Origin: Candidatus Altiarchaeales archaeon WOR_SM1_SCG
Lineage (GTDB): Archaea; Altiarchaeota; Altiarchaeia; IMC4; WOR-SM1-SCG
Direction of reading: 5' to 3'
Assembly: GCA_001723845.1 (NCBI GenBank)
Contig: MCBE01000110.1
Coordinates: 1-62,700, forward strand
Length of the DNA stretch: 62,700 bases
This document shows positions 1 through 62,700 of this stretch, piece after piece (the first letter of the stretch is position 1; every line of letters starts with the position of its first letter). The translations under genes and the position numbers were made by a program. Under the pieces are notes generated by a model. That model did not search any database. It saw only the letters and a program-made list of their open reading frames with translations, and was not told where the DNA came from.

Positions 1-3000
1 GGATGCGATTGTTTTGTTCATTGTCCAGTTGAATGCCGGGACGAAACTTGTAGAATCGTGGGTAAAACTCCCGTTCGTCAAATACCCGCTCACAGTATTT
101 CCATGTGCAGACCTAAGCTTCAGTAAAGTCATATCACTATCGGTTACATTTATTACTCCCGTCCCCGTTCTTTTAAACTCCGTGGTAATATTGTGTGTCC
201 CGTAGCTGACATTGAACTTAACAGGTTGTGTCCCGGTCACGCCTTCATCGCCAATGGTGTCAAGTGATATTATTTCTTCTTCTAATATTACATTATCGTC
301 AACTTTAATCCTGATCCAGACTTCGTTTGGTACACCATCATCAGTTTCTTTTTTAACATTCACGGAAGTCAGCAAAACCAACTCCCTGCGAGGGGCAGAG
401 GTATTGAAATATTGAAGCACGCCACCCACATAAGTATCGCTGGCAAATGAGAAGTCCGGAACATTAAATTTAACCGCAAGCAGGGAAGTTGGCACAGGCA
501 CCCATATTTCACAGCTGATGTTGATCTGATCGGGTGATGTGTCTTCAGCGGATGTGACATTGAATACCGCCCAGAAACTCCCGTTAGTGGTGTTAAGGCA
601 TGTGAATTTAACGGTAGAATTCTGGTCGTGCGTCATGTTAGCGACAGTCCAGTTGCTTGATATAATCGTACAATTCCCAGTAGAGCAGTTGACGGTAACA
701 TTCGTGTTGTTTCCAAGGGATGTTAAATCAGCATACCCCGTCAGGTTCCCGCCGTTAATCGGTCCCGAACCAATATTAAGGTTTGACTGGTTCCACGAGA
801 TAGTTACACCCGAAATATTCAGGCAGCAGTCCCTTGTGTAATAATCGGAATAGGTATTGCTGCCGTCAAGGTCTATTGCCATTGCCCTGAAATTAACGCA
901 GTCCTGCCCCGAAAAATTTGATGTGTCCCATGAAAGTGTTGAATCCTCGGTGTGGTTTCCAATAACCGTCCACTGCTTACCGTCTATTGTCACCCAAACA
1001 CTTGTGTAGTTGATCTCATCTATTGTTGTTTCATTATACCAGTCCATATAAACCGCCCTTATCCTGAAGTCCTGTTTTGAGGAATTCTGCCATGCTGAAA
1101 GTATTCCTGCGTCGGTTGTCGTGAGAGTAAAGTTATGATGGGTTGTATTCAGCCCGTCTCCGGTGTATGTCTCATTCAAGCCGAATGTTCCGATAGTAAC
1201 AAAGTCGGTGCCGTTCCACATATCAAGCTCAATGTCAGGGTCGGTTGTTGACTGCTGAACGGATGCCGAGGGGTTATATGAAGAAACCTCAACCTTAACT
1301 GAAATGTTATCTATGCTGTAGTAATCGCTGTTCACATCAGTGTAATTTGTGTAGGATGTGTTTGTTTCGTTTGATGCTCCGCCTGAAGCCGGAGTAAAAG
1401 ATGCTGCCACCCTTACCAAACGATTGACAGTTCCCGTAAAAGTAGAATCTAATGATGCTTCTCCGCTTGCACCCCGAAGTTCTGCAACAGCGAATTGTGA
1501 AGAAGCATCCGTAAAGTCCCACAATTCAACTTGACCTTGTCCGTGCGCCCAAGAACCAGTATTTCCCTCTTCTGCTGCTGAAAATACCCATGCATCATTA
1601 GAAGGACTTAATGTATTTGTAATTGTAGCGCCAACTGTTTGATAAGTTCCGTCTGTGGCTTCAGGAGGACCTTGATTCACACCAATATATTCTGCAGCAA
1701 AGGCATGGGCGTCTAATGTGCTGACTGGGCTGATTGTAATGGATATTGTATTGGCACCGTCAGACGGAAGGTCATCTTCGAGTATATACCAGATTTCTGC
1801 TCTGTTGGCATACCCCGCGGCGACTGTGCTGTCTTCAACAGCTTGGGTCATTGCCTGACCGCCATAAGTTATAGCTGTTATGTCATTAATACCGTTGTTT
1901 TCTGCACCAACATAAACAACAACAATCCTATCAGAACCAGAAACAAGGGTATGTAAAAATGATAATGGCGAGGCTGAACTTGAACCACTTGTATCAGTTC
2001 CTACTTTTGTGATGGTGCTGCCTCCACCTCCACTTCCCGCCATGCTTACATCACTCGTATTCTGAACGGTTGTCACATTCTGAAGTGCCGCCTCAATAAC
2101 ATAAGTAATATTATCCCCATTAGCGTCTGTTGAGCCGGAGGCGTTTATCTCAACCGTGCCTGATGTGGTTATGTTGCAGTCAGAGGAGCCGTCAAATGTT
2201 ATGTTTGTCGGGGTTGTCGGGGGGGATTGTATAAATTCACAGCTTACATTAATCTGATCCGGTGTTGTGTCCTCATCTGAAGTAACATTGAACACCGCCC
2301 AGAAACTCCCTGCTGTGCTGTCATTGCAGGTGAACTGGACAGGCGACTGCTGCCCGTCTGACATGGAGGTTACTGTCCAGTTGTGCGTTATCGTGCCGGT
2401 GTTCCCTGCATTACAGTCCCCTGAATCACAAGTAACATTAACATCTGTGTTCGCGCCTGTTGAATTAATATCAGCAGAACCGGTTAAATTGCCAGCACCC
2501 TGGTATCCCGAACTTAAGTTGAGGGTTGACTGGTTCCATGCTACCGCGCTTACAGATGGTCGAATTGCTATCGTATTTCCAGCCCAAGCCGAGCTGGCGC
2601 TTAATGTATGTTGTCCCGGGTTTTCTGATGCTGCATTAAGTTCCCTCCGTGCGGATGCCACTTCTGCTGAAGCAGTGCCGCCGCCGCTGGATTGAGTAAA
2701 TACGCTATTGCCGTAGTTTGCAGGATAACTACTAACTGTTGCTGTTGAAGAATAACCTAAATAAGCAATCCATAGAGTATCGGCAGGTCCCCATGCCGGT
2801 GTTACAGCAGGCAGGTCTGGAAATTGAGTTGTAGCCTGAGCTCCCGCCCCAACAGCAACACCGTTGGTGATTGAGCCGTACCAGCTTGCTGCGCTTATCC
2901 TGTAAACCTGCGCCGCTGCTTCTTCGTTAGCAGAAGTTTGAAAATTAACCGTTGTTCCGCCTTCAGTGCCGTCAGAAATTTTTGCATAAATTGAAGCACG

Positions 3001-4005
3001 TACACGGCTATTAATTTCAACTGTTGTAGAAAGAAATGTCCAACCCCCGGGTGTTGCTACAGTTGCGCTGCCATCATTAGTAAATAAAACAAGCAGTAAA
3101 TCCCCGCTGGTTACTGTTGCAGGCATATTAACATTGTGAACTGTTGTGCCTGGAGTGAATGGAGTGGCTGTAATTGAGAGGACTTGCGAGAATGGATCAA
3201 TAATATGGTCAAACTCAAGATAAGCCGATGAATCATTATCATAATTTTTAATCCTTAAATCAAAGGTATCGTGGCTTCCAATCATTCCGGTTAAATAAAT
3301 TTTATAATATTTTGTTCCGGTGATTATCGGGAATTCCGTTATTTTCTCCGTGCTGTTGAAGTAATAGACCTCAACAGTTGTGTTCAAACCCCGGATATTT
3401 CTCGGGTAAATTGTGATATCATTTTTAGAGGTTAGATTCTTCTCAAAAGTAACTCTAACATATTCTCCTTCATAGATCGGTTCTGACCATATACCATCCA
3501 ATGCTTTAACCTCTTCAAAGATGTCTGACACCGGCGTTCTGTTTGCGTTCAGGTGCAGGGCTTTTGTTGCAAGAATAAAGGCATCGTTATTTGCATACTC
3601 AACATCCTCGCCGAACCTGAACTTTAGATGGTGTTTTCCTGCCGAAAGAACCTTACCTGTCTCCGTTCCCGTTTCACTGCACTCGTAATCCCTGATTAAA
3701 ATTGAATTATTAATTAATTCGTAATTTAAGGTTTCATCCCCGCACCTGACTTCAAGGAACATTAAATCTTTATTAAATTCGGTTCCGTTAACGGCGGTAA
3801 TCCACAGGTCAGCGGTTCCGGTTGTGTTGAACATGACCGTCCATGTTCCTCCGACCGCCGGGTATTCCTGCGGGTTTTTGATTGTGAGGTCTGCTTCTGC
3901 CGCGGGAGTGCCTGATGTTACATAAAGGGCGCACGCTAACGCTGCGAAAAGCAAAAACAATCCGGTTACTATTACCGTCTTATTGTGGGTTGGTTTTTGG
4001 GTCAT
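1..4005 (-). CDS. Large exported surface/adhesin-like protein, N-terminal >=1335 codons (3' end lies beyond the left edge, so it is absent from the ORF track)
   Basis: Own translation of the minus strand in the frame of ATG 4005-4003 gives MTQKPTHNKTVIVTGLFLLFAALACALYV... The frame was open wherever I checked it (around 3660, 3240, 2340, 60). Residues ~35-135 (PQEYPAVGGTWTVMFNTTGTADLWITAVNGTEFNKDLMF...GKHHLKFRFG) match the 148-aa ORFs upstream. An internal duplicated ~100-aa module ends GSFWAVFNVTS(D/A)EDT(T/S)PDQIN(V/I)SCE near 2230-2530 and 500-800. Confidence 0.75.
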   Translation of the reverse strand, partial: MTQKPTHNKTVIVTGLFLLFAALACALYVTSGTPAAEADLTIKNPQEYPAVGGTWTVMFNTTGTADLWITAVNGTEFNKDLMFLEVRCGDETLNYELINNSILIRDYECSETGTETGKVLSAGKHHLKFRFGEDVEYANNDAFILATKALHLNANRTPVSDIFEEVKALDGIWSEPIYEGEYVRVTFEKNLTSKNDITIYPRNIRGLNTTVEVYYFNSTEKITEFPIITGTKYYKIYLTGMIGSHDTFDLRIKNYDNDSSAYLEFDHIIDPFSQVLSITATPFTPGTTVHNVNMPATVTSGDLLLVLFTNDGSATVATPGGWTFLSTTVEINSRVRASIYAKISDGTEGGTTVNFQTSANEEAAAQVYRISAASWYGSITNGVAVGAGAQATTQFPDLPAVTPAWGPADTLWIAYLGYSSTATVSSYPANYGNSVFTQSSGGGTASAEVASARRELNAASENPGQHTLSASSAWAGNTIAIRPSVSAVAWNQSTLNLSSGYQGAGNLTGSADINSTGANTDVNVTCDSGDCNAGNTGTITHNWTVTSMSDGQQSPVQFTCNDSTAGSFWAVFNVTSDEDTTPDQINVSCEFIQSPPTTPTNITFDGSSDCNITTSGTVEINASGSTDANGDNITYVIEAALQNVTTVQNTSDVSMAGSGGGGSTITKVGTDTSGSSSASPLSFLHTLVSGSDRIVVVYVGAENNGINDITAITYGGQAMTQAVEDSTVAAGYANRAEIWYILEDDLPSDGANTISITISPVSTLDAHAFAAEYIGVNQGPPEATDGTYQTVGATITNTLSPSNDAWVFSAAEEGNTGSWAHGQGQVELWDFTDASSQFAVAELRGASGEASLDSTFTGTVNRLVRVAASFTPASGGASNETNTSYTNYTDVNSDYYSIDNISVKVEVSSYNPSASVQQSTTDPDIELDMWNGTDFVTIGTFGLNETYTGDGLNTTHHNFTLTTTDAGILSAWQNSSKQDFRIRAVYMDWYNETTIDEINYTSVWVTIDGKQWTVIGNHTEDSTLSWDTSNFSGQDCVNFRAMAIDLDGSNTYSDYYTRDCCLNISGVTISWNQSNLNIGSGPINGGNLTGYADLTSLGNNTNVTVNCSTGNCTIISSNWTVANMTHDQNSTVKFTCLNTTNGSFWAVFNVTSAEDTSPDQINISCEIWVPVPTSLLAVKFNVPDFSFASDTYVGGVLQYFNTSAPRRELVLLTSVNVKKETDDGVPNEVWIRIKVDDNVILEEEIISLDTIGDEGVTGTQPVKFNVSYGTHNITTEFKRTGTGVINVTDSDMTLLKLRSAHGNTVSGYLTNGSFTHDSTSFVPAFNWTMNKTIAS

Positions 4006-4007
4006 GC

Positions 4008-5447
4008 TTAAGTTTTTGATTTTTCAAACATATTTTCACAATCTTTTTGACGCATTTTTTGACGCATTTTTGACGCATCTTGCGTCAAAAGTGAATATTT
4101 TAATTTTCTTTTTCCGGTGTCCGTGCTTTTTAAAACACCCTTTTTAACTAAATTCACCAGGTCTCTTGAAGCCGTGTATCTTGATACTTTATTAAGTTCC
4201 CTGTACTCCTTATTACCCATACCACCCTGTTTTAAAACATAGTTTACGCCCGCTATTTGTCTCTCGTTCAATCCGAGCTTTTTAAGATTTTCAAGTAAAG
4301 GAGGTAATCTAAAAACTATGACAAAATCTCCCGCTATAATTTTAAACTCCGGTTCCGGTAAACCATATCTGTTGCATTCCCTTATAATATCATTTGTTCC
4401 TGTTCCAACCTCCTCTATGTATTTAATCCAGAATAGTCCCCTGGCTAATAAAGGATTGCGGGGGAATGATTTGTGCGGCTTTCTTAAATCATCAAGAGTT
4501 AAAGGAGAAATTAAAGTCCCGGGGTTCCATATTTCAATCCGGTCATCAAAAACCCTGACCTGAACCTTAGAAGGATTCTCATAATCCCTGTGAACAACGG
4601 CGTTTGTAATTGCTTCCCTTATTGCCCATGGAGGGTATTGATACTTTTCAGTTCTTTGAACACCTTTTTCAGCAGGGAAAACTGATTTTTGTATATTTCT
4701 CAAAACAAATTTTTCTGCCTCATTAATTTGCTCAATAATATTTCCTTCAATAACCTGGAAATCAATGAAAGGTTTGACTGGTTCATCTCCTTTAAATCTG
4801 ATACATTTAATTTCTGACTGGATAAAGAAATCCTGCGGCAGTTTTCCAAACAAAAGAGCAGCTGCGTTAGTCAGTTTTCCATCCTGTGTTAAGTTCAATT
4901 TCATCAATGCTTCCTCAACGGATGTATTTTCCAGGATATTAAGCCCCCTTTGTATTCTCGCTTCTCTTAAAAACCACCTCACAGTTTTCTCATCAATATC
5001 ATCCGGACCTGCTTCTTCAGAGATTTCGGAACCCCATGATCTGCTCTTCTTTTCTATGATAATCCTCTCAATCTCATCGGGAGGAATTATCACATTTTCG
5101 GTTCCGATTCTCTTGTATGCGACCCCGTCCAGGTAATAGAGCCTGTTTATTCCCCCTTCTATCCCGACTTTAATGATATTCTTTTTGCATGCTCCAAGAA
5201 CCGTGATTTCCGGGCTTACTTCCGGCTTTATCTTCTGCCTTATTTTCTGTGATATTGACCTTAATGTGGAGTCAGAGACATCCTGCCCGATTACTTTCCC
5301 TTCATGGATTCCAAAATACAGCCCCCCGCCCCTGTGGTTCAAAAACCCACATACTGCCTTCAGACCCTTCTCTAACTGAGCCGTTGATTTCTTGAATTCT
5401 ACCTTCTCGGATTCACCGTATTTTAGTAATTCATTTATTTCATTCAT
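4008..5447 (-). CDS. COG2865-type putative regulator R1: AlbA_2/Schlafen-like N-domain + HATPase_c_4-like domain + C-terminal wHTH
   Basis: 479-aa ORF. ESEKVEFKKS...LKAVCGFLNHRGGGLYFGI marks the AlbA_2-type N-terminus. REAITNAVVHRDY...VRVFDDRIEIWNPG...EEVGTGTNDII...GLPEPEF marks the HATPase_c_4-type domain. LNERQIAGVNYVLK...YRELNKVSRYTASRDLVNLVKKGVL marks the wHTH. The stop lies 2 nt from the adhesin ATG. Confidence 0.8.
   Translation of the reverse strand: MNEINELLKYGESEKVEFKKSTAQLEKGLKAVCGFLNHRGGGLYFGIHEGKVIGQDVSDSTLRSISQKIRQKIKPEVSPEITVLGACKKNIIKVGIEGGINRLYYLDGVAYKRIGTENVIIPPDEIERIIIEKKSRSWGSEISEEAGPDDIDEKTVRWFLREARIQRGLNILENTSVEEALMKLNLTQDGKLTNAAALLFGKLPQDFFIQSEIKCIRFKGDEPVKPFIDFQVIEGNIIEQINEAEKFVLRNIQKSVFPAEKGVQRTEKYQYPPWAIREAITNAVVHRDYENPSKVQVRVFDDRIEIWNPGTLISPLTLDDLRKPHKSFPRNPLLARGLFWIKYIEEVGTGTNDIIRECNRYGLPEPEFKIIAGDFVIVFRLPPLLENLKKLGLNERQIAGVNYVLKQGGMGNKEYRELNKVSRYTASRDLVNLVKKGVLKSTDTGKRKLKYSLLTQDASKMRQKMRQKDCENMFEKSKT
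4045..4090. repeat. Phased short repeats: TTTTTGACGCA x3 (spacing 12 and 11 nt) followed by the inverted TGCGTCA
   Basis: GACGCA at 4049, 4061 and 4072; TGCGTCA at 4081-4087. They lie inside the 3' end of R1 (encoding KMRQKMRQK). Confidence 0.7.
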
Positions 5448-5890
5448 TCTTTTTTGAGGACATAATAAATATTAGGATTATGAGTTTGTAAGCCGAACCT
5501 GAACTTTAGATGATGCTTTCCTGAAGTAAGAACCTTACCTGTCCCCGTTCCCGTTTCACCGCACTCGTAATTCCCGACGAAAATTGAATTATTAATTAAT
5601 TCGTAATTTAAGGTTTCATTCCCGCACCTGACTGCGACGAACATTAAATCTTTATTAAATTCGGTTCCGTTAACGGCGGTAATCCACAGGTCAGCGGTTC
5701 CGGTTGTGTTGAACATGACCGTCCAGGATCCGCCGACCGCGGGGTAGGACTGGGGGTTAATTATCGTGATATTCGCATCCCCGCCGGGCGGGCTTTCTGA
5801 CGCAATCGGAAGAGCGCACGCTAACGCTATGAAAAGCACGATTAGTCCGGTTCCGGACAACGCCTTAATTCGGGTTGTTTTTTGTGTCAT
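5444..5890 (-). CDS. Small exported protein s1 (148 aa): a duplicated copy of the adhesin N-terminal domain
   Basis: The ORF has a hydrophobic N-terminal segment (ALSGTGLIVLFIALACALPIA) followed by one beta-rich domain homologous to residues ~35-135 of the 1-4005 protein. Its stop overlaps the R1 start by ATGA (5444-5447). Confidence 0.6.
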   Translation of the reverse strand: MTQKTTRIKALSGTGLIVLFIALACALPIASESPPGGDANITIINPQSYPAVGGSWTVMFNTTGTADLWITAVNGTEFNKDLMFVAVRCGNETLNYELINNSIFVGNYECGETGTGTGKVLTSGKHHLKFRFGLQTHNPNIYYVLKKE

Positions 5891-6090
5891 GATTTTTTTG
5901 GTTTGGATTTTGATTTTTTGGATTTTTGATTTTCTCTGTTTTTTATCAGGTAATTTATCAAGTAATTTGATTTGAGGTTTCAGATTTTTGAAACCGCTGC
6001 AACTTCTGCAACCGCTAAAGTTAAAGCGACCATTATCGGCATGCTTTGCCGTTCCCTGCTTATTTTAATGTTTTGCGTCATTTTTATCGT

Positions 6091-6120
6091 TTATGTCCTG
6101 TTATGTCCTGTTATGTCCCC
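6091..6120. repeat. 10-nt tandem repeat TTATGTCCTG x3
   Basis: Read directly from the sequence. Lies in the R2-s1 intergenic region. TTTTGCGTCA motifs flank it at 6071-6080, 6150-6159 and 6161-6170. Confidence 0.8.
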
Positions 6121-6189
6121 TTTATTAGTTGCTTATTTATCCTTTATTGTTTTGCGTCATTTTTGCGTCATGTTGACGCGAAAGTACAG

Positions 6190-6233
6190 CCGTTAATCGT
6201 CCGTTAATCGTCCGTTAATCGTCCGTTATGTCC
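6190..6233. repeat. 11-nt tandem repeat CCGTTAATCGT x3 plus a partial fourth copy, spanning the R2 stop codon
   Basis: Read directly from the sequence. Units at 6190-6200, 6201-6211 and 6212-6222, then the degenerate CCGTTATGTCC. Confidence 0.8.
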
Positions 6234-7587
6234 GTAAAGTGTAATATGTGCCTCTTCCCTTTCCTGTCAAATAAATGATTCCCTTGTTGACCATATCCAA
6301 AAGGTCCTCGTAGGCAACGGTTTTTTCAACATTACAAATTTGACAGTAGGTTCTCCTATTTATTTTGCCTTGTTTTTTCAGGTATTCTATTGCTTTTCTT
6401 TGCCTTTCATTCAAATTAAATCTATCAATGTAGGTATCAGCATACTTATTTCTCCATATCGTTACCACAAAACACCCCATCTTTTCTTCAAATTTTGGCT
6501 CAGGCAAGCCATTGTCTCTGCACAGCATTATTACATCAGTAGTTCCGCCTCCCGCGTCTTCTACATAACCTGCCCTGTAAAGCTGCCTGAATATCAATGA
6601 ATTTTTTGGTATTGATGGGTGCGGCTTTTTTAAGTCATCTATTTTTAATTGCCCTGGCAAAGAGCCGGGATTCCATATCTCAACCCGGTCAGGAAATATT
6701 CTCACCTGAACTTTGGAAGGGGACTCGTAGTCCCTGTGAACAACTGCATTGACAATACATTCCCGTACAGCATCTTCCGGGATTTCATACGGGTTCTTTG
6801 CCGATGCTTTTCCGGGTTCAAGCCATAAAGGTCTGTGAATATTCTCCAATACAAATACTAGTGATTTATCAACCTGGTCAAATAAAGTTCCTTCATAAGA
6901 GCAGTAACTTGTATAGGGCTTCACAAATTCCGTTGTTGGGAGTACAATGCATTTAACTCCGGATTGAATAAATTCCGGTTCCTTGCTGAAAAGCAGGACT
7001 GCAGCATTTGTTAATCGCCCGTCTTTTGATAATTTTATTCTCATTAATATGTCATCAGCTGGTGTGTCTTCCGGGATATTCATCCTTTTTTGTCTTATTC
7101 CTTCTTTCAGGAACCACCTCACTTTCTCCTCGTCCATATCTTTAAAATCAGCGTCCGGAGAGATTTGCTTATCCCATTGATTCTTCCGCCTTTCCATGAT
7201 AATTCTTTCAAGTTCTTCAGGAGGGATCACAGAATTCTCGGTTCCGACTCTTTTGTAGGCAATCCCGTTTAAATAGCAGGGTTTATTCAGCCCCTCTTTT
7301 ACCTTTACTTCAATAACCTTTTCTTTGCCCGTTCCAAGAACCGTGATTTCCGGGCTTATCTCAGGCTTTATCTTCTGCCTTATTTTCTGTGATATTGACC
7401 TCAAAGTGGAGTCCGAAACCTCCTGCCCGACTACCTTCCCTCCGTGGATTCCGAAATAAACGCTGCCTCCCTTGTGGTTCAAAAACCCACATACTGCCTT
7501 CAGACCCTTCTCTAACTGAGCCGTTGATTTCTTGAATTCTACCTTCTCGGATTCGCTATATTTTAGTAATTCATTTATTTCATTCAT
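6226..7587 (-). CDS. COG2865-type putative regulator R2 (AlbA_2-like + HATPase_c_4-like + wHTH)
   Basis: 453-aa ORF. The first ~85 aa are almost identical to R1, R4 and R5. Motifs: RECIVNAVVHRDY...VRIFPDRVEIWNPG...EDAGGGTTDVI...GLPEPKF, then LNERQRKAIEYLKK. Confidence 0.8.
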   Translation of the reverse strand: MNEINELLKYSESEKVEFKKSTAQLEKGLKAVCGFLNHKGGSVYFGIHGGKVVGQEVSDSTLRSISQKIRQKIKPEISPEITVLGTGKEKVIEVKVKEGLNKPCYLNGIAYKRVGTENSVIPPEELERIIMERRKNQWDKQISPDADFKDMDEEKVRWFLKEGIRQKRMNIPEDTPADDILMRIKLSKDGRLTNAAVLLFSKEPEFIQSGVKCIVLPTTEFVKPYTSYCSYEGTLFDQVDKSLVFVLENIHRPLWLEPGKASAKNPYEIPEDAVRECIVNAVVHRDYESPSKVQVRIFPDRVEIWNPGSLPGQLKIDDLKKPHPSIPKNSLIFRQLYRAGYVEDAGGGTTDVIMLCRDNGLPEPKFEEKMGCFVVTIWRNKYADTYIDRFNLNERQRKAIEYLKKQGKINRRTYCQICNVEKTVAYEDLLDMVNKGIIYLTGKGRGTYYTLRT

Positions 7588-8030
7588 TCTTTTTTGAGGA
7601 CATAATAAATATTAGGATTATGAGTTTGTAAGCCGAATTTGAACTCCAGATGGTGCTTTCCTGAAGTAAGAACCTTACCTGTCCCCGTTCCCGTTTCACT
7701 GCACTCGTAATTCCCGACGAAAATTGAATTATTAATTAATTCGTAATTTAAGATTTCATTCCCGCACCTGACTGCGACGAACTCTAAATCTTTATTAAAT
7801 TCGGTTCCGTTAACGGCGGTAATCCGGAGGTCTGCGGTTCCGGTTGTGTTGAACATTACCGTCCAGTTGCCGCCGACCGCGGGGTAGGACTGGGGGTTAA
7901 TTATCGTGATATTCGCATCCCCGCCGGGCGGGCTTTCTGACGCAATCGGAAGAGCGCACGCTAACGCTATGAAAAGCACGATTAGTCCGGTTCCGGACAA
8001 CGCCTTAATGCGGGTTGTTTTTTGTGTCAT
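7584..8030 (-). CDS. Small exported protein s2 (148 aa), paralogue of s1
   Basis: Differs from s1 at only a handful of residues. ATGA overlap with the R2 start (7584-7587). Confidence 0.6.
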   Translation of the reverse strand: MTQKTTRIKALSGTGLIVLFIALACALPIASESPPGGDANITIINPQSYPAVGGNWTVMFNTTGTADLRITAVNGTEFNKDLEFVAVRCGNEILNYELINNSIFVGNYECSETGTGTGKVLTSGKHHLEFKFGLQTHNPNIYYVLKKE

Positions 8031-8069
8031 GATTTTTTTGGTTTGGATTTTGATTTTTTTTGATTTTAT

Positions 8070-9554
8070 TTATTGATTTATGGTATCATTTGCAGTATCA
8101 TTAAACTTGTGATGCCCTGTTTTTGCGGAACTGATTTTGTTATCGTCCGATTTATCGTCCGATTTATCGTCCGATTTTGATACATAATATGTTCCGGGAC
8201 CCGATGATTTGCTTACAATAATCTTTTTATTTACAAGATTTACAATATCTCTATGAGCCGTATCTTTTGCAACACCGGATAATTTTCTATATTCCTTATT
8301 TGTAATCTTTCCTTTAATTTGAAGATATTCAATCGCTTTCTTCTGCCTTTCATTTAATTCAATCCCGGCAGTATCAATAACCCTTTCTACATTTGGATTC
8401 CTGAACCTTATCACAAACCATCCTAGTCTCTCTTCAAATTCCGGCGGCGGGAGTTCCCATTTTTCTAAATCTTCCCGGATTCTCAAAAAACCGGTTCCAC
8501 GTTTATCCATGATGTCCAGATTATTGAAAACGCCTGCAATAATCTTGTTTCTGGTTTCAGGCGTGTAGTCATCGTTTTTGATGTTATCAACCGTAAGGGG
8601 TCTCAATAATTCGCCGGGGCTTAAAATCTCAATAAATGAGTTGTACATCCGGATTAAAATTGTTTCCTGCTTATGCCAATCCCTGTGAACCAGTGCATTA
8701 ATCGTAGCTTCTCTTAAGGCATTAATCGGGTACTCCGTCCGGACTTCTGTTTTAAATCCGACAACCCTTGCTGGTGTTCGCATGTTTTTCAGGAAGAATT
8801 TCTCCGCCTGCTTTATAATTTTAAATAATGTTCCCCTTAAATCTTTTCTGTCAAGCCATTCAACTCTCGTATCTCCGATATACCGATCTGCTTTTACTTC
8901 GCTGTGGTGCAAATCACGGTAAGGGTCTGCCCCAAACAACAGGATGCCTGCAAGCGTAGGCGTTAATCCGCCGTTATCTTTGACAATGAAATGTTCTTTT
9001 TCCATTAGCTCAATTAAGTAGTCATTAGTTAATTGTTTTGTTAATTTACTCTTTTTCAGGTATTTTTCCACTGCTTTTAAATCCAGATCATCAAGGGTTG
9101 CATTCTCAACCGGATAAATGTCCTGTGATTTTGAAGAGCCTTCCCGGTATAACCTTGCGATTTCCTCTTTGTTTGCAGGCATGCTGGATGAGCCGATCCT
9201 GACTCTCGGATTGTGTTCCCCGCGGACAAAGTACGGCGTGTCCTTACCTTTCGGGCAGTGAATTACTATGAAATCTTTGTTCTTGTATTTCACGAATTCG
9301 ATTTCAGGCTCTTCATCCAACCTGCACCAGTGCCTGATTATTTGCGTAAACTTGTTCTCCGTTTTCTGTGCATCGGATAAGCCAACCGGTTTTCTTGTCT
9401 CATCCGCAACACCGATGATGATTTTACCGCCCCTGCCGTTGTATAGGGATGTCACTAACTGAGCGACTTTATTTGATTCCGGTAGTTCCAGCTTAAAGTC
9501 TATGTCTTTGTTTTCTTTTTCTTCAAGCAATTTTTCAAACTCTTTTTCTTTCAT
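8070..9554 (-). CDS. COG2865-type putative regulator R3 (divergent paralogue)
   Basis: 494-aa ORF. The N-terminus differs from the others (DIDFKLELP...LYNGRGGKIIIGV) but keeps the AlbA_2 pattern. Motifs: REATINALVHRDW...IRMYNSFIEILSPG...DKRGTGFLRI...ELPPPEF, then LNERQKKAIEYLQ. The C-terminus carries the KSDD x3 repeat. Confidence 0.75.
   Translation of the reverse strand: MKEKEFEKLLEEKENKDIDFKLELPESNKVAQLVTSLYNGRGGKIIIGVADETRKPVGLSDAQKTENKFTQIIRHWCRLDEEPEIEFVKYKNKDFIVIHCPKGKDTPYFVRGEHNPRVRIGSSSMPANKEEIARLYREGSSKSQDIYPVENATLDDLDLKAVEKYLKKSKLTKQLTNDYLIELMEKEHFIVKDNGGLTPTLAGILLFGADPYRDLHHSEVKADRYIGDTRVEWLDRKDLRGTLFKIIKQAEKFFLKNMRTPARVVGFKTEVRTEYPINALREATINALVHRDWHKQETILIRMYNSFIEILSPGELLRPLTVDNIKNDDYTPETRNKIIAGVFNNLDIMDKRGTGFLRIREDLEKWELPPPEFEERLGWFVIRFRNPNVERVIDTAGIELNERQKKAIEYLQIKGKITNKEYRKLSGVAKDTAHRDIVNLVNKKIIVSKSSGPGTYYVSKSDDKSDDKSDDNKISSAKTGHHKFNDTANDTINQ
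8142..8177. repeat. 12-nt tandem repeat ATCGTCCGATTT x3 (in frame; encodes KSDDKSDDKSDD of R3)
   Basis: Read directly from the sequence. Shares the CGGACGAT core (minus strand) with the 6190-6233 repeat. Confidence 0.8.
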
Positions 9555-10024
9555 GGGTTTTTCTTTTTGAAATTTTTATTTTGAGATGAGATAAAAGTAT
9601 ATTTTTCGGCGTACTCAACAGCATCGCTAAATCTGAACTCCAGATGATGCTTTCCTGCCGAAAGAACCTTACCTGTCCCCGTTCCCGTTTCACTGCACTC
9701 GTAATTCCCGACGAAAATTGAATTATTAATTAATTCGTAATTTAAGGTTTCATTCCCGCACCTGACCCCAAGGAACATTAAATCTTTATTAAATTCGGTT
9801 CCGTTAACGGCGGTAATCCACAGGTCTGCGGTTCCGGTTGTGTTGAACATGACAGTCCAGGATCCGCCGACCGCGGGGTAGGACTGGGGGTTAATTATCG
9901 TGATATTCGCATCCCCGCCGGGCGGGCTTTCTGACGCAATCGGAAGATCGCACGCTAACGCTATGAAAAGCACGATTAGTCCGGTTCCGGACAACGCCTT
10001 AATGCGGGTTGTTTTTGGAGTCAT
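9551..10024 (-). CDS. Small exported protein s3 (~157 aa from MTPKTTRIKALSG; the ORF track extends it to 10096)
   Basis: Same domain as s1 and s2 but a different C-terminal junction (EFRFSDAVEYAEKYTF...). That junction follows the adhesin sequence (KFRFGEDVEYANNDAF) for ~12 further codons. ATGA overlap with the R3 start (9551-9554). The start at 10024 was chosen by alignment with s1 and s2. Confidence 0.55.
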   Translation of the reverse strand: MTPKTTRIKALSGTGLIVLFIALACDLPIASESPPGGDANITIINPQSYPAVGGSWTVMFNTTGTADLWITAVNGTEFNKDLMFLGVRCGNETLNYELINNSIFVGNYECSETGTGTGKVLSAGKHHLEFRFSDAVEYAEKYTFISSQNKNFKKKNP

Positions 10025-10100
10025 GATTTTTTTTTGATTTTTGATTTTTTTTTTGATTTTTGATTTTTTTGTTTGTATATATTTTTCCGACATCAATTTT

Positions 10101-10144
10101 TCGGTTACTTTTCGGTTACTTTTCGGTTACTTTTCGGTTACTTT
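10101..10144. repeat. 11-nt tandem repeat TCGGTTACTTT x4
   Basis: Read directly from the sequence. Lies between the R4 stop (10157) and the s3 start. Confidence 0.85.
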
Positions 10145-10156
10145 TTATTATTCATT

Positions 10157-11524
10157 TTATTTCATGGTGTATTTTGTTGCCCTTCCGACACCAATCTTTT
10201 TAAATATATCTCTTATGAAAAGTTCTTTTATATCAATATGAGCAGTCCTTGCGGACACTTCATTTAATTTCATATACTCTCTTTTGGTTATATTGCCCCT
10301 TTTCCGGGCATATTCTATCGCCCTTCTCTGCCGATCATTCAAATCTAAATCAAAAGATTCAAAATCCTTCGGGGAGAATATAGTCACTATTACACTTGCC
10401 CCCGTGTCTTCTATCTTTGGAAATGCGGGGTGTAATGGATGTGATTCTATTTCATCCATAATCCTGTCCCAGCCCTCGCCCACTTCTTCAACATATCTTA
10501 TTTTATTCAAAACTTTCATTAATACGGGATTTCTGTGAGAAGTTTCTTTTAGAATATTTTCGGGCGTGATTCCCGCAGGAAGGGGTCCGGGAGATTGATA
10601 TTCTATCCTGTCTTCAAAAATTTTGATGATCACCCGGGCGCCTGATGTAGTATAATCTCTGTGTGCAACGGCATTCACCAGAAGTTCCCTCAGAACAAAT
10701 GGGGGGTATTGGCTTATATCCTCCCTTGCTAGCTGACCTTCTTTTAAATAAGAATATGTATTGATATTTTTATTTATAAATTCATTGGTCTCATCTATTA
10801 TATCCAAAAGGCATCCCTGAAAATCCCTTATATCCTTGTGTTTGGTCCCGACTTTTTTAGACAGATATACCGCTATTGTAACTCGTGTATTCGGGAAAAA
10901 TTTTTGCGGGTCATTACCAAATAAGAGAACTCCCGCGTTTGTTGGCTTATTTTTATCGCCCGCTGATCTCAAACAATTCAAAGATTTTAGTAAATCTTCA
11001 GATGAAGTGTGGATTTTTCTTTTGATTATGAACTCGTATCTTTCCTTGAACCACTCTGCTTTTTCCCAATCAATATCCCCTAAATTTGCATCTTCACAAA
11101 TTTCAAAGTCCCAGTTCTTTTTTCTTTTATTCAAGATAATTCTTTCTAATTCTTCAGGTGGAATCACTATATTTTCAGCCCCGACTCTCTTGTAAGCAAT
11201 CCCGTTTAAATAGTAGAGTTTATTTAATCCCTCTTTTACCCGGACTTGTATAACCTTCTCCTTGCCCGTTCCAAGAACCGTGATTTCCGGACTTACTTCC
11301 GGCTTTATGTTCTGCCTGATTTTCTGTGATATTGACCTCAAAGTTGAGTCCGAAACCTCCTGCCCGACTACCTTCCCTTCATGGATCCCGAAATAAACGC
11401 TGCCTCCGCTGTGGTTCAAAAACCCACATACTGCCTTCAGACCCTTCTCTAACTGAGCCGTTGATTTCTTGAATTCTGCCTTCTCGGATTCACCGTATTT
11501 TAGTAATTCATTTATTTCATTCAT
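10157..11524 (-). CDS. COG2865-type putative regulator R4
   Basis: 455-aa ORF with the conserved N-terminus. The second half resembles R5: LRELLVNAVAHRDY...IKIFEDRIEYQSPG...VEEVGEGWDRI, then LNDRQRRAIEYARK. Confidence 0.8.
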   Translation of the reverse strand: MNEINELLKYGESEKAEFKKSTAQLEKGLKAVCGFLNHSGGSVYFGIHEGKVVGQEVSDSTLRSISQKIRQNIKPEVSPEITVLGTGKEKVIQVRVKEGLNKLYYLNGIAYKRVGAENIVIPPEELERIILNKRKKNWDFEICEDANLGDIDWEKAEWFKERYEFIIKRKIHTSSEDLLKSLNCLRSAGDKNKPTNAGVLLFGNDPQKFFPNTRVTIAVYLSKKVGTKHKDIRDFQGCLLDIIDETNEFINKNINTYSYLKEGQLAREDISQYPPFVLRELLVNAVAHRDYTTSGARVIIKIFEDRIEYQSPGPLPAGITPENILKETSHRNPVLMKVLNKIRYVEEVGEGWDRIMDEIESHPLHPAFPKIEDTGASVIVTIFSPKDFESFDLDLNDRQRRAIEYARKRGNITKREYMKLNEVSARTAHIDIKELFIRDIFKKIGVGRATKYTMK

Positions 11525-11967
11525 TCTTTTTTGAGGACATAATAAATATTAGGATTATGAGTTTGTAAGCCGAACCTGAACTCCAGATGGTGCTTTCCTG
11601 CCGAAAGAACCTTACCTGTCCCCGTTCCCGTTTCACTGCATTCGTAATTCCCGACGAAAATTGAATTATTAATTAATTCGTAATTTAAGGTTTCATTCCC
11701 GCACCTGACCCCAAGGAACATTAAATCTTTATTAAATTCGGTTCCGTTAACGGCGGTAATCCACAGGTCAGCGGTTCCGGTTGTGTTGAACATTACCGTC
11801 CAGTTGCCGCCGACCGCGGGGTAGGACTGGGGGTTAATTATCGTGATATTCGCATCCCCGCCGGGCGGGCTATCCGATGCAATCGGAAGAGCGCACGCTA
11901 ACGCTATGAAAAGCACGATTAGTCCGGTTCCGGACAACGCCTTATTTTGTTTTGGTTTTTGGTTCAT
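11521..11967 (-). CDS. Small exported protein s4 (148 aa from MNQKPKQNKALSG; the 201-aa track ORF is an upstream over-extension)
   Basis: Same domain as s1-s3. ATGA overlap with the R4 start (11521-11524). The proposed ATG (11967-11965) overlaps the R5 stop TGA (11966-11964) as ATGA. Confidence 0.6.
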   Translation of the reverse strand: MNQKPKQNKALSGTGLIVLFIALACALPIASDSPPGGDANITIINPQSYPAVGGNWTVMFNTTGTADLWITAVNGTEFNKDLMFLGVRCGNETLNYELINNSIFVGNYECSETGTGTGKVLSAGKHHLEFRFGLQTHNPNIYYVLKKE

Positions 11968-13382
11968 TGTTTTTGGTTTCTTGCCATTTTTTCTTGCCAT
12001 TTTTGGCGAGATAGCGTATAATATGTTTTCCTGCCAATACTCTTTTTTTGGATTAAGGCATAATCTATTAATCTCGTTAATTCCCGGTTTGCAGTTCTTG
12101 CAGGAACGTTCAGTAGTTTCTCGCATTCAGTACGGGTTATTGCGCCCGTATTCTGCAAGTACATAAGAACTTTCAACTGCTTCTCCGATAGTTTAACCTG
12201 CTCCATTACTTTCTTCTCAGATTCAAACTTCTCTTTCGTTGAGAATATCTTAACCTCTGTTGTGTAATCATCTGTTGTGATTTTTGGCTGTAATGGTTTG
12301 AGAGGATGCTGTTTATGCTCTTTAATTATCTTATCCCAACCCTCGCCAACTCCTTCAATATATCTAACCCTTGACAGCACGTCTGCTATGATTTCGTTTC
12401 TGGAATGCTGCTTACTGACAATGTTATCAGGGGTTATTCCCGGAAGTAATCCGCCGGGATTGTAATATTCTATTCTATCGTCAAACATCTTTATTATTAC
12501 TTTTGACCCCGTCACCATATAGTCCCTATGAGCAGCAGCATTAACCACCAGCTCTCTGATCGAAAACCACGGGTATTCCGGGATGTCTTGTCTTTCAACC
12601 TGATATGGGAGCAGGCGCCCCATCATCGTAATATGCCCTTTTATATATCTGTCGCATTCGTCTATTTGCCTGAATAGATTACCCTTAAATTCTTTATAAT
12701 CCATCCTTTCGATTCCGATTTCCTTGCCCCCGTATCTCGCAAGAGCGATATAAGCATTTCGGAAAAAATCCTGTGGAGTTTTGCCAAATAAAATAATCCC
12801 CGCATTAGTCGGCATATCCTCTTTTATGCACCCTAACGCCCCTAATAGATTGATATGGCTGCCAACAACCTCTTTCTCTGCATATTTTTCATACCTTAGT
12901 ACAAAAAATTCTCTTACGAAATTCATATCAATGTCGTTCAAACTCGCTTCCTCACAAATTTCAGAATCAAAATGCACTCCTTTTTTCTCTAATATGATTC
13001 TCTCCAGTTCATCGGGCGGGATTACCACGTTTTCGGTTCCAACCCGTTTATATGCAATTCCATCCAGATAGTAAAGTTTGTTCTTTCCTTCTTTTACCTC
13101 AACCTCAATAAACTTCATTCCTCCGGTATCCAAAACTTTAATTTCCGGGCTCATCTCAGGTTTTATCTTCTGCCTTATTTTCTGTGATATTGACCTCAAA
13201 GTGGAGTCCGAAACCTCCTGCCCGACTACCTTCCCTCCGTGGATTCCGAAATAAACGCTGCCTCCCCTGTGGTTCAAAAACCCACATACTGCCTTCAGAC
13301 CCTTCTCTAACTGAGCCGTTGATTTCTTGAATTCTACCTTCTCGGATTCGCTATATTTTAGTAATTCATTTATTTCATTCAT
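11964..13382 (-). CDS. COG2865-type putative regulator R5 (first gene of the array)
   Basis: 472-aa ORF with the conserved N-terminus. Motifs: IRELVVNAAAHRDY...IKMFDDRIEYYNPG...IEGVGEGWDKI, then LSEKQLKVLMYLQ wHTH. Confidence 0.8.
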   Translation of the reverse strand: MNEINELLKYSESEKVEFKKSTAQLEKGLKAVCGFLNHRGGSVYFGIHGGKVVGQEVSDSTLRSISQKIRQKIKPEMSPEIKVLDTGGMKFIEVEVKEGKNKLYYLDGIAYKRVGTENVVIPPDELERIILEKKGVHFDSEICEEASLNDIDMNFVREFFVLRYEKYAEKEVVGSHINLLGALGCIKEDMPTNAGIILFGKTPQDFFRNAYIALARYGGKEIGIERMDYKEFKGNLFRQIDECDRYIKGHITMMGRLLPYQVERQDIPEYPWFSIRELVVNAAAHRDYMVTGSKVIIKMFDDRIEYYNPGGLLPGITPDNIVSKQHSRNEIIADVLSRVRYIEGVGEGWDKIIKEHKQHPLKPLQPKITTDDYTTEVKIFSTKEKFESEKKVMEQVKLSEKQLKVLMYLQNTGAITRTECEKLLNVPARTANRELTRLIDYALIQKKSIGRKTYYTLSRQKWQEKMARNQKQ

Positions 13383-13516
13383 TCTTTTTTATTTTGTAAC
13401 AATTTTAACAAAATTTTAAATTTTTTGTTATTTTTGTTATTTTTGTGTTTTGCTGCCCATCAAAACCCCCGCAGCCCGGCTTTCCGGGTACGGGATAATT
13501 TTTTTTAAAATTTTTG

Positions 13517-13671
13517 ACACGCCCTCCTGTCCCATCATGCAGTTGAAAAGCGTACGGGGAGCTATAACGGCTATGAATGGCTGACTGCCGCATCCGAGGT
13601 ATAGACGCAGGCAGGTTGAATATGACAGCCATTTTTGCCTCTCAACTGCAAATTTTGGTGGAGGGTATGCC
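13517..13671 (-). ncRNA. Candidate structured RNA element L1 (long form of a repeated family), ~135 nt upstream of the R5 start
   Basis: GC-richer patch in an AT-rich spacer. Nested complementary pairs (plus-strand spelling): CCCTCC/GGAGGG, TGCAGTTG/CAACTGCA, AATGGCTG/CAGCCATT. Homologous to 25396-25557 with different but still complementary stems. The minus strand is preferred because the plus-strand A-C mismatch in the CTGCCGCATC/GACGCAGGCAG hairpin becomes G-U on the minus strand. Confidence 0.45.
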
Positions 13672-13688
13672 AATTTTTTTATGAAAAC

Positions 13689-13795
13689 CGCCTCTTTTTC
13701 CCAGATCCATCAAGGGAAAATATAACGGCAATTTAGATGCTTACACGGGGAAGTGTTTTGCAAGATTACCCTGATGGAATTTTTGGTAAGAGACG
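13689..13795 (-). ncRNA. Candidate structured RNA element S1 (short form)
   Basis: Outer stem CTCTT/AAGAG and inner stem CCATCA-GGG/CCC-TGATGG. Conserved GTCCCA-like, AATATAACGGC and TTTTTGGTA blocks. First of three tandem copies. Confidence 0.4.
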
Positions 13796-13828
13796 AATTT
13801 TTTGTTTTTTTGTTTTTTATGAGACACT

Positions 13829-13935
13829 CTGCCTCTTTGTCCCAAATCCATCAAAGGGAAATATAACGGCAAGTTGCTTGAAAACGGGTGAGTGATTTCA
13901 AGATTTACCCTGATGGAATTTTTGGTAAGAGACAG
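13829..13935 (-). ncRNA. Candidate structured RNA element S2
   Basis: Same architecture as S1: GCCTCTTTGTCCCAAATCCATCAAAGGGAAATATAACGGC...CCCTGATGGAATTTTTGGTAAGAGAC. Confidence 0.4.
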
Positions 13936-13961
13936 AATCGTCATCTTTTTTAAATTTAACC

Positions 13962-14068
13962 CTGCCTCCCTGTCCCAAATCCGCCAGGGGAAATATAACG
14001 GCTAAGTTGGTTTAAAATCACGGGGAGTGATTTACATTATCCTGATGGATTTTTTGGTAGGGGGAGGG
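13962..14068 (-). ncRNA. Candidate structured RNA element S3
   Basis: Same architecture, but the outer stem is changed on both sides (CTCCC/GGGAG instead of CTCTT/AAGAG), which is a compensatory change. Confidence 0.4.
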
Positions 14069-14156
14069 TTTTTGTTTTTTTGTTTGTTTTGTTTTTTGTT
14101 TTTTTTGTTTATTGTTTATTTTATTATTTTTATTTGATTGTGATTTTTTTTTATTT

Positions 14157-17100
14157 TCATGCAGCAATTGTATCGTTTCTCGGAATGTTTATCCAGTAAC
14201 CTTTCCCGGGCTTAATTTCCGAAAGGTCGCCGAACCAATCGCCGTAGGCGTAAGAGCGGTAATTCCACCGCCCTTCCCATGTTGCAAGATCAATGTATGT
14301 TAGTGTCAGGTTTTGAACAGGGAATGCACTTGTTGAAGGCCAGCCGATAAGATTCCAGCCGCGATATAATGTAATGTTAAATTCGTTTATTGTTTTCCCG
14401 CTGATTGTTAAGTTATCCGCTTCTTTCATATTCAGCCAGTAGCCCTTCTTCGGCTCAATTTCCGAAAGGTCGCCGAACCAGTCACCGTAGGCATAGGAGC
14501 GGTACTGCCACCGGTTATTCCATGCGGCAACATCAATGTATTTTCCTTGAATTGGCTCAAGGATTGAAAGGATTGAAGTGTCGTCCGGCTGGATTGGAAT
14601 TGAAATCAGGTTCCATCCCTTTTCAAGTTTCAAGGTGTAGTTAAGTTCTGTTGAGTTAATGCAGTCAATACATCCCGAAATTGCAATAACCGTTGACGAA
14701 CTAATGTTAAACTCGCAGTCAGGGCAGAGTTCGGGATGCTCCGGGTCAAGGTAGGAGAGGGTTACATTGTTTCTTGCCGTGCTTCCGACACCCGGGATTA
14801 CCTGCGCCCTGTACTTGATTGACACCTGCTGTCCCGGCGTTAAGAAGAGCCATTTTGAAAGATTCCAGAACAGTATCTCGCCCATGCCGTCGCCTGTCTG
14901 CTCACCTGTCACATTAAACAGGTCGCCGGAGTTACCGTCAAGAAGTTCGCCGTGAAAATGACTGCAGTTCCCGCCGTACTGCGCGGTGTAGTTTCCTGCT
15001 GCTTTATCAGTATAATCTCCGCAGACCGTCGGCTCAATTTTTAAGTCGCCGACATAAGCATAGCCGGGCACATATTTGATATAGGGGGGCATTGTGTCTG
15101 CAAGCGTTAAGGGTGCGATATTTGCACCCGCGGGATTGTTCCAGATTACAACCATGTAGTCAATGTATTCAAAGAATGTGGGTGAATTTGTTGAAGCATA
15201 CTTGTAAAGTTCCGCATCCGCGATATATCCTCTCATTTCAAAAGATGTGCTGTTCGGTCCTACCTGGCTGCCGTTGCCTGTAACTCCCGAAACATTCACG
15301 GTGTTGTTGAATGTCGTGTTCTGGACATTACACTTGACATGAACCCTGAATGTAAGTATTCTCGTGGTCTTGGGAGGTATCACGACCAGTGCTTCAGTAT
15401 TGGTATCTGTAAAGTTGGTATTTGTCCAGTTCCAGGTAAGGTTTAACTGCCCCGTATCATTTGAGCCGCACTCGAATTCCCTGATTCCCGTCCAGTTGGG
15501 GTCGCTTATTTTCCTGCCGTCAAGTTTTGCAGTCCCGTCTGTGTAATTAAAGCCCCTTGGTAAAAATTCCGTGATCGTGATATTGTAAACGGTTGCATAA
15601 GTCGGGTTTTCAATGATTATCGTAATTAATGGCTCTGAACCCGGCTCAACATCATGCTGGCTTACATCCTTGACTATTTCAAGAGCGGGCTTATAGACCG
15701 TAATTGATATACAGTACTCGTCCGTGTATCCTGTATTTGTGTTATCGTAGCCCGTAATATTTGCACAATTTTCATTGATTCCTCCCGATGCGTTGTCGGT
15801 AACAATTGCCGTGTATTTTATTGTTTTCTTTTCACCTGCGTTTAAGGTAATGTTTCCGAAAATTATGATGTTATTTGTTGAACTTCCGGCTGAACTTTGT
15901 TCCGATTCATTCATCCCTGTGATGCTTTGCGTTACTTCTAAAAACTCCCATCCGGGACTCATTGTATCATTGACGGTTACATTGTAAAGAGTTGATTCGC
16001 CGTCGTTTTCAAATATTAAAGTAAATTCTACGATGCTTCCCGGCTCTGCTGTTGTGATGCTTGAGAGTTTTTCTATGCCGACCCCGGGTTTTAAGACGGC
16101 AACACATTTCCCGGCGTATTTTTTAATAATTGAATTATTCATCATATCGGTTGCATTGTATGACGCAATATCACAGCCGCGAATATCGGCACCCGAAGAA
16201 ACCGAAGTATTGAAATATAAAATTAATTCTTCTCCCGGTGAAAGTGTGATTACGGCATCGGGGGTAAATTCAACCGAACCCATTGTAGAATTAACGGTAA
16301 AATTATAATCAACTGTACTTCCGCCGGTACGGGTTAATACACCGGTCCCGTTTGAAGTGACAGTATGCCCGTCCTGCACATCATCGGTAATCCCGTGAAT
16401 TTTCGCATCCGCCTTTGCAGAATTCGGATTTGTAATTCGTATCTCATAATTCACGATATCGCCGGGGCTTGCAGTAGATATGTCTGAAAATTTCTCTATG
16501 TCAAGATAAGGATGGTTGATAATAACGCATTCCCTGTCAAAGTCGGATGATGCGTTTTCGTTATCGTAGTAGTGACCCAATGCCCACGCCTCGTCGCATC
16601 CTGATTCAGAATTTGCTCCTGCCGTCATATTGAATTTAATTGTAATTCCTCCGTAGGATGCAAGATTCCCGTTTATGATTGTGTTTTCATTGCTTATGGT
16701 TGATAAATCAAAGTAAAGTGCAATTTCATCTATTCCCATGCGGTTTACCGTTGCATTCGTGATGTTAATTGTCCCGAGAGGTATGAGCCATTCCTTAAAG
16801 CCGTTGCTTCTCAATTCATAGACGCCTGCTTCCCAGTTTTCCGGATAGAAACCGGTCTGGTTGAATTCATAAACCGAAACATTATATGCAAGTGCTTCGG
16901 AAGGATTGAAAACAGAGATTTCATAGCCCAGGATGTCACCGGGCTGTGCTTCCGAAATGTTAACATGCTTTCTTACCTGTACCGCGGGGTGATAAACGGT
17001 AATACTCCAGGCATCCGTTGCATTAACAAGAGAGCATCCCGCAAAATCCCTTGCCGCTGCCGTAACAAGGTTTACGCCCGGAGGTGTTGTTGTGTTTGCG

Positions 17101-20100
17101 GTTGCTTGTGCAGTGCATTTAATTGTTATGCTGCTGTTCTTTTCAAGCGATGACAGGTTCCATGTTACCGTGTTTGTTACGCTGTCGTTATCTCCTTCCG
17201 GAGAACTGCTGATGTATGTAAAGCCCTGCTGGAATATGTCCGTGACAATAACATTGTACGCGTCTGCCTGACCCGGATTACTGATAATAATTGCATAATT
17301 AATCAGATCACCGACTTCTGCTTTTGTAACATTTGCATATTTCGTCACTTCAATGAACGGGTGAACTATTAATACCTCAACGGAGTCGGGAATTGAAACG
17401 ATATTTTCCAGCCCGTTAGAAGCGCTTGCATAAACCTCGTCTATTCCCATGTTTATTTCGCAGTTTCCTGTCTGTGTTGTTAAATTAAAATCAAGAATTA
17501 CGGAACTTCCGGGAGTTAAATTTGTATTTAAATTTGTTGAATTCCAGAATAATGTATTTCCGCTTTCCTCCGGGTCGTTAATTCCCGAGCCGTTAAATAC
17601 CGATGAGCCGCTTACATAACTCATTCCCGTTAATGTGTCGGTAACGGTGATGTTGTACGCTGTTCCCGTTCCGGTGTTTTCAATTGAGACATGATATGTC
17701 ATTGTTTCTCCCGGCTCCATTGAACCGGAATCAGCCCACTTGTGAACTTCCAGTTTTGGTATGCCGACGGCAAAACTTGCAAAATCCGTATCCGTAATTT
17801 CCGGCTCGCACGGTCCATTCCCGGAAGCAACGACCTTATTGATGTTCGTGCCTTCAAATGCGTCTTCGGTGATGTTTGCCCTTATGTAAAATATTTTGTA
17901 TGAATTGCCGCTGATGTTTCCTGCCGAGAAATTTACTGACTGCCCTGCGTATGGCGTTCCTGTCGTGCTTGTCGTTACCTCATTCCCGGAAGCATTCGTG
18001 CAGTTTATGAATTCCAGCCCTATTGAAAGGGTATCGTTCACCGTGACATCGTATATCGTTGTATTGCCCCTGCTGCTCACATTAATAATAAATTCAATTA
18101 TGTCTCCCGGCTCGTACCTTAATGCGCCTGCGATATTCTTTGAAACATCAAGTATTACATCAGATACTATGTCTGTTGAAGCATAAGATGATGCGTTCAA
18201 AATTGTCCCGTTTGAATCGTAAGCGTAAGCATCAATATAATTGTAATATTCACCGAAACATTCAAGTCCGGGGACAGAAACATCATACCTGAACCTACAT
18301 ACCGCTCCTGCAGATAGGTTCCCGGTTACTATGAAATGACTCCCGTTGTGCGTAACATTACATGTAGAATTTGTTAAATTTATTATATTATTTTCATATT
18401 CCCACCCGCCGGGCAGGGTATCGTTTAAAGTGATATTGTAAAGTGTCCCGTCTCCCGAATTACCCAGGATAATTTCATAAGTTACATTATTCCCCGGGTA
18501 AGATAATGAATCAATTGACATTTTATCAACCGTTAATATTCCCCTCCATATCGGGCAGACCTCCCATATATCCTGTAGATACGGCTTTTGTGTCCCGTCG
18601 CCGTCATGGTAATTAACTGTAACGATATTTATGCCGCATTTCGCATCGGATGTTACGGAAGTGTTGTAAATTAATGTTACGCTCTTTGTCGGAGGAATAT
18701 AAGGTATCGTGTAATTCCAGTAAATTGTTGAGCCGGCAGGCGGGTTTGTTTCATTCAGGGTTTCGTTTATTGTAATATTCATTACCGTTCCGTTCCAGAA
18801 TGTCAGCGTGCCGTTACTTATTAACCTGAAGCCGTGCTGGAGGTCATCCGAAATTGTGATATCATAAGCGGTTGCAAGGCTCGGGTTATGGATAGTTATG
18901 GTATATTCAACAATATCTCCCGGCTCTGCATCCGTTGCATTCCCTGTTTTTGTTAAAGTCAACTCAGGGTGATGAACTTCCACCTGCGCGTAATCACATA
19001 TATGTCCGCCTCCTTCAGGGATTAATCCCCACGGCGGCTCTGCGGGGTTATCAGTCCCGTTTGTGCATGCCCAGTTTGTATTTATCAAGGGTGTTGCGTT
19101 TGACATCACATGAACCGTGAATTTTATTGTAATATTTTCTCCCGGCTCAAGCACATTGGTAAAATTAGTAGGCACAAGAAACTTACTATATCCGGAATGC
19201 CACATCTCGCTGTACCAGTCAATGTTCCAGGTTATGTTCTGCCCGACGCTTACAGTTCTCCCGACGGAAACATTGCCCTCCCCGATAAGTATGTCATTAC
19301 CTGAGTAATTGACAATATATGATTTATTCGCATACCTGAACCAGGGGGGAAGCGTATCGTTAAGAGTTACATTGTACGCATGCGCATGCGATGGATTTTC
19401 AATAATTATAGTAAAATTAAATTCATCTCCCGGCTCTGCGGTTATCAATTCCTGCCAGTCCCCGACATATTTTTCTATTGTTAAATTCGGATGCACGACA
19501 GGAATCTCGGGAGTGGTGTAACTCAGACATGAAGTTTCACCAACCAATGCATCTGCACAGACATTTGCGGTATTATTTTCAACAAAACTTGCATTGGAAT
19601 GAACATAGAGCGTGAAGTTAATCTGCCAGTATTCTCCCGGCTCCAGAGTTCCATCTGTTATGTTCCAGTAATATATCCTTCCGATTGAATAATTCGTCAC
19701 CGAACCATTTGAAGTTGTATAATTTGTCCAGGCAATAAGCGTCGTATTTATCGGCATTTCATCCCATACCGTAAGATTGTAAAATGTTACATTGCCAGTA
19801 TTGGTTACAAGTATGCTGTAATCCGCGTAATCTCCCGGTTCAAGAGGACCCCCGGGATAGCCGCTGCCGTTTTCATAGTTTCTCGTCATGTTGGTAATAG
19901 TTTTTGTTATGTTCATCCCGGGAAGCGAGGGATAGAATTGAATCACAAAAACGGGAGTTGCAAAAGGAAATATTTCCTCGGAAAAATAAACGCCGTGCAT
20001 GAATCCGTAATTCAAGTCCTCAATTGTCCAGTTTGATGCCGTGCCGTTGAACATGTCTATTGCCTGCACCTCAATTTCAAGAAGCCAGTTCGTCATATTC

Positions 20101-23100
20101 CCGACTTCAAGTAATGTCCACATCAATCTCTGCTTTCCGAGATAATCCACCGGGTCGTGTGTCTGTATATAAAGATTTGTCCAGTTCCAGTTCTTTTCCC
20201 CGATACCCCATACACCGTTGGGGTAATTGGGGTCGGTGCTGTTTCTTATGGTAATATTTGCATATCCTGTGTAGTTCAGAAACTGCGGGAGGTCATCGCC
20301 GACATCCATATAATCCCATGTAAAATTCTGGATTGATGAAAAATTAATGAATATTTTGCCGGTTTCCCCCACCGTAAAAACTATGGTGCTTCCGTTCTCG
20401 CTTGCAAGATTGCCCTCTGAATCAGCCATGTCTTTTTCTATCCCGGAACTTTCAACGCTTGCAAACCCGAAGCAGACCTGACCGGTAGAGTTGTGATTGG
20501 TAAGAATCTCCCATGTCGTTTCATTATATGTTATCGCCTGGTATGTTATGTTTACGCAGTTTGTCAGGTTCCCGAGCCGGCTGTCGTTTGCATGCAGGGT
20601 GAACTTGATTTCATTATCACTAAGCCGGCTAATATTCCTGAGATATGAATTGGTGATATAAGAAATATTAATTACGGTAAATTCCGATTTATTATCTGCC
20701 GATGGACAGGTAACGCCTGAAACATTAAGAGTCACATTATCATAACCCGTAACCGGAAGACCTGTTGTCCGGTTATATCTCGTGTAAGTCGCGTTTTTAT
20801 TGCACAAATAAGTTATATTCAAACCCCCGGTATAAGTATAATAATCCAGCAGGGTAACATTAACCATATAGATAAGCGGGTTTAAATCCCCGAATGTTAA
20901 TCTTACTTCCATATCGGATTCATTGAGTACTACTCTCGGACCGACCGATTTTTCAATCCATACATTTGGCGTCGTTATAGCGACTTCTTCATGGATTGTA
21001 GAATTTCTAACATCTGTAGCATAAGGAGAGCAATAATTATAATCAACATCTAAAGCAGGTCTTACAAAACCATCCGGGTTTATATATCTCAGGTGTGTCT
21101 CGTAGGTAAATCCAAGCGTTTCGCCGATATATGTTGCTTCCGCACCCCCGGTTCCCCCGAGAGTACCTAAATAAAAGTATATGTGGGTTTCCGGCCAGGG
21201 CAGTGTGGATCCGGGAACTTCAACCTCCCTGATGCAAACTATTGGATCAGGCGTGCTTGCATTGAATGCTTCATGAATATCTTCCGGCTCGCAGGAGTCG
21301 TTAACATCAAAAACAATGGTAACATTATCCGTGATTTCCTGTTTCCCGTAATCATTATGCAGGAACCATATTCTTAAGGTATTGATGTAAAATTTGAGTT
21401 CCTGCGGGATGGTATGATCAACAAAAACATAGTCTGCAGCCTTAGCGCCGACATTCGTAACATTTCCAGTGATATTTGTATTGTCGCCGACAAGCAGGGC
21501 GGTATCGCTGACCTCCAGGTTGGTGATGAGATACGGGCTTACTGATTCTATTGGGGAATTTGAGCACGGGGAGGATGCGATTCTATAGGGCTTCACCGGC
21601 TTATCGGATGTGAACCTCAGCCCGGTATCCCGCCCCCAGCTGCCATCTAATGACCCGTTTGCATACACGCCGTCCGTACCGCTCATGTGTATCATCCCGC
21701 GGGAGTTCAGTATAAATGAATGGAGGCATGATACCCCACCCGATTGTGTATTTACCCATCTTAACTGTATCCTGCCGTCCAAAAAGAACCCGAAGGTGTA
21801 GCCGACTGTGTTGTTGTTCGCCCATAATGTCAGGGTGTTTCCCCCGGTAATTAAAGCGGTCATGTTCATGCCGGTTATGTTTATTGTCGCATTATAGGTG
21901 TTAGCACTGTCTCCCGAGTACATACTCTGGCAGTTTGTCAGGGTGTATATACCTGTACCTGGGTTTTGAACGGAACTTGCCGTGGTGCAGCTGACTGTCA
22001 TATTGCTCGCTACCGACTGGTTGTTGTATAGTATTATGGTTGTGTTCACCGCCTGGAAACCCAGCGGGTAGTTCAATGTGCCTCCCACATAATTATAAGC
22101 ATACTCGGTAGTATCACCGCGGTTGAAACAAACGGTTGAGGAATGATTGAATGTCATAACGGTTGGTGGGTAGCAGTCAACCTGGTACCATGTCCAGGAT
22201 GCCCCGCCGACCTCGCCGCCGTGAGCTGCAACATCATTGAAGTTATAGTGCATGAAAAACGGGAACTCAAAACTCTTATCACCGTAACCGACGGGAGGGG
22301 TGCGGGAATAGAGATGGTTCTTGTGGAACTCACTAGGGCTTGCACTGGGGCTGTCAAAACTGTGAACATTTGACATCCCGCCTGCAACAGCACTTATATC
22401 CTCCGTGCAGTTCAGCCGGCAGTGAGGAGGAGGAGTGGCACTTGGATTGTAGCCGGAACTTTCAAGATAACCTGATGTGTGGGGCAGGATAGTCAATGTG
22501 TCTTCAATAATGCTTCCCGGCAGCAGAACTGTAAAGGTGTGAGTCGGATCATCTACCCGTGACGACTGGTTGCACGAGAAAGTGCAATCAGCACTGTTAT
22601 CCGACGGGTTAAAAACATTCACCCCCACATAATAAGTTGCAGTACTGGCACTTGCGTATCCCACCCCGAAGACATAATGCTTGCCCAGAAGCAGTCCCGT
22701 GTCATAAGCGCCAAGCCAGTTCATTGTGTCAATGTGGTGCAGGTGCTGGATAATGTGTACTTCGCCGCACGATGCTGTTATAATAGCCGTGGTTGAATTA
22801 AGACCCGGGGAAGAATTCCCCGTCGGGGCGACATTCACATGACGGCATACAACATCTTCAAGAACGCCGTTTCCTGTGATATTGAAGATTATGTTACCTG
22901 CGGGAAGACCGCTGAACTGTGACTCCTCGCCGGTGGAAGCGTTGATCGGCATAATCGTAACAGTCACCGTACCGTTGTGCGAGGTGCAGATATCAACAGC
23001 CTGGGGGCTGTAAGAAAGGTCCCAGGGACCCGCATTGTAATCCGGCCAGTGGATGATGAATTCATCTGAAAGGAACCTACCCTCTGTAGCGGGCGGGGAC

Positions 23101-23459
23101 CTCAGCGCGCCGAATGCACCTACATAAAGGTATCCTGTATCGTTTGCATATATATGTACAAAATAATGTTCTGACTGCTGCCTGCTTATGTCTCTTGCCT
23201 CCCCCTTATCCACCACCTCGGAGTATAACAGAACCTCAGAGCCGTTGTCCGTAATCCTGTAGAATGAAATATTAGTATTATTATTAAATGGTATGAAAGA
23301 TATAAAACCCATGTGGTTGGTAACACCCGTAACATCCGCTGTCCAGCCGTTCAGCGGGTACACCACGAACTCCGAGCCGATTAAACCGGTGTATCCTTCA
23401 GCATACTGTGCTGCCAGCACGACAAGCGCTATTAACGCGTAAAGGCGTATGTTTCTCAT
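14157..23459 (-). CDS. Giant exported surface protein (3100 aa) with many DUF11/TIGR01451-type repeats and a duplicated C-terminal module
   Basis: Signal-like N-terminus MRNIRLYALIALVVLAAQYAEG. Recurrent L.I.K......PGD.V.Y.I...N.G...AYN(V/I)T(V/L).D.LP pattern (e.g. AEPGDIVEYTITIHNPSLATAYDITISDDL). The C-terminus carries 2 copies of GWNLI...W..RW.YRSYAYGDWFGDLSEI.P.KGYW. Very rich in N-x-S/T sequons. Confidence 0.9.
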   Translation of the reverse strand: MRNIRLYALIALVVLAAQYAEGYTGLIGSEFVVYPLNGWTADVTGVTNHMGFISFIPFNNNTNISFYRITDNGSEVLLYSEVVDKGEARDISRQQSEHYFVHIYANDTGYLYVGAFGALRSPPATEGRFLSDEFIIHWPDYNAGPWDLSYSPQAVDICTSHNGTVTVTIMPINASTGEESQFSGLPAGNIIFNITGNGVLEDVVCRHVNVAPTGNSSPGLNSTTAIITASCGEVHIIQHLHHIDTMNWLGAYDTGLLLGKHYVFGVGYASASTATYYVGVNVFNPSDNSADCTFSCNQSSRVDDPTHTFTVLLPGSIIEDTLTILPHTSGYLESSGYNPSATPPPHCRLNCTEDISAVAGGMSNVHSFDSPSASPSEFHKNHLYSRTPPVGYGDKSFEFPFFMHYNFNDVAAHGGEVGGASWTWYQVDCYPPTVMTFNHSSTVCFNRGDTTEYAYNYVGGTLNYPLGFQAVNTTIILYNNQSVASNMTVSCTTASSVQNPGTGIYTLTNCQSMYSGDSANTYNATINITGMNMTALITGGNTLTLWANNNTVGYTFGFFLDGRIQLRWVNTQSGGVSCLHSFILNSRGMIHMSGTDGVYANGSLDGSWGRDTGLRFTSDKPVKPYRIASSPCSNSPIESVSPYLITNLEVSDTALLVGDNTNITGNVTNVGAKAADYVFVDHTIPQELKFYINTLRIWFLHNDYGKQEITDNVTIVFDVNDSCEPEDIHEAFNASTPDPIVCIREVEVPGSTLPWPETHIYFYLGTLGGTGGAEATYIGETLGFTYETHLRYINPDGFVRPALDVDYNYCSPYATDVRNSTIHEEVAITTPNVWIEKSVGPRVVLNESDMEVRLTFGDLNPLIYMVNVTLLDYYTYTGGLNITYLCNKNATYTRYNRTTGLPVTGYDNVTLNVSGVTCPSADNKSEFTVINISYITNSYLRNISRLSDNEIKFTLHANDSRLGNLTNCVNITYQAITYNETTWEILTNHNSTGQVCFGFASVESSGIEKDMADSEGNLASENGSTIVFTVGETGKIFINFSSIQNFTWDYMDVGDDLPQFLNYTGYANITIRNSTDPNYPNGVWGIGEKNWNWTNLYIQTHDPVDYLGKQRLMWTLLEVGNMTNWLLEIEVQAIDMFNGTASNWTIEDLNYGFMHGVYFSEEIFPFATPVFVIQFYPSLPGMNITKTITNMTRNYENGSGYPGGPLEPGDYADYSILVTNTGNVTFYNLTVWDEMPINTTLIAWTNYTTSNGSVTNYSIGRIYYWNITDGTLEPGEYWQINFTLYVHSNASFVENNTANVCADALVGETSCLSYTTPEIPVVHPNLTIEKYVGDWQELITAEPGDEFNFTIIIENPSHAHAYNVTLNDTLPPWFRYANKSYIVNYSGNDILIGEGNVSVGRTVSVGQNITWNIDWYSEMWHSGYSKFLVPTNFTNVLEPGENITIKFTVHVMSNATPLINTNWACTNGTDNPAEPPWGLIPEGGGHICDYAQVEVHHPELTLTKTGNATDAEPGDIVEYTITIHNPSLATAYDITISDDLQHGFRLISNGTLTFWNGTVMNITINETLNETNPPAGSTIYWNYTIPYIPPTKSVTLIYNTSVTSDAKCGINIVTVNYHDGDGTQKPYLQDIWEVCPIWRGILTVDKMSIDSLSYPGNNVTYEIILGNSGDGTLYNITLNDTLPGGWEYENNIINLTNSTCNVTHNGSHFIVTGNLSAGAVCRFRYDVSVPGLECFGEYYNYIDAYAYDSNGTILNASSYASTDIVSDVILDVSKNIAGALRYEPGDIIEFIINVSSRGNTTIYDVTVNDTLSIGLEFINCTNASGNEVTTSTTGTPYAGQSVNFSAGNISGNSYKIFYIRANITEDAFEGTNINKVVASGNGPCEPEITDTDFASFAVGIPKLEVHKWADSGSMEPGETMTYHVSIENTGTGTAYNITVTDTLTGMSYVSGSSVFNGSGINDPEESGNTLFWNSTNLNTNLTPGSSVILDFNLTTQTGNCEINMGIDEVYASASNGLENIVSIPDSVEVLIVHPFIEVTKYANVTKAEVGDLINYAIIISNPGQADAYNVIVTDIFQQGFTYISSSPEGDNDSVTNTVTWNLSSLEKNSSITIKCTAQATANTTTPPGVNLVTAAARDFAGCSLVNATDAWSITVYHPAVQVRKHVNISEAQPGDILGYEISVFNPSEALAYNVSVYEFNQTGFYPENWEAGVYELRSNGFKEWLIPLGTINITNATVNRMGIDEIALYFDLSTISNENTIINGNLASYGGITIKFNMTAGANSESGCDEAWALGHYYDNENASSDFDRECVIINHPYLDIEKFSDISTASPGDIVNYEIRITNPNSAKADAKIHGITDDVQDGHTVTSNGTGVLTRTGGSTVDYNFTVNSTMGSVEFTPDAVITLSPGEELILYFNTSVSSGADIRGCDIASYNATDMMNNSIIKKYAGKCVAVLKPGVGIEKLSSITTAEPGSIVEFTLIFENDGESTLYNVTVNDTMSPGWEFLEVTQSITGMNESEQSSAGSSTNNIIIFGNITLNAGEKKTIKYTAIVTDNASGGINENCANITGYDNTNTGYTDEYCISITVYKPALEIVKDVSQHDVEPGSEPLITIIIENPTYATVYNITITEFLPRGFNYTDGTAKLDGRKISDPNWTGIREFECGSNDTGQLNLTWNWTNTNFTDTNTEALVVIPPKTTRILTFRVHVKCNVQNTTFNNTVNVSGVTGNGSQVGPNSTSFEMRGYIADAELYKYASTNSPTFFEYIDYMVVIWNNPAGANIAPLTLADTMPPYIKYVPGYAYVGDLKIEPTVCGDYTDKAAGNYTAQYGGNCSHFHGELLDGNSGDLFNVTGEQTGDGMGEILFWNLSKWLFLTPGQQVSIKYRAQVIPGVGSTARNNVTLSYLDPEHPELCPDCEFNISSSTVIAISGCIDCINSTELNYTLKLEKGWNLISIPIQPDDTSILSILEPIQGKYIDVAAWNNRWQYRSYAYGDWFGDLSEIEPKKGYWLNMKEADNLTISGKTINEFNITLYRGWNLIGWPSTSAFPVQNLTLTYIDLATWEGRWNYRSYAYGDWFGDLSEIKPGKGYWINIPRNDTIAA

Positions 23460-23537
23460 ACCTGTTTTTTTATATTTTTATAAATTTATAATTTTTTTAT
23501 AATTTTTGTTGTATTTTTATTTTTTATATTAATTAAA

Positions 23538-24512
23538 TCATATATAATTTTCACAATATCTCATAATATTGGGGTCCTCGCCATACTCCTTTATCATGCA
23601 ATCACACATTTCGGTGATGTGTGCTGTGTTGTTTGAAACCCCCTTGATCTTGTAATAACATGATGCCCTGTTCCTCCCGGTCAGGTTCCTGCATATCTCA
23701 AATGAAGCGCTTGCATTAATTTCCTTAATCGCCTTGGCGGCGTCTATCTGGCACATATGCGAAAATATATATGAATACCTTTCGGCAGCAAGTGCGCCCT
23801 CGTTACATATATCAAGTGCTTTCCTGTAGTCATATCGAGCAACCTCTTTTGCAACGCCCGGGTAACACGCAAGGCACCCGCCATCTGTATCATTTACGCA
23901 TTCCCTGCACATGAGTGCCGCACCTTCGGAATCATTCCCTGCCATAAATACCGCAGCAGGCGTGTAACAGGAACTATCTTTGATTTTACGGCAAACGGCA
24001 AGCGTTTCATTAACGCCCCTGCGCGCAATAGCATACGCTATGCTTTCATAGCATAACCAGCTGGGTGAGGTAAGGTTACACAGGAAAATAGCGGCATCAC
24101 TATCCGATTTAACAACAACTGACGCCAGTGAAGTATAGCAGTTAAACCATCCTGAAACCATTTTATTGCACAACCCGACGCTTTCATTCAGGCTACTTAT
24201 GTTTTCACCGGTCAGGGTAATCGCTATCTTCTGGAAACAAATACTCCGGTCTGTTTCATTCAGATTACTGCAAACTTCAATTGATTTATTTAAATTCCCC
24301 TGGTAAAAGTAACATTTTGCTCTTTCATCCCATGTTAAATTTTTGCATGAATCGGTTACCTGCTCATCTGAATTTTCACCCGGTGTTTGTAGTTCTACCG
24401 GCTCATGCTGCTCCTGCTCCTGCTGAGGATTGTAATAATTAATTAAAATTAGTCCTGCTGCGGACACCGCTAAAAGCATTACTGCGGTTATCATTTTTGA
24501 TTTTTTATTCAT
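23538..24512 (-). CDS. Exported/anchored Cys-rich repeat protein (324 aa)
   Basis: N-terminal hydrophobic segment, then ~30-aa periodic Cys-containing helical repeats (KCYFYQG, SICFQKIA, FNCYTSLA, WLCYESIAYA, SSCYTPAA, LACYPGVA, ASCYYKI). Its start overlaps the upstream gene stop by 8 nt. Confidence 0.7.
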   Translation of the reverse strand: MNKKSKMITAVMLLAVSAAGLILINYYNPQQEQEQHEPVELQTPGENSDEQVTDSCKNLTWDERAKCYFYQGNLNKSIEVCSNLNETDRSICFQKIAITLTGENISSLNESVGLCNKMVSGWFNCYTSLASVVVKSDSDAAIFLCNLTSPSWLCYESIAYAIARRGVNETLAVCRKIKDSSCYTPAAVFMAGNDSEGAALMCRECVNDTDGGCLACYPGVAKEVARYDYRKALDICNEGALAAERYSYIFSHMCQIDAAKAIKEINASASFEICRNLTGRNRASCYYKIKGVSNNTAHITEMCDCMIKEYGEDPNIMRYCENYI

Positions 24513-25350
24513 TTGTGAACTTTGATCCCGGGTTTGATTTATTAATAATAACTTTGATTAATTTTTCAATTAATTGGTTGTGATTTTCCTGCTGCTTTTC
24601 CATTCTCGCAAGGATTTTTCCCGTGTTTTTGTTTGTCTTTTCTATGCCTTCAACCGCTTTTCCTATCATTTCCGCGATTATCCCGTATTTGACATCCATG
24701 GAGTCAAACTGCCGGGACATATCCTGATGGAAAGAGTGGGTTTCTGTTGTTAAGTTATCCATCTTCCCCCCCAACTCACCTCCCAGGTTATCTATCCTGC
24801 CGCCAAGTATTTTATTCCCGGATTCTGTTTTGTCGGCGAGATTATCTATTTTGCCGCTTATATTTGTGTTCATTTCCTCTATCTTGCCGCCAAGTATTTT
24901 ATTCCCGGATTCTGTTTTGTCGGCGAGATTATCTATTTTGCCGCTTATATTTGTGTTCATTTCCTCTATTTTGCCGCCAACATTGTCTATTTTGCCGCTT
25001 ATATCCGTGTTCATCTCCCTCATGTATCTTGCAGCAGTTGCCATCCTCTCAAATGTTGCCTTTGTTATATCGTCCTCCCAGATGATGTCAAATGTTTTGA
25101 ATTCGCCTGTCGCTTCCGAGTATTTTAATTCTATGTCTTCCACACTTATCGGGTACTGCTTTATTCTTATCCTCTCTATGAATTTATTTATTGTTTTTTT
25201 GTCCCCTTCACAAATTACTCTTACGGTCCCATCATCAAGGTTTTTTGCATTTCCAGTAAGATTTAAATTGAATGCCTGCTCGTCTATGTGGTCCCGGTAT
25301 CCGGCTTGCTGCACTCTTCCTTTTAATATTATTGTTGCTCGTGTTTTCAT
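24505..25350 (-). CDS. Acylphosphatase-like domain fused to a Gly/Asn/Lys-rich repeat and coiled C-terminus (281 aa)
   Basis: The N-terminus ATIILKGRVQQAGYRDHIDEQAFNLNLTGNAKNLDDGTVRVICEG fits the acylphosphatase fold signature (V.G.VQGVGFR...G.V.N..DG.V). It is followed by GGKIEEMNTNISGKIDNLADKTESGNKIL x2 and related degenerate repeats. Confidence 0.7.
   Translation of the reverse strand: MKTRATIILKGRVQQAGYRDHIDEQAFNLNLTGNAKNLDDGTVRVICEGDKKTINKFIERIRIKQYPISVEDIELKYSEATGEFKTFDIIWEDDITKATFERMATAARYMREMNTDISGKIDNVGGKIEEMNTNISGKIDNLADKTESGNKILGGKIEEMNTNISGKIDNLADKTESGNKILGGRIDNLGGELGGKMDNLTTETHSFHQDMSRQFDSMDVKYGIIAEMIGKAVEGIEKTNKNTGKILARMEKQQENHNQLIEKLIKVIINKSNPGSKFTNE
24801..24974. repeat. Near-perfect 87-nt tandem duplication (2 copies) inside the 281-aa gene
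   Basis: CGCCAAGTATTTTATTCCCGGATTCTGTTTTGTCGGCGAGATTATCTATTTTGCCGCTTATATTTGTGTTCATTTCCTCTAT(C/T)TTGC starts at 24801 and again at 24888. Confidence 0.9.
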
Positions 25351-25395
25351 GTTAATAATTACGAATTTGATTTTTTAATTTCAAAAAAATTTTAA

Positions 25396-25557
25396 CATGC
25401 CCCCCGGTCCCATACGCAGCTAAAAGGTAATCGGGGAGATACAACGGCTGCAAACGGCTAATGCCTCCCGCATCCGAGGAAGATGCGGGGGGAATTTAAT
25501 ATGATTAACCGCTGAACCGTTAAACCTTTCAACTGCAAATTTTGGTAAAGGGCATAC
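25396..25557 (-). ncRNA. Candidate structured RNA element L2 (homologue of L1), ~45 nt upstream of the 281-aa gene start
   Basis: Alignable to 13517-13671. Shared blocks: GTCCCAT, GGGGAG.TA.AACGGC, CCGCATCCGAGG, TCAACTGCAAATTTTGGT. Perfect hairpin CCCGCATC-CGAGGAA-GATGCGGG. Two stems that have C-A mismatches on the plus strand (GCAGCTA/CAACTGC and CGGCTAAT/ATTAACCG) become G-U pairs on the minus strand. Confidence 0.45.
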
Positions 25558-25597
25558 TAAATTTTAAATTTTATGTTTTTGCAAATTTTTTTTAATT

Positions 25598-25652
25598 TCA
25601 ATTCCGTCAAAAGAGATATAACGGCAAATCTTTTTTCAGGGAGTGAATTGAA
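25598..25652. ncRNA. Degenerate partial copy of the S/L element
   Basis: CAATTCCGTCAAAAGAGATATAACGGCAAATCTTTTTTCAGGGAGTGAATTG carries the ATATAACGGCAA block and the GGGAGTGA block, framed by CAATTC/GAATTG. An inverted fragment AACTTGCCGTTATATTT lies at 25943-25959. Confidence 0.3.
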
Positions 25653-26114
25653 ACATAAAATAAACTGCATTATTTTTAAATACTCCTTATTTTTCAATCA
25701 CCTCCCTGTTATTTTTATGATTGATTAAATTGATTTGCAAAACAGTTAATTGATGAACAAAAGGCGGTTTAAAAGGACAGAAGAAATAAAACAAATAAAA
25801 CAGGCAGGAACCGGAAAAAGAGTATGAAACACGGGAAATAAACTTAAAGAATTTTACAGAACCTTTTACATTTAACAATAAATCTGATAATAAACATTTA
25901 CAGCTTACTGCTTTTGTACTCCCCGTTTTTTTAAGTTTACTCAACTTGCCGTTATATTTGCCGTTATTTTAAATTTTGACTAAATTTGGGACATATTATA
26001 TAGTCTTTTATATATTAGATTGGAACTCTTTATAAATTGATTGAAAATTTTGCATGGAACAGGTGGAACACTTTGAAAAATTTCAATATTATTTCAGGAA
26101 TTTTTTATAAAAAT

Positions 26115-26152
26115 AAAAATAATAAAAAAGAGAGAAGATATACTTCTCCCTG
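26115..26152 (-). terminator. Hairpin plus U-run terminator candidate downstream of the 143-aa gene
   Basis: The minus strand reads GGGAGAAGTATATCTTCTCTCTTTTTTATTATTTTTAT (stem GAGAAG/CTTCTC followed by a T-run). It recurs almost identically at 26958-26995. Confidence 0.5.
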
Positions 26153-26251
26153 TCTTTTGATTATTGTTTTAGTTGTTTTTGCACTTTTTACTAAACTCGA
26201 ATGGCTTTACAAGTTGTGTCACCAGAGCTTTAGCAGTATTCACAAGAGGGT

Positions 26252-26683
26252 TTACTCTCCCCCTTCTGATTCTTCACCTCCTTCACCTTCACAGAACTTC
26301 AGTGCCGGTGACTCAAGAACTGCATGTGCTGGAACACACACTTTCGTTGGTTTATGACCAGTTAACTTGGGCCTGCCCTTATCACTAGTATCATATTCGG
26401 TTGGAATCACTATTGCACAGACCCTTTTATGACCCCATGCATCATCCCTCTCCAGATCAACATTCTTAACACTGCAAAGCAGCACTTCAGAATAGTCAAA
26501 ATCATTACTACCATCATGATTGGCAGTATTGCCATTGTACTCATGGTCTTTAAGTACCTCATCAATACTAACAGTGACCATATCTTCAAACTTTGCATCA
26601 TAATCTGCCCCAACCAATGCAGACACTGTAAGTAAAGCCACGGTTACCAGTGCAATACCTATCGCAATATATATATTTTTCAT
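26252..26683 (-). CDS. Small exported/anchored protein (143 aa)
   Basis: N-terminal hydrophobic segment MKNIYIAIGIALVTVALLTVSALVGA and an acidic C-terminus. Flanked by the conserved element E1 and the terminator. Confidence 0.6.
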   Translation of the reverse strand: MKNIYIAIGIALVTVALLTVSALVGADYDAKFEDMVTVSIDEVLKDHEYNGNTANHDGSNDFDYSEVLLCSVKNVDLERDDAWGHKRVCAIVIPTEYDTSDKGRPKLTGHKPTKVCVPAHAVLESPALKFCEGEGGEESEGGE

Positions 26684-26710
26684 TTTTTGTTTTTTGTCTT
26701 TTTAATTTTT

Positions 26711-26856
26711 CGGATATTTACCTCCGGATGAGACAGGGCTACCATAAGGTGTCCCTGTATACCGCCTCCCCAGCCGGCGGTTCTGCGTCACCGGGGTTTC
26801 TGCACATCCCTGCCCCTTTATTGAACAGGGTAGCACATTGCCCCTCAAACAGAGTA
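26711..26856. ncRNA. Conserved ~145-nt GC-richer element E1, immediately upstream of the 143-aa gene (candidate 5' leader or structured RNA; strand unresolved)
   Basis: Highly similar to 28555-28700. Hairpins ACAGGG/CCCTGT, ACCGCC/GGCGGT and CCCTG/CAGGG. GGGG/CCCC here versus GGG/CCC in the second copy. Confidence 0.4.
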
Positions 26857-26957
26857 TTTTAATTTTTATGGTTTTATTATTGAAAATTTATAAATTTTAA
26901 ATTTTATGTTATAATTATTGTATCTGTCTTTATGAATTGATTAAATTATTGGAATTA

Positions 26958-26995
26958 TAAAAATAATAAAAAGAGAGAAGATATACTTCTCCCTG
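26958..26995 (-). terminator. Hairpin plus U-run terminator candidate downstream of the 489-aa gene
   Basis: Same AAAGAGAGAAGATATACTTCTCCCTGTCTTTT block as at 26115-26152. Confidence 0.5.
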
Positions 26996-27054
26996 TCTTT
27001 TGGTTATTGTTTTAGTTGTTTTTTACCCGTAGTAAAATTTGATATATCCTGTTA

Positions 27055-28524
27055 TTACTCTTGATCACCACAATATACCGTGTGGTCATCTAAATCGGCT
27101 ACCTTTATGGTTCCATAGTTCCCGAATGCTACCGCTGTATTTTCTAACAGGGGGCAATCACAAGGAGTGATTGTATGGAGCGCACTGAAGGAATGTGTCC
27201 CGCCCTTTGCCAGATTACCAATCGGGTGGTTTAATCCTAATATAGGATCAATTACAAACACATTACTTAAATCTACATTGCCGCAGTTGCTGACTGTAAA
27301 TTCGTAAGTGATTGTACTACCGACCGATACTGCTGTAGTAGGACCGCCCTTGGTTATATTAATACAAGGATTAGGGCATAAAATGCAAACAAGTTCATCA
27401 TCTTCGTCAGATACAATAGTGCCTTGTCCAATTCCTGTTACGGTGGCAACATTTATCGTGCATATCTCTATTTCATAAGTTCCGGTACATATCATGCTTT
27501 CTCCGGGAGCAAGTTCAGTAACTCCTTCACAATCTATTGATTCAATTTTGTCATCCGTCAGTGTAATATCTGTCAAATGAACATTTCCCGTGTTTGTTAT
27601 AGTATAAATGTAATCTACGGAAGTTCCTGAGAATACAAATTCCTCGCTTGCGGTCTTCACAAGATCAATTTCGGGCTCATAAACAGGCACCACGGGACCG
27701 GTGTATATCTTATACGGGGAGTTATGCACATCATGGATTTCTACTTCTCCCAAGCCGTTTCCTTCAAGTACTGAAGCATTAATCTTCCATTCGTAAATCA
27801 TCATAAATTCCCATGGATATGGATCGCTCGCAGTGGGTTCTATTACCACATATTCTCCTGTTTCAAGATATAAATCATAATCTATATCAGGGGACTTCAT
27901 ATCATCCTTATTAGTCGTCACCGGATAACCGGAATTATTTATGTTCCATTCCGTGGATGTTGCGGAATCAAGTATCATCGCCGGGTCGCCAAGCATTACA
28001 TCCGCCTCGCATTTGTCCTGGTAATCACTGTATGGCTTGTAATGCCCGCAGGAAGCGTACATTGGTGTAAGTTTATCGTTCATTGCTATTAAATCTATCC
28101 TGAAATCAAGCACCTCGTTTCCAAGACCGTCATGAATCCTGGCTTTTAAATGGTCGCTTCCTAATAAATCGCCAAATTTGTGCTCGTTTCCTTCCGCTTT
28201 AAAGTCGCCGTTCTTTGTCTGCCATGTCAGGAGTTTGGTTCCCTTTGGTGCATAAGAATTATCATTGACTACATCAGGGTTATATACAAATGCAAAATAG
28301 CAGACACCGTTCTCGCAAGTTTTGTATAATGTTCCAATCCATTCATCGGGTCCTACATCCTGGGTAAAGTAATGCAGTGCTCCGCCGCCGTATTCCGATG
28401 CATCAAGAACGCCGGGTGTATCTCCGATTAAACCGTCAACCGTTGGTGTGGCTGATGTCAGTGCTGCCGCACCTAAAAAGACAAAAAAACAAAGAGCCAT
28501 TGATATTATTTTATTCTTTTTCAT
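27055..28524 (-). CDS. Exported protein (489 aa) with two C-terminal DUF11/TIGR01451-type repeats
   Basis: Signal-like MKKNKIISMALCFFVFLGAAALTSA. Repeats IDLVKTASEEFVFSGTSVDYIYTITNTGNVHLTDITLTDD and INITKGGPTTAVSVGSTITYEFTVSNCGNVDLSNVFVIDP. Confidence 0.8.
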   Translation of the reverse strand: MKKNKIISMALCFFVFLGAAALTSATPTVDGLIGDTPGVLDASEYGGGALHYFTQDVGPDEWIGTLYKTCENGVCYFAFVYNPDVVNDNSYAPKGTKLLTWQTKNGDFKAEGNEHKFGDLLGSDHLKARIHDGLGNEVLDFRIDLIAMNDKLTPMYASCGHYKPYSDYQDKCEADVMLGDPAMILDSATSTEWNINNSGYPVTTNKDDMKSPDIDYDLYLETGEYVVIEPTASDPYPWEFMMIYEWKINASVLEGNGLGEVEIHDVHNSPYKIYTGPVVPVYEPEIDLVKTASEEFVFSGTSVDYIYTITNTGNVHLTDITLTDDKIESIDCEGVTELAPGESMICTGTYEIEICTINVATVTGIGQGTIVSDEDDELVCILCPNPCINITKGGPTTAVSVGSTITYEFTVSNCGNVDLSNVFVIDPILGLNHPIGNLAKGGTHSFSALHTITPCDCPLLENTAVAFGNYGTIKVADLDDHTVYCGDQE

Positions 28525-28554
28525 CTTTGGTTTTTTTATATCATTTTAATTTTT

Positions 28555-28700
28555 CGGATATTTACCTCTAAAGGAGACAGGGCTGCCATCAGGTGTCCCT
28601 GTAAACCGCCTCCCCAGCGGGCGGTTCTGCGTCATTGGGTTCTTTGCACATCCCTGCCCTTTTATTGAACAGGGTAGCACAGTGCCCCTCAAGCAGAATA
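28555..28700. ncRNA. Conserved element E2 (second copy of E1), immediately upstream of the 489-aa gene
   Basis: Aligns along its length with 26711-26856, with scattered substitutions. Confidence 0.4.
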
Positions 28701-28937
28701 TTTTAATTTTTATTTTATTGTTGATTGGTAAATTTTAATAAATCATCAATTTTTGATAAGATTATTAAAATTTTGTGACCCGTATATTATATATTAGGTT
28801 GAAACTCTTTATAAATGACTGGATTTTCCTGCTTTATAAAAGCGGAACACCGGACATTGTTTTGTACTTTAATGCCTTAAAGGACATTTTTTTGTCCATT
28901 ATTTTAATTTTGTTTCATATTTTATAATACAGGTAAA

Positions 28938-29597
28938 ATGGAAACAAAAAACAGAAGGTGTATGATTACATTTCCTGCGGAAGGATACAAAAAACCCCTG
29001 GTTATGTATGCGGTTAAATTGGGAGCGGATAAAGTAATCCTGTTAAACCCTGAGAAATCCTGTATGAGTTTATTAAGCAGTTTCGGGATAAATGTTGAAG
29101 TTAAAGCAATTCCGAAAAATAAAGTAAGCGAAGTTATAATTTCAACTCTGAAAATAATCTCCGGGGCAAAAAAAGATTATGATGAGGTGCGCATGCTTTT
29201 ATTACCTTCAAACCCGGAGGTTGTAATAGGCATGTATGTCGCCTGCTGCATTGAAAAAGTTAAAGCGGACACAATATCCGATACTGAAAATGAATATTTC
29301 AATCTTCCCTTTTTCCCTTTTGCGGAAATTAATGAAGGTGAAAAATTTATATTAACAAAAATAATAGAAACAGGTAAAATCAGTAAAAGAAATTTGCTGG
29401 AAAAGATAAAAAAAGAAGGCAGTTATGATTTACTGTATTCAAGAAAATCAAATGCAATATTCGGTGAAGAACCCGTGCTGAAACAGCTGCAGAGAATGCT
29501 TGAAAGATTGGAAAAATTGGAACTTGTGAGCAGGGAAAGAGAGGGAAGGCGTTTTGTCTGGAAACCGACAAGTTTAAGTAAATTTATGTTTGATTGA
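28938..29597 (+). CDS. Putative Csa3-like regulator (Rossmann/CARF-like N-domain + C-terminal wHTH), 219 aa
   Basis: Size and layout resemble CRISPR-locus-related DNA-binding proteins. The N-terminal alternating beta/alpha region is CMITFPAEGYKKPLVMYAVKLGADKVILLNPE...VRMLLLPSNPEVVIGMYVA. The C-terminal part is GEKFILTKIIETGKISKRNLLEKI...LERLEKLELVSREREGRRFVW. Recognition is by pattern only. Confidence 0.4.
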   Translation: METKNRRCMITFPAEGYKKPLVMYAVKLGADKVILLNPEKSCMSLLSSFGINVEVKAIPKNKVSEVIISTLKIISGAKKDYDEVRMLLLPSNPEVVIGMYVACCIEKVKADTISDTENEYFNLPFFPFAEINEGEKFILTKIIETGKISKRNLLEKIKKEGSYDLLYSRKSNAIFGEEPVLKQLQRMLERLEKLELVSREREGRRFVWKPTSLSKFMFD

Positions 29598-29601
29598 AAT
29601 T

Positions 29602-30093
29602 TTATGAAAATTTTTTATTGATATAAAAACTTATGATAATGCCGATCAGTATGATAACTGCTGCGGCAATTAACGGCATCGTTTCTTCACTGAAATAATC
29701 TTTAAACAAATTGCCGCTGTCGTTTGTGTTGTTTGCATCGTTGTTACCTGTGGAATTGTCGTCATTGAATGCGCATTTATGGGTAATGCACTTCAAACCC
29801 TGCCCGCATCCGGAATCATTGGCACAGTATCCTTTAGCAGGTAAACATTCATGCGTCTCGTTTGTGCATTCCTCCCACGAATTCTTGCATAAAAGGTCGT
29901 ACCCGCAGTATCCTTCTCTTGTCCTGCATAAATGGTCCCATAAATCGCAGTACTGCCAATTCGGGCATTCCGCATCGTCAACGCAGCTCCAGCCGTGTAC
30001 AACGGATGCGGATGGGCAGGCAGACACTTCGGCGTTTCCGTTAATTAAAATTAAAATTAAAAAAATTGAAATTTTTATTTTGTGCGGCAGCAT
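29602..30093 (-). CDS. Cys-rich exported protein with a C-terminal membrane anchor (163 aa)
   Basis: Signal-like N-terminus, ~20 Cys in C..D..C/C.....C spacing, an Asn-rich linker and a C-terminal hydrophobic helix (MPLIAAAVIILIGIIISFYI). Confidence 0.65.
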   Translation of the reverse strand: MLPHKIKISIFLILILINGNAEVSACPSASVVHGWSCVDDAECPNWQYCDLWDHLCRTREGYCGYDLLCKNSWEECTNETHECLPAKGYCANDSGCGQGLKCITHKCAFNDDNSTGNNDANNTNDSGNLFKDYFSEETMPLIAAAVIILIGIIISFYINKKFS

Positions 30094-30215
30094 GATTCTT
30101 CAAATAATATTTTAGTTAATTTTTGTATATATTTTGTACCTGTAATTTGTACCTGTAATTTATTATATATAATCCGTATTTAATCGGTTTTAATTGGTTT
30201 ATGCTTTTTGCAGGT

Positions 30216-31421
30216 TTACTTCTTTAAAAGGAAAAATAAAAGAAAAGCACTTATAAAAGCAATCACCGCACCGAACAAAAAAGTAGCAGTCCCGGGATCG
30301 CCAACAGTCCATAAATAACCGGCAATCACATTTGCAGGAAATGCGAGAACGCCTGCAACCGAATGAAAGACGCCAAGAGCAGTTCCCCGCTTTTCCCCGC
30401 CGACAAGGTCAACCGTGAATGCTCTTTGCATCGCGTGTGTTGTCGCCCAGAAAATACCGTACAGCGCGAAAAGCAGCATGAAACCGATAAGGGAGGAAAC
30501 AAAGATGAATCCGATGCATATAACTCCGAATAACGCGTAGCCGGAACTTATAATTAGCCGCCTTGAGACCTTATCGGACAACGCACCGATTGGTGTTGCG
30601 AAAATTGCAAAAATAACAGGGAACATTAAATATGCAAGAGCAAGTTCAGGGGATCCGAATATGTTTGAGGACATGGTTAACGCATCCGCGGTTTTCATTA
30701 TCATGAACCACACGGCAAAATTTCCAAGTGAGAATATGCCTGCAATTATAACAAATAATTTAAATTCCCGGTTGATGAAGTCAAATTTTATTTTCCTGGC
30801 AACTTTGAGGGGCTTTTCTTTCTCATCAAGAAAAATATAAAGAATTATTACGCCTGTTGCTACAAGCACCGATGAAATAATAAATATTAAATTATAAGTG
30901 TCCTGTGTTATATCAGCCGGTGATGGTATCCCGAAAAGAAAATAAATTGCAATCAATGTCCCGATTATTGCACCGATTGTATGAAGCGTCCTGTGGATTC
31001 CATACGCTTTTCCCCGCACTTTCTTGCTGACAGATGTTGTGAGAATAACATCACGGGGCGAGTCCTTCATCCCTTCGCCTATGTCATTTACAACCCTCAG
31101 GACTAAAACCACGGGCCAGGTTCCTGCGAAAAGCAAAAGAAGCCGTGAAATTGGAAGGAGTGCGTAACCGAATGTAGTATAAAATTTTGTCTTTTTTGTT
31201 TTATCCGAAAGATACCCTGTTACCGCGTTAGCAACACTTCCAACACTTGCGGAAAGCCCGACAATAATACCTATTATTATTTCCCCCGCCCCGATAACAA
31301 AGGCAAGATAAAGAGGGAGTATCAGGGTCAGAAGAGTTTTGCTTGCGTCATTCAACAAACTGGTGAAACCCAGCACCCAGACATTTTTAGTGATTTTGTT
31401 TTCGTCTTTATTGTTGTTCAT
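30216..31421 (-). CDS. MFS-type transporter (401 aa)
   Basis: Hydrophobic throughout (~12 spans). Cytoplasmic loops GYLSDKTKKTK and GALSDKVSRRLI resemble MFS motif A. Confidence 0.75.
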   Translation of the reverse strand: MNNNKDENKITKNVWVLGFTSLLNDASKTLLTLILPLYLAFVIGAGEIIIGIIVGLSASVGSVANAVTGYLSDKTKKTKFYTTFGYALLPISRLLLLFAGTWPVVLVLRVVNDIGEGMKDSPRDVILTTSVSKKVRGKAYGIHRTLHTIGAIIGTLIAIYFLFGIPSPADITQDTYNLIFIISSVLVATGVIILYIFLDEKEKPLKVARKIKFDFINREFKLFVIIAGIFSLGNFAVWFMIMKTADALTMSSNIFGSPELALAYLMFPVIFAIFATPIGALSDKVSRRLIISSGYALFGVICIGFIFVSSLIGFMLLFALYGIFWATTHAMQRAFTVDLVGGEKRGTALGVFHSVAGVLAFPANVIAGYLWTVGDPGTATFLFGAVIAFISAFLLFFLLKK

Positions 31422-31423
31422 TT

Positions 31424-31573
31424 TTATAATCCGTGTCTTTTAGCAACCCGTTCTTTAAGTTCACTGCCCCATTCCAATGTCATTTCATCGGTTATTTTAC
31501 TGTTCCTTAATAATTGATTGATTATTCCCGGATGTTTAAATCCTATTGAAAGTTCATCAGGAACATCAAACAT
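31424..31573 (-). CDS. Possible 49-aa ORF coupled to the MFS gene (below the ORF-track cutoff)
   Basis: Own translation gives MFDVPDELSIGFKHPGIINQLLRNSKITDEMTLEWGSELKERVAKRHGL. The stop lies 2 nt before the MFS ATG. No recognisable family. Confidence 0.25.
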   Translation of the reverse strand: MFDVPDELSIGFKHPGIINQLLRNSKITDEMTLEWGSELKERVAKRHGL

Positions 31574-31691
31574 GCGATTTCAGCCATTTTTTTAATTTTT
31601 TATTAATTAGATTTCTAATGTTTTAAAATCCTCAAGATAAGTCCTCTTCGGATGCGCACCAAACCCCCTGCTTTTGGGCCGACAGCGAGAG

Positions 31692-31889
31692 TTAATTTGC
31701 ACTTTTTACCGCGCGAATGATAGAGGGAATTAATATTGAATTTATTGCCTCCCGGCTCATAAATATCTTCCATGAAACATTAACGCCCCGCATTTTCCGG
31801 ATTACCGCTATATCTTTAAGTTCCTTTGAAAAAACAGGCAGGAACCGGATTGCAAGCGTCACTGCGAAAACATACCTGTACGAAATTTT
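31692..31889 (-). pseudogene. Remnant of an ECF-transporter T-component (EcfT/CbiQ-like) C-terminus
   Basis: The minus-frame translation SYRYVFAVTLAIRFLPVFSKELKDIAVIRKMRGVNVS...SIIRAVKSAN* contains the A.RF.P....E...I..A...RG signature of EcfT/CbiQ. There is no start codon and no upstream remainder. Confidence 0.35.
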
Positions 31890-31966
31890 TTATTCGAATC
31901 ATTATATTTTTAAAATTTTAGAATAATTATAATATTTTGTTAAATCAAATTAAAACTAAAACCAAA

Positions 31967-32008
31967 CAATTTACTAAGCAATTTACTAAGCAATTTACTA
32001 AGCAATTT
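31967..32008. repeat. 12-nt tandem repeat CAATTTACTAAG x3 plus a partial copy, reiterating the last codons and stop of the 138-aa gene
   Basis: Read directly from the sequence. The minus strand reads ...GAA ATT GCT TAG TAA ATT GCT TAG TAA ATT GCT TAG TAA ATT G. Confidence 0.85.
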
Positions 32009-32414
32009 CCTCCGGGATATCCTTTGATTCCGTCCTTTTTCTTCTAAGTATATATGTGCAGGCAAGACCCAGTACGAAGGCAAATATGGTGCCTAAAATG
32101 TACCCGTTTGTGATGTCGCCTGTAACATACCCGATAAGACACCCCGTAGCATAGCCAAGTACGGCACCAAATATTGTACCCCACACAATAACACCGAGAA
32201 CTCTAACTACAACATAACCAAGGACGGTTCCGATGATGCCCCCGATGATGCCCCCGATGATGCCTCCAATAAAAAAACCGATTACATAACTCGCGAATGA
32301 GGGACCGGCACTGGAACCAATGGTAGCGCCCATGGCAAACCCGATAATAGCCGCGGTTCCGATAAAAGCCTCCCCGATAATAGTTTCATAATTTTTTTTC
32401 ATCTGTGAAAACAC
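31998..32414 (-). CDS. Gly-rich small membrane protein (138 aa)
   Basis: Glycine-zipper-like hydrophobic repeats (GGIIGGIIGGIIGTVLGYVV) and a charged C-terminus. Confidence 0.6.
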   Translation of the reverse strand: MFSQMKKNYETIIGEAFIGTAAIIGFAMGATIGSSAGPSFASYVIGFFIGGIIGGIIGGIIGTVLGYVVVRVLGVIVWGTIFGAVLGYATGCLIGYVTGDITNGYILGTIFAFVLGLACTYILRRKRTESKDIPEEIA

Positions 32415-32449
32415 CTCCGTTTTGAATTATAATTAAATTTATTTTCATT

Positions 32450-34243
32450 TCAGGTTATTAAACCGGTGCATCTCCAGTTTATTTCAGCGGTTTTCGTTTC
32501 AATATCAACAACGCAAGCCGGACTGCATCCCTCTTTTTCTGTGAACGGCTCAATGTCAATCCACCATGTTCCCGTATTGTTGTTGCATTGATAGTTTGCG
32601 GTAATAATTGCTTCTTTTGCACACTCGCCCGCATCCGCTATCGCAAGCGCCTCTGATAAATTCATGGTTTTTCCTGAAGGTGTTGTGCAAATTTCTTCTT
32701 TAATTTCGTTTTCAGGTGGAATTCCTGTGCATCTCCAGTTTATTTCAGCAAGTTTAGTATCCTCGCTTACAACGCACGCCGGATTGCAGTAATCTTTTTT
32801 GAATTCTTCTTTCATGTTAAGGTCAATCCACCATGTTTTTGTATCTGCGTTATAGAAACTGTTGTTTGTTAATTCTCCTTTCTCTGCGCATTCACTGCTG
32901 CCATTGTTTGCTATCTCTATAGCGTCTTCAAGAGACATTCTTTCCGCACATTCACCCGTTATCCAGTAGTCCGCCTTATCAGCACACGCTCCGCAAGCAT
33001 TCCCGTAGGTTTTTGAAGTCCCGTCCGGCTTAAAGCCGCAGACAGGAGCATATTCCATTGTGCAGATTTCAGCCTGTTTTTCTTCTTCTGTGCAGGTATG
33101 TTTTGTTGCATTCTCCTGCTCAGCAGGTTCTATCGGCTCTTTTAATTCTTCAGTAAAAGTTTTTCCAACCGAAGTTTTGCACTGCCGGGGGTAACTTTCC
33201 ATAACAGGATTCCCTGCATTCACGCAAGCATCAAAACTGTCAACTACAAGACAGCATATATTCGGGGATATGAATCCTCCAACCGCGCCGATGTTTGTCT
33301 CGTTTTCACTGCATGTTTCCCCATCCACCGTGTTTACGGTTCTCCCGCCTTTAGAAAGGCACTCTGCTGGTGTGAGATTGTCCCCTTCCATGCTTGTTCT
33401 CCCAATGTTTTTATTCATACATTTTCCTTTCACGCACAAACAGTCCTCCGGGTTGTATGCTGCTTCCAGCATGAAAATTTCAGTGCATACCGCAGGTTTT
33501 GTGTATTCTCCTTCATATTTTTTGTTTATGCACTCTGTCGGATGGCAATCGGAAGGCAGGGGAATACAATCCGAATCCGATGTGCATTCATTTTTGCTGT
33601 CATCTGCTGAAGGGGTTTCTTTTTCATCAGGTATGCAGTAGCCCAGGGCATCTGCAATTCCCTCAGGCATCTTACAGACATAACCTTCAGGACATCCGAA
33701 ACCGGCGATTCCTGCGCACTCGCAAAGGGCTTCACACTGCATTGTGCATGCAACACCATCTCTCCCCTGATTGTCAAGCTGGCATTTATTTGAGCAGTTA
33801 TTCCAGTTGCCGCCTGCATTACTGCAAACTTCCCCTGTCAACTCCTCGCTTTTCACATTCCAGTTATCAAGGGTGACTGTTAACTGTTCCCGGTTATCGT
33901 TTCTCTGCAAATGAACAACAAAACACCCCGGGCATCTTGCGACATCAACACTTATTACAGTCACATAGAAACTCAGCGGCTCAACGACGATTTTCGCTGC
34001 TTTTTTCTGGTTTTCGTCAAGTTCCCATTCACGGATACAAGCCCCGACATCATCGCTCCAGATGTAGCCGGCAGAGCCGATGCACCCGTGTTCATCCTTA
34101 TCCCCACCCACTATATCTCCTCCATCAGGTTCTTCCTTATCGCCGCCGATGCACCCGCCGAGCATTATTAAAATTACAATTACCCCAAGAACGCATAATT
34201 TAATTAAAATTCCTATTTTTTTGTTTTTTGTTTCGTTTTCCAT
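32450..34243 (-). CDS. Cys-rich lipoprotein-like protein (597 aa) with a Kazal-like motif and two PepSY-like C-terminal modules
   Basis: Lipobox-like MLGGCIGG. The Kazal-like segment is CTMEYAPVCGFKPDGTSKTYGNACGAC. The duplicated ~85-aa modules end ACVV(S/D).(D/E)TK.AEINWRCTG. Confidence 0.7.
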   Translation of the reverse strand: MENETKNKKIGILIKLCVLGVIVILIMLGGCIGGDKEEPDGGDIVGGDKDEHGCIGSAGYIWSDDVGACIREWELDENQKKAAKIVVEPLSFYVTVISVDVARCPGCFVVHLQRNDNREQLTVTLDNWNVKSEELTGEVCSNAGGNWNNCSNKCQLDNQGRDGVACTMQCEALCECAGIAGFGCPEGYVCKMPEGIADALGYCIPDEKETPSADDSKNECTSDSDCIPLPSDCHPTECINKKYEGEYTKPAVCTEIFMLEAAYNPEDCLCVKGKCMNKNIGRTSMEGDNLTPAECLSKGGRTVNTVDGETCSENETNIGAVGGFISPNICCLVVDSFDACVNAGNPVMESYPRQCKTSVGKTFTEELKEPIEPAEQENATKHTCTEEEKQAEICTMEYAPVCGFKPDGTSKTYGNACGACADKADYWITGECAERMSLEDAIEIANNGSSECAEKGELTNNSFYNADTKTWWIDLNMKEEFKKDYCNPACVVSEDTKLAEINWRCTGIPPENEIKEEICTTPSGKTMNLSEALAIADAGECAKEAIITANYQCNNNTGTWWIDIEPFTEKEGCSPACVVDIETKTAEINWRCTGLIT

Positions 34244-34323
34244 TTTATTGCTATTTATATATTGTATTTTATAGAATATATAATTTTTTATTTTATTTTA
34301 TTTTTTATTTATAATTTTGATTT

Positions 34324-37300
34324 CTATTTAACTTCAATTTCTGCACCCTTGACTTCGCCCTTAACCTCCGGTTTGTAGTACGAGTATGCCTTGCTGTCAG
34401 GAATCTGCGCTTTCACCGGGAATTTTGCAATCATCTTGAATTCAAACGAAAGTTCCTCGCCTCTCTGAAGGTCGTTTACATAGATTATCACTTTTCTTCC
34501 TGCAATCTCGTATCTTGTTATTCTTTTATCATCAAGAAGGTCGTCAAGTGTTCCCGTAACAGGGGCAAAGCCCGTTGGAACACCGACGTCAATAAGCATC
34601 ATTCCCGTTGAATCTGAAAGCCCGGTGTATTCTGTTCTGACTTTAACTGAAATCATGTCATTAACTTCAATACCTTCTGTTTCATATTCAACTTGAAGTT
34701 CAAGGTCTGTTTTCAAAGGCATATCGGGAAGCACGACATTGAATTTTTTAACGACCTGGTAATTTATGTCGCCTTCTCCTTCAAATTTTAATTCAATTTT
34801 TTCAACTCCAATGGGTGCTTCAATTACCTGGAAGACATCAAAGTTTCCTGAATTAATAATAAATTTCTTAATTTCCTTACCATCAGCAAGCACGGAAATT
34901 TCAGCATCAACTTCCCTCCCCTGCATAACAGCAGCAGTAATAAGCGCCCTAAAAGCCATAACAGTATCCTGCGTACTTGAAAACCCGCCCTGCGAGTTTC
35001 TCTGCGCTGAAATCCATTTTACGGCATCGCTTGCACGAGCATCCTTTACCTCCATTAATGCAAGAGAGGCATAAGCTGTTATTTCAACATTCTGGCTGCT
35101 TACAGGAACAGGCATGTACTTGTACCTTGGTGCCGGGGGCTTTACGGTGCTTTCCCAGTAAATCCCGTTTTCATCCTCTTTTGCAAGATTCATAAGCATT
35201 TTGAGTGCATCATCTGCTTTATCGCTTTTCAGCTTATAGAGCGCGAGAGTTGAGATTGCAAGAGCATAAGAGTCATCCTTGTTTTCATCGAGGTTATCTT
35301 CAAGGTATTCTCCTGCCGCATTTAAGACACCAGTATCTGTGTTCCCGTATTCCGCAAGCGCAAGAACAGTAAATGCAGTTAATGTGTATTTTCCTGAAAC
35401 GCCGCCCATCATGTCGGTATGGCAGACAAAGCCGATTGTGTCCCATGAGCCGTCATCGTTCTGGTGATCAGATATCCACTGCGCTGCCTCATCAAGGACA
35501 TTCTCGTCAATTTCTTTAACTTCACGGGCTTCGCTAAAAGACATAAGGACGTAGTCCGTAAGCCATAAGCTTCCCGATTCATCTCTCTCTCCGAATGCAG
35601 AGAAACTCCCGTCTTTGTGCTGGAATGTAAGTTCACGCTGGTAGCCTGTGTTTATGAAAATTTCCGTCTTTGCCTGTATTTCCGGGTTTATCTGCTCGGT
35701 TGCCTTTAGATATTTTAAGATTAAGACATCGGGTACGAACATCATCATGTTCTGCTCCCCACATCCGTAAGGCATACCAAGAAGGTTTTCGACGCCGTTC
35801 ATCTGCTGACCAACGATGCTCGGCGCAATGCTTACAAGCACCTTGTCTGAATCGGGAACTATAAAATCAGGCATTTTAACATCAACCGACACATCGCTGT
35901 TGTCTTTACTGAGTATCCCGTTTTCAACAATCTCCCTTTGTGTCCCTTCCGGCTCCACGATAATTGTTTTTTTAATTGCATCAGCCCTTTGTGTTGTTCT
36001 TGCGATTATATCAAATTCCTTGGTCCCGACTTTCTCAGGCGCCACTTTAAATTCCACCGAACTCACGCCGTTTCCTGCAACTGTAATTTCCTTGTTTGCA
36101 TCATCCAGCAACTTGAACCAGTCACCTTTTTTCAAATCAATGAAGACTTTTTGTGAATCATTTAAATAATTATAAATTATTATTTTTATTGGAAATTCTT
36201 CCCCACGAGTTACGGAATAAGGAATGTCCGAGTCAACAAAGAAATCCTGGAATACGACAAGCTCTGCATCGCTCATTCCGATACCTTCCTCTGATGAGGA
36301 AACTGCGTGCATTTTCCATGTCGTGATGCTGTCAGGAACGTTTAGCTTGACTTCTGCAACTCCTTTTGAGTTTGTGACAAGCATCGGGTCCCAGTACCAT
36401 GTTTCGGGGAAAAACTGGCGGACCCTGGAAGGTTCCTGCAATTCTTCGCCGCCATCGTCACCTGTCAAATCCGATTTCATTGCAGCCTGTGGAGCGGGTG
36501 GCATTGCATTATCTTCAAGAGCCATTTCCATTACTTCACCTCTAGGGAATCCACCTCCGCCGCCTTTACCCCACATATCCTCCTGCTTCTGCCCTTCGGG
36601 AACAGTTAAATTCTTTGAACTGATTACCTGTATGTTGCTTTCATCAAGAATATCCTTTGAACCCTTGGTTTCATAAGGCATGCCTCTCCAGTCAACAGCC
36701 GGCGGATGTATTTCAACCTGCGGATCCATGAATCTTTTCTCCAGTTCGTCAAAAACCTGGTGGAGATTCAAGCGTCCTTCAGCAAGTGCATAAACTGATT
36801 CGTCAACGATTCCAACACCAATCATTGAAACCGTCTCTGAATTAACATTAAATTTTATTTCAATTTCCTCGCCCGGCTCTGCCTGCTCTTTACTGAATTT
36901 TGCTTCAAGATTCACGGGAAATTCCGCTTTTGTCTTGAACGGGAGCGTGTCTGCTGAAACCTCGTTGTTCGGGTTTACCTGGTATGCGACAATTTTTGCC
37001 TGGTTGTTTTTCGCAATAAGCGGGGTAATTTTAAATTTAATTGTTTTTGTATTCTCCTCGTTCTCGGCGGTTCCTGAAAAAACAGTTCTCCCGCTTCCGA
37101 CAATGTCATAGTAAACCGTTGACTTGCCTGTGCTGTAAACATTAAAGCTGACCTCATCGCCGACATTCGGAACGCCGGTACTGGTCTGGATAATGTGAAT
37201 AAAATTTGATCCGGGGGAGTATGCTGCAGAAAGCGGAAGTTCTATCTCGGTTTTCCCTGTTTTTGCGGTTATTGAAACGCCGGATATATCTTCCGGTGCT

Positions 37301-38646
37301 TCAAGCGTTATAATATTTATTCCGTTCTCTGTCTTTACTTCCCTGGTTTCCTTTTTCAGGTCTTTATCATCATAATAAAATTCATCCCCTGTTTTATAGG
37401 TTATTTCCAGTTCAACGTCCTTGTCCAGCGGATTCCCGTCAGGGTCTTTTGTGACGACAAGAAGCTGGAATAAAAGTCCCGGCTTAACCGCTCTTGAATC
37501 CGAAATTAATTGTAAAATTGTATCTGTTTCAGTGATCTTCAAAAGCTTTGTTGTTTTCTCCTCATGCCCTCCGGTGTCCGTTACAATAACGTTAAGAAGA
37601 AGGCTTCCCGCGCCGCCCGCGCCGAAAGTTCCCGACACGTACTCAACGGGCTTTAATGTGAACTCCTTTTTGCCCTCGTCATCTTTTGAAATGTCTGCTT
37701 CGAATGTTGTGTATTTGCTCCACTCGCCAACGTAACGGTAAGCATCAATGCTTAATTCTCCTTCAACAGGTTTCCCGAAAAAATACTGCGCATCAATTAC
37801 TCCTTTAATTTCCTCGTCAACCAAAAACCATTCCTTTGGCAGGTCTAAATTTATTTTAAATTTCGGAAGCACATACTTCTCAACCCTGACATCGAGAGTT
37901 TCCTTGCTCTGCGAGCCCTCAATATTTGCGTTAATTTTCCATGTCCCGAAGTTAAGCTCTGTTGCAAGAGGAAGGTCGAATGCCGTAACGCCTAAAATGT
38001 TTGTTTTTTCTGTTTTCTTGAAAATCTTAATTCCTTTCGCATCCTTGATTTCAATTACAACGTTTCTCTCAAGAGGATGCAAATTGTTGTTAACGACAAG
38101 AATTCTCCCCTGTATTGTCTGACCCGGCTTGTAGATGGGCTTGTCGGTTTCAATGAAGACTGCTGCATCTTCTCTTACTTTTACCTCTCCTTCCAGTGTT
38201 TTTGTGCCATCTTCAAATATGATCTCGTGATTACCCGGCTCAAGTTCCTCGGGAACGACAAATGAAACCACGATTTCTCCTTTTTCTGTTGTCTGGGTTT
38301 CAAACAACTTGGTTTTGTTCTCGGATGACATAAAAACCTTAACGCACTTGTTAACCGGCTTTCCTTCATCATCTTCCGTTCTTATCGTCACTGATGATTC
38401 ACTGCCCCGAAACATTAATTTGGGTGCGGTTATCGTGTATTCGGCGTCAATGGAACTTGTTTTATCACAGGGAACGGGTTCGTTCGTAGGAGAGTACTCC
38501 AATTCGGTTGGAAGCGGCTCCGGCTCTAACGGCGGCTTTTTTTGCTCTTCGATGCAGCCGCCTAAAAGTATAATTGAAATTGCAAATACTGTTAAAACAG
38601 TTAATAAATTCATTGTCCCTTTTAAATTTTTGTTTTTGGTTTTCAT
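34324..38646 (-). CDS. Alpha-2-macroglobulin family protein (1440 aa) with an intact thioester motif
   Basis: GMPYGCGEQNMMMF (CGEQ thioester). Lipobox-like LLGGCIEE after the signal segment. Its length and repeated beta-sandwich (MG-like) segments are typical of bacterial A2M. Confidence 0.85.
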   Translation of the reverse strand: MKTKNKNLKGTMNLLTVLTVFAISIILLGGCIEEQKKPPLEPEPLPTELEYSPTNEPVPCDKTSSIDAEYTITAPKLMFRGSESSVTIRTEDDEGKPVNKCVKVFMSSENKTKLFETQTTEKGEIVVSFVVPEELEPGNHEIIFEDGTKTLEGEVKVREDAAVFIETDKPIYKPGQTIQGRILVVNNNLHPLERNVVIEIKDAKGIKIFKKTEKTNILGVTAFDLPLATELNFGTWKINANIEGSQSKETLDVRVEKYVLPKFKINLDLPKEWFLVDEEIKGVIDAQYFFGKPVEGELSIDAYRYVGEWSKYTTFEADISKDDEGKKEFTLKPVEYVSGTFGAGGAGSLLLNVIVTDTGGHEEKTTKLLKITETDTILQLISDSRAVKPGLLFQLLVVTKDPDGNPLDKDVELEITYKTGDEFYYDDKDLKKETREVKTENGINIITLEAPEDISGVSITAKTGKTEIELPLSAAYSPGSNFIHIIQTSTGVPNVGDEVSFNVYSTGKSTVYYDIVGSGRTVFSGTAENEENTKTIKFKITPLIAKNNQAKIVAYQVNPNNEVSADTLPFKTKAEFPVNLEAKFSKEQAEPGEEIEIKFNVNSETVSMIGVGIVDESVYALAEGRLNLHQVFDELEKRFMDPQVEIHPPAVDWRGMPYETKGSKDILDESNIQVISSKNLTVPEGQKQEDMWGKGGGGGFPRGEVMEMALEDNAMPPAPQAAMKSDLTGDDGGEELQEPSRVRQFFPETWYWDPMLVTNSKGVAEVKLNVPDSITTWKMHAVSSSEEGIGMSDAELVVFQDFFVDSDIPYSVTRGEEFPIKIIIYNYLNDSQKVFIDLKKGDWFKLLDDANKEITVAGNGVSSVEFKVAPEKVGTKEFDIIARTTQRADAIKKTIIVEPEGTQREIVENGILSKDNSDVSVDVKMPDFIVPDSDKVLVSIAPSIVGQQMNGVENLLGMPYGCGEQNMMMFVPDVLILKYLKATEQINPEIQAKTEIFINTGYQRELTFQHKDGSFSAFGERDESGSLWLTDYVLMSFSEAREVKEIDENVLDEAAQWISDHQNDDGSWDTIGFVCHTDMMGGVSGKYTLTAFTVLALAEYGNTDTGVLNAAGEYLEDNLDENKDDSYALAISTLALYKLKSDKADDALKMLMNLAKEDENGIYWESTVKPPAPRYKYMPVPVSSQNVEITAYASLALMEVKDARASDAVKWISAQRNSQGGFSSTQDTVMAFRALITAAVMQGREVDAEISVLADGKEIKKFIINSGNFDVFQVIEAPIGVEKIELKFEGEGDINYQVVKKFNVVLPDMPLKTDLELQVEYETEGIEVNDMISVKVRTEYTGLSDSTGMMLIDVGVPTGFAPVTGTLDDLLDDKRITRYEIAGRKVIIYVNDLQRGEELSFEFKMIAKFPVKAQIPDSKAYSYYKPEVKGEVKGAEIEVK

Positions 38647-38717
38647 TTTAATTCACCTCTCTTTATTTTATTGTTTTTTATATTTATAAGTTTTTAATTT
38701 TATTTGAATTTTATTTT

Positions 38718-39569
38718 TTATTCTGATTTCTCTGACTCAGTGCAGGTGTTGTTTACGCATTCGCAGTAATTTCCGGAAGGCCATGCACCTGCAAATGCTT
38801 TGCCTTTATAAATAAAATTCCAGCAGCCACAACAAGGACGCGCTACACCGGAACAACCAAGACATAAACAATCCTCATTTTTTTCACAATAGGTTGTATT
38901 ATTAAGGTATTCAATTTTCGGGTACTTCGCAAGGATTTCACCGGAATACTCGTCAACTGCAATTCTGACAGAAGCATAATAATCTCCTTCATCTCCTGCC
39001 AGGTATTCTATCAGCCAATCCGATTTTGAGTTAGCGGTGCATTTACACATCATGTCGGGACGTAACACTTTCCCGGACGCACAGCAGCTTTGAAGCGTTT
39101 TTAGCTCAGCATCAGGATACAATTCAAGAAATCTCTGCACTTCCTCGGTCGCGCGGGCCGTTGCGATTGCCTGTTCTTCTGTGATTTTTGTTTCGTTTTC
39201 CAATGTATCATTTTTTGGTTGCTCTTCAAAAAATTCGCATTTTTTATTCACGCACCTGCATTCTCCCGGAACAAGCATGCATTGTACGCTCATCCCGTCC
39301 AATTCCGTCACACAGTTTTCGTTTTCATTGATGCAGCCGCAGCACGTTCGCTCACATTCGGTATCTGCCTCACAGGAGAGATTGCATCCGGAGGGATTAT
39401 TTATCGTGCAGCTGCCGGGTTTTTCTTCTTCAACGCACCCGCTGATTAAAACAATCCCAACTATTACCCAAATTCCGATTCCGGTTAATGTAATTTTAAT
39501 TTTATTTTTCATTTTTTTCTTCAGCTTTTCCAACTTCGTTCTCTTCAATTTTTCCTTTTTCATGTCCAA
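38718..39569 (-). CDS. Cys-rich lipoprotein-like protein (283 aa; the likely start is the internal Met at 39512) with a PepSY-like middle module
   Basis: Lipobox-like LISGCVEE. Cys clusters share the C.CV..KC pattern with the 597-aa protein. ITEEQAIATARATEEV...YYASVRIAVDEYSGEILAKY resembles PepSY. Confidence 0.65.
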   Translation of the reverse strand: MDMKKEKLKRTKLEKLKKKMKNKIKITLTGIGIWVIVGIVLISGCVEEEKPGSCTINNPSGCNLSCEADTECERTCCGCINENENCVTELDGMSVQCMLVPGECRCVNKKCEFFEEQPKNDTLENETKITEEQAIATARATEEVQRFLELYPDAELKTLQSCCASGKVLRPDMMCKCTANSKSDWLIEYLAGDEGDYYASVRIAVDEYSGEILAKYPKIEYLNNTTYCEKNEDCLCLGCSGVARPCCGCWNFIYKGKAFAGAWPSGNYCECVNNTCTESEKSE

Positions 39570-41766
39570 TTTTCCCGCGTTTCCCTGCGTATCCTCTCAC
39601 AATGAGGTATGCCCCGTAAATCGCTGCCGAAAGCACGACAAGCACCCACCCGAAAGTCGCGTAATACCATACCCCGCTCAAAAAGTAGGAAATGATTGAC
39701 GGAACGATAATTATCAATAAAATTTTAATTAACTGCCCCCTTAGATTTCTCAGGTTTCTGACAGCGTAAAATCCAGCAAAAAGTATGAATAATAATACAA
39801 TTCTCCCGATCCAGATGTGAATTCCCGAGTCAATGTATGATGCACCGACATTGAGTTTTTTATCTTCAACGACTAGGAGTTTTGTAAAAGTGTATGCTTT
39901 TCCGCTTTGAGGGATATTTATTCTTACCGGGAGAATTCCTTTTTCCGTTGCTTCCAGGATGTCCTGCTGAACTTGTTGAATTTCCGCATTTACTTTTGCA
40001 CCAATTTTTGCGCCATCTTCTTTTGCTTCGTATATTATATTTTCATCCCCCACATTTGATGCCTGCATTTGCGAGATGGTTGCTGCAGGTCTCGTTGCAG
40101 AGAGTGAAATGCCCGGTTTGTAACCTATAAAATAATCAACCTCTTCCAGATCACCTTCAAATTTTATAAAATCGTAATCCTCAGGTAAATATAATAATAA
40201 ATTAACCTGGCTTACCGGGATGTCAACTGACGGAATTTCAAAATCATTACTGCCGAAATATCCAAACCCTGAAGTGTTACTTATGTAAACAAATTCGACA
40301 GGGAAAGCGTAAAGCGAACCTTCATACCCTTGCGACCTTGATAATGGAATTAAAATTTTCCCGCTTTCATTGTCCCTTGCGGGCTTAACCGGCGCACCTG
40401 AAACAAATGCGCTCCATATTTCCGAGTCCTTCGGGAGGGTTACTTCAAGGAACTGCTTCCTGTTGTTTTTAATATAATATGTTGCTTTCGTTATGCTTTT
40501 TTCATCTTCCGTGAAAAGAGTTATGATTTCGGCGTAATCAACTGCTGCAACAAGAACCGGGATGTCCTCGTGCTTTTTTATGTCAAGGGTCACGGAGTAA
40601 GGATGCTTTAAATATTTGTAACCGAAAAGAAGCGGGTTTTTACTCCTGCTCCAGATGTCCTGGGGAAGCTCGTTTACATCAACCCTCGCAGCGCCGGATG
40701 ATTCAACGACGCTTATTTCAACATTTGTTCTTGCTTCAATCCCGATGTAACCTGTTTCCCGCTCCACATCAAGAACTTTAATTTCGGGAATGCTTGAAAC
40801 GGCGCTTGTCCCGCCCATGTCTTTTTCATAATTTAAAATAATTTTATAATTCTGGGTGATGTCATAAGGTGTTTGAATCAAAATAATATTATCCTCAATT
40901 TTGTAATCCTTAATCGGGTTTCCATAAAGGTCAGTAACTTCAAGAACAGAAACGCCTCCGGGAACCTGGACTCTGAACTGCCCGGCACTGCCCTGAGCAA
41001 TTGAATAATCAATAACCGAATAGCATTTCATAACCCCTTCGCCGACGGAGACCAGGGAATTGACTTCAGCATAAACTTTCGCAGGTAATTTTTCTTTAAT
41101 TATTTTCTCTCTTTTCGGGTGCCAGACAACCGAAAATCCGCTGCCGGAAACAAGTGTTGCCGTTGCTATTGTCTTATCGGGACTAAATGATTCCTCAATT
41201 CCCGGACCAAAGGATGGTTCAATTTCAATTCCGATGTCCGTTTCAGGTATTTCAATTCTTAATGTTGAAATTGATGTTTCGGGAAGATCGGCTAATTTTA
41301 CGGTTTTTGAATCGCCGGATATATCTTCATTAACCTCAACTAAAAAATTGATTTCTAATTTATGTTTCCCCTTTTTGTTATTTAATATAAGATAATTCAT
41401 GCCTCGCTCGGTAAACAGGGAAGTATCCATCCCGTCAATGCGGGCATTTTTAATTGCAAATTTTCCATTAATTAACCTGATTTTCACCCAGTTATCTGTT
41501 AAAATTTCAATATCATAAACTGCTGATGTTTCTGCAAAATCATCGTTCACAATTATATCGTAATTTGCTTTTGAGATTATATAGAAAGCAGGCGGCACAT
41601 CAGGCGGTGTTGTTGCATTTGCTGCAAACATTTTCTCAAGGTCAGAGAGAGTCCCGCAGAGCATTCCATCAGCTGATGCGTTTACTGCCAGAAGATTAAT
41701 AAAAATTAAAAATATTATTCCAAGTTTTATTTTATTTGTTCCGTTTATTTTATTTAGGATTTTCAT
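39502..41766 (-). CDS. Large exported protein with C-terminal transmembrane helices (754 aa), function unknown
   Basis: Signal-like N-terminus, a long beta-rich ectodomain, then two or three hydrophobic helices and a Lys/Glu-rich tail. Confidence 0.7.
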   Translation of the reverse strand: MKILNKINGTNKIKLGIIFLIFINLLAVNASADGMLCGTLSDLEKMFAANATTPPDVPPAFYIISKANYDIIVNDDFAETSAVYDIEILTDNWVKIRLINGKFAIKNARIDGMDTSLFTERGMNYLILNNKKGKHKLEINFLVEVNEDISGDSKTVKLADLPETSISTLRIEIPETDIGIEIEPSFGPGIEESFSPDKTIATATLVSGSGFSVVWHPKREKIIKEKLPAKVYAEVNSLVSVGEGVMKCYSVIDYSIAQGSAGQFRVQVPGGVSVLEVTDLYGNPIKDYKIEDNIILIQTPYDITQNYKIILNYEKDMGGTSAVSSIPEIKVLDVERETGYIGIEARTNVEISVVESSGAARVDVNELPQDIWSRSKNPLLFGYKYLKHPYSVTLDIKKHEDIPVLVAAVDYAEIITLFTEDEKSITKATYYIKNNRKQFLEVTLPKDSEIWSAFVSGAPVKPARDNESGKILIPLSRSQGYEGSLYAFPVEFVYISNTSGFGYFGSNDFEIPSVDIPVSQVNLLLYLPEDYDFIKFEGDLEEVDYFIGYKPGISLSATRPAATISQMQASNVGDENIIYEAKEDGAKIGAKVNAEIQQVQQDILEATEKGILPVRINIPQSGKAYTFTKLLVVEDKKLNVGASYIDSGIHIWIGRIVLLFILFAGFYAVRNLRNLRGQLIKILLIIIVPSIISYFLSGVWYYATFGWVLVVLSAAIYGAYLIVRGYAGKRGKIGHEKGKIEENEVGKAEEKNEK

Positions 41767-41813
41767 TTTTTTGGTTTTTATTAATTTAAAAATTTATTTG
41801 AATTTTAATTTGA

Positions 41814-42329
41814 TTATTGATTACTGATATTAACGGTCGTGTTTTTTATAACCCTGTTGTCATGCACAACAACAACATTAAGCGAACTTGTTATGTTTCT
41901 TTTCAAGCTTTCAAGTGAAGGAGGTGCGTTTTGTAATTTTTCAGGCATCCCGGGTATTGTTTCTTCAAGATATGCTTCTTTTGCATCCTCTTTTTTTAAA
42001 TCCGCATCTTCTCCCGTGACCATTACAGCCGGCTCTTCCTCAACGCCCCCGCCCCTGCCGATTGGTGCTTGAGCGCTTAATATTTCAGGTTCACCGGGAA
42101 AAATTTCATCATCTGCCCCGGCTTTTGATTCATTAACCAATGATTTATCTTCTTTTTGTTGTTCCTTTAAGTCAAGTATGATTGCAATTCCTTTCTCAGG
42201 GGTTTCCGCAGGATTTTCCAGATTTTGTTTACCGTTCATTGTCCCGGTAAAATAAGCGGCTATCACAAGCCCGATTCCTATGACTGCAAGCACAAGGAGC
42301 AGTGCAATTTTGGTTTTCATGTTTTTCAT
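41814..42329 (-). CDS. Membrane-anchored acidic protein (171 aa), function unknown
   Basis: One N-terminal TM (IALLLVLAVIGIGLVIAAYF), then a low-complexity acidic region. Confidence 0.55.
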   Translation of the reverse strand: MKNMKTKIALLLVLAVIGIGLVIAAYFTGTMNGKQNLENPAETPEKGIAIILDLKEQQKEDKSLVNESKAGADDEIFPGEPEILSAQAPIGRGGGVEEEPAVMVTGEDADLKKEDAKEAYLEETIPGMPEKLQNAPPSLESLKRNITSSLNVVVVHDNRVIKNTTVNISNQ

Positions 42330-42445
42330 TTCATTTATCTTTTTGAAAAATTAAATTAAAATTTTTGAAATTTTCTGAAAGTTGTATTAAATTATTAGAT
42401 GAAACACCATATACCTTAAAGTATGAAACCTGTTTCAAACCAGTT

Positions 42446-42937
42446 TCACTTCAACAAAACAAGATTTCCCATCCCCTTTCTTTTTCTCTCTAAAAGTCCC
42501 TTGTGCTCCAGTGCGTCCAGGCATCTCGTGACCTTTGCCTTGGCAAATCCCGTGCTTGTGACAAGTTCACTCTGGTACATTATGCCTTCTTCGGAGAGAA
42601 TTTTTTGATAAATCATTTTTTCATCTCCTTCAAGTGTTTTAATTATTTTTTCCCATTCATTTGTTTGCTTTGTTTCACCGGTTTTTTTGGTTTTGGAACC
42701 GGTTTCATCAGTATCAAAGAAAAGTAGGTACATGCCTGAAACAGCAAGAATCAATGTTGATGCAAAAATTATGATAACATCAGTTAATGTGAAAAGCCCG
42801 GGAATCTGTGTTATAGCAGTCTGGTTTCCTTCAACAAAAAGCTGTATTGACGCAGGGTTCAAAAGCTTTGTTCCCAGTATAAATACCGCTCCTACGAAGA
42901 GTGCTCCTGCAAACGCTGTTTTTCCTTTTATTTTCAT
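42446..42937 (-). CDS. Membrane-associated wHTH transcription regulator (163 aa; two TM helices + MarR/TrmB-like wHTH)
   Basis: Two N-terminal hydrophobic helices. The C-terminal part is EKMIYQKILSEEGIMYQSELVTSTGFAKAKVTRCLDALEHKGLLERKRKG. First gene of the minus-strand run leading to A2M. Confidence 0.65.
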   Translation of the reverse strand: MKIKGKTAFAGALFVGAVFILGTKLLNPASIQLFVEGNQTAITQIPGLFTLTDVIIIFASTLILAVSGMYLLFFDTDETGSKTKKTGETKQTNEWEKIIKTLEGDEKMIYQKILSEEGIMYQSELVTSTGFAKAKVTRCLDALEHKGLLERKRKGMGNLVLLK

Positions 42938-43042
42938 TTCCAGATAGATAATTTTTTATGTTCCAGTATTTTTATTAAATTTGAATTATTATATTTTTTT
43001 TTAATTTATGCTGGATTTTAATTTAAGTTAGGTAATAAAAGA

Positions 43043-43687
43043 ATGGCAAAAATAAAAGCGGTTTTATTTGACCTTGACGGGACACTTGTTGATACATTTG
43101 AGTCAATTGTAATTTCATTTAATGAAGCATTGAAATTCCTGGGAGCAAAACCTGCAAACAGGAAAATCTTAACAGAAAGCATAGGCGCGCCTCATGAAGT
43201 CACCCTGAAAAAATTTGTTCCCAAAGCAACGCGGGAGAAGATACATAAAGCAACCGATGTTTTCAGGAAAACGAGAGCAAAAACAACTGACAGGTACACG
43301 AAAGTCCTTCCAGGCGTTTCAAAATTATTGAAAAATTTAAAAAGTAAAAACATTAAAACAGGCGTTGTGACAACAACCGCAAAAGCCATGTCAGAACATA
43401 TTCTAAAAGCCGCGAATTTATATAATCTTATTGATGTTTTGATTACAAGAGATGATGTAGAAAATTTAAAGCCGGACCCTGAACCGGTGTTAAAAGCACT
43501 CGTGAAATTAAATTTAAACAATGACGAATGTGTAATGGTCGGGGACCACCCGAATGATATAATTTCTGCAAAGTCCGCAAATGTCAGAGTTATCGCAATT
43601 CCGAATGTCTATGATAAAGAAATTCTTGAAAAATACAAGCCGGATTATATTTTTGACCACATAATTGATGTTGAAAGTATAATTTAA
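43043..43687 (+). CDS. HAD-superfamily phosphatase (phosphoglycolate phosphatase-like)
   Basis: Motif I AVLFDLDGTLVDT, motif II VVTTT, motif IV VGDHPNDI. Confidence 0.8.
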   Translation: MAKIKAVLFDLDGTLVDTFESIVISFNEALKFLGAKPANRKILTESIGAPHEVTLKKFVPKATREKIHKATDVFRKTRAKTTDRYTKVLPGVSKLLKNLKSKNIKTGVVTTTAKAMSEHILKAANLYNLIDVLITRDDVENLKPDPEPVLKALVKLNLNNDECVMVGDHPNDIISAKSANVRVIAIPNVYDKEILEKYKPDYIFDHIIDVESII

Positions 43688-43770
43688 TTTTAATTTGTAA
43701 TTTAATTGTAATTTTAATAATTAAATTAATTAAAGATTGAAAGATTGAAAAATAACACGCATATCATAAA

Positions 43771-44460
43771 ATGCACATCGGCATAATACCTGACGGGAAC
43801 AGGAGATATATGCAGGAGGAGAACATAGACCTTGAAACCGCATACAGGAAAGGCATTGACAACTTTTACAACTGCCTTGAGTGGTGCATGGAACTCGGGG
43901 TTTCTGAAGTCACACTTTATGCACTATCAACAGAAAACATAAAAAACAGGAGCAAAGAGGAACTTGCGGTACTTTTTACGGTATTTGAAGAAATTTCAAA
44001 AAAAGCATTAAATGATGAACGGATTCATAAAAATAAAGTTCGTGTAAATATCTGCGGGGACATGAATTACCTGGAGAGGGCAATAAACACTTTAAATTTA
44101 AAATCTAATTTAATGAATAATTTAAATGACCTTAAAAATTCAACAAAAAATTACAATAAATTCACGCTGAATCTTGCAATCGCTTACGGTGGAAGGCAGG
44201 AGGTTATTTGCGCCGTAAAGAAAGTAGTTGAAGAGCGCGGGGAAATTAATGATAAAAACATTGAAAAACACCTGTGGGTAAAAAATGATGCGGACATAAT
44301 AATCAGGACGGGCGAGAACAGGATGAGCAACTTCCTTTTGTGGCAGTCCGCTTATTCAGAGGTCTTTTTTTCAGATAAACTCTGGCCGGGTTTTGAAAAA
44401 GAAGACCTTACGGGGATAATTGATGAATATAATTCACGAGAACGAAGATTCGGAAAGTAG
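43771..44460 (+). CDS. uppS: Cis-prenyltransferase (di-trans,poly-cis-polyprenyl/undecaprenyl diphosphate synthase)
   Basis: HIGIIPDGNRRY near the N-terminus and IIRTGENRMSNFLLWQSAYSEVFF...WP.F near the C-terminus. Confidence 0.85.
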   Translation: MHIGIIPDGNRRYMQEENIDLETAYRKGIDNFYNCLEWCMELGVSEVTLYALSTENIKNRSKEELAVLFTVFEEISKKALNDERIHKNKVRVNICGDMNYLERAINTLNLKSNLMNNLNDLKNSTKNYNKFTLNLAIAYGGRQEVICAVKKVVEERGEINDKNIEKHLWVKNDADIIIRTGENRMSNFLLWQSAYSEVFFSDKLWPGFEKEDLTGIIDEYNSRERRFGK

Positions 44461-44466
44461 CAAAGA

Positions 44467-47466
44467 ATGACAAGGAAAAAGAAATTACAAACAGAAACAG
44501 ATGTAGAAAAAGACAGCAGAAAAACAGAGCAAAAAGAAATGGAAACAGAAGGTCATGCAAATAATCTTGGGGAAAAATTAAAGAAACATTTTGAAGAGCC
44601 GTTATTTACTATCGCGATTGCGGCAGTACTGCTTGCAATAATAAAACCCTTAATTGATTTTTCGCTTTTAACCGTTGGCATACTGCTGCTTGGTGCAATC
44701 TCTGCGTATTTTGTTTATATTTATTTTAAAAATAATATTAAAAATTATTATTTTATCGGGGTCCCTGTTTTAATTTTTTGCATAACCTTATTTTCATATT
44801 ATGCAGACCAGGGAAACGCTGTGATTGATTTTACCGCCTTTTCCGTTATGTTTGCAATTCTTTTATTGTTCTATACCCTGTGGATTCATAAAATCATAAA
44901 AAAATTAACGCATGCGTTAATTGCAACAATCTTTATCTGCACCATGCTAACGCATTTAATGGGCGCATTTGCAGATGACCTGGCAGACCATATTGTGGAA
45001 ACCGGAGATATTATGGAACATGATAACCTGGTTTATCCTCCCGAGGGGGTTGATAGAAGCAGGGGCGTATTAATGGCTTCCGTGTTCATGGCTGCGATTG
45101 CAAATGTTTTAAGCCCTCTTGGTTTTAGCATAAAGGATGTTGCAATCCTTTACCCGGGTGTCGTTGCAGCGTTCACTGTTTTAGTTTTGTATTTACTTGT
45201 AAGAGATCTTTTTTCAGATATGAAACCCTATAATTATGTTGCAGCAATACTTGCAGCATTTATGCTGATGCTTACACCAGGCTTTGCAGAAAAGGCAATT
45301 GCGACAAACTGTGAAGACGATACGCTTGGTATGTTTTTGATGGTTTCGTCATTTCTTTTGATGACCATCGGTTTCAGGAGAAGAAATTTAAAAATTACGC
45401 TTCTTGCCGGCTTTTCATTTTTAATGCTTGCAATGACCTGGTCGGGTTACTCTTATGCAGGACCCGTTACAGGGGTTTTTATCGTGCTTTATGCAATAAT
45501 GAATTTTATTCATAAGAAAAATACGGTAAAAGAATTACCTTATTTTATTATCCCGTTTCTTATAAGCTTTCTATCCCCCCTGGTTCTTCATGCAAGAGGT
45601 GAACTTCCCGCATTCGCAGTACCGGGTATGATAATTTTAATCCCGATTGGTGGTGCGTTCTTATTTGCAGTTATACTGGAGATAATAAGAACCCGGATGT
45701 ATGGAAAGATTGTAATTCCTGAAAAGACTTATGAGGATAAAATGGAAAATTTAATTGACAGGTATATTGTTCCGATTGGCGCGGCAGGAATAATAATCGG
45801 AATTATATTTATATTAAATTTCCCTGCATTTGACTATGTAAAAACAGTTATAGTGGGTGCCGAAGTCAGGGATATTATCGGGTTAACAACAGCAGAGCAG
45901 ATAAGGCAGACATATTCTCCCGAACAAATGGTGAATTATGCCGTAATCTGCGGCAGCACAAGCTGCGGCTCATCAGGATTTAGTGGAAAGTACGGCGCTG
46001 CTTTTTTACTTGCATTAATCATGATAATAATTCTTTTTTATCTTGCACTGGTTAAGAGAAGCATGGGTGCTGCATTTATACTTGCGTGGAGTGTTCCTAT
46101 GATTGTGGGGATTTATGCAAAACCGCAGTACGGGTTCGTGGCAAGTGTTCCCATAATTGCTCTTGGCGCAACCATCGGGCTGCTTGCGGGAGTCACAAAA
46201 AAGGATATGGAAAGCTGGAGAATAATTGCAACAATTTTAATTATTCTTGTCCCCCTGGCATACATACCCATTGCAGGCGCGGATCATTATGGAAAACTCG
46301 GAAGCGGGCAGGTTCTTTATTCCGGTCCCAGGACATCAGGATTCCAGGTATGGGAGCCGGCTTTGCTGTGGCTCGGGAACCAGACGATTGACGGTTCTGC
46401 AACTGATTGGTCAACGATTACCTGGTGGGATTACGGGCACTGGATTGCAGCGGTCTCAAAAAGGGTGAGTGTTGCAGATAACGCCAAAAACAATCAATTT
46501 ACCGTGCAAAATGATGCCAAGTTCCATGTTCTGGTTACAACCGAGGAAGAAGCACTTAATATTACAAGATATTACAATTCACAGTATGTAATTATTGACT
46601 GGACAATGATAGGGAAAAGTCACGCACCGCATTTCATAGCAACTTCAAATTTAACTACGACAGAGTGCGGATTTGACCTTGGTTACGGGCAGTTTCAATT
46701 CAGGCAGGTCGTGACCGACGGCATGGGCAATATTATCTGGGATTCAAGAAAAGAGCAATATACACTTAATGAACAGGGGGGTGTGGAAAAAACAAGAATC
46801 CTCCCCTTTATAGGAGGACCTCATATAGGTGCAATTCTTTTCAACATAAAAAATGATGCTCAAATTTCAAGCATAGATATTATAACACCCACCGGGGACA
46901 AAATTCCGTGGGAGACATGGAGAGACCAGAATAATGTTTCAATTTTAGGTGTACAGCCCCTGAATACGATACTTGGTCTGGCACTGCAGGGACAGAACGT
47001 TAATCATCCTGCGTACACAACCCTGATTTATGTGCCAAACGTATACGACGACGGTAAAAGCGGGAGACCGCAGGCATGTGTCAGGGATAATTCATACTAT
47101 ACAAAATACAGTTATACATGGCATAATTATAATGATTACATGCTAACAAAACTTTATCTCGGGGACCATGCAGATAGTTATTACCTGGGTGGTGGTCCAT
47201 TAAGTTTATGCACAAACGATTGGTGTAAAAAAGCTGCTGAAGAGGGCAATTCGGAAAGATTAAAGTATTTTAAACTTGTCGATGAATTTGACGGCGTGGG
47301 AAGCCCTGATTATTCCAATGCGGGGTATGTAAAGGTTTATGAAATCATATATCCTGAAGAAATAAAAGTTGAGGAAGCAGAGGAGGAATCAGACGCGGAA
47401 GGGGAGGAAGAAACGGGCGAAATGGTTACACCCACTGAAACAGAACCGTTTGTGACATGGGGTTAA
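44467..47466 (+). CDS. aglB: Archaeal oligosaccharyltransferase AglB (STT3 family)
   Basis: Multi-span hydrophobic N-terminal half, the WWDYG motif (TITWWDYGHWIA) and a DWTMIGK (DK/MI-type) motif in the soluble C-terminal domain. Confidence 0.85.
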   Translation: MTRKKKLQTETDVEKDSRKTEQKEMETEGHANNLGEKLKKHFEEPLFTIAIAAVLLAIIKPLIDFSLLTVGILLLGAISAYFVYIYFKNNIKNYYFIGVPVLIFCITLFSYYADQGNAVIDFTAFSVMFAILLLFYTLWIHKIIKKLTHALIATIFICTMLTHLMGAFADDLADHIVETGDIMEHDNLVYPPEGVDRSRGVLMASVFMAAIANVLSPLGFSIKDVAILYPGVVAAFTVLVLYLLVRDLFSDMKPYNYVAAILAAFMLMLTPGFAEKAIATNCEDDTLGMFLMVSSFLLMTIGFRRRNLKITLLAGFSFLMLAMTWSGYSYAGPVTGVFIVLYAIMNFIHKKNTVKELPYFIIPFLISFLSPLVLHARGELPAFAVPGMIILIPIGGAFLFAVILEIIRTRMYGKIVIPEKTYEDKMENLIDRYIVPIGAAGIIIGIIFILNFPAFDYVKTVIVGAEVRDIIGLTTAEQIRQTYSPEQMVNYAVICGSTSCGSSGFSGKYGAAFLLALIMIIILFYLALVKRSMGAAFILAWSVPMIVGIYAKPQYGFVASVPIIALGATIGLLAGVTKKDMESWRIIATILIILVPLAYIPIAGADHYGKLGSGQVLYSGPRTSGFQVWEPALLWLGNQTIDGSATDWSTITWWDYGHWIAAVSKRVSVADNAKNNQFTVQNDAKFHVLVTTEEEALNITRYYNSQYVIIDWTMIGKSHAPHFIATSNLTTTECGFDLGYGQFQFRQVVTDGMGNIIWDSRKEQYTLNEQGGVEKTRILPFIGGPHIGAILFNIKNDAQISSIDIITPTGDKIPWETWRDQNNVSILGVQPLNTILGLALQGQNVNHPAYTTLIYVPNVYDDGKSGRPQACVRDNSYYTKYSYTWHNYNDYMLTKLYLGDHADSYYLGGGPLSLCTNDWCKKAAEEGNSERLKYFKLVDEFDGVGSPDYSNAGYVKVYEIIYPEEIKVEEAEEESDAEGEEETGEMVTPTETEPFVTWG

Positions 47467-47489
47467 TAAAATAATTAATTTAAATAAAA

Positions 47490-47849
47490 ATGGCAATATA
47501 TCACGGAAATCTGAAAAAGCCGCATAAAAAGCGAAAGGCGGCAATGGGCAGGGAAACGAAAAACACTGTAATAGGAGATAAAAAATTAAAGAAAATCAGA
47601 ACACGCGGAGGTAATGAAAAACTGAGGTTGGTGGCTGCAAAATATGCGAATGTATCGGTTGAGGGTAAATCCCTGAACTGTGAAATTTTGGGTCTTGCGA
47701 CAAATCCTGCAAACAAGGACTTTACAAGAAGAAAAATCATAACAAAGGGGGCTGTTTTGACAGTTAAGTCTCCGGATGGCGCGGAATTAAATGCAAGAGT
47801 AACCTCACGCCCGGGACAGAGCGGTGTTATTAATGCGGTTTCTGAATAA
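47490..47849 (+). CDS. rps8e: 30S ribosomal protein S8e
   Basis: KIRTRGGNEKLRLVAAKYANV...NPANKDFTRRKIITKGAVL...RVTSRPGQSGVINAV matches the S8e pattern. Confidence 0.85.
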   Translation: MAIYHGNLKKPHKKRKAAMGRETKNTVIGDKKLKKIRTRGGNEKLRLVAAKYANVSVEGKSLNCEILGLATNPANKDFTRRKIITKGAVLTVKSPDGAELNARVTSRPGQSGVINAVSE

Positions 47850-47882
47850 ATTTAATTATTATAATATTATTTTTAAAAAATA

Positions 47883-49178
47883 ATGAAGATAACAGCAGCA
47901 GGGGGGTATGATGCAGTAGGCAGGAACATGACCGGTGTAACGATAAATAATGAAACGGTCGCGATTGATAACGGCATACGGCTTGATGCTTTTCAGATGT
48001 ATGACGGCGAAACGCACATGCTCCAGAAGTATAAAAAGAAAGATTTGATTGATATGCGCGTAATTCCTGACTACGATTCTTTAAGAAATGTACGCGCCCA
48101 GGTAATCTCCCACGGGCATCTTGACCATGTCGGAGCGCTGGGTGTTGTACAGCCAAGTGTCCCGATAATAAGTACTCACTACACCGCGGAAATCGGGAGG
48201 AAAGAATATAACAGGGGAAATTATTACTCGTGTGATTACAATGAATTTTTTAAAGTTTCTCCTGATTTTGAAGTTGAATTTGTTGAAGTTACTCACAGCA
48301 TCCCAAAATCATCAATCGTTATTCTCAAAACATCTGAAGGAACCGTGGTTTATGCCTGCGACTTTAAATTTGATGATTATTCCGAAATTGCAAGAACCGA
48401 CTATGAAAAATTAAAGAAAATCGGGAGAGAAGGCGTTTATGCACTAATTGTTGAATCAACAAGGGTAAAGGAGAGGGGAAGAACTCCGGGCGAAAGGGTT
48501 GTCAGGGAAAAATTCAGGGAAATTATTGAATTTATTGATAAGGGTCTTGTGATTGCAACAACATTTTCAACACACATAGAGCGAATCCGGATGATAATGG
48601 ACCTTGTTGAAAAAACAGGTAAAATTCCAGTAGTAATTGGCAGGTCACTGTCAAAACACACGGGAATTGCAGAACAGTTCGGAATTCTGGATTTATCGCC
48701 CAATGCAAGGGTCTACGGCTCGGGAAAGGCAATAAAAAATATGTTGAAGATAATTAACAAAATGAATAAAAATGAACGCAGCGACTACTTTTTGCTTGTC
48801 ACAGGAAGCCAGGGAGAGCCGCAGTCGGTGCTTCCGAGAATGGTAAATAAAGAATTTTCATTTAATTTTCAAAGGAATGATTCCGTAATTTTCTGTGCCG
48901 CAACAATTCCTGTCCCGATAAATAAAACAAACAGGTACATTCTTGAATCAAAACTTGAGTCGCAGGGCGCAAGAATTTTTAAAGATGTTCATGTCTCAGG
49001 GCATGCTTCCCGCGAGGACCATAGAAAACTGCTGAATTTACTTTCGCCGGAGCATATCATCCCCTGCCACGGGGATATGGTGATGAAGGGTTCTTATGTG
49101 GGGCTTGCGGCAGAAGAGGGGTATGAACTTAATAAAAATGTTCATTTAATTAATAACGGGTTAAGTGTTGAGATTTAG
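47883..49178 (+). CDS. Beta-CASP metallo-beta-lactamase ribonuclease (archaeal RNase J-like)
   Basis: VISHGHLDHVGAL (MBL motif 2), a beta-CASP region, and HVSGHASREDH plus PCHGD near the C-terminus. Confidence 0.8.
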   Translation: MKITAAGGYDAVGRNMTGVTINNETVAIDNGIRLDAFQMYDGETHMLQKYKKKDLIDMRVIPDYDSLRNVRAQVISHGHLDHVGALGVVQPSVPIISTHYTAEIGRKEYNRGNYYSCDYNEFFKVSPDFEVEFVEVTHSIPKSSIVILKTSEGTVVYACDFKFDDYSEIARTDYEKLKKIGREGVYALIVESTRVKERGRTPGERVVREKFREIIEFIDKGLVIATTFSTHIERIRMIMDLVEKTGKIPVVIGRSLSKHTGIAEQFGILDLSPNARVYGSGKAIKNMLKIINKMNKNERSDYFLLVTGSQGEPQSVLPRMVNKEFSFNFQRNDSVIFCAATIPVPINKTNRYILESKLESQGARIFKDVHVSGHASREDHRKLLNLLSPEHIIPCHGDMVMKGSYVGLAAEEGYELNKNVHLINNGLSVEI

Positions 49179-49289
49179 ATTAAATTTTTTATTGGATTTT
49201 ATTGAATATTATTGAATATTAATACACATTAAACCCTTTGGTTTTTAAGATTTATAATAAATTGAAATTTAATTAGTTACATAATCAAA

Positions 49290-50375
49290 ATGAGTAAAAT
49301 TCGTGTCGGAATAATTGGTGTCGGAAACTGCGCATCATCGCTTGTCCAGGGAGTTGAATACTACAAAGATATTGACGGGAATTCCCCGCTTGTCCCCGGG
49401 CTTATGCACAATGTCCTGGGAACTTATAAAATCTCTGATATTGAATTCGTGTCAGCGTTTGATGTTGATTCAAAAAAAGTCGGGAAAGATTTGTCTGAAG
49501 CAGTATTTGCAGAGCCGAACTGCACAATAAAATTTTCCGATGTCCCGAATTGGGATGTTGTCGTGCAAAAAGGACCTGTTCTTGACGGCGTCTGTGATAC
49601 GACAAAGGATAAATTTACGGTTGATCCGGGGCAAAAGCCGGTTGATGTCGTAAATGCTCTTAAGAAAACAAAGACAGAAGTTGTAATTAACTATGTTCCC
49701 GTGGGAAGCGAGAGTGCTGCAAGATACTATGCAAAGTGCTGCATTGATGCGGGGTGTGCTTTTATAAATGCAATGCCTGTATTTATCGCATCGGATGACG
49801 AATGGACTAAAAAATTTGAAGAGAAAAAACTCCCGATGATAGGGGATGATATTAAATCGCAGGTCGGGGCAACCATAGTTCACAGAATTTTAACAAAATT
49901 ATTTGTTGACCGCGGCGTTAAACTTGACCACACATACCAGTTAAATGTCGGCGGGAACACTGATTTTTTGAACATGCTTGAAAGAAGCAGGTTGAAAAGC
50001 AAGAAAATTTCAAAAACACAATCCGTGCAGTCGCAGCTTCCCACGCCAATGAATCCTGAAGACATTCACATCGGTCCGAGTGACTATGTTCCCTGGCTCA
50101 AGGACAAGAAATTGTGCTTTATAAGAATGCAGGGAAGAAAATTCGGTGATGTTCCAATAAACATTGAACTGCGGCTTGATGTTGAGGACTCTCCGAATTC
50201 AGCCGGCGTTATAATTGATGCCGTGCGGTGTGCAAAACTCGGGCTTGACCGGGGCATCGGCGGTGTTCTGACATCCCCGAGTTCCTACTTTATGAAGTCC
50301 CCCCCAATCCAGTACTCCGACCCTGCCGCAAAGCAGATGGTTGAAGAATTCATAGACGGTGAAAGAAAGAGGTGA
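49290..50375 (+). CDS. ino1: Myo-inositol-1-phosphate synthase
   Basis: The N-terminus [22 protein letters not shown] is characteristic of prokaryotic Ino1, and the length (361 aa) fits. Confidence 0.85.
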
Positions 50376-50435
50376 TGAAAATATAATTTAAAAATATAAA
50401 AACAAATTTAAATAAAATTATCCAAAATTCAAATA

Positions 50436-50891
50436 ATGAAAACGGACATTGTTTATTACAAGGATGCCAGTGACATGTCAGAAGTTGATGATAATTCAAT
50501 CCAATTAATTATAACCTCTCCACCATACTGGAATGTCAAGGACTATTCCATGGATGGTTACCAGAAAAACAATAATTCGGGAAAGATTGAAGGACAGATT
50601 GGGGATATTAATGATTATGAAGAATATTTAAACGCCATGACCGAGGTGTGGAATGAATGCGAGCGGGTTTTAAAACCAAACGGAAAATTATGCATTAATA
50701 CCCCCTTAATGCCTGTTCCAAAGAAACAATTAATCACACATTACAACCGGCATATTGTGAATATCAATTCCGGGATTGAATATGAGATTTTGCATAAAAC
50801 AAAACTGTTTCTTTACGACCTTTATATATGGAACAGAACAAATCCGAGTAAAGCATTGATGTTTGGACGTTGCTCGTATTCAATTAATTAA
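50436..50891 (+). pseudogene. Truncated beta-class N4/N6 DNA methyltransferase (N-terminal half only)
   Basis: Motif IV TSPPYW near the N-terminus and the KPNGKL segment are present. The ORF stops at ALMFGRCSYSIN, where intact enzymes continue (FGSYPYP...) to the AdoMet-binding F.G.G motif. No continuation appears in any frame before the next gene. Confidence 0.6.
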
Positions 50892-50910
50892 ATTAATTTA
50901 ATATTTAAAA

Positions 50911-51906
50911 ATGACAATCAGAAAAGACCAAAAAACAATAGATAGTATAAAGGAAAAAGTACTAAATAATATTCAAAGATTTGGTTTTACTGTAGAGCAA
51001 GACAAAAGGTTTGGTAAAACTATTTATTCCATTGACAATGGAAAAATATTTCTTGATCTTAGTTATGCGAGTTTGAATAAGAGAGGGGAATATTTCTTTG
51101 GTATAGAGCAGGAGCAGTTTGAAAAGTTATACGGAAAAAATAGAAGTTTTTTCCAGATTTTTATATGTGAAAACGAAAAACAGGTTTTCATTATTCCTTT
51201 ATCTTTTATGATGGAAATTTTAAAAGATTCAAAAGCAACTGGAGATGTGTTTAAACAATATAAACTCGTTATAAAAATGAAAAATGGTTCATATGTCTTA
51301 AGATTATTTGGACATTATGATATAACTGATTATCTGAATCGTTATGATTACCTGGCTACAGACGAAAAAGAATTGAGATTATTGGAAGGGTTGGACATAA
51401 AATATAATGCCGATATAAGAATACGCGGTGTAGATCAGGAATATAAAAACATAGCAAAGGAAGATGGTCTTCGTAAAGGAAGTATTCATGAAACTACAAT
51501 AGATATGCTTGCAAACATAGGGAATTGGTCGGGTTTTAAAGTTCTGACTGAAAGTAAACCAGTTGGTATGAGTGATTTTCCTTACCAACTTGATTGTTTG
51601 TGGTATAAAAACAATGATTTATATATGGCGATTGAAGTATGTGACAAAGGAAGTGTGGAAAAAGATAAAGATGCATTGAAACATGCTAAATCATTTGGGG
51701 CAAGAAAAGTTGTAATAGTTACTAATGTTAACCGTCTTGAAAGAATCAGAAAAATTTTTATGTTTAATGGGGAGATAAGATTTTGGACCGAAATATGGAG
51801 TTTTGATAGGATTTTCAAGATGTACGAATCCGGAAGGAAGTTTTTCGGCAGTTTTGATAAATTTAAAAATTATTCGTGGAATGAAAATGTAGTTGAATAC
51901 TTGTAA
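50911..51906 (+). CDS. Hypothetical protein (331 aa), possible PD-(D/E)xK restriction-endonuclease-like C-terminal domain
   Basis: HETTIDMLANIGNWSGFKV...YQLDCLWYKNNDLYMAIEVCDKGS...ALKHAKSFGARKVVIV fits the pattern D-(hydrophobic strand)-E.xxK followed by a helix and a strand. AT-rich gene. Confidence 0.4.
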   Translation: MTIRKDQKTIDSIKEKVLNNIQRFGFTVEQDKRFGKTIYSIDNGKIFLDLSYASLNKRGEYFFGIEQEQFEKLYGKNRSFFQIFICENEKQVFIIPLSFMMEILKDSKATGDVFKQYKLVIKMKNGSYVLRLFGHYDITDYLNRYDYLATDEKELRLLEGLDIKYNADIRIRGVDQEYKNIAKEDGLRKGSIHETTIDMLANIGNWSGFKVLTESKPVGMSDFPYQLDCLWYKNNDLYMAIEVCDKGSVEKDKDALKHAKSFGARKVVIVTNVNRLERIRKIFMFNGEIRFWTEIWSFDRIFKMYESGRKFFGSFDKFKNYSWNENVVEYL

Positions 51907-51957
51907 TTCCATCATTTAAAATTAAAATAGATAACTCATAAAAACAATCAATTAAAC

Positions 51958-52308
51958 ATGGGAACAAGAGCATTAATTTTAAGGGAAGGCGAAAAATGGA
52001 TATATACTCACAGAGATGGAGGTCCAGGGGACATGGGAAGAACTTTGTGTATGATAAAAAATAAATCAAAAGTTGAGCAGTGGAAAACATTACATAAAAA
52101 ACATCAAATTGATTACGATTTTGAAAAAAATAAATTGGTGTTTGGAGAGGTAGAACCTGAATTCAAAGAAGGAATCCATAATGATTATTGTGATTATGTT
52201 TGGAATATGAAAAAAGAGGGGATATATTATCAAGAATGGGGAGGATTGTCAAGTGGGTATAAGGGAAAACAAGATGAAGAAAATTTTAATTGGGAAAAAT
52301 ATCATTAA
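51958..52308 (+). CDS. Hypothetical protein (116 aa)
   Basis: ORF only; no recognisable motif. Confidence 0.4.
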   Translation: MGTRALILREGEKWIYTHRDGGPGDMGRTLCMIKNKSKVEQWKTLHKKHQIDYDFEKNKLVFGEVEPEFKEGIHNDYCDYVWNMKKEGIYYQEWGGLSSGYKGKQDEENFNWEKYH

Positions 52309-52363
52309 AAATATATGTTTTCAAAATATAACTAAAAATAAGAGGAACTAAAATTAATAAGAA

Positions 52364-52606
52364 ATGGCAAACAACACTCAACCAAAATATTCAGGATTAA
52401 TGAATCAAACCCTGCGTTATATGGGTTGGGTTAGGGATAACCTATCTAAACCACGGGATGTCAGAGGCATTATTGTCGGTAGAGAGGTTACGGAAAAATT
52501 AAAATACGCTAAAAAAGGCATGCAGCCAGCAGAGCATCTTATAAAATTAATTGAATTTGATGTTGATGTATCCGGGAGCATGTCTGTTGTTGGAGAAAGT
52601 AATTAA
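52364..52606 (+). pseudogene. C-terminal fragment of a NucS/DUF91-like PD-(D/E)xK protein (80 aa)
   Basis: NQTLRYMGWVRDNL...VRGIIVGREVTEKLKYA...IKLIEF matches the segment that follows the catalytic E.K strand in NucS-like nuclease domains (Q..rYm.wv......vrGiiva). The catalytic part is missing. Confidence 0.35.
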
Positions 52607-52663
52607 TTCAAAAAATATTATAATCAATTTCATAAATTTAATTTAAAATTAAAATACCAGAAG

Positions 52664-53266
52664 ATGTTAAAATCAACCTTCAATACCGAATACATAAGCA
52701 TTAAAATAGGAATAATTTTTTCAAAATCAGGAATTTCCCCGAATGCGTGGACTCTTCTTGCATTGATTCCCGCTTTTTTGGGGTTTTTGAGTTTATACTA
52801 TCACAATTTAATTTACGGCTTGATTTTCTTTATGATTTCAGGATTCATTGATGCAGTTGACGGTGCTGTTGCAAGGGTTACGGGAAGCGAGACAAACAAG
52901 GGGGCTTACCTTGACGGCATAATTGATCGGTATGTTGAAATTTTACTGTATACCGGGCTTTTAATTTACGGTTTGGATGAATTTTTGCTGCCGTCGTCAA
53001 TCTGGATTTCCGCGTTGATTTTCGGGACGGTCATGACATCATACTCAAGGGCTTATGCCGATCACAGGGGAATTGTTACAGAGCCGGAGGAGTTAAGAAA
53101 AATGGGTGGGATTTTAGAAAGATTCGAGCGGCTTATGCTGATTTTCATTGGAATGGCAGCCGGATACTTTGTTTTAATATACTTAACCTACGCTGTTGTA
53201 ATTACGGCGGTTCTTGCAAACATCACGGTACTCCAGAGGATTATGTTTGTTGCCTGTAAAAAATAA
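52664..53266 (+). CDS. CDP-alcohol phosphatidyltransferase (archaetidylinositol-phosphate synthase-like)
   Basis: IDAVDGAVARVTGSETNKGAYLDGIIDRY carries the D..DG..AR...G...D...D signature. Multi-span membrane protein. Functionally linked to ino1 upstream. Confidence 0.8.
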   Translation: MLKSTFNTEYISIKIGIIFSKSGISPNAWTLLALIPAFLGFLSLYYHNLIYGLIFFMISGFIDAVDGAVARVTGSETNKGAYLDGIIDRYVEILLYTGLLIYGLDEFLLPSSIWISALIFGTVMTSYSRAYADHRGIVTEPEELRKMGGILERFERLMLIFIGMAAGYFVLIYLTYAVVITAVLANITVLQRIMFVACKK

Positions 53267-53294
53267 AATTTAAATTTAATTTATAAACTATGAT

Positions 53295-53924
53295 ATGGCA
53301 GTAAAATCAACAATGAGGGAAATTGCAGAAAGGATAAATAAGACAATTGATAAACTGAGTGATTCCGAGATAGAAGCGATGATAACTAAAATTAAAGTCA
53401 AAGGTAAAAACAACAAAATCTTTGTTATGGGCGTCGGAAGGTCAGGTCTTGTTGCAAGGATGTTTACAATGCGCCTTGTCCACCTGGGGCTGACGGCGTA
53501 TGTTATCGGCGAGATTGTTACTCCTGCTATGACAAAAAATGATTTGCTTATTACGGTTTCCGGTTCAGGCGGTACAAAATCGGTTGTGAGTGCGGCAAAA
53601 ACAGCAGGTGAAATCGGGACGGAAGTTTTGTCCATAACCTCGCACCCCGAGTCGGAATTAGGTAAAATTTCAAATATTATTGTTAATTTAAAGGTGAAAA
53701 GAGGGGCAAAGATTGACACGAAAAAGGACTATTTCACAAACCAGATTAAAGGCAGGCACATATCACAGCAGTATTCGGAAGAAGAACTCATCCCTCTCGG
53801 GACATTATTTGAGGATACCGCGATGATATTTTTTGACGGGGTTATCGCACGGCTTATGGTTGAATTGAAACAGAGAAATGAAGATTTGAAAGGCAGGCAT
53901 GCAACGCTTGAATGGTTTGCATGA
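53295..53924 (+). CDS. hxlB: 6-phospho-3-hexuloisomerase (SIS domain)
   Basis: KIFVMGVGRSGLVARMFTMRLVHLGL...DLLITVSGSGGTKSVV...GTEVLSITS is a typical PHI/SIS pattern. Confidence 0.75.
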   Translation: MAVKSTMREIAERINKTIDKLSDSEIEAMITKIKVKGKNNKIFVMGVGRSGLVARMFTMRLVHLGLTAYVIGEIVTPAMTKNDLLITVSGSGGTKSVVSAAKTAGEIGTEVLSITSHPESELGKISNIIVNLKVKRGAKIDTKKDYFTNQIKGRHISQQYSEEELIPLGTLFEDTAMIFFDGVIARLMVELKQRNEDLKGRHATLEWFA

Positions 53925-54039
53925 TGATAAATTTTTATAAAATTTTTTAGGTGACTTGAAATGAAATCGTAATTAAATTACAATTTAATTGCCAACCTGA
54001 TGATGAGATTAATAATCCCGAACCTAATCCAGAACCACC

Positions 54040-56646
54040 TTACCCATTAACAATCTCAATCAAAACCCCCCCGTACTTCTCAAGCTTCGCCTCTCCCACA
54101 CCGTAAATCTCCTTCAACTCCTCTTTTGTCCCCGGCTTCTTTCGCGCAACCTCTCTGAGTGTTTTATCCTGGAAAATACGGTACGGTGGAACATTATTCC
54201 TGTCTGCGAGTTTTCTTCTCCACATCCTTAATTTTTCAAACAATTCAGTTTCCCCTGGAGTTAGCATATCTTCTGCTTCTTCATGCGGCGTCTTTTGTTT
54301 TTGCTCTTTCTCCTGATATTCTTTAATTTGAGATAATGTATCAACTTTAATCTCCTCTTTCTTCAGTATCGCAAGCCCCCCCGTTCGTGAAACCTTAACC
54401 GTCGGGTACATAAATTCCCCTGCTCTTTCAAGATAGTCCTTCTGAAGGAGTTCGTCAATGACCGCTGCAATATCCGCGGCTGTGAAATTACCAAGGACAC
54501 CGTAATTTTTACTTTCATTATAGCCGCCTTCTCCAATGAATTTCGCGTTTGAGCCGGTCAGAATACCTGCGATTTTATGCACACCTAATCGTTCGTTGAA
54601 TTCATAGACGCATTCAAGAACCGCTAAGGGAATTAAATTTTTATCTTCAATTTTCTCAATCACAGGCATTGAGTTTATCTTCACTTCCTCAACCTTTATT
54701 CTCTCAAAACTTTTTTTCACTTTCTCCTCCCTGATTTTATTTTCCGCTTCTTGAAGTGCTTTCACGACAAAATCCTTTTTGAAGAATTCACTGCAAATTT
54801 TCTCTGCTTCATCCGTAATCTCAATGTCGTAGTCCGGCGGAAGACACTTTCTGTATTTCGGGTAAGCAAACCGCGCATCCATTAGAATAACGGCTCCCAC
54901 ATCGTTTTCGCTCCTGATGCCGCGCCCTGCCGCCTGCATTACCTTGCTTATCGCAGGATAGATGTAACCGTAGAGTATGCCTTTCTCCTGTCCGAATTTA
55001 TTAATGTAGTAGTCCCTCTGGTTTTTAACTTCAAGAGTCGGCGGGCTTAAAGGAAGACCTGCGATAATTACCGCGCGAAGAATATTATTTTTATAATCAA
55101 TACCCTCGGAGAGTGAGCCTGCCTGCACACCGAACAAAATTTTATTGGAATTAATTTTTAATTTATTGAATAATTTATTTTTAGCGGCTTTACTCATCCG
55201 CCTTTCCTCAAGAATGATGTCCTCTGATTTATCCTCTATTTTCGCATCGGAATTGTATTGAAATTTACGGTAAACATCATCCATCAACGAATACGACGGG
55301 AAAAAAACAGCAGCATTACCGCCGACTGCATCATGTATCTGTGAAATCTTTTTCGCCATCTCATTATACATCGAATCACTTCGCATGGAGTAAAGCGTCG
55401 TTAATCTTTTTGTTATTAACACAAGCTTGTTCTCGGAAGGAAAAGGCGACTTATACTGCTTTAGAAGCGCGTTTTTAGCACCCAATATATCTGCGTACAT
55501 TTCAACCGGGTAGAGGGTGCCTGACATCATAACAGCGGTATGAGCGCCCGAAATTATTTTTTCGCTTAAAACCGAAGGGTCAAGAAGCCGAAATGAAAGA
55601 ACAGGATTTACTTCATTCCTGTAAACCCGCGAGCAGGGAAGATTCGTATTCCATCCTTCAAGAAACTCGATGATTGATGTTAAAGGAGATTTCTCTTTTT
55701 TCTCGTGCTGCTCTTTTTCAGCGATTTCAACTTCAATTGCCTTTAATGATTCAACAAATTCCATGTAGCTAAGCCCCCCGCCTAAAACTTCCTGGAGTGC
55801 TTGCTCAATTCCTTGAGTGATTTCCTCGCGTGAAATATTTAATTCCGTATTTCCTGGTTGTGTTTCAATAAACCTGTCAAAAAACCTGCCGACGTCCCTG
55901 ATATGCCTGTGAAGCTTCTTGTCAAGCGGGCTTATTTCCTTTGCCGCCTCATCAATCAAGTTAAGTGTAAGCTCTCCTGAAAGATGGTCTCTTATCCTGT
56001 CCGGGAGGTTATGTGCTTCGTCAATAATTAAAATTAAATCATCCATTGGTTTCCCTGTTTTCTCAAGAACGGTTTCAAGAATATCCGTGAAAACATAATT
56101 ATAATCGCAGACAACAACGTCTGCTTCCGCCATCGCGTCAACCGCCGTCTTATGAGGGCATAAAACATTTTCCGCGCATAAGTCCTTAAGTTCCTCAACA
56201 TGCAAAATATTATTTAAAATCTGGTTTGTCACAGTCTTATCGCTCCTGAAATACCTGCATTTGCGGGTTTTCTGTTCGTGGATGCACATTTCATTAAAGA
56301 CTGCGTAATACTCTCTTGCAATGTCGCGGGGACACATCGCCTGCTTGGAGATTATGTCAACAACAGAAAAATTAATTTGAGATTTATTTTTATCAATTTT
56401 ATCTTTAATAAGCCGCAGGGTGTCAATAACGATTCTATGCTGGGACTGCTTTGATGTGAGAAAGAAAATAATTTTATTGTTATTCAGGGCATACTCAAGG
56501 CAGGGTGCGAGTGCGGCTGCGGTTTTCCCGATGCCGGTTGGGGCATGGGCTATTAAAGAGTTTCCGGTTTCAAGGACTGTTTCGATGTCCTTTATTAGTT
56601 CTTTTTGTCCGTCACGGATTTGGGGGAAGGGAAATAAGGAGGTCAT
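54040..56646 (-). CDS. XPD/Rad3 (DinG-family) FeS helicase fused to RecQ-type RQC winged helix and HRDC domain (868 aa)
   Basis: Walker A AHAPTGIGKT and DEAH box LIIDEAHNL. Four Cys between them (MCPRD, MCIHE, KCRYF, LCPHK) form the FeS domain. Motif VI is QAAGRGIRS. The C-terminal extension has an RQC-like part (GVHKIAGILTGSNAKFI...AVIDELLQKDYLE) and an HRDC part (LFEKLRMWRRKLADRNNVPPYRIFQDKTLREVARKKPGTKEELKEIYGVGEAKLEKYG). Confidence 0.85.
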   Translation of the reverse strand: MTSLFPFPQIRDGQKELIKDIETVLETGNSLIAHAPTGIGKTAAALAPCLEYALNNNKIIFFLTSKQSQHRIVIDTLRLIKDKIDKNKSQINFSVVDIISKQAMCPRDIAREYYAVFNEMCIHEQKTRKCRYFRSDKTVTNQILNNILHVEELKDLCAENVLCPHKTAVDAMAEADVVVCDYNYVFTDILETVLEKTGKPMDDLILIIDEAHNLPDRIRDHLSGELTLNLIDEAAKEISPLDKKLHRHIRDVGRFFDRFIETQPGNTELNISREEITQGIEQALQEVLGGGLSYMEFVESLKAIEVEIAEKEQHEKKEKSPLTSIIEFLEGWNTNLPCSRVYRNEVNPVLSFRLLDPSVLSEKIISGAHTAVMMSGTLYPVEMYADILGAKNALLKQYKSPFPSENKLVLITKRLTTLYSMRSDSMYNEMAKKISQIHDAVGGNAAVFFPSYSLMDDVYRKFQYNSDAKIEDKSEDIILEERRMSKAAKNKLFNKLKINSNKILFGVQAGSLSEGIDYKNNILRAVIIAGLPLSPPTLEVKNQRDYYINKFGQEKGILYGYIYPAISKVMQAAGRGIRSENDVGAVILMDARFAYPKYRKCLPPDYDIEITDEAEKICSEFFKKDFVVKALQEAENKIREEKVKKSFERIKVEEVKINSMPVIEKIEDKNLIPLAVLECVYEFNERLGVHKIAGILTGSNAKFIGEGGYNESKNYGVLGNFTAADIAAVIDELLQKDYLERAGEFMYPTVKVSRTGGLAILKKEEIKVDTLSQIKEYQEKEQKQKTPHEEAEDMLTPGETELFEKLRMWRRKLADRNNVPPYRIFQDKTLREVARKKPGTKEELKEIYGVGEAKLEKYGGVLIEIVNG

Positions 56647-56740
56647 TGTTAAATTAAATTAAAATTTATGGGGGATAATTGGGCGACTGGGTAAGATGTG
56701 ACATTAACATTTCATTCAAACATTCTTCCTCTGGTTAACT

Positions 56741-57496
56741 TTACTCAGATAAAACACATATTATTACTTTCATCTCTCCACTATTAGTGTTTAGCTTTGA
56801 ATTAAAAACTAAATTATTATGTTCTGTGGTGAGACGTATAGTGATATTTTCATTAGCATCAATCTTTTTAAGTAATTTTAATATAGTTTCGTGGTAAAAC
56901 GTGGTTTTATTAATATCGTTTGCTTTTGATGAAACTATATTTAAATAGGACTCTGCTTCTCCCATTACTGTTTGTCCCATGAGATATAATTTATTTTTTT
57001 CAGACCAGCATGTGGTTTTTTTAGAAAAAATAGATATTCTATTAAAACTATCCTGTAACTCTTTATTTTTTACTATAAGTTCCACATCATCTCTGATTTT
57101 TATATCTTTCCACATATATTCCGAATCGCGTAAGTCAAGAAGTCCAACAGAAAACTCGGCTTTTTTATATAACTTATCCTCAGAATCGGATTTTTCCAAA
57201 AAAATTATCTTAAGTTTTGAATCGTATTCAATTAGTATTTTTTCAGAGTTCCAACTATCAGATATTTTTTTCAAAGTATCTACATTAACTTTTAAGTGTT
57301 CTTCATCATTTGATAATTTATAATCTTCTAAAAATTTTGAGTATATTTTAAGGTTTAAAAAAAGATTCTGGTCTTTAACAGCGTTTGTGCAAATACCCTC
57401 CAGTGTAAATGAAAGAATCGCATCTTCAACTCCTGCCTCATGCAGTATTTCCATGAAGTGTTTAAATACACCCCCCTCTATACAGAATTTGAACAT
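56741..57496 (-). CDS. Divergent PCNA-like sliding-clamp protein (251 aa)
   Basis: Length and pattern align by eye with archaeal PCNA: MFKFCIEGGVFKHFMEILHEAGVEDAILSFTLEGICTNAVKDQNLFLNLKIYSKFLEDYKLSNDEEHLKVNVDTLKKI versus the P. furiosus recalled sequence FEIVFEGAKEFAQLIDTASKLIDEAAFKVTEDGISMRAMDPSRVVLIDLNLPSSIFSKYEVVEPETIGVNMDHLKKI. The second half keeps the duplicated-domain layout. Last gene of an AT-rich four-gene operon. Confidence 0.6.
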   Translation of the reverse strand: MFKFCIEGGVFKHFMEILHEAGVEDAILSFTLEGICTNAVKDQNLFLNLKIYSKFLEDYKLSNDEEHLKVNVDTLKKISDSWNSEKILIEYDSKLKIIFLEKSDSEDKLYKKAEFSVGLLDLRDSEYMWKDIKIRDDVELIVKNKELQDSFNRISIFSKKTTCWSEKNKLYLMGQTVMGEAESYLNIVSSKANDINKTTFYHETILKLLKKIDANENITIRLTTEHNNLVFNSKLNTNSGEMKVIICVLSE

Positions 57497-57499
57497 TTT

Positions 57500-58393
57500 T
57501 TAACTTTTAATTTTAAATTTTTGCTTTAGATTATCAATAAGAGGACTTATATAATTGTAAGCTAAATTTGGGATATCTTTTTTCCATTTGTAATAATTTC
57601 TCTCTTCAGCTTCTTCTAAAAATCCTGTGGAAATTCCCTGTTTTAAAACATTCTTCCATTTTTTCAGTCTTTCGTCGCGTGTTAAATGACCTAAAATAGG
57701 GTGGTATTCATAAAATTTAGTAGCTACAAAGTCAATGTCCTCAACATTAAATCTATTAATCCTCTCTGAAACACACCAATCAATTAATCTCTCTAATACA
57801 ACATAACTTATTATTTTCAGATTTGTGTGGCGAGTATAGAACAATGGTTTCAGTGGATGAGGGGGTAACGAGATGCCTGCACTTAATTTATCCTGTAATT
57901 CTTTATGTGAATGCGATCCTTCAATTAATTGAAGGATTTTAGGAGACATATTATCCTTAATTATCCATAATAGAATATTATTCTGATCACTTGAACTTTT
58001 TAAATCTGTTTCATAGTGTTGATAGTTTTCAAAATCAGTGGCTGCAACGGTCTCTATATTCTGAATGCCCGATACTGAAAATATCTCTTGTATTGATTCC
58101 TGTGAAATATTTTTGTATTTACCAATTTTTTCAACTAATTTATTTATGTCTATTCCAATTTCTTGAAAATCTATTCCATCAATTGGGCTTTTTCCATCTA
58201 AAATTATGATAACTGATTCTCCTTTATTAATTGAAATCAGGTCGGGGGTACATTCTTTGCCACCATTAAGGCATATTTTTGGGTCTGGAATGCAATCATA
58301 TTTTAATTCATATCGTATTCTGTCCAAAAAGGCATTATACACCCAGGTTACAATGTTTGAATGCCGGTCGTATGGATAAAGTGGATGACTCAT
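57500..58393 (-). CDS. Hypothetical protein (297 aa), possible N-terminal PD-(D/E)xK nuclease motif
   Basis: ECTPDLISINKGESVIIILDGKS reads as PD...(16 aa)...D-G-K, like the Hjc/NucS-type G.DiiA.k.g..l.iEvKs strand pair. 3-nt gap to the PCNA-like gene. Confidence 0.4.
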   Translation of the reverse strand: MSHPLYPYDRHSNIVTWVYNAFLDRIRYELKYDCIPDPKICLNGGKECTPDLISINKGESVIIILDGKSPIDGIDFQEIGIDINKLVEKIGKYKNISQESIQEIFSVSGIQNIETVAATDFENYQHYETDLKSSSDQNNILLWIIKDNMSPKILQLIEGSHSHKELQDKLSAGISLPPHPLKPLFYTRHTNLKIISYVVLERLIDWCVSERINRFNVEDIDFVATKFYEYHPILGHLTRDERLKKWKNVLKQGISTGFLEEAEERNYYKWKKDIPNLAYNYISPLIDNLKQKFKIKS

Positions 58394-58394
58394 T

Positions 58395-58892
58395 TTACTT
58401 TAAATTGTGGGAACTCCCCCATTTTACACGTTCTTTTATTATGCGATAAATATGGATTAAAGATAGTGGTGATGCTTTTACTGGATCGATTTTTAGTTTA
58501 CTTTCCTCTTTCGATCCATTGAAAACTAAAATCAGTTCACTTCCGTCTTTTGGATAAAATATTTTACTCATGAAAGATGATTCATTTTTAGTTATTATAT
58601 AACCGTATGTTCCAATTGCTTTTTGTCCATAGTTGAACATTGTTTCAACAAGCAGCGGGTTTATTCTATTATCCTCTTCATGAGGTATGGTGATTGTATA
58701 ATCTTCAAATTTTTCGGGGAATGTGATATCAATGCACCCTTCATCATCCTCTTCCCGTTTTATTCCAGATAAAACTTTTTTGAATGGCTTAATTTTTTCT
58801 ACTGAAATTCCACTCACATCATTATAAATCTTTTCAGTGGCTTCTAAATTGCCTCTTTTATGTTCGATAACAAAATCTTCATTTAAAGACAA
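58395..58892 (-). CDS. Hypothetical protein (165 aa)
   Basis: ORF in an operon (1-nt gap to the next gene); no recognisable motif. Confidence 0.5.
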   Translation of the reverse strand: MSLNEDFVIEHKRGNLEATEKIYNDVSGISVEKIKPFKKVLSGIKREEDDEGCIDITFPEKFEDYTITIPHEEDNRINPLLVETMFNYGQKAIGTYGYIITKNESSFMSKIFYPKDGSELILVFNGSKEESKLKIDPVKASPLSLIHIYRIIKERVKWGSSHNLK

Positions 58893-58901
58893 TTCTGATT
58901 C

Positions 58902-59567
58902 TCAGGGATTTTCAAAAGAAACTTTAAACTCTGTTTTTATAGTCTCTGTTATTCCTCTTTCTCTAAAAACTTTATTAAAAACTTCATCAAAACGATATTT
59001 AGGTGCTTTTATACTGACTGAAATTTCTCCTGGCTCAAAAAGTTGCCTTTGACTTTCTTGCATTTCATCATATATCCTTTTTGGTATTTTCGCACCCTTT
59101 GGTATGTAAAATGGATCAAATTCCATTGATCTGCGAACATTCTGGTAGTCCTTTACATATTTTTCAACTATGCCATCTAAGTCATTAGGTTCAAGCCATG
59201 CGGGTTCTAAACCAAAAATATCATTTTTTAAAATGTTCGCAAAAATGTTTCTTATATTTTTAGGCACATCTACAATAAAAGTCCATCTATCTTCCTGGCA
59301 AAATATGTGAATATCGTTACTTTCACCACTTTTTAAATCCATAGTCAATGTCCATATATCCTTATTGATTTTATTTAAATTTTTTTCGTTTATGTCTTTA
59401 GAAACTAAATATCTTTTTTTGAAATTGTTTAGTTTGCGAACATCCCTATTCAAGTAATTTAATAAATCTTCTGGTGTCTTAAGCACTGAATAGTAAGACG
59501 CTATTGAGAAGGATTTTGATTCATCTTCTGATACCATATCAAATATTTTTGACTCCACATTCACCAT
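58902..59567 (-). CDS. Hypothetical protein (221 aa), first gene of the four-gene operon
   Basis: ORF with a 9-nt gap to the next gene; no recognisable motif. Confidence 0.5.
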   Translation of the reverse strand: MVNVESKIFDMVSEDESKSFSIASYYSVLKTPEDLLNYLNRDVRKLNNFKKRYLVSKDINEKNLNKINKDIWTLTMDLKSGESNDIHIFCQEDRWTFIVDVPKNIRNIFANILKNDIFGLEPAWLEPNDLDGIVEKYVKDYQNVRRSMEFDPFYIPKGAKIPKRIYDEMQESQRQLFEPGEISVSIKAPKYRFDEVFNKVFRERGITETIKTEFKVSFENP

Positions 59568-59607
59568 TTTATAGTATTTGAATATTTTAAGTATTTAGAT
59601 ATTTATA

Positions 59608-59625
59608 TTTATTCTTTAAATTTGA
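59608..59625 (-). promoter_or_regulatory. Promoter-like motif TCAAATTTAAAGAATAAA (minus strand), 41-58 nt upstream of the 221-aa gene
   Basis: An identical 18-mer recurs at 61503-61520 upstream of the ComF-like gene. It contains a TATA-like TTTAAAGA. Confidence 0.4.
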
Positions 59626-59817
59626 ACTTATATTACTTGTCTCAAAAATTAAACTAAAATTTTCAGTGCGGAATAGTGAGACATTTGATTTTTTGTCATG
59701 TCCCATAATTCCTCGCTTCGCACTCGTCGGGGGCGTTGCCCGACAATTAAATTAAAATTCAGTTGAAATATTAGACAGAAAAATTAATTTACAAGATATA
59801 AAAAATAACGGCTTTAA

Positions 59818-60840
59818 TTATTTGTTTCGTGAAAATAAAGTTAATTTTTCCTGTATCACAGGTTTATCCTTATTCTTCTCATGGGTTAATAAATCTTTGC
59901 AGGTACTGTTTAGTTTTACTCTAATCAAATCCAGATCATCGTCGTTTTCAAATATTATGTCTGCACTTTTATCTGAAATTAATTTAGCATTACCTTCTGT
60001 TTTTTGATGGTCGGTAAATTCCTGCGTAGGTTTAAAAACAATCAGGGTGCGATTTTGTTCTTTACAAAACCTCACGGTGTGCATAGTTCCTCCTTTTATA
60101 TCTGTTTCAACGACAAAAATGCCCAGGGATAATCCGCTCTGGATTCTATCACGCTCAACAAAATAGATGCGAAAACTGTTTTTACCCCAGGAATATTCCG
60201 ATACAATCGCACCGTTTTTTTCAATTATTTCATCCGCAAGTTTTTTGTTTTCGGCAGGATAAACCGTGTGCAGTCCGTGGGCTAAAACAGCAATTGTTGT
60301 GCCGTTAACATCAAGCGCTCCTTTATGTGCCTGTGTATCAATACCGCTTGCAAGACCGCTTACGACAACAAACCCTTCCTTTGCAAAAACCCTGCCGAGT
60401 TTTCTTGCCGACTCTGCACCGTGTTGCGTTGGTTTTCTGGTACCGACTACTGCAATCATATTTTTTTGTGAAAGTGAATCAATATTTCCTTTAACATGCA
60501 GTAAAGCCGGCGGGTCAGGAATTTTTGCTAAATATTTTGGATACCCCGGACTTTTTCCAGATATTATTTTAATGCTATTTTCTTGTGATGTTTCCAATAT
60601 TTCCTTTGCTTTATTCCAGCATTTTTCAACTGTTTGAATGTTATCAGGTACCTTTATTTTTTTATTAATCTCATGTGCTTCTTTTAATCTGTCAAGTAAA
60701 TCCGATGGACTGCCTGGTTTAAAATCAGCGAATATTTTTAAAATTTCATCTATACTTTTTCGCCCGGTTCCTTTTATCTGTTGCAATGTTAGTATCGGTA
60801 ATATTTCTTTTGACTCCATGTTAATATGTGGTTTTTCCAA
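59818..60840 (-). CDS. dprA: DprA/Smf-family protein (DNA-processing protein A; SLOG/Rossmann fold)
   Basis: An N-terminal SAM/HhH-like part (LTLQQIKGTGRKSIDEIL) is followed by IAVVGTRKPTQHGAESARKLGRVFAKEGFVVVSGLASGIDTQAHKGAL...TIAVLAHGL...YP.EN..L...I...GAIVSEY and ETDIKGGTMHT. Confidence 0.8.
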   Translation of the reverse strand: MEKPHINMESKEILPILTLQQIKGTGRKSIDEILKIFADFKPGSPSDLLDRLKEAHEINKKIKVPDNIQTVEKCWNKAKEILETSQENSIKIISGKSPGYPKYLAKIPDPPALLHVKGNIDSLSQKNMIAVVGTRKPTQHGAESARKLGRVFAKEGFVVVSGLASGIDTQAHKGALDVNGTTIAVLAHGLHTVYPAENKKLADEIIEKNGAIVSEYSWGKNSFRIYFVERDRIQSGLSLGIFVVETDIKGGTMHTVRFCKEQNRTLIVFKPTQEFTDHQKTEGNAKLISDKSADIIFENDDDLDLIRVKLNSTCKDLLTHEKNKDKPVIQEKLTLFSRNK

Positions 60841-61468
60841 GAGCCATTGCTATTACTTCAAAAGCCCCTGCTGTTTTTAATTTATGTATTCCTGCTTCAA
60901 ATGTCGTGCCTGTCGTTGTGACATCATCCAGCAGCAGAACTATTTTATCTTCAATAATATTTTCATTTTGAACGATAAGAGACGCAATTTCTTTTTCAAG
61001 ATTTCTTTCCCCGCCAAGATGTTTCTTTGGTATGGTTTCGTTACGGCATACACACCTGGTTCCGTCAATTATCGGCGGTCTGCATAATGATTCCGCAATT
61101 GTTCTTATTCCCGATGCAGAGGTTCCTTTTGCAGAAGAAGGCATAACGCATATAACAAATTCTTCATTATTTAAAAGAATATTGCCCAGAAGCGAGTTAA
61201 AGTAATTGACGGCGTTCATATAATAGTAATATTCTCCTGATTGTTGATCTAACATTTCTTCATCTTTTTTTATGGCAAGAATCATACGGGAGAACTCATC
61301 CATCTCCCCATAGTTTCCATCTCCCTTAGGGTAATATTTACCAATAAAGAACAGGTTGGGTTTATGCTTCTTAATCCTTTCGCTGTCTTTGAATATTTTA
61401 GAAACTGCCTGATTTATCTTTTCCGTCTCCAGGTCATACGAAGAGGTGTTTGAATGAGGTGAGATCAT
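60821..61468 (-). CDS. ComF/GntX-family phosphoribosyltransferase-like protein (215 aa)
   Basis: The PRPP-binding loop KIVLLLDDVTTTGTTFEAG lies near the C-terminus, as in ComFC-type PRTases. The N-terminal Cys4 zinc finger of bacterial ComFC is absent. Overlaps the DprA ORF by 20 nt. Confidence 0.7.
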   Translation of the reverse strand: MISPHSNTSSYDLETEKINQAVSKIFKDSERIKKHKPNLFFIGKYYPKGDGNYGEMDEFSRMILAIKKDEEMLDQQSGEYYYYMNAVNYFNSLLGNILLNNEEFVICVMPSSAKGTSASGIRTIAESLCRPPIIDGTRCVCRNETIPKKHLGGERNLEKEIASLIVQNENIIEDKIVLLLDDVTTTGTTFEAGIHKLKTAGAFEVIAMALGKTTY

Positions 61469-61502
61469 CCTTAATTTTTTAGATTTAATTAAAAATTTAT
61501 TT

Positions 61503-61520
61503 TTTATTCTTTAAATTTGA
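61503..61520 (-). promoter_or_regulatory. Promoter-like motif TCAAATTTAAAGAATAAA (minus strand), 35-52 nt upstream of the ComF-like gene
   Basis: Identical to 59608-59625. Confidence 0.4.
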
Positions 61521-61589
61521 GATGGAATAAAAAGATTATCACGGCTTCTTAAGTTATTATGCCCTGCCCCAAATATTCTATCTCCCCCC

Positions 61590-62498
61590 CTACATCCTTT
61601 CATACCTTCCCATGACCCCTTCCCATGAAGGAATATTCGTCTGGCAGCCCCATTTTTCAACAATGAATGATGCGGTTGCATTCCCGATTTTCACTGCTTC
61701 AATCAGATTAAAACCTTGCAGGTGCCCTGCAATAAACCCTGCGTTAAACGCATCCCCTGCTCCTGCCGTATCCACGACTTTTGTTTTAAATTTAGGAATA
61801 TCTTCATAAATGCCTTTTGCAAATATTTTACAGCCGTAAGAGCCTTTTGTAATCAAAAAAGCGGCAGGTCCCATCCTGAATTCAAAGTCAAAGCCCCTCT
61901 CTTTTAGCCACTCGTACTCGTGTTTATTTAAAACAAGAACATCCGTGTTTTTCAAAATCCTGTAGAAGTCCTCCGGAATTTTTTTAAAATTAAATACCCC
62001 GTAGCCGGGATTGTAAATTAAAAATTTATTTTTACAGTGCATTGAAACTTTTTTCTGCAGGTTTAGATAGGTGCGGGGCATAAAAATTGCACCCGTCTTT
62101 TTAATTAATTCAATATTCTCTTTGCCTATTTTTATTTCATCGGTTTTCTCTGCAATGCCTTTATGCAAAAAACTTATAAATTTATGAACTTTTTCTTTTT
62201 TGAAAAACATGGAATGCGCGGTCTCGCCTAATATTACATTCAGGTGTATGTCAACGCCCCTCTCCTTCATGTATGAAACGCATTCCTTTTCATCCCCGAA
62301 AGAGCCGACAACGCCTACAAATGATGTCTTTAACCCGAGAGCGGAAGCACAAACCGCGGTATTTGCACCCATCCCGCCGTAGAACCTTTTATGATTTATC
62401 ACATCAGCGGACTTATTGATCTCCGGGATTTCATTTACCTCATAGAAATTATCAACCACGATGTCTCCAAAGATTAGTAAATCAAACGAATCATTCAT
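61590..62498 (-). CDS. PfkB-family carbohydrate/nucleoside kinase
   Basis: YGGMGANTAV near the N-terminus and the VVDTAGAGDAFNAGFIAG anion-hole motif near the C-terminus. Confidence 0.8.
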   Translation of the reverse strand: MNDSFDLLIFGDIVVDNFYEVNEIPEINKSADVINHKRFYGGMGANTAVCASALGLKTSFVGVVGSFGDEKECVSYMKERGVDIHLNVILGETAHSMFFKKEKVHKFISFLHKGIAEKTDEIKIGKENIELIKKTGAIFMPRTYLNLQKKVSMHCKNKFLIYNPGYGVFNFKKIPEDFYRILKNTDVLVLNKHEYEWLKERGFDFEFRMGPAAFLITKGSYGCKIFAKGIYEDIPKFKTKVVDTAGAGDAFNAGFIAGHLQGFNLIEAVKIGNATASFIVEKWGCQTNIPSWEGVMGRYERM

Positions 62499-62700
62499 AT
62501 ATTTTATTAAAATTAGCGGATAATATTTTGAATTATTTTAGTTTAGTTTAGGTTAAATTTAATTAGTTTAAAGCCCATCTTTCCCACGATTAGGTATTAA
62601 TAATTAAACTTTTTAATATAATAAATTGAAAAATACTTGTTGAGCATATAGTTTCTTGTATTCCTGTTATAATGTGCGATTTTCATTTTTGCCAATTTTA

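Follow-up and report, generated by a model that had tools for sequence, protein, structure and literature searches.

A strain-variable array of Schlafen-type genes in an archaeal adhesin operon, probably shuffled through copies of the adhesin 5′ end

The Schlafen/GHKL family includes demonstrated antiviral tRNases (PMC13056530; bioRxiv 10.64898/2026.05.29.728809), and Slfn fusions defend by cleaving tRNA (PMC13056530). The class of interest here, formerly COG2865, is named 'Schlatpase'-HTH in one study (bioRxiv 10.64898/2026.05.29.728809) and pSlfn HisKinase-HTH in the other, in which it makes up 19.2% of 5,930 pSlfns and in which the Schlafen RNase motif is defined as Ex4(E/D)xK (PMC13056530). 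Two HisKinase fusions were picked for experiments in that work, in which one unspecified construct of the eight could not be synthesised. No more than two of the proteins protected E. coli, one being a DUF262 fusion and the other an Ig-like fusion (PMC13056530); thus, no HisKinase fusion proved protective. The Schlafen-GHKL combination is carried by about 60,000 proteins, and proteins of the Schlafen/GHKL-HTH kind rank with the most numerous candidate immune proteins of prokaryotes that still await characterisation.

The window, by which the whole stretch of DNA analysed is meant, is a source contig of exactly 62,700 nt from an uncultured archaeon. At positions 1-13382, its minus strand carries five genes of this class (R1-R5), interleaved with short ORFs (s1-s4) and followed by an adhesin gene (ADH), in the order R5/s4/R4-s3/R3-s2/R2-s1/R1/ADH, and R5 has no s upstream. 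The features are as follows.

1..4005, minus strand: ADH, gene for a large exported surface protein, with its 5′ 1335 codons present up to the contig end, which cuts it
4008..5447, minus strand: R1, 479 aa, Schlafen (AlbA_2) and GHKL (HATPase_c_4) parts by Pfam and motifs, plus a putative wHTH
4044..4090, minus strand: R1 3′ repeats, ATGCGTCAAAA three times plus an inverted copy, in the 3′ part of the R1 ORF, shortly before ADH begins
5178..5920, minus strand: homogenised tract of unit 1, spanning s1 with its ~30-nt leader, the junction and R1 codons 1 to ~90
5444..5890, minus strand: s1, 148 aa, ADH 5′ copy with signal peptide and complete Ig-like domain
5891..6225, minus strand: R2-s1 spacer, with the R2 repeats, other short repeats and a 123-nt L108-like stretch
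6190-6228, minus strand: R2 repeats, 3.5 copies of TAACGGACGAT
6226..7587, minus strand: R2, 453 aa, Schlatpase-HTH paralogue
7318-8060, 11255-11997 and 13113-13382 (R5 head only), minus strand: equivalent homogenised tracts, by sliding identity
7584..8030, minus strand: s2, 148 aa, ADH 5′ copy with a junction identical to that of s1
8070..9554, minus strand: R3, 494 aa, divergent Schlatpase-HTH paralogue
8140-8177, minus strand: R3 12-nt repeat, encoding KSDD three times
9551..10024, minus strand: s3, 157 aa counted from ATG, ADH 5′ copy that breaks off at another, later point
10098-10145, minus strand: R4 repeats, 4.4 copies of AAAAGTAACCG 3′ of R4
10157..11524, minus strand: R4, 455 aa, Schlatpase-HTH paralogue
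11521..11967, minus strand: s4, ADH 5′ copy, 148 aa from an ATG overlapping the R5 stop; its own stop overlaps the R4 start
11964..13382, minus strand: R5, 472 aa, Schlatpase-HTH paralogue, first in the array
11977-12004, minus strand: R5 13-nt repeat, 2.2 copies, in the R5 coding tail
13383..13473, minus strand: promoter-like module upstream of R5, 84% identical to a module in L059 and L108
13425..14156, no strand assigned: conserved left flank, 91-97% identical in L001, L003 and L058

Every ORF that the sequence-only reading had placed in this array was found at its minus-strand coordinates. For ADH, which had been put at more than 1335 aa, 1335 codons are confirmed, the frame is still open at the window end, and the N-terminus bears an Ig-like 'S' domain (residues ~40-134) behind a signal peptide and ahead of a second conserved domain (~140-270) and repeats; an HMM of the S domain matches residues 7-151. 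Neither ADH nor s has any match in Pfam, NCBIfam or PADLOC. All the genes lie on the same strand and no run of five or more T occurs on the coding strand in any spacer, so that a polycistronic array is plausible. It is flanked by a DUF11 giant gene with 139-nt repeats on one side and by ADH on the other, and no integrase or other mobile-element hallmark is present at the site. Left-flank homology to L001 and L003 stops ~43 nt before the R5 ATG, and the counterparts of the promoter-like module in L059 and L108 lie ahead of the place where a remnant AAA_16 ATPase gene begins. Remnants of this ATPase occur in L059, in L108 and in the R2-s1 spacer, 123 nt of which are 93% identical to sequence 3′ of the L108 remnant; the spacer appears to be what a lost cassette left behind.

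R1-R5 belong to the described Schlatpase-HTH / pSlfn HisKinase-HTH family. The two domains proposed for them from sequence were both found above the gathering score in all five: SLFN_AlbA_2 (PF04326) at 62-68.5 bits against a cut-off of 25.3, and HATPase_c_4 (PF13749, a GHKL-type ATPase) at 66.7-83.3 bits against 26. All five carry Ex4(E/D)xK at residues 12-21 (ESEKVEFK, ESEKAEFK or ENKDIDFK) and the GHKL motif ExxxNAxxHRD, with R1 showing ESEKVEFK and EAITNAVVHRD. The C-terminal wHTH gives weak Pfam or PADLOC matches only (HTH_DeoR, TrmB, DIP2311-like_C, SoFic_C, Csa3), and R3 alone barely reaches a wHTH cut-off (21.1 vs 21 bits). PADLOC matches for R are confined to the Schlafen/GHKL part of pAgo-associated models, and no complete known defence system was called within the window. 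From their class, the R proteins would be predicted to act as infection-triggered tRNA nucleases, and the genes are probably antiviral.

The s ORFs, intact in all four cases, are 94-97% identical to one another in DNA (17-26 differing positions) and 83-87% identical to the ADH 5′ end, a similarity far beyond chance; in s3 the homology extends as far as FRFSDAVEYAEKYTFI. AF2 modelling of s1 gave a complete Ig-like domain that ends exactly at the s1-type junction, with a core pLDDT of ~90 in one of five models only. The s domain is present in 1,123 representative proteins; most of the 150 best-matching ones are 500-7,000 aa long, with the domain internal (query residues ~38-135). In the domain-bearing loci (49 from GTDB genomes and 47 from JGI metagenomes) it lies in giant ORFs, the short form being restricted to close relatives. 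As judged from these matches, the domain otherwise sits in giant archaeal surface proteins. Variation among s1-s4 comprises 19 synonymous and 22 nonsynonymous changes where 23% synonymous would be expected (P=0.001; omega ~0.35), and this bias suggests either constraint on s or conversion import from functional adhesin genes. That s still has its start codon and signal peptide, along with one Ig-like domain, would follow from the copies being recent, derived from a working gene and kept similar by conversion; a residual function, for example as a translated leader, may also exist.

The junctions had been read as an organised, translationally coupled repeat. The ORF coordinates do bear out five 4-nt ATGA stop/start overlaps, and they put 2 nt between the R1 stop codon and the first codon of ADH. 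Both fit a translationally coupled operon, the coupling itself being only putative. The overlaps are thus real, but their organisation is largely that of one duplicated junction: the s1, s2 and s4 junctions are copies of a single 45-nt junction (100% identical), so that the five overlaps amount to three independent junctions. In s1, a 15-codon junction tail follows the Ig-like domain and runs into the R1 start. R genes start with ATGAAT or ATGAAA and s and ADH with ATGAC or ATGAA; because both begin with ATGA, any ORF entering in the +1 frame terminates there, and this property, together with one junction copied three times, accounts for the overlaps. No Shine-Dalgarno-like sequence was seen upstream of the R starts, and, speculatively, ribosomes that translate s as far as the beginning of R might therefore incidentally aid R expression.

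A homogenised tract takes in s and the R head and abuts R bodies saturated in divergence. Sliding identity is 83-100% within it and about 40-50% deeper in R; dS is 0.09-0.14 in s and 0.14-0.53 over R codons 1-90, and is saturated beyond codon ~90. In protein, the R bodies are 26-52% identical, compared with 94-97% for s in DNA, and R3 is ~27% identical to the other four along its whole length. Signs of exchange are found at related loci (L numbers): L058 has an R1-like head on an R4 body, L107, L001 and L003 hold chimeric ADH-type/s-type copies, and the full-length ADH of L105 bears an s-type patch (nt ~120-200) within ADH-type sequence. Some recombinants, such as L107, may be artefacts, since identical s tracts can lead to chimeras in metagenome contigs assembled with short k-mers. 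The cargo also varies by strain, in R types, in an AAA_16/nSTAND/BrxC-like ATPase and in a PIN toxin-antitoxin pair, the last of which, with an s, takes the place of R5 in L001, L003 and L061; L059 has the order R1/s′/R2 where the window has R2-s1-R1. These differing orders and contents between strains, along with the chimeric s/ADH copies and swapped R 5′ blocks, fit the role of recombination substrate that was among those first suggested for the array, with switching of copy number or order.

The preferred reading, held with fair confidence, is that Schlafen-type genes were inserted into an adhesin operon and form an island that varies between strains and is shuffled by recombination, with s as both a duplication scar and a homology handle. 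The island sits directly before the 5′ end of the large adhesin gene and would historically have lain inside it. On at least three occasions, in this array and in relatives, an illegitimate join would have linked a truncated 5′ piece of the adhesin gene to the region upstream of a cargo gene. Homologous recombination and gene conversion would then have multiplied the resulting units of s plus cargo, changed their order, removed some and exchanged others. This would have run through two homology tracts, the s/ADH 5′ tract and the first ~90 R codons, and the s ORFs would be chiefly scars that double as handles.

If s and R instead formed a working two-gene module, s would be an exported Ig-like partner of R or a translated leader that brings ribosomes to the R start by termination-reinitiation at ATGA. 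Overlaps of 4 nt or 8 nt do recur in the window and in L001, L003, L005, L058 and L108, and the omega of ~0.35 and the R starts lacking a Shine-Dalgarno-like sequence point the same way, as do in-frame s deletions (P0007, P0010, P0012, P0014); three deletions in one relative lineage all keep the frame, so that the ORF stays open to the R start. However, no short s/R pair was found outside close relatives in the 49 genome and 47 metagenome loci searched, so that the adjacency, for which the sequence-only reading had proposed a search, is limited to the close clade and not conserved across lineages. Nor do both genes stay intact there. In L004, a 149-nt frameshifting deletion disrupts s3 between a near-identical R4 (100% beyond codon 90) and an identical R3; relative s copies are truncated at no fewer than six points, including codons ~75, 100, 112, 133 and 145, and some have internal strand deletions that remove core domain strands. 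The s′ of L059 stops 36 nt short of R, s in L002 precedes the ATPase with a 133-nt gap, and s fragments adjoin FGE-sulfatase as well as AAA_16/nSTAND ATPase genes. Neutral decay had been named as a sign against the modules, and here a frameshifted copy and truncated ones are present in relatives, and dN/dS is ~0.35, not about 1. With R5 devoid of an upstream s, and with an exported domain and a cytoplasmic nuclease making improbable partners, the two-gene module is unlikely; the suggested Schlafen-based conflict modules keep their R component, which lies in a family with antiviral tRNases, and lose s as a partner.

Short repeats bear on a further possibility, that the R proteins are DNA-binding regulators of the adhesin. 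Type-specific 11-nt tandem repeats occur at the 3′ ends of 13 of 17 R-type genes (P ~3e-21), and in the array each R 3′ end has units of 10-13 nt, specific to its type, immediately 5′ of the next s or ADH start, where each wHTH might bind its own. The inverted copy in R1 forms the palindrome TTTTGACGCA-AG-ATGCGTCAAAA, and AAAAGTAACCG is present in 3.4 copies in L058 and L004. A distant MAG (L036) keeps the R2-type unit with an R2-like wHTH, again followed by an S-domain adhesin, and an R gene lies immediately 5′ of giant S-domain genes in L018 and L066. Yet R homologues on bacterial plasmids carry the same kind of repeat with no adhesin nearby, so the repeats belong to R and not to the adhesin; R beside an S-domain gene is rare (~3 of ~90 loci), near chance by a rough estimate; and the intact nuclease and ATPase motifs argue for an effector rather than a plain repressor. 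Regulation of the adhesin would therefore be a minority view, quite unlikely and kept alive by the repeats between R and the next start. Very unlikely is a silent-cassette system resembling pilE/pilS, in which s donors rewrite the adhesin N-terminal domain or signal peptide by gene conversion: the patch in L105 and the frequent chimeras would suit it, but s copies so nearly identical offer almost no repertoire where diverse donors would be needed, the biggest s/ADH differences fall in the signal peptide, and each cassette still has its start codon, with large unrelated genes lying between one cassette and the next. That mis-assembly inflated fewer real units is hardly credible, even for a metagenome-type contig with 447-nt repeats 94-97% identical, because the five R bodies are unique (mutually about 30-50% identical), the s copies differ at 17-26 positions and four of the junction sets are seen again in assemblies made independently from other samples: R5/s4/R4 (L058), R4-s3-R3 (L004), s3/R3/s-start (L003, L006-8) and s1/R1/ADH (L105, L106). 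The R3 protein is identical on 10 other contigs, and the s2/R2 and R2-s1 joins found no independent support among metagenome contigs. A broader synthesis, improbable as a whole, would make each unit a Schlafen immune cassette complete in itself, in which the RNase head is constant, the GHKL/wHTH body can be swapped and the 11-nt iterons go with that body. The adhesin 5′ fragments would be functional joints, giving homology by which cassettes are gathered and reshuffled across the population in an integrase-free, integron-like way, and a translated leader that supplies ribosomes to each R. Binding of the wHTH to iterons ahead of the next s or ADH start would couple the nuclease's state to the expression of a surface protein, possibly one that serves viruses as a receptor.

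Taken as a shuffled island, the locus would show in a natural setting how a Schlafen repertoire is assembled and reshuffled within a population, with one conserved nuclease head on many divergent bodies that are exchanged through short homology tracts. It would also indicate that ordinary gene fragments can act as a recombination scaffold in an archaeon with no obvious mobile-element machinery at the site. If the 11-nt repeats are wHTH binding sites, they give a direct experimental handle on the role of the HTH tail in this family.

Among known systems, the pSlfn HisKinase-HTH / Schlatpase-HTH class shares with R the three-part architecture (its wHTH part being putative in R), the catalytic Ex4(E/D)xK, the GHKL N-box and variable C-terminal parts thought to be sensors; this exact class has no member shown to defend. 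The present genes differ in being five tandem paralogues with a homogenised nuclease head and saturated bodies, set in an archaeal adhesin operon. Like defence islands and hotspots, the locus has conserved flanks (the DUF11 giant gene and ADH) and cargo that differs between strains, but it lacks an integrase or mobile-element hallmark, and turnover appears to use reiterated tracts of a host-gene fragment instead.

Arrays of cdiA-CT/cdiI and rhs orphan cassettes similarly place a full gene beside tandem partial copies that are interleaved with diversified genes and can recombine through homology tracts. There, however, the fragments are 3′ ends downstream of the full gene, whereas here they are 5′ ends upstream of it, nearly identical rather than diverse and with no toxin/immunity logic. 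The exchange of patches between partial copies and a full-length surface-protein gene recalls pilE/pilS, from which the array departs in its negligible donor repertoire and in cassettes that bear signal peptides as well as start codons. Unequal crossing-over, or integration of the Campbell type, likewise leaves n copies of a partial gene plus insert ahead of the intact gene, and some of the repeat copies are chimeric and their number differs among strains; the inserts here, in contrast, are different paralogues and not one segment copied, and therefore the array collects diversity, not dosage.

The minus-strand array at the left of the window is most economically read as a hypervariable island seated at the 5′ end of an adhesin gene and made up of Schlafen-type genes and, in some strains, also of a STAND-like ATPase and a toxin-antitoxin (TA) pair. 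The ORF map of the sequence-only reading matches exactly, and all of its ORFs are present: five paralogous genes for Schlafen (AlbA_2)-GHKL-wHTH proteins (R1-R5), four short ORFs copying the 5′ end of the adhesin gene (s1-s4), and the adhesin gene itself (ADH), which is cut by the contig end because the window is the entire 62,700-nt contig.

ORF map of the array
11964-13382, minus strand, R5
11521-11967, minus strand, s4
10157-11524, minus strand, R4
9551-10024, minus strand, s3
8070-9554, minus strand, R3
7584-8030, minus strand, s2
6226-7587, minus strand, R2
5444-5890, minus strand, s1
4008-5447, minus strand, R1
4005 to window end, minus strand, ADH (1335 codons)

The ADH ATG lies 2 nt past the R1 stop, and spacers of 132, 39 and 335 nt separate R4 from s3, R3 from s2 and R2 from s1, respectively. 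The joins R5-s4-R4, R4-s3-R3, s3-R3-s and s1-R1-ADH are also found on independent contigs from other samples. The ATGA overlaps once taken as a mark of organisation are present but amount to only three independent junctions, and such overlaps are favoured because R and s/ADH both start with ATGA. An Rfam scan of 1-15,000 at E<=0.1 gave no match; oligo-T runs were the only terminator-type signal counted, a sigma-70 promoter/terminator scan being set aside as inappropriate for archaea.

That the array is a recombination substrate, as had been proposed, is borne out by mosaic divergence, chimeras and strain-variable order and content. A homogenised tract begins about 30 nt ahead of s, in the leader, and runs through s and the junction into R for ~270 nt; it has 83-100% identity among units 1, 2 and 4 before a drop to about 40-50%, and the R5 head enters this tract at its start codon. 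At the protein level, residues 1-90 of R1, R2, R4 and R5 show 84-93% identity and the remainder 26-52%; R3 shares about 27% identity with the other R along its whole length. Among s copies, synonymous divergence (dS) amounts to 0.09-0.14; for R codons 1-90 it is 0.14-0.53, and further codons are saturated. This step at codon 90 therefore indicates recent exchange of the conserved head, not selection alone. Comparison contigs carry the corresponding mosaics: an R4 body with R1-like first ~50 residues (L058), the same R bodies recurring unchanged across samples with another head; after R1, a start of ADH type that gives way to s-type sequence with an s3 end (L107); a first s with an ADH-type signal peptide (L001 and L003); an s-type patch within full-length ADH (L105); and the gene order R1-s′-R2 (L059). 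In L004, s3 has a 149-nt frameshifting deletion, and is flanked by an R4 body identical to that of the window beyond codon 90 and by an identical R3. Assemblies at k=141 can switch within identical tracts, so that single chimeras such as L107 are possibly affected; the L004 deletion, L058 and a PIN-TA variant are independent of such switches.

This PIN toxin-antitoxin pair stands, together with s, at the position of the window's R5 in L001, L003 and L061, where homology to the window's left flank stops about 43 nt upstream of the R5 ATG. The s-type fragments or gene starts of L002 and L080 adjoin genes other than R, namely those for an AAA_16/nSTAND/BrxC-like ATPase and an FGE-sulfatase protein. 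Remnants of this ATPase cassette persist in L059 (1899-1981) and L108 (484-826), its downstream sequence persists in the window's R2-s1 spacer (5962-6084), and its promoter-like module now lies upstream of R5 (13385-13473). The scattered pieces imply that a shared upstream module stayed in place while a cargo gene behind it was exchanged. Between R5 and a giant DUF11 gene, a 139-nt unit is present in three tandem copies (13675-14085) and also in L001, L003 and L058; it has no Rfam match, folds as a long hairpin of 27 pairs, 4 of which show compensatory changes in a set of only 3 copies, and may represent either a MITE-like element or a structured RNA.

Each s encodes a signal peptide and a single Ig-like beta-sandwich (S domain). 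The AlphaFold2 (AF2) core of s1 (residues 40-133), with a disordered 15-residue tail behind it, reaches a pLDDT of about 90 in one model out of five; no specific fold is assigned to it, because a Foldseek search against the PDB returned generic Ig-like sandwiches only (E>=2e-3). Neither s nor ADH has a match in Pfam, NCBIfam or PADLOC. The domain was nevertheless found in 1,123 representative proteins (phmmer), mostly archaeal surface proteins of giant size, the largest with 7,373 aa, from lineages that include DPANN and Methanosarcinales; in the best 150 of the 1,123, mostly of 500-7,000 aa, it is internal and aligns to query residues ~38-135. It lies inside giant ORFs at 49 GTDB loci (DPANN, Methanosarcinales, Thermoplasmata and Nitrososphaerota) and at most of 47 JGI loci. 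The S domain is an undescribed, widespread domain family without a Pfam model, which in the window occupies ADH 3604-3888 as well as s1-s4. A second ADH domain (3196-3585, residues ~140-270; consensus ...HLD.NR.FISDIY.EVK.LD..WSE.I...EYVRVTFE.NLT..NDITIYPR...) recurs in >40 database proteins without Pfam annotation, with an AF2 pLDDT of 85-97 across much of its length. On a contig labelled Aenigmatarchaeota (L036), a single 922-codon stop-to-stop reading frame (7303-10068) joins the N-part of an adhesin, a second S domain split by a Hint/intein-like stretch (a stretch also found in the comparison protein P0015), and an R2-like gene reduced by internal deletion to head and wHTH; another S-domain adhesin gene follows.

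SLFN_AlbA_2 and HATPase_c_4 score above Pfam thresholds in all five R, in which the C-terminal wHTH matches are weak, and the motifs Ex4(E/D)xK (residues 12-21) and ExxxNAxxHRD are retained throughout; an NCBIfam search with R1 and R3 gave no match. R1-R5 are new members of a known, recently described family. Prokaryotic Schlafen nucleases (pSlfn) carry the catalytic Ex4(E/D)xK motif fused to varied sensor domains, and 'HisKinase-HTH' is their second commonest architecture, 19.2% of 5,930 (PMC13056530). Two other pSlfn fusions, DUF262 and Ig-like, protect E. coli via phage-triggered tRNA cleavage, and were the only tested fusions to do so; the fusions selected for testing included two of HisKinase type, and synthesis of one of the eight constructs, which is not named, was unsuccessful (PMC13056530). 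The AlbA_2+PF13749 pair, named 'Schlatpase' in a 2026 preprint, occurs in 60,692 proteins, mostly with an HTH tail alone (bioRxiv 10.64898/2026.05.29.728809), and R gives partial PADLOC matches to pAgo-associated models because it carries this pair. Homologues of R are found on 148 plasmid records, labelled 'ATP-binding' or 'RNA-binding domain' protein; a search of viral contigs with R2 found none, and so gave no evidence of virus-borne units. With residues 1-100 of R2 as query, the homologues were all short AlbA_2 fragments (60-79% identity), and the best matches of the R head and the S domain include uncultured Methanosarcinales and 'Ca. Methanogaster'. Enrichment of R beside S-domain giant genes was considered and rejected, the pairing being present at about 3 loci out of roughly 90; of these, L018 and L066 encode near-identical R and may be one lineage.

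The proposal of two-gene conflict modules thus divides. R are Schlafen conflict genes, defence by the HisKinase-HTH class being putative, but a conserved s+R module is not upheld: short stand-alone s forms are limited to close relatives of this organism, where they are heterogeneous, being truncated, frameshifted or strand-deleted. Illegitimate events would have joined a truncated adhesin 5′ end to the upstream region of a cargo gene. The s/ADH tract and the R head would then have been the sites of homologous recombination and conversion that multiplied, permuted and exchanged the units; s would thus be chiefly a scar and handle of recombination, which we consider fairly probable. The s copies are mutually 94-97% identical in DNA, and 83-87% identical to the ADH 5′ end. 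The tail of s1, s2 and s4 (LQTHNPNIYYVLKKE) is non-adhesin sequence, a single 45-nt junction in three copies that are 100% identical; the s3 breakpoint differs and lies later, further breakpoints in relatives fall at about codons 75, 100 and 112, and some of the relatives' copies have core strands deleted. As to function, the window s ORFs are intact with a complete predicted S domain, the deletions of one relative lineage preserve the frame, and no Shine-Dalgarno sequence precedes the R starts, which together would fit s as a possible translated leader. Omega among s1-s4 is about 0.35 (19 synonymous versus 22 nonsynonymous changes, P=0.001), which likewise keeps a role for s in view but can be explained by conversion from functional adhesin genes.

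Apart from the scar-and-handle reading, a by-product of the analysis may matter more and somewhat raises the interest of the locus: a short tandem repeat, in most cases of 11-nt period, lies at the 3′ end of every R type and is particular to that type.

Type-specific repeats at R genes
4044-4090, R1 repeat, ATGCGTCAAAA, three copies plus an inverted copy forming a palindrome
6150-6228, R2 repeat, TAACGGACGAT, 3.5 copies
8140-8177, R3 repeat, AAATCGGACGAT, 3.2 copies
10098-10145, R4 repeat, AAAAGTAACCG, 4.4 copies (3.4 in two other strains)
11977-12004, R5 repeat, a 13-mer, 2.2 copies
Repeats elsewhere: L036, 9956-9985; L110, 1906-1958; L113, 1746-1780; L115, 33-573; L117, 1901-2011

The wHTH encoded by the degenerate R2-like gene of L036, a distant MAG, shares 54% identity with the R2 wHTH, and the gene is followed by 2.7 copies of CCGGACGATTA, the R2-type unit positioned as in R2; R3, whose wHTH is the next closest to the L036 fragment, has the unit CGGACGATAA. 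Comparable repeats adjoin R genes of Woesearchaeota and homologues on bacterial plasmids; given the bacterial cases, the repeats are rejected as a peculiarity of this array. Under fixed criteria, a repeat lies no more than 250 nt from the stop, or closely precedes the start, in 13 of 17 R genes. Background sequence gave 24 matches in 0.97 Mb, only two with period 11, or about 1.5% per 600 nt (binomial P about 3e-21, with a control not composition-matched for plasmids). We found no paper describing 3′ repeats of Schlafen/GHKL-HTH genes. Their helical-turn period and type specificity suggest that they may be cognate iterons for the wHTH. Perfect 12-13-nt tandem repeats at 30133-30161, 31967-32008 and 32230-32264 are intergenic or at gene ends and unrelated to R, and short boundary repeats may therefore be a general habit of this genome. 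An 87-nt tandem repeat (24791-24980; 2.2 copies, 98% identical) lies within an acylphosphatase/coiled-coil gene (24505-25350).

The window also encodes archaeal AglB and RNase J, and a full alpha-2-macroglobulin gene (32450-38646; 1440 aa with MG2, MG3, bait region, TED and receptor-binding domains), adjoined in this archaeal genome by a gene for a 597-aa protein with a Kazal-type inhibitor match; such a protease-trap pair is better known from bacteria and animals.

In combining a shared head with divergent bodies, joined by repeated fragments of a host gene, the array is a novel form of known arrangements, namely defence hotspots and orphan-cassette arrays.

What the first reader, a model, noticed from the sequence alone, without database searches (positions are those of the whole stretch)
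13517..14068. Four tandem copies of a structured-RNA-like element with compensatory stem changes, between the giant adhesin gene and the regulator array
The spacer holds three ~107-nt units (S1-S3) and one ~155-nt unit (L1). All share the same order of conserved blocks: outer stem - GTCCCA - inner stem - (A/G)ATA(T/C)AACGGC - ... - TTTTGGT(A/G) - outer stem.

The outer stem covaries:
- CTCTT/AAGAG in S1 and S2;
- CTCCC/GGGAG in S3;
- CCCTCC/GGAGGG in L1.

The inner stem is CCATCA..GGG/CCCTGATGG in S units but TGCAGTTG/CAACTGCA in L1. L1 adds AATGGCTG/CAGCCATT enclosing a further hairpin.

These patches are visibly GC-richer than the AT-rich surroundings. I could not match them to any RNA family I know (not tRNA, SRP, RNase P, or TPP/fluoride riboswitch patterns).
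Basis: seen in the sequence. Interest (0 to 1): 0.7.

Follow-up and report, generated by a model that had tools for sequence, protein, structure and literature searches.

The report
New structured RNA family in Altiarchaeota

Summary
Three ~110-nt units (S1-S3) and one ~160-nt unit (L1) lie at 13514-14070, with a second long unit (L2, 25387-25566) and two decayed copies nearby.

Stems covary. For the outer stem plus the start of the inner stem across S and L units, 96% of cells pair, against 84% in shuffles and 38-50% when partners are slid. 11 of 18 pairs change on both sides.

The RNA is on the - strand, the strand of all flanking genes:
- In the L-type stems there are 57 G.U against 4 A.C cells.
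- All nine units tested fold at least as well on this strand relative to shuffles.
- This strand has no U run of 5 or more.

No Rfam family, tRNA, phage or plasmid matches. A core-motif scan of 185,579 species genomes gave only chance hits. True relatives are about ten metagenome contigs from one narrow lineage related to Altiarchaeota.

In the six L-type contexts whose 3' flank is not a convergent toxin-antitoxin module, the long unit lies about 30-145 nt upstream of a same-strand gene of one gene island. That island encodes a giant DUF11 protein, secreted proteins, acylphosphatase-like proteins and AlbA_2 regulators.

Best guess: a co-transcribed cis-regulatory or processing module. Sibling small RNAs and a mobile repeat remain rivals.

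The parts
13958..14070 (-). S3, short unit. Read on the - strand: P1, internal loop ACCAAA / GGGAC, P2, hairpin with a UCCCC loop, free GCCGUUAUAU block.
13826..13938 (-). S2, short unit.
13684..13800 (-). S1, short unit.
13514..13673 (-). L1, long unit: 14-bp P1, loop ACCAAAAUU / UGAUGGGAC, 14-bp P2, P3 (AAUGGCU with AGCCGUU), P4 hairpin with a CCUCGG loop, unpaired CUCCCC.
13466..13495 (-). G+C-rich hairpin (CCCGUACCCGG AAAG CCGGGCUGCGGG) followed by UUUU. It travels with L1 in related contigs (L151, L205, L206) and may mark the 3' end of the array transcript.
14071..14156 (-). A-rich tract (T-rich on the + strand) between the stop codon of the giant gene and S3. The - strand RNA has no U run of 5 or more anywhere in 13383-14156.
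25387..25566 (-). L2, second long unit with a 19-bp P1. With the outer stem as measured, it ends about 36 nt upstream of the ATG at 25350 (acylphosphatase-like gene that heads the 324-aa and giant DUF11 gene run).
25595..25662 (-). Decayed mini-S fragment 5' of L2. It keeps GCCGUUAUAU and a CUCCCUG loop inside a short stem.
25918..25993 (+). Decayed S-like copy in the opposite orientation (RNA sense on the + strand).
14157..23459 (-). Upstream neighbour: 3100-aa surface protein with 8 DUF11 domains. The array begins about 86 nt after its stop codon in the window, and also follows it in L205 and L206.
11964..13382 (-). Downstream neighbour: AlbA_2 / HATPase_c_4 regulator, first of five alternating with secreted 148-201-aa proteins.
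24505..25350 (-). Gene downstream of L2: acylphosphatase domain plus coiled coil. Its homologues in L098, L201 and L158 also carry a long unit upstream.

Best explanation
Shown. These units are members of one lineage-restricted family of structured RNAs, encoded on the - strand and so in the same direction as every flanking gene.

Fold of each unit:
- A long outer helix P1 (9-19 bp, different sequence in almost every copy) closes the unit.
- An invariant internal loop, 5'-ACCAAA(A)-3' opposite 5'-GGGAC-3', lies between P1 and the inner helix.
- The inner helix P2 (10-17 bp) has entirely different sequences in short and long units.
- The core carries the invariant GCCGUUAUAU and CUCCCC blocks.
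- Long units add a partner strand (UAACGGUU) that pairs with GCCGUUA, plus a hairpin with a CCUC loop.
- Short units leave GCCGUUAUAU unpaired and show UCCCC in a hairpin loop.

Inferred.
1. The units are not separate genes but parts of the transcripts of the gene island. The array S3-S2-S1-L1 follows the giant DUF11 gene with no archaeal stop signal (oligo-U) until after L1. In the six L-type contexts where it is not followed by a convergent toxin-antitoxin module, the long unit sits about 30-145 nt in front of the next gene.
2. They act in cis as a regulatory or processing module. The invariant loop and core would be the binding surface for a factor: a protein, possibly the neighbouring AlbA_2 nucleic-acid-binding regulators, or a small ligand. 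That factor would set how much of the transcript continues into, or is stable over, the downstream gene.
3. Short units are shortened duplicates that multiply the binding sites.
For: Structure:
- Long-unit alignment: 96.7% of 359 cells paired, against 38-51% when partners are slid; 0 of 500 shuffles reach the observed score.
- S and L together, P1 plus the start of P2: 96.3% paired against 84.0 +/- 1.7 in shuffles; 11 of 18 pairs change on both sides; 35 doubly changed cells against 14.4 +/- 3.

Strand:
- L-type stems (P1-P4): 290 Watson-Crick, 57 G.U and 4 A.C cells.
- P1 of 14 units: 31 G.U against 3 A.C.
- P2 of 16 units: 28 G.U against 4 A.C.
- Fold z-scores are -2.8 to -4.9 on the - sense and +1.05 to -3.3 on the + sense, for all nine units.
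- Of 8 strain-level substitutions in stems, 6 keep pairing on the - sense and 3 on the + sense.

One family: the long-unit model finds the short units.

Context:
- A long unit lies upstream of a same-strand ATG in the window (13382, 25350) and in L098, L139, L140, L158 and L201.
- All these genes belong to families found in this island.
- The order short units, then long unit, then gene recurs in L140, L205 and L206.
- The - sense has 0 U runs of 5 or more across 13383-14156. The + sense has 22 T runs of 5 or more.
Against: - There are no expression data, so neither transcription nor transcript ends are known.
- Most genes here lack a Shine-Dalgarno sequence, and A/T-rich TATA-like boxes lie between the long unit and the ATG. 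The genes may therefore be leaderless, with their own promoter downstream of the element, which would then not be in their 5' UTR.
- In L205, L206 and L151, L1 is followed by a convergent PIN toxin-antitoxin module, not by a co-directional gene.
- A 14-19 bp closing helix is atypical for a ligand-sensing switch.
- No alternative (on/off) pairing was found.
- L2-type and L158 copies are followed by U7 or U5 runs, which would suit a stand-alone RNA.
- The comparative set is small: about 9 distinct long and 6-9 distinct short sequences, many closely related. The counts therefore overstate the number of independent events.
Confidence: 0.42

Rival explanations
1. Sibling trans-acting small RNAs. 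Each unit, or the processed array, is a stable RNA whose exposed C-rich motifs (UCCCC / CUCCCC, CCUC) pair with G-rich sites in target mRNAs. This would resemble multicopy tandem small RNAs with UCCC motifs, such as LhrC or RsaE in Firmicutes (from my own knowledge).
For: - There are multiple tandem and dispersed copies.
- UCCCC lies in hairpin loops of short units, and CUCCCC is unpaired in long units.
- L2-type and L158 copies are followed by U7 or U5.
- The long closing helix suits a stable RNA.
- A GGGGAG-containing hairpin loop exists in a second conserved leader at 26766 and 28610.
Against: - On the - sense there are no TATA-like boxes at a proper distance before S1, S2 or L1, and no U runs between units.
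- Separate transcription units are therefore unlikely inside the array.
- GGGGAG is common in the window (27 sites), so target prediction carries no weight.
- This genome hardly uses Shine-Dalgarno sites.
Confidence: 0.25
2. A selfish or neutral repeat (MITE-like or recombination-spread module) whose hairpin shape is kept for its own propagation or is simply tolerated. It would have no regulatory role for the host.
For: - L098 and L139 carry the same long unit (1 nt different) before different genes.
- Metagenome contigs end inside or at the units (L151, L193, L098, L139).
- Decayed and inverted copies exist.
- L206 has an internal 29-nt duplication.
- The family is confined to one narrow lineage.
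Against: - The outer arms differ in sequence between copies yet stay complementary, through G.U on one strand only. That is not how transposase-recognised terminal repeats behave.
- There is no transposase, integrase or reverse transcriptase in the window near the units.
- No target-site duplication was noticed by eye in the flanks; no systematic search was run.
- There is no match in phage or plasmid records, nor in IMG/VR.
- Copies are few and tied to one gene island rather than scattered.
Confidence: 0.13
3. Processing cassettes. P1, the CCA/UGG mini-helix and P2, with a GAC bulge on the 3' strand and an AAA/AAU bulge on the 5' strand, would mimic a bulge-helix-bulge site. The archaeal splicing endonuclease would then excise each unit from the array, possibly as a circular RNA.
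For: - The bulges lie on opposite strands in the same arrangement as in pre-tRNA (as I recall that arrangement), flanked by two long helices.
- The tandem layout suits a multi-unit precursor.
- Archaea do excise and circularise RNAs at such motifs (PMC12558985).
Against: - The helix between the bulges is 3 bp in long units and up to 5 bp in S2 and S3, not the fixed 4 bp.
- The outer junction is a 1 x 4 loop rather than a clean 3-nt bulge (and direct reading).
- Bulge-helix-bulge sites need no sequence conservation, whereas this loop is invariant.
Confidence: 0.08
4. DNA-level element: an array of operator sites (ATAACGG-type) for the neighbouring helix-turn-helix regulators, or a strand-specific single-stranded DNA hairpin. 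It would not be an RNA.
For: - TAACGG-type motifs also occur as 11-nt tandem repeats in the promoters of the regulator genes (6190-6240).
- Long units abut the presumed core promoters of the downstream genes.
Against: - Double-stranded DNA sites give no reason for compensatory changes in 9-19-bp stems.
- They also give no reason for a 57:4 excess of G.U over A.C on one strand.
- P1 and P2 are not conserved in sequence.
Confidence: 0.06

Closest known systems
Riboswitch-like or protein-binding 5' leader aptamers, including tandem aptamers such as glycine or c-di-GMP-I leaders before adhesin genes in bacteria (from my own knowledge)
   Same: Invariant nucleotides sit at loops and junctions between stems that covary freely. 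There are size variants of one core. Copies lie before several functionally linked genes, and units occur in tandem.
   Different: - No ligand, expression platform or alternative pairing was found.
- The closing helix is very long.
- The host is an archaeon that barely uses Shine-Dalgarno sites or hairpin terminators.
- No Rfam riboswitch model matches.
Multicopy sibling small RNAs with C-rich loops (LhrC1-5, RsaE/RoxS; from my own knowledge)
   Same: Tandem plus dispersed paralogues of about 110 nt, with UCCC-type motifs exposed in loops, next to surface-protein genes.
   Different: There is no promoter or terminator per unit on the supported strand. The host is archaeal, and no sequence or model similarity exists.
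Archaeal bulge-helix-bulge processing stems (pre-rRNA, tRNA introns, intron-encoded C/D RNAs)
   Same: Long flanking helices with staggered bulges on opposite strands enclose a structured RNA.
   Different: The spacing is 3-5 bp instead of 4, the loop is invariant in sequence, and there is no rRNA, tRNA or box C/D content.
Structured intergenic repeats co-transcribed with neighbours (bacterial REP/BIME, Correia, ERIC elements; archaeal MITEs; from my own knowledge)
   Same: Repeated hairpin-forming intergenic modules, near-identical copies at different loci, assembly breaks at the copies.
   Different: The arms covary instead of being conserved. Strand-specific wobble use points to selection on RNA. 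Copy number is low and linked to one gene island.
Type III toxin-antitoxin RNA arrays (ToxI; from my own knowledge)
   Same: Tandem structured RNA repeats upstream of, and co-directional with, a protein gene.
   Different: Units are 110-160 nt rather than about 36 nt, and they differ from one another. The downstream genes vary and none is a ToxN-like nuclease.

Membership tests
Any Rfam 15 family | Covariance-model score at or above the gathering threshold. | tested here: not met
   There were 0 hits in the whole window. At E up to 10 on 13350-14200 there were only chance hits, to mir-329, Mnt IRES and CrcZ. Nothing matched L2 in 25300-28800.
tRNA / tmRNA | Cloverleaf or tmRNA fold detected by ARAGORN. 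| tested here: not met
   No gene in the window.
Bulge-helix-bulge substrate of the splicing endonuclease | Two 3-nt bulges on opposite strands separated by exactly 4 bp, flanked by helices. | tested here: not met
   The flanking helices and opposite-strand bulges are present. However, the central helix is 3 bp in long units and up to 5 bp in S2 and S3, and the outer junction is a 1 x 4 loop (and direct reading).
MITE / transposon ends | Terminal inverted repeats conserved in sequence among copies. | tested here: not met
   The P1 arms differ between copies, for example UUGGCAUACCCUCC, UAGUAUGCCCUUU, CGUGCUCUUU and CUGUCUCUU, while staying complementary.
MITE / transposon ends | A transposase or parent element in the neighbourhood, and target-site duplications. 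| tested here: inconclusive
   No transposase or integrase domain was found among the window proteins scanned. No duplication was seen in the flanks, but most related contigs end at the element.
MITE / transposon ends | Near-identical copies at unrelated loci. | tested here: met
   L098 and L139 differ by 1 nt and lie before different genes.
Riboswitch / cis-regulatory leader | Conserved core nucleotides framed by covarying helices. | tested here: met
   ACCAAA, GGGAC, GCCGUUAUAU and CUCCCC are invariant, while P1 and P2 covary.
Riboswitch / cis-regulatory leader | Location in the 5' UTR of the regulated genes. | tested here: inconclusive
   The long unit lies about 30-145 nt upstream of a same-strand ATG in six contexts. 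Transcript starts are unknown, and in L205, L206 and L151 a convergent toxin-antitoxin module follows it.
Riboswitch / cis-regulatory leader | An expression platform with mutually exclusive pairing, and a ligand. | not testable with these tools
   No alternative pairing with the downstream region was noticed. Ligand binding needs in-line probing.
Sibling small RNAs | Own promoter and terminator for each copy. | tested here: not met
   On the - sense there are no U runs of 5 or more between units. By eye, no TATA-like box lies at about -26 before S1, S2 or L1. One does precede the short unit in L140.
CRISPR array / type III antitoxin array / DGR template | Identical short repeats with unique spacers; 34-36-nt repeats before a ToxN-like gene; or a reverse transcriptase with a template/variable repeat pair. 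| tested here: not met
   Units are 110-160 nt and 64-89% alike. No Cas, ToxN or reverse transcriptase domains were found among the window proteins scanned.

The most novel reading that the evidence does not exclude
This would be a new class of archaeal sensing leader RNA, a ligand- or protein-responsive aptamer built on the invariant ACCAAA / GGGAC loop and the GCCGUUAUAU-CUCCCC core. It would be used singly and in tandem arrays of up to four to control a surface-protein and regulator gene island in an Altiarchaeota-related lineage. Long units would carry a built-in masking strand for the GCCGUUA block that short units lack.
Probability: 0.2. Interest if true: 0.85.

Novelty: new variant of a known kind. 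Interest (0 to 1): 0.62.

Why it matters
Few structured regulatory RNAs are known from archaea, and I know of none described from Altiarchaeota. Those organisms cannot be grown and are noted for elaborate cell-surface structures.

This family has three useful properties:
- It has clear covariation and an unambiguous strand.
- It has two size classes that differ by one masked block.
- It is tightly linked to a giant DUF11 protein, secreted proteins and AlbA_2 regulators.

Together these give a concrete, small RNA that could be synthesised and probed in vitro for ligands or for binding by the adjacent regulators.

If it is only a lineage-specific repeat, it still shows that RNA-level selection shapes intergenic repeats in this group.

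Tried and rejected
- Rfam at gathering and at permissive thresholds gave nothing. tRNA and tmRNA search gave nothing.
- The core DNA pattern TCCCA-N(8-25)-RGGRARMTAYAACGGC was scanned three ways. IMG/VR gave 4 chance hits. GTDB species genomes gave 85 single hits in unrelated bacteria and none in a relative; I judged these as chance from the list and from a regular-expression and nhmmer screen, not one by one. Metagenomes gave 108 loci, of which about 10 are true.
- Loci of protein homologues at 50-64% identity have no element. These were ANME-2 and Altiarchaeota MAGs and other contigs, L202-L204 and L207-L215.
- Phage and plasmid BLAST gave no match.
- Coding potential was rejected. The JGI-called 78-aa ORF over L1 is not kept, because long units differ by 1-, 2- and 8-nt indels.
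- K-turn, box C/D, H/ACA and hammerhead cores, the 11-nt tetraloop receptor and the UAA/GAN loop were checked by eye only. No convincing match was found and no tool test was run.
- Canonical bulge-helix-bulge was rejected on spacing.
- Anti-Shine-Dalgarno masking of the downstream start was rejected, because the genes lack Shine-Dalgarno sites.
- Target search for CUCCCC was uninformative, because GGGGAG is common in the window.
- The bacterial promoter and terminator scan does not apply to an archaeon.
- Contigs L147 and L150 share 30 nt of the long unit's 5' half but not the fold. They were left unexplained.

Full report
**1. What is in the sequence**

The spacer between the 3100-aa ORF (14157-23459, - strand) and the 472-aa ORF (11964-13382, - strand) is 774 nt. 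Tandem Repeats Finder reports a 139-nt period in 3.0 copies at 13675-14085. The repeat finder recovers the shared blocks, including one present in all four units (GGGGAG/AA.TATAACGGC).

With full outer stems the units are:
- S3, 13958-14070
- S2, 13826-13938
- S1, 13684-13800
- L1, 13514-13673

A search for TATAACGGC showed further copies:
- A second long unit, L2 (25387-25566).
- A decayed fragment next to it (25595-25662).
- A decayed short-type copy in the opposite orientation (25918-25993).

**2. Host and neighbours**

The window is archaeal, with an archaeosortase-type STT3, RNase J, Rad3 helicase and inositol-3-phosphate synthase. All named relatives of its RNase J at 55-60% identity are Candidatus Altiarchaeota or Altiarchaeales. 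Other proteins have closest named relatives at about 50% identity in Altiarchaeota and ANME-2.

Neighbouring genes:
- The giant protein has 8 DUF11 domains.
- The downstream genes are five AlbA_2 / HATPase_c_4 regulators alternating with small secreted proteins.
- Almost no gene in the window has a Shine-Dalgarno sequence.

**3. Relatives elsewhere**

The element matched no Rfam family, at curated or permissive thresholds, and no tRNA or tmRNA.

A pattern of the two most conserved blocks was scanned through three collections:
- IMG/VR gave only chance hits.
- One genome for each of 185,579 species gave 85 single hits in unrelated bacteria. I judged these as chance from the list and from a regular-expression and nhmmer screen, not one by one.
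- JGI metagenomes gave 108 loci, of which about ten are true relatives: L098, L139, L140, L146, L151, L158, L162 and L193.

Following neighbouring proteins added L201, L205 and L206. Loci of homologues at 50-64% protein identity have no element. Phage and plasmid records have no match. The family is therefore real but confined to one narrow, poorly sampled lineage.

**4. Structure**

RNAalifold on seven long units read on the - strand gives the following:
- P1, 10 bp in the consensus, extending to 14-19 bp in individual copies.
- A CC/GG mini-helix inside an invariant loop (ACCAAAAUU / UGAUGGGAC).
- P2, 13 bp.
- P3, in which UAACGGUU pairs with the invariant AGCCGUUA.
- A P4 hairpin with a CCUCGG loop.
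- An unpaired CUCCCC.

On eight long units, 96.7% of cells pair, against 38-51% when partners are slid. No shuffle of 500 reaches the observed covariation score.

A model built from long units alone detects the short units (E = 1.8e-6 to 3.5e-3 in the window, 5e-11 in L140). Short and long units are therefore one family.

On the joint alignment, restricted to P1, CC/GG and the first six pairs of P2:
- 96.3% of cells pair, against 84.0 +/- 1.7 in shuffles.
- 11 of 18 pairs show changes on both sides.
- 35 cells are doubly changed, against 14.4 +/- 3.

Many sequences are close relatives, so these counts overstate independent events. Even so, P1 has at least eight different sequences, and P2 is wholly different between the two classes.

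In the L2, L098, L140 and L158 lineages the partner strand pairs with the TATAACGGC block instead.

**5. Strand**

This is the main correction. The evidence for the - strand is:
- In the L-type stems (P1-P4) there are 290 Watson-Crick, 57 G.U and only 4 A.C cells on the - sense. Each G.U would be an A.C mismatch on the + sense.
- P1 alone over 14 units has 31 G.U against 3 A.C. P2 over 16 units has 28 against 4.
- All nine units tested fold at least as well relative to shuffles on the - sense (z = -2.8 to -4.9) as on the + sense (+1.05 to -3.3).
- Among strain variants (L001, L002, L205, L206), 6 of 8 stem substitutions keep pairing on the - sense and 3 of 8 on the + sense. Four are A-to-G or C-to-U changes that give G.U.
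- The - sense RNA would have no U run of 5 or more over the whole spacer. The + strand has 22 T runs of 5 or more, which would stop an archaeal polymerase after each unit.

**6. Context**

On the - sense the order is short unit(s), then long unit, then gene. A long unit lies upstream of a same-strand start codon in these cases:
- The AlbA_2 regulator in the window, about 131 nt from L1 with a G+C hairpin between (distance from the outer stem as measured).
- The acylphosphatase-like gene in the window, about 36 nt from L2 on the same measure. This gene heads the run acylphosphatase, 324-aa secreted protein, giant DUF11 protein.
- The acylphosphatase-like homologues in L098 and L201.
- A coiled-coil plus acylphosphatase pair in L158.
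- A homologue of the 324-aa Cys-rich secreted protein in L139.
- A homologue of the 148-aa secreted proteins in L140.

All the genes belong to families of this one island.

The array S-S-S-L follows the giant gene's stop codon in the window, L205 and L206. In L205, L206 and L151, however, a convergent PIN toxin-antitoxin module follows L1.

L098 and L139 carry the same long unit (1 nt different) before different genes, and several contigs end inside units. The module therefore duplicates as a block.

**7. How it most likely works**

Shown: a structured RNA family on the - strand, co-oriented with an island of surface-protein and regulator genes, in two size classes that share an invariant loop and core.

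Inferred:
- The units are parts of the island's transcripts (3' UTR, intergenic or leader).
- They act in cis as binding modules for a factor, a protein or a ligand, that sets read-through or stability into the next gene.
- Long units mask the GCCGUUA block with a built-in partner, and short units leave it free.

I put 0.42 on this.

Rivals:
- Sibling trans-acting small RNAs with C-rich loops (0.25).
- A selfish repeat (0.13).
- Bulge-helix-bulge-like excision (0.08). The geometry resembles it, but the spacing is 3-5 bp rather than 4.
- A DNA-level operator array (0.06), which does not explain strand-specific wobble use.

The weak points of the main reading are:
- There are no expression data.
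- The genes may be leaderless, with promoters between the element and the ATG.
- The closing helix is very long.
- The convergent toxin-antitoxin module in L205, L206 and L151 is a counter-example.

**8. Novelty and verdict**

This is a new RNA family of a familiar general kind: a structured regulatory or processing RNA. It has no relative in Rfam and no homologue outside one Altiarchaeota-related lineage. It is worth following up because it is small, clearly structured and testable in vitro. Its function is not established.

Noticed in passing
window 26712-26858 (-) and about 28553-28700 (-): A second G+C-rich element of about 150 nt, 92% identical in two copies. Each lies about 30 nt upstream of the ATG of a - strand gene (26252-26683, and the DUF11/DUF7507 gene 27055-28524). 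It folds better on the - sense (z = -2.9 against -1.5). Its only Rfam hit is a non-significant one to HgcG (E = 0.57). It may be another structured leader.
   Followed up: partly
window 6095-6240 and about 10097-10150: Short tandem repeats in the promoter regions of the regulator genes: ACGGACGATTA x3-4 (containing TTAACGG), GGACATAACA x3 and GTAACCGAAAA x4. The 10-11-nt period suggests arrays of protein-binding sites. TAACGG also occurs in the RNA units, but on the other strand.
   Followed up: partly
window 1-4000: Only two ORFs of 80 aa or more are listed (539-841 and 2267-2695), although G+C is 42-49%, like coding sequence elsewhere. This could be pseudogenes, a gene running off the window end, or non-coding content.
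   Followed up: no
window 34324-38646 (-): A 1440-aa protein with the full alpha-2-macroglobulin domain set (MG2, MG3, bait region, A2M, TED, receptor-binding). It is one of the few genes here with a Shine-Dalgarno-like GAGAGGTGA before the start.
   Followed up: no
L147:2588-2624 and L150:267-303: Two metagenome contigs with a eukaryote-like context (microsatellites) share GTCCCATCATGCAG and GGGGAAGCTATAACGGC with the 5' half of the long unit. They lack the rest of the fold. This is more than expected by chance for a pattern hit and is unexplained.
   Followed up: partly
L206:782-970: The L1 copy in this contig carries a 29-nt internal tandem duplication (GGCAAAAATGGCTGTCATATTCAACCTGC). This is either a natural variant or an assembly artefact.
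   Followed up: no
L205:2288-2964, L206:1146-1822, L151:366-1042: In related strains a PIN (VapC-like) toxin-antitoxin pair sits, in convergent orientation, between L1 with its hairpin and the 148-aa / AlbA_2 genes. In the window the AlbA_2 gene follows L1 directly.
   Followed up: partly
window 26110-26180 and 26955-27020: A repeated stretch, AAAAAGAGAGAAGATATACTTCTCCCTGTCTTTTG. On the - strand it forms a hairpin that sits just downstream of two neighbouring - strand genes (26252-26683 and 27055-28524). These look like shared terminator or 3'-end elements.
   Followed up: no
L140:520-1005: The gene downstream of the long unit in L140 starts like the secreted 148-aa family. It then contains a stretch resembling a Hint/intein N-terminus (CYDEKTEVLTDKGWKLF). 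The long ORF overlaps an opposite-strand toxin-antitoxin pair and is probably not real over its whole length.
   Followed up: no

Follow-up and report, generated by a model that had tools for sequence, protein, structure and literature searches.

A rare three-gene cassette encoding a divergent PCNA-fold homologue and a probable PD-(D/E)xK nuclease: a candidate DNA-targeting conflict module in archaea

Sliding clamps are known as platforms for replication and repair, and the locus described here raises the question of whether a clamp homologue can travel together with its own nuclease as a self-contained module acting on DNA. The original prediction had proposed such a module for a very AT-rich run of minus-strand open reading frames (ORFs) lying between a helicase and a DprA-like gene in the window, by which we mean the whole 62,700-nucleotide stretch of DNA that was analysed. 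Here, we use homology searches, base composition, structural models and comparison with other loci (labelled L001 onwards) to establish what the genes are, how far they move as a unit and which function they might serve.

Layout of the locus and the reading of gene A

The features to which the text refers, all on the minus strand, are as follows.
54040..56646, minus: XPD-RQC-HRDC fusion helicase of 868 aa, from Pfam domains; outside the cassette
56741..57496, minus: gene C, 251 aa, divergent two-domain PCNA-fold homologue, from NCBIfam and family-profile matches
57500..58393, minus: gene B, 297 aa, probable PD-(D/E)xK protein, from a conserved motif and sub-threshold matches
58395..59567, minus: gene A, 390 codons, read from same-frame ORFs; intact at 390 aa in L001 and L003-L006
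58395-58892, minus: ORF of 165 aa with a TTG start, C-terminal part of gene A
58902..58904, minus: TGA nonsense codon in gene A; GGA (Gly222) in sister contigs
58902-59567, minus: ORF of 221 aa, N-terminal part of gene A
59568..59817, minus: AT-rich spacer of 250 nt (GC 0.26) 5' of gene A, presumed cassette promoter region
59818..61468, minus: Shosta-like pair ShosA/ShosT, from PADLOC and Pfam matches; outside the cassette

The four ORFs of 221, 165, 297 and 251 aa lie where they had been placed, with gaps of 9, 1 and 3 nt between them, and the AT-richness at first judged by eye is borne out by computation. The GC content of the cassette is 0.301, against 0.399 for the whole window, 0.415 for the helicase and 0.363 for ShosA, and its GC3 is 0.24 (0.25 for gene C) against 0.37-0.47 for resident genes; of all 2827-nt windows in the 62.7 kb, the ten of lowest GC all overlap the cassette.

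The number of genes has to be revised, as the operon holds three and not four. The 221-aa and 165-aa ORFs share one frame and are separated by the TGA at 58902-58904, a codon that reads GGA in L001 and L003-L006 and TGA in L002 alone (100% identity to the window); gene A is thus present here as a nonsense allele. Since the truncation falls at Gly222, part of an N-P-G motif conserved in the family A alignment, the copy of the cassette in the window is probably inactive.

Intact members of family A are proteins of 375-439 aa. An exhaustive search of 1.84 billion representative proteins returned 10 distant relatives of gene A (E 1e-23 to 9e-7), the family amounting to 11 clusters at 50% identity, and identity across the distant loci is 18-25%; no sequence match was obtained in Pfam, PADLOC, PHROG or the PDB. 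By sequence comparison, gene A has no relatives beyond its own family. Its AlphaFold (AF2) model (pLDDT 75, pTM 0.78) is built of three alpha/beta modules; Foldseek gave no global structural match to it, and the individual modules drew low-TM matches that are TBP-like or RnlA-NTD-like. Any role assigned to A from these low-TM matches is a guess.

The spacer preceding gene A may act as its promoter region. TATA-like runs, read directly from the sequence, stand directly before the gene A ATG, a GC-rich hairpin at 59711-59744 occurs once within the window, and a 33-nt block at 59593-59625 has a second copy, of 79% identity, upstream of ShosT.

Gene C as a PCNA-fold homologue and gene B as a probable nuclease

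The last gene had been described as a PCNA-like clamp that is highly divergent yet alignable along its length, and profile searches uphold this. NCBIfam model NF002222 matches gene C at E 2.7e-8 and 33.7 bits (curated cut-off 207), covering positions 1-241 of 245 in the profile, and NF002221 reaches 25.3 bits (cut-off 239); Pfam PCNA_N and PCNA_C give no match at E <= 1. A profile of window-type C sequences matches 11 archaeal PCNA sequences in the PDB, and a profile of the C family matches Thermococcus kodakarensis PCNA1 at E 1.5e-14, aligning residues 19-246 with 17-250, with the best 60 of its 77 matches all being PCNAs. The signal persists at E 1e-14 when window-type sequences are left out of the profile, the best 60 of 92 matches again all being PCNAs. 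Identity to canonical PCNAs is about 12-20%, with no one of them closer to gene C than the others, and every member of the C family has a pI of 4.2-5.6, which makes it acidic overall, like PCNA. On these profile alignments, we regard gene C as encoding a genuine, very divergent, full-length PCNA-fold homologue with both predicted clamp domains.

For the 297-aa protein, an arrangement resembling Hjc- and NucS-type nucleases had been proposed, consisting of TPD, 16 residues and DGK. The motif is present, at T49-P50-D51 and D66-G67-K68, although with a spacer of 14 residues, and the PD-(D/E)xK signature, in which a hydrophobic run precedes (D/E)xK, is conserved among homologues. P50-D51 is found in 10/10 of these, the acidic residue in 9/10, and the lysine, like the complete (D/E)xK, in 8/10; P38, P50, D51, W143, G159 and H161 are invariant in 9-10 homologues. 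The catalytic lysine is missing in L014 (QIV) and L022 (EIV), the former also being without the acidic residue. The motif sits in an N-terminal domain of about residues 1-165, which is followed by a helical C-terminal half where D, ER and W residues are conserved.

All database matches of gene B are sub-threshold, and all are to PD-(D/E)xK proteins (Hjc, TnsA, Uma2-like and R2 nucleases). In the PDB they include 6okh (E 0.057), the Hjc-family structure ST1444 (0.089), Hjc itself (4tkk and 1hh1, 0.7-1.9) and the R2 restriction-like endonuclease (0.88), and in Pfam TnsA_N (0.023) and Hjc (0.1); every one of the weak PDB alignments falls on the catalytic motif. The alignment with Hjc pairs D51 with Hjc D42, D66 with E55 and K68 with K57. 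An AF2 model built from a 3-sequence alignment has a pLDDT of 33, too low for a fold to be read from it. From the conserved signature and the position of these matches, the N-terminal domain of gene B is a probable PD-(D/E)xK, Hjc-like nuclease. A search of A and B for PIP boxes found no conserved one.

Occurrence, transfer and neighbourhoods of the cassette

The order A-B-C, its junctions tight or overlapping, is found again in seven or more further lineages, one of them Natronomonas gomsonensis. Gene sizes are likewise kept, at 375-439 aa for A, 278-320 aa for B and 240-276 aa for C, the same sizes recurring at L007, L011, L013, L014, L017, L019, L021 and L022, and in nine loci the genes are spaced by -20 to +24 nt; the exception is L019, with a 97-nt gap between B and C and a truncated B. 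Between two close variants, dN/dS is 0.14 for A, 0.15 for B and 0.25 for C. These ratios, together with an order retained in distant lineages, make the ORF set more than a chance arrangement, and the substitution pattern indicates that A, B and C are real genes under purifying selection.

The family is nevertheless rare, as a word search of 5.8 billion proteins returned 4 clusters for C, 2 for B and 2 for A. Among 185,579 species-representative genomes, the B profile found no relative and the haloarchaeal A profile found one, Natronomonas. Relatives were equally lacking in scans of IMG/VR, in tblastn searches with A against 50,697 phage records (INPHARED) and in tblastn searches with A and B against 72,556 plasmid records (PLSDB). 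None of the four window ORFs matched a PADLOC-DB 2.0 model at E <= 1, and the distant homologues of A and B gave no match at E <= 0.01. Our searches of databases and literature brought up no described counterpart, in agreement with the view that the module is undescribed.

Base composition points to transfer. The GC content of the cassette is below that of the host contig in 8/9 loci (no clear drop is seen in L021, most of which is cassette), as in Natronomonas (0.44 against 0.65-0.70) and in L014 (0.41-0.43 against 0.53). Homology with an 86%-identical variant, L007, ends exactly at the borders of the three genes, and a close variant of the cassette is found in three different genomic contexts. 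The proposal of a self-contained, transferable block of foreign composition is supported. The slot itself is variable, with other cargo or nothing there in related strains: in L023 a HAD hydrolase lies between ShosA and the helicase, and in L082 MetK directly precedes the helicase and the Shosta pair is also absent, both contigs being cassette-free and carrying the helicase at 94-95% identity.

Neither the helicase nor the DprA-like/PRTase genes on the two flanks belong to the module; the L007 homology stops at the three genes and these neighbours are absent from distant cassettes. The helicase (Pfam DEAD_2, HBB, Helicase_C_2, RQC and HRDC) is a resident gene bordering the variable slot; at L007, at L009 and at all distant loci the cassette has no such gene next to it. 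What had been called a DprA/ComF pair matches the Shosta defence pair, namely ShosA (340 aa; PADLOC E 1.4e-80; Pfam DNA_processg_A) and ShosT (215 aa; PADLOC E 2e-22; Pfam Pribosyltran). The suggestion of a DNA-uptake processing module fails because this DprA-like/PRTase pair is a Shosta-type system, and since Shosta is missing from all distant cassette loci it is a neighbour and not a component.

That these are simply housekeeping genes of AT-rich appearance, C being the PCNA of the organism itself and A and B conserved replication factors, is scarcely credible. The full-length homology of C to PCNA and the adjoining repair-associated XPD-family helicase would suit such a reading; against it stand the bit score of C, far under the PCNA cut-off, and its lack of a Pfam PCNA domain, the absence of the cassette next to near-identical helicases, the handful of clusters and genomes in which relatives occur, and the GC3 gap to resident genes. 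The original prediction had named in advance, as a result that would count against it, an orthologous PCNA: C falls at 33.7 bits where 207 is asked and is absent from strains with a 94-95% identical helicase. A and B, too, are not housekeeping replication factors.

The genes that surround the cassette are mixed. It lies beside the Shosta pair and restriction-modification debris in the window, a DNA methylase in L009 and a BrxH/SngC-like helicase in L013; in Natronomonas it is flanked by two integrases, with an HNH nuclease and a weak HEPN match nearby, and in L011 its neighbour is a terminase-bearing provirus, the terminase and other phage-family genes being about 3-5 kb away. Housekeeping neighbours occur in L007 (eIF-2beta, M50 peptidase, TrkH) and L014 (amidase, ion exchanger). 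About 5/8 contexts have defence or mobile-element neighbours, an anecdotal tally and not a statistical enrichment. Sporadic spread, foreign composition, a variable slot and such neighbours, the features that mark cargo of defence or mobile islands, were all found.

The same setting could be that of a mobile element's own module for replication, recombination or repair, in which a PCNA paralogue, an accessory factor and a nuclease of resolvase or flap type would serve the replication or integration of a virus, plasmid or integrated element and not the defence of the host. Archaeal viruses and integrated elements do carry PCNA homologues, an example being that of an Asgard virus (PMC11529989). 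The proximity of phage-family genes in L011, the paired integrases of Natronomonas, the likeness of B to a Holliday-junction resolvase and the foreign composition all agree with this. We consider it unlikely, as no polymerase, primase, MCM, Orc or Rep gene lies beside the cassette in any locus, exactly three genes form the moving unit, the searched viral, phage and plasmid collections yielded no relatives, and several copies occupy plain chromosomal settings.

Proposed function and comparison with known systems

Our preferred reading, to which we give about even weight as a whole, is that A-B-C is an operon of three genes, spread by horizontal transfer and belonging to a rare, undescribed family, and that it would act on DNA as a clamp-tethered nuclease module in conflict or defence. 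C would form a PCNA-like ring around DNA and would tether and/or activate the Hjc-like endonuclease B, as archaeal PCNA does Hjc and NucS; stimulation by PCNA is established for Hjc in Sulfolobus and for NucS/EndoMS in Thermococcales. A, with its three alpha/beta modules, might be a sensor, adaptor or loader that sets where and when the clamp and nuclease engage. The cassette has no loader or ATPase gene, so the ring would have to thread onto invader DNA at free ends or at branched intermediates of replication, or borrow host RFC. Ring formation, a complex of B, C and A, nuclease activity, the target and a protective effect are in this sense what we infer.

Possible, on the doubtful side, is the bolder form in which the cassette is a self-contained, ATPase-free immune system: a private PCNA-like ring, threaded onto free invader ends or branched replication intermediates, structures that the host chromosome would not offer, would license B to destroy the DNA, with A perhaps positioning the ring. 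For a successful defence system the family is very rare, at 11 clusters in 1.84 billion, which counts against the preferred reading of a conflict or defence module. Other observations to be set against that reading are the missing PADLOC matches, the nonsense mutation of the window copy, the housekeeping character of some neighbourhoods and the two B homologues without the catalytic lysine.

A cassette without a loader could also be read as a decoy clamp, an abortive-infection (addiction) module akin to toxin-antitoxin pairs, in which C would be no sliding platform for B but would poison replication, through mixed rings with host or viral PCNA or through sequestration of PCNA clients, and A and B would be regulator and effector. 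C is acidic and full-length like real PCNAs and could compete for their partners, the cassette adjoins a system of toxin-antitoxin type, Shosta, and nonsense loss of one gene in one strain suits a costly or toxic module. The low identity of C to canonical PCNAs, equal for all of them, makes a fit with the interface of host PCNA doubtful, and L011, L013 or similar loci, if bacterial, would offer no PCNA to poison, so that we hold this explanation to be quite improbable.

If the preferred reading of a conflict module holds, a travelling clamp homologue with its own nuclease and a third protein would be a new design of DNA-targeting conflict system, possibly one that separates self from non-self in a new way, by DNA topology or free ends. 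It would bring a system of archaeal origin into a mostly bacterial defence catalogue and place protein A, which has a confident model and no structural relatives, in a functional context. Were the immune form true, it would be the first defence system in which a homologue of sliding clamps provides sensing and processivity, and A would be a new fold family. An intact cassette is present in a cultured haloarchaeon, N. gomsonensis YCN60, which makes the hypothesis directly testable.

Among known systems, archaeal PCNA with its clients Hjc and NucS/EndoMS likewise pairs a PCNA-fold protein with a PD-(D/E)xK endonuclease, and the motif region of B aligns with Hjc. The cassette differs in encoding clamp, nuclease and third protein together in a sporadic mobile operon; C is far under the thresholds of the canonical PCNA families, and B, twice as large as Hjc, carries an additional helical domain, lacks a canonical PIP box and has sub-threshold homology to Hjc (E 0.09-2). 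Thermococcus kodakarensis PCNA2 (TK0582) is a PCNA paralogue located in an integrated element, and viral and element paralogues of this kind share with C a foreign origin and the status of additional PCNA-fold genes in archaeal genomes. Their similarity to canonical PCNA suffices for them to be annotated as PCNA, and their presumed role lies in replication, whereas C is far more divergent, always accompanied by A and B, and not found in the searched viral and plasmid collections.

The eukaryotic 9-1-1 clamp, set beside the cassette by description only, is a PCNA-fold ring that has, like C, diverged strongly, and its task is to detect abnormal DNA structures and signal their presence, not to confer polymerase processivity. 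It differs in being a heterotrimer with a dedicated RFC-like ATPase loader and a chromosomally encoded eukaryotic system that lacks an operon-linked nuclease. Shosta/PsyrTA shares with the cassette the same variable island, a similar promoter-proximal sequence and the position of accessory cargo upstream of the resident helicase; its proteins, a DprA-like antitoxin and a PRTase-like toxin, are unrelated.

In its possible mode of action the cassette comes closest to Shedu (SduA), in which a PD-(D/E)xK nuclease is joined to a clamp-like end sensor, there is no ATPase and free DNA ends are the proposed non-self cue (bioRxiv 10.1101/2023.08.10.552762). The PADLOC Shedu models do not match the window ORFs, and the common ground is the combination of such a nuclease with a clamp-like module that encircles DNA or senses its ends. 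Shedu achieves this in a single protein, with a clamp made from its own N-terminal domains and not related to PCNA, whereas the cassette would divide the task among three proteins.

Gene structure and base composition of the cassette

Four minus-strand open reading frames (ORFs), whose coordinates confirm the positions given for them in the original prediction, are separated by gaps of 9, 1 and 3 nt (ORFs 1-2, 2-3 and 3-4, respectively):

58902-59567, minus strand: ORF 1, 221 aa
58395-58892, minus strand: ORF 2, 165 aa, TTG start
57500-58393, minus strand: ORF 3, gene B, 297 aa
56741-57496, minus strand: ORF 4, gene C, 251 aa

The four genes that were originally counted here are in fact three, the first two ORFs being parts of one gene. 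The same locus is present in six metagenome contigs (L001-L006), and in L001 and L003-L006 these ORFs form a single 390-aa gene. In the window they lie in the same frame with a TGA between them at 58902-58904, where L001 reads GGA, and the glycine encoded at this position is part of an N-P-G motif that is kept across the protein family. Of the six contigs only L002, a 100% match to the window across 9.2 kb, has the stop as well; gene A in the window is therefore a recent nonsense allele. A selenocysteine or read-through TGA was rejected, as the sister alleles carry the glycine codon at a conserved motif. We refer to the three genes as A (390 aa), B (297 aa) and C (251 aa). The dN/dS ratios between L001, which carries the window-type allele, and L007, a variant 82-86% identical to it, are 0.14 for A, 0.15 for B and 0.25 for C, values that indicate real genes under selection.

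The AT-richness that had been noticed by eye is borne out by computation, with a GC content of 0.301 for the cassette against 0.399 for the whole window (sd 0.036 over windows of cassette length), 0.415 for the neighbouring helicase gene and 0.363 for the upstream ShosA gene. When the 62.7 kb is ranked by GC in 2827-nt windows, the ten lowest all overlap the cassette, and GC3 is 0.24 as against 0.37-0.47 in resident genes.

Predicted products of the three genes

The last gene had been described as a divergent PCNA-like clamp, a description that profile comparison upholds. Gene C has no match in Pfam; its residues 1-241 match the NCBIfam sliding-clamp model NF002222 (E 2.7e-8), with only 33.7 bits where the curated cut-off is 207, and the single sequence finds Sulfolobus PCNA1 in the PDB (E 4.5e-5). 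A profile of four close homologues matched 11 archaeal PCNA sequences from the PDB in register, and when the C proteins of distant cassettes were added, the alignment to archaeal PCNAs ran over the full length (19-246 against 17-250, E 1.5e-14). A profile lacking any window-type sequence gave the same result, the best 60 of 92 matches all being PCNAs. The C proteins are all acidic (pI 4.2-5.6), as PCNA is. C thus has the PCNA fold by genuine homology, both domains included, yet stands far outside the orthologous PCNA family.

For gene B, no significant match came from Pfam, NCBIfam, PHROGs, PADLOC or the PDB, whether searched by sequence or by profile. Ten B homologues nevertheless share invariant residues (P38, P50-D51, W143 and G159-x-H161), and a (D/E)xK motif 14 residues past the PD, following a hydrophobic strand, is kept in eight of them, the exceptions being QIV in the distant cassette L014 and EIV in the Natronomonas protein. 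All of the weak matches are to PD-(D/E)xK nucleases, namely PDB 6okh (E 0.057), Pfam TnsA_N (E 0.023) and Pfam Hjc (E 0.1) and, with a profile of the N-terminal domain, ST1444 (E 0.089), three Hjc structures (E 0.7-1.9) and the R2 restriction-like endonuclease (E 0.88); those with a displayed alignment, which is all except the two from Pfam, fall on the PD...(D/E)xK motif. The conserved motif and the exclusively nuclease matches make the original guess of an Hjc/NucS-type enzyme plausible at subsignificant E-values, and we treat B as a predicted nuclease of this type. Its C-terminal 130 residues contain conserved D, ER and W positions and found no match, and an AlphaFold (AF2) model built from a three-sequence alignment was too poor to use (pLDDT 33).

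Gene A, too, had nothing significant by sequence or profile in the same five collections. A word-index search recovered two close variants only, while exhaustive HMMER over 1.84 billion representatives added ten further proteins of 375-439 aa (E 1e-23 to 9e-7), which sit in clusters of one to six members. The AlphaFold model built with these ten distant relatives has three alpha/beta modules (pLDDT 75, pTM 0.78), which Foldseek did not match globally to any entry of the PDB (best TM 0.1-0.26) or of BFVD. Local likenesses of low TM recurred to TBP and TBP-like domains, RnlA N-terminal domains, CENP-L, KA1 and RdgC. Comparison by hhalign detected no relation of A to B or C and no internal repeat among the modules. 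A role for A as clamp loader or as a second subunit of the clamp was rejected on this hhalign result, a Foldseek probability of at most 0.15 against clamps, and the lack of a Walker motif by eye.

Distribution, mobility and neighbourhoods

Each distant A homologue on a long enough contig is followed by genes the size of B and then of C, which adjoin tightly or overlap, and the proteins so encoded align with B and C. A B profile found no relative in GTDB species-representative genomes.

Lengths of the A, B and C proteins in distant cassettes
L011: 402 / 306 / 245 aa
L013: 406 / 314 / 276 aa
L014: 407 / 309 / 260 aa
L017: 375 / 305 / 251 aa
L019: 377 / 278 / 240 aa
L021: 390 / 320 / 251 aa
L022, Natronomonas gomsonensis YCN60: 415 / 303 / 253 aa

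In eight of nine loci the cassette is lower in GC than the contig that carries it, most sharply so in Natronomonas (0.44 against 0.65-0.70); the ninth, L021, consists mostly of cassette and shows no clear drop. At the DNA level the close variants L007 and L008 match the window over 59552..56740 only, an interval confined to the three genes, and the contexts of the close variants differ: Shosta and the helicase in the window, DUF1805, an M50 peptidase and eIF-2beta in L007, and a DNA methylase in L009. A metagenome scan with the helicase retrieved two contigs in which a 94-95% identical helicase occurs and the cassette is absent, one (L023) with the order ShosA 3' end, 171-aa HAD-family hydrolase (434-949), helicase, and the other (L082) with MetK (345-1508) immediately upstream of the helicase. 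This marks the helicase as resident and its upstream slot as variable. The cassette itself is mobile cargo. That its genes perform a housekeeping function is extremely improbable, being contradicted by distribution, score and composition. The helicase, which is not conserved with the cassette, was rejected as a fourth component. The MetK of L082 is a bacterial-type S-adenosylmethionine synthetase, which is odd in an archaeon.

The surroundings of the cassette in the window are as follows:

59818-61468, minus strand: DprA-like (340 aa) and PRTase-like (215 aa) genes, upstream of the cassette
54040-56646, minus strand: 868-aa helicase, XPD/Rad3-type core fused to RecQ-type RQC and HRDC
50436-50891 and 52364-52606, plus strand: two pieces of restriction-modification debris, beyond the helicase
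34324-38646 and 14157-23459, minus strand: two giant ORFs, of 1440 aa and 3100 aa, respectively
4008-13382, minus strand: tandem array of five large ORFs of 453-494 aa

The upstream pair had been taken for a DprA/ComF pair; PADLOC matches to ShosA (E 1.4e-80) and ShosT (E 2e-22) identify it as a Shosta-type defence system in an archaeal genome and not as a pair for DNA uptake. A 33-nt AT-rich block upstream of A (59593-59625) recurs with 79% identity upstream of ShosT (61488-61520) and may be a promoter or regulatory element shared by both cargo operons. The spacer between ShosA and gene A, otherwise 26% GC, holds a GC-rich hairpin at 59711-59744 (GTCGGGcaacgCCCCCGAC...), unique in the window, which could be a ShosA terminator or the remnant of an insertion boundary.

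The helicase core comprises DEAD_2, HBB, Helicase_C_2 and four Cys. Among 80 metagenome relatives its C-terminal 250 residues are kept in one full-length near-identical copy only (L023); the L082 copy is cut off after residue 199, and the remainder, at no more than 45% identity, align only over the stretch from residue 1 to ~622. The restriction-modification debris consists of a 151-aa N6/N4 DNA methylase fragment and an 80-aa ORF left from the 3' end of a gene for an AlwI/NucS_C-type restriction enzyme, which is intact in L001 (9678-11141, 487 aa); homology between the window and L001 ends at 52405, which marks a second variable region. In the tandem array, four of the five large ORFs each have a small one of 148-201 aa after them, and the two large proteins scanned both have Schlafen AlbA_2 and HATPase_c_4. 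An AglB/STT3 gene, also in the window, and the eIF-2beta gene on the contig of L007, whose cassette is 86% identical, mark the organism as an archaeon.

Elsewhere the neighbours are ordinary in L007, L014 and L017. In L013 four genes beside the cassette (3-7555, minus strand) may make up another uncharacterised system: they encode a 242-aa protein, a DEAD-Helicase_C-MZB helicase resembling BrxH/SngC, a metallophosphatase, and a protein of 1257 aa whose C-terminal region is weakly similar to Cas1 (E 1e-4). The association with defence comes from a handful of contexts and not from a statistic.

Some contexts involve mobile elements. The Natronomonas cassette shares an 8-kb island (L022 9000-17000, NZ_JACAWU010000001.1 ~122.9-130.9 kb; GC 0.43-0.53 against 0.65-0.70) with small wHTH genes and with genes for two tyrosine integrases, an HNH endonuclease and a weakly HEPN-like protein, and in L011 a split terminase and further genes of phage families lie 3-5 kb from the cassette. 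The L011 terminase large-subunit gene (2173-4872) is apparently split by an inserted protease-like gene, and adjoining it is a 436-aa phrog_5990 protein (5360-6670) with relatives 31-36% identical; several of these lie at the extreme ends of Streptococcus satellite-phage or prophage records, which suggests that this protein too is accessory cargo. The Natronomonas island has no flanking direct repeats of at least 18 nt and no tRNA, no att-like direct repeats flank the cassette there or in the window, and a tRNA and Rfam search of the window gave none. Scans of IMG/VR and tblastn of phage and plasmid collections (INPHARED, PLSDB) did not find the cassette, and a viral or plasmid origin was rejected on this result. 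That the three genes serve as a recombination or replication aid of a mobile element is, we consider, unlikely, and is still the most plausible of the alternatives.

A candidate clamp-nuclease module

We favour, at about an even probability, reading the cassette as an accessory module for conflict or defence. In this proposal, C would form a private PCNA-like ring on DNA, which would serve B as a putative Hjc-like nuclease in a presumed complex, and A would act as sensor, adaptor or loader; B would cleave a presumptive target, and the module may have a protective effect. A reading in which C is a decoy clamp and the cassette an abortive-infection or addiction module we regard as improbable, ranking below the mobile-element aid and above housekeeping. 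No PADLOC model matches the components of the proposed defence module, and in open-access papers and bioRxiv, where coverage is incomplete and an earlier description possible, we found no defence or island cassette described as carrying a PCNA-like clamp. The pairing of a clamp with a nuclease has precedents in PCNA-Hjc and PCNA-NucS. In combining a clamp with a PD-(D/E)xK nuclease and no ATPase, the cassette would follow a logic similar to that of Shedu (bioRxiv 10.1101/2023.08.10.552762).
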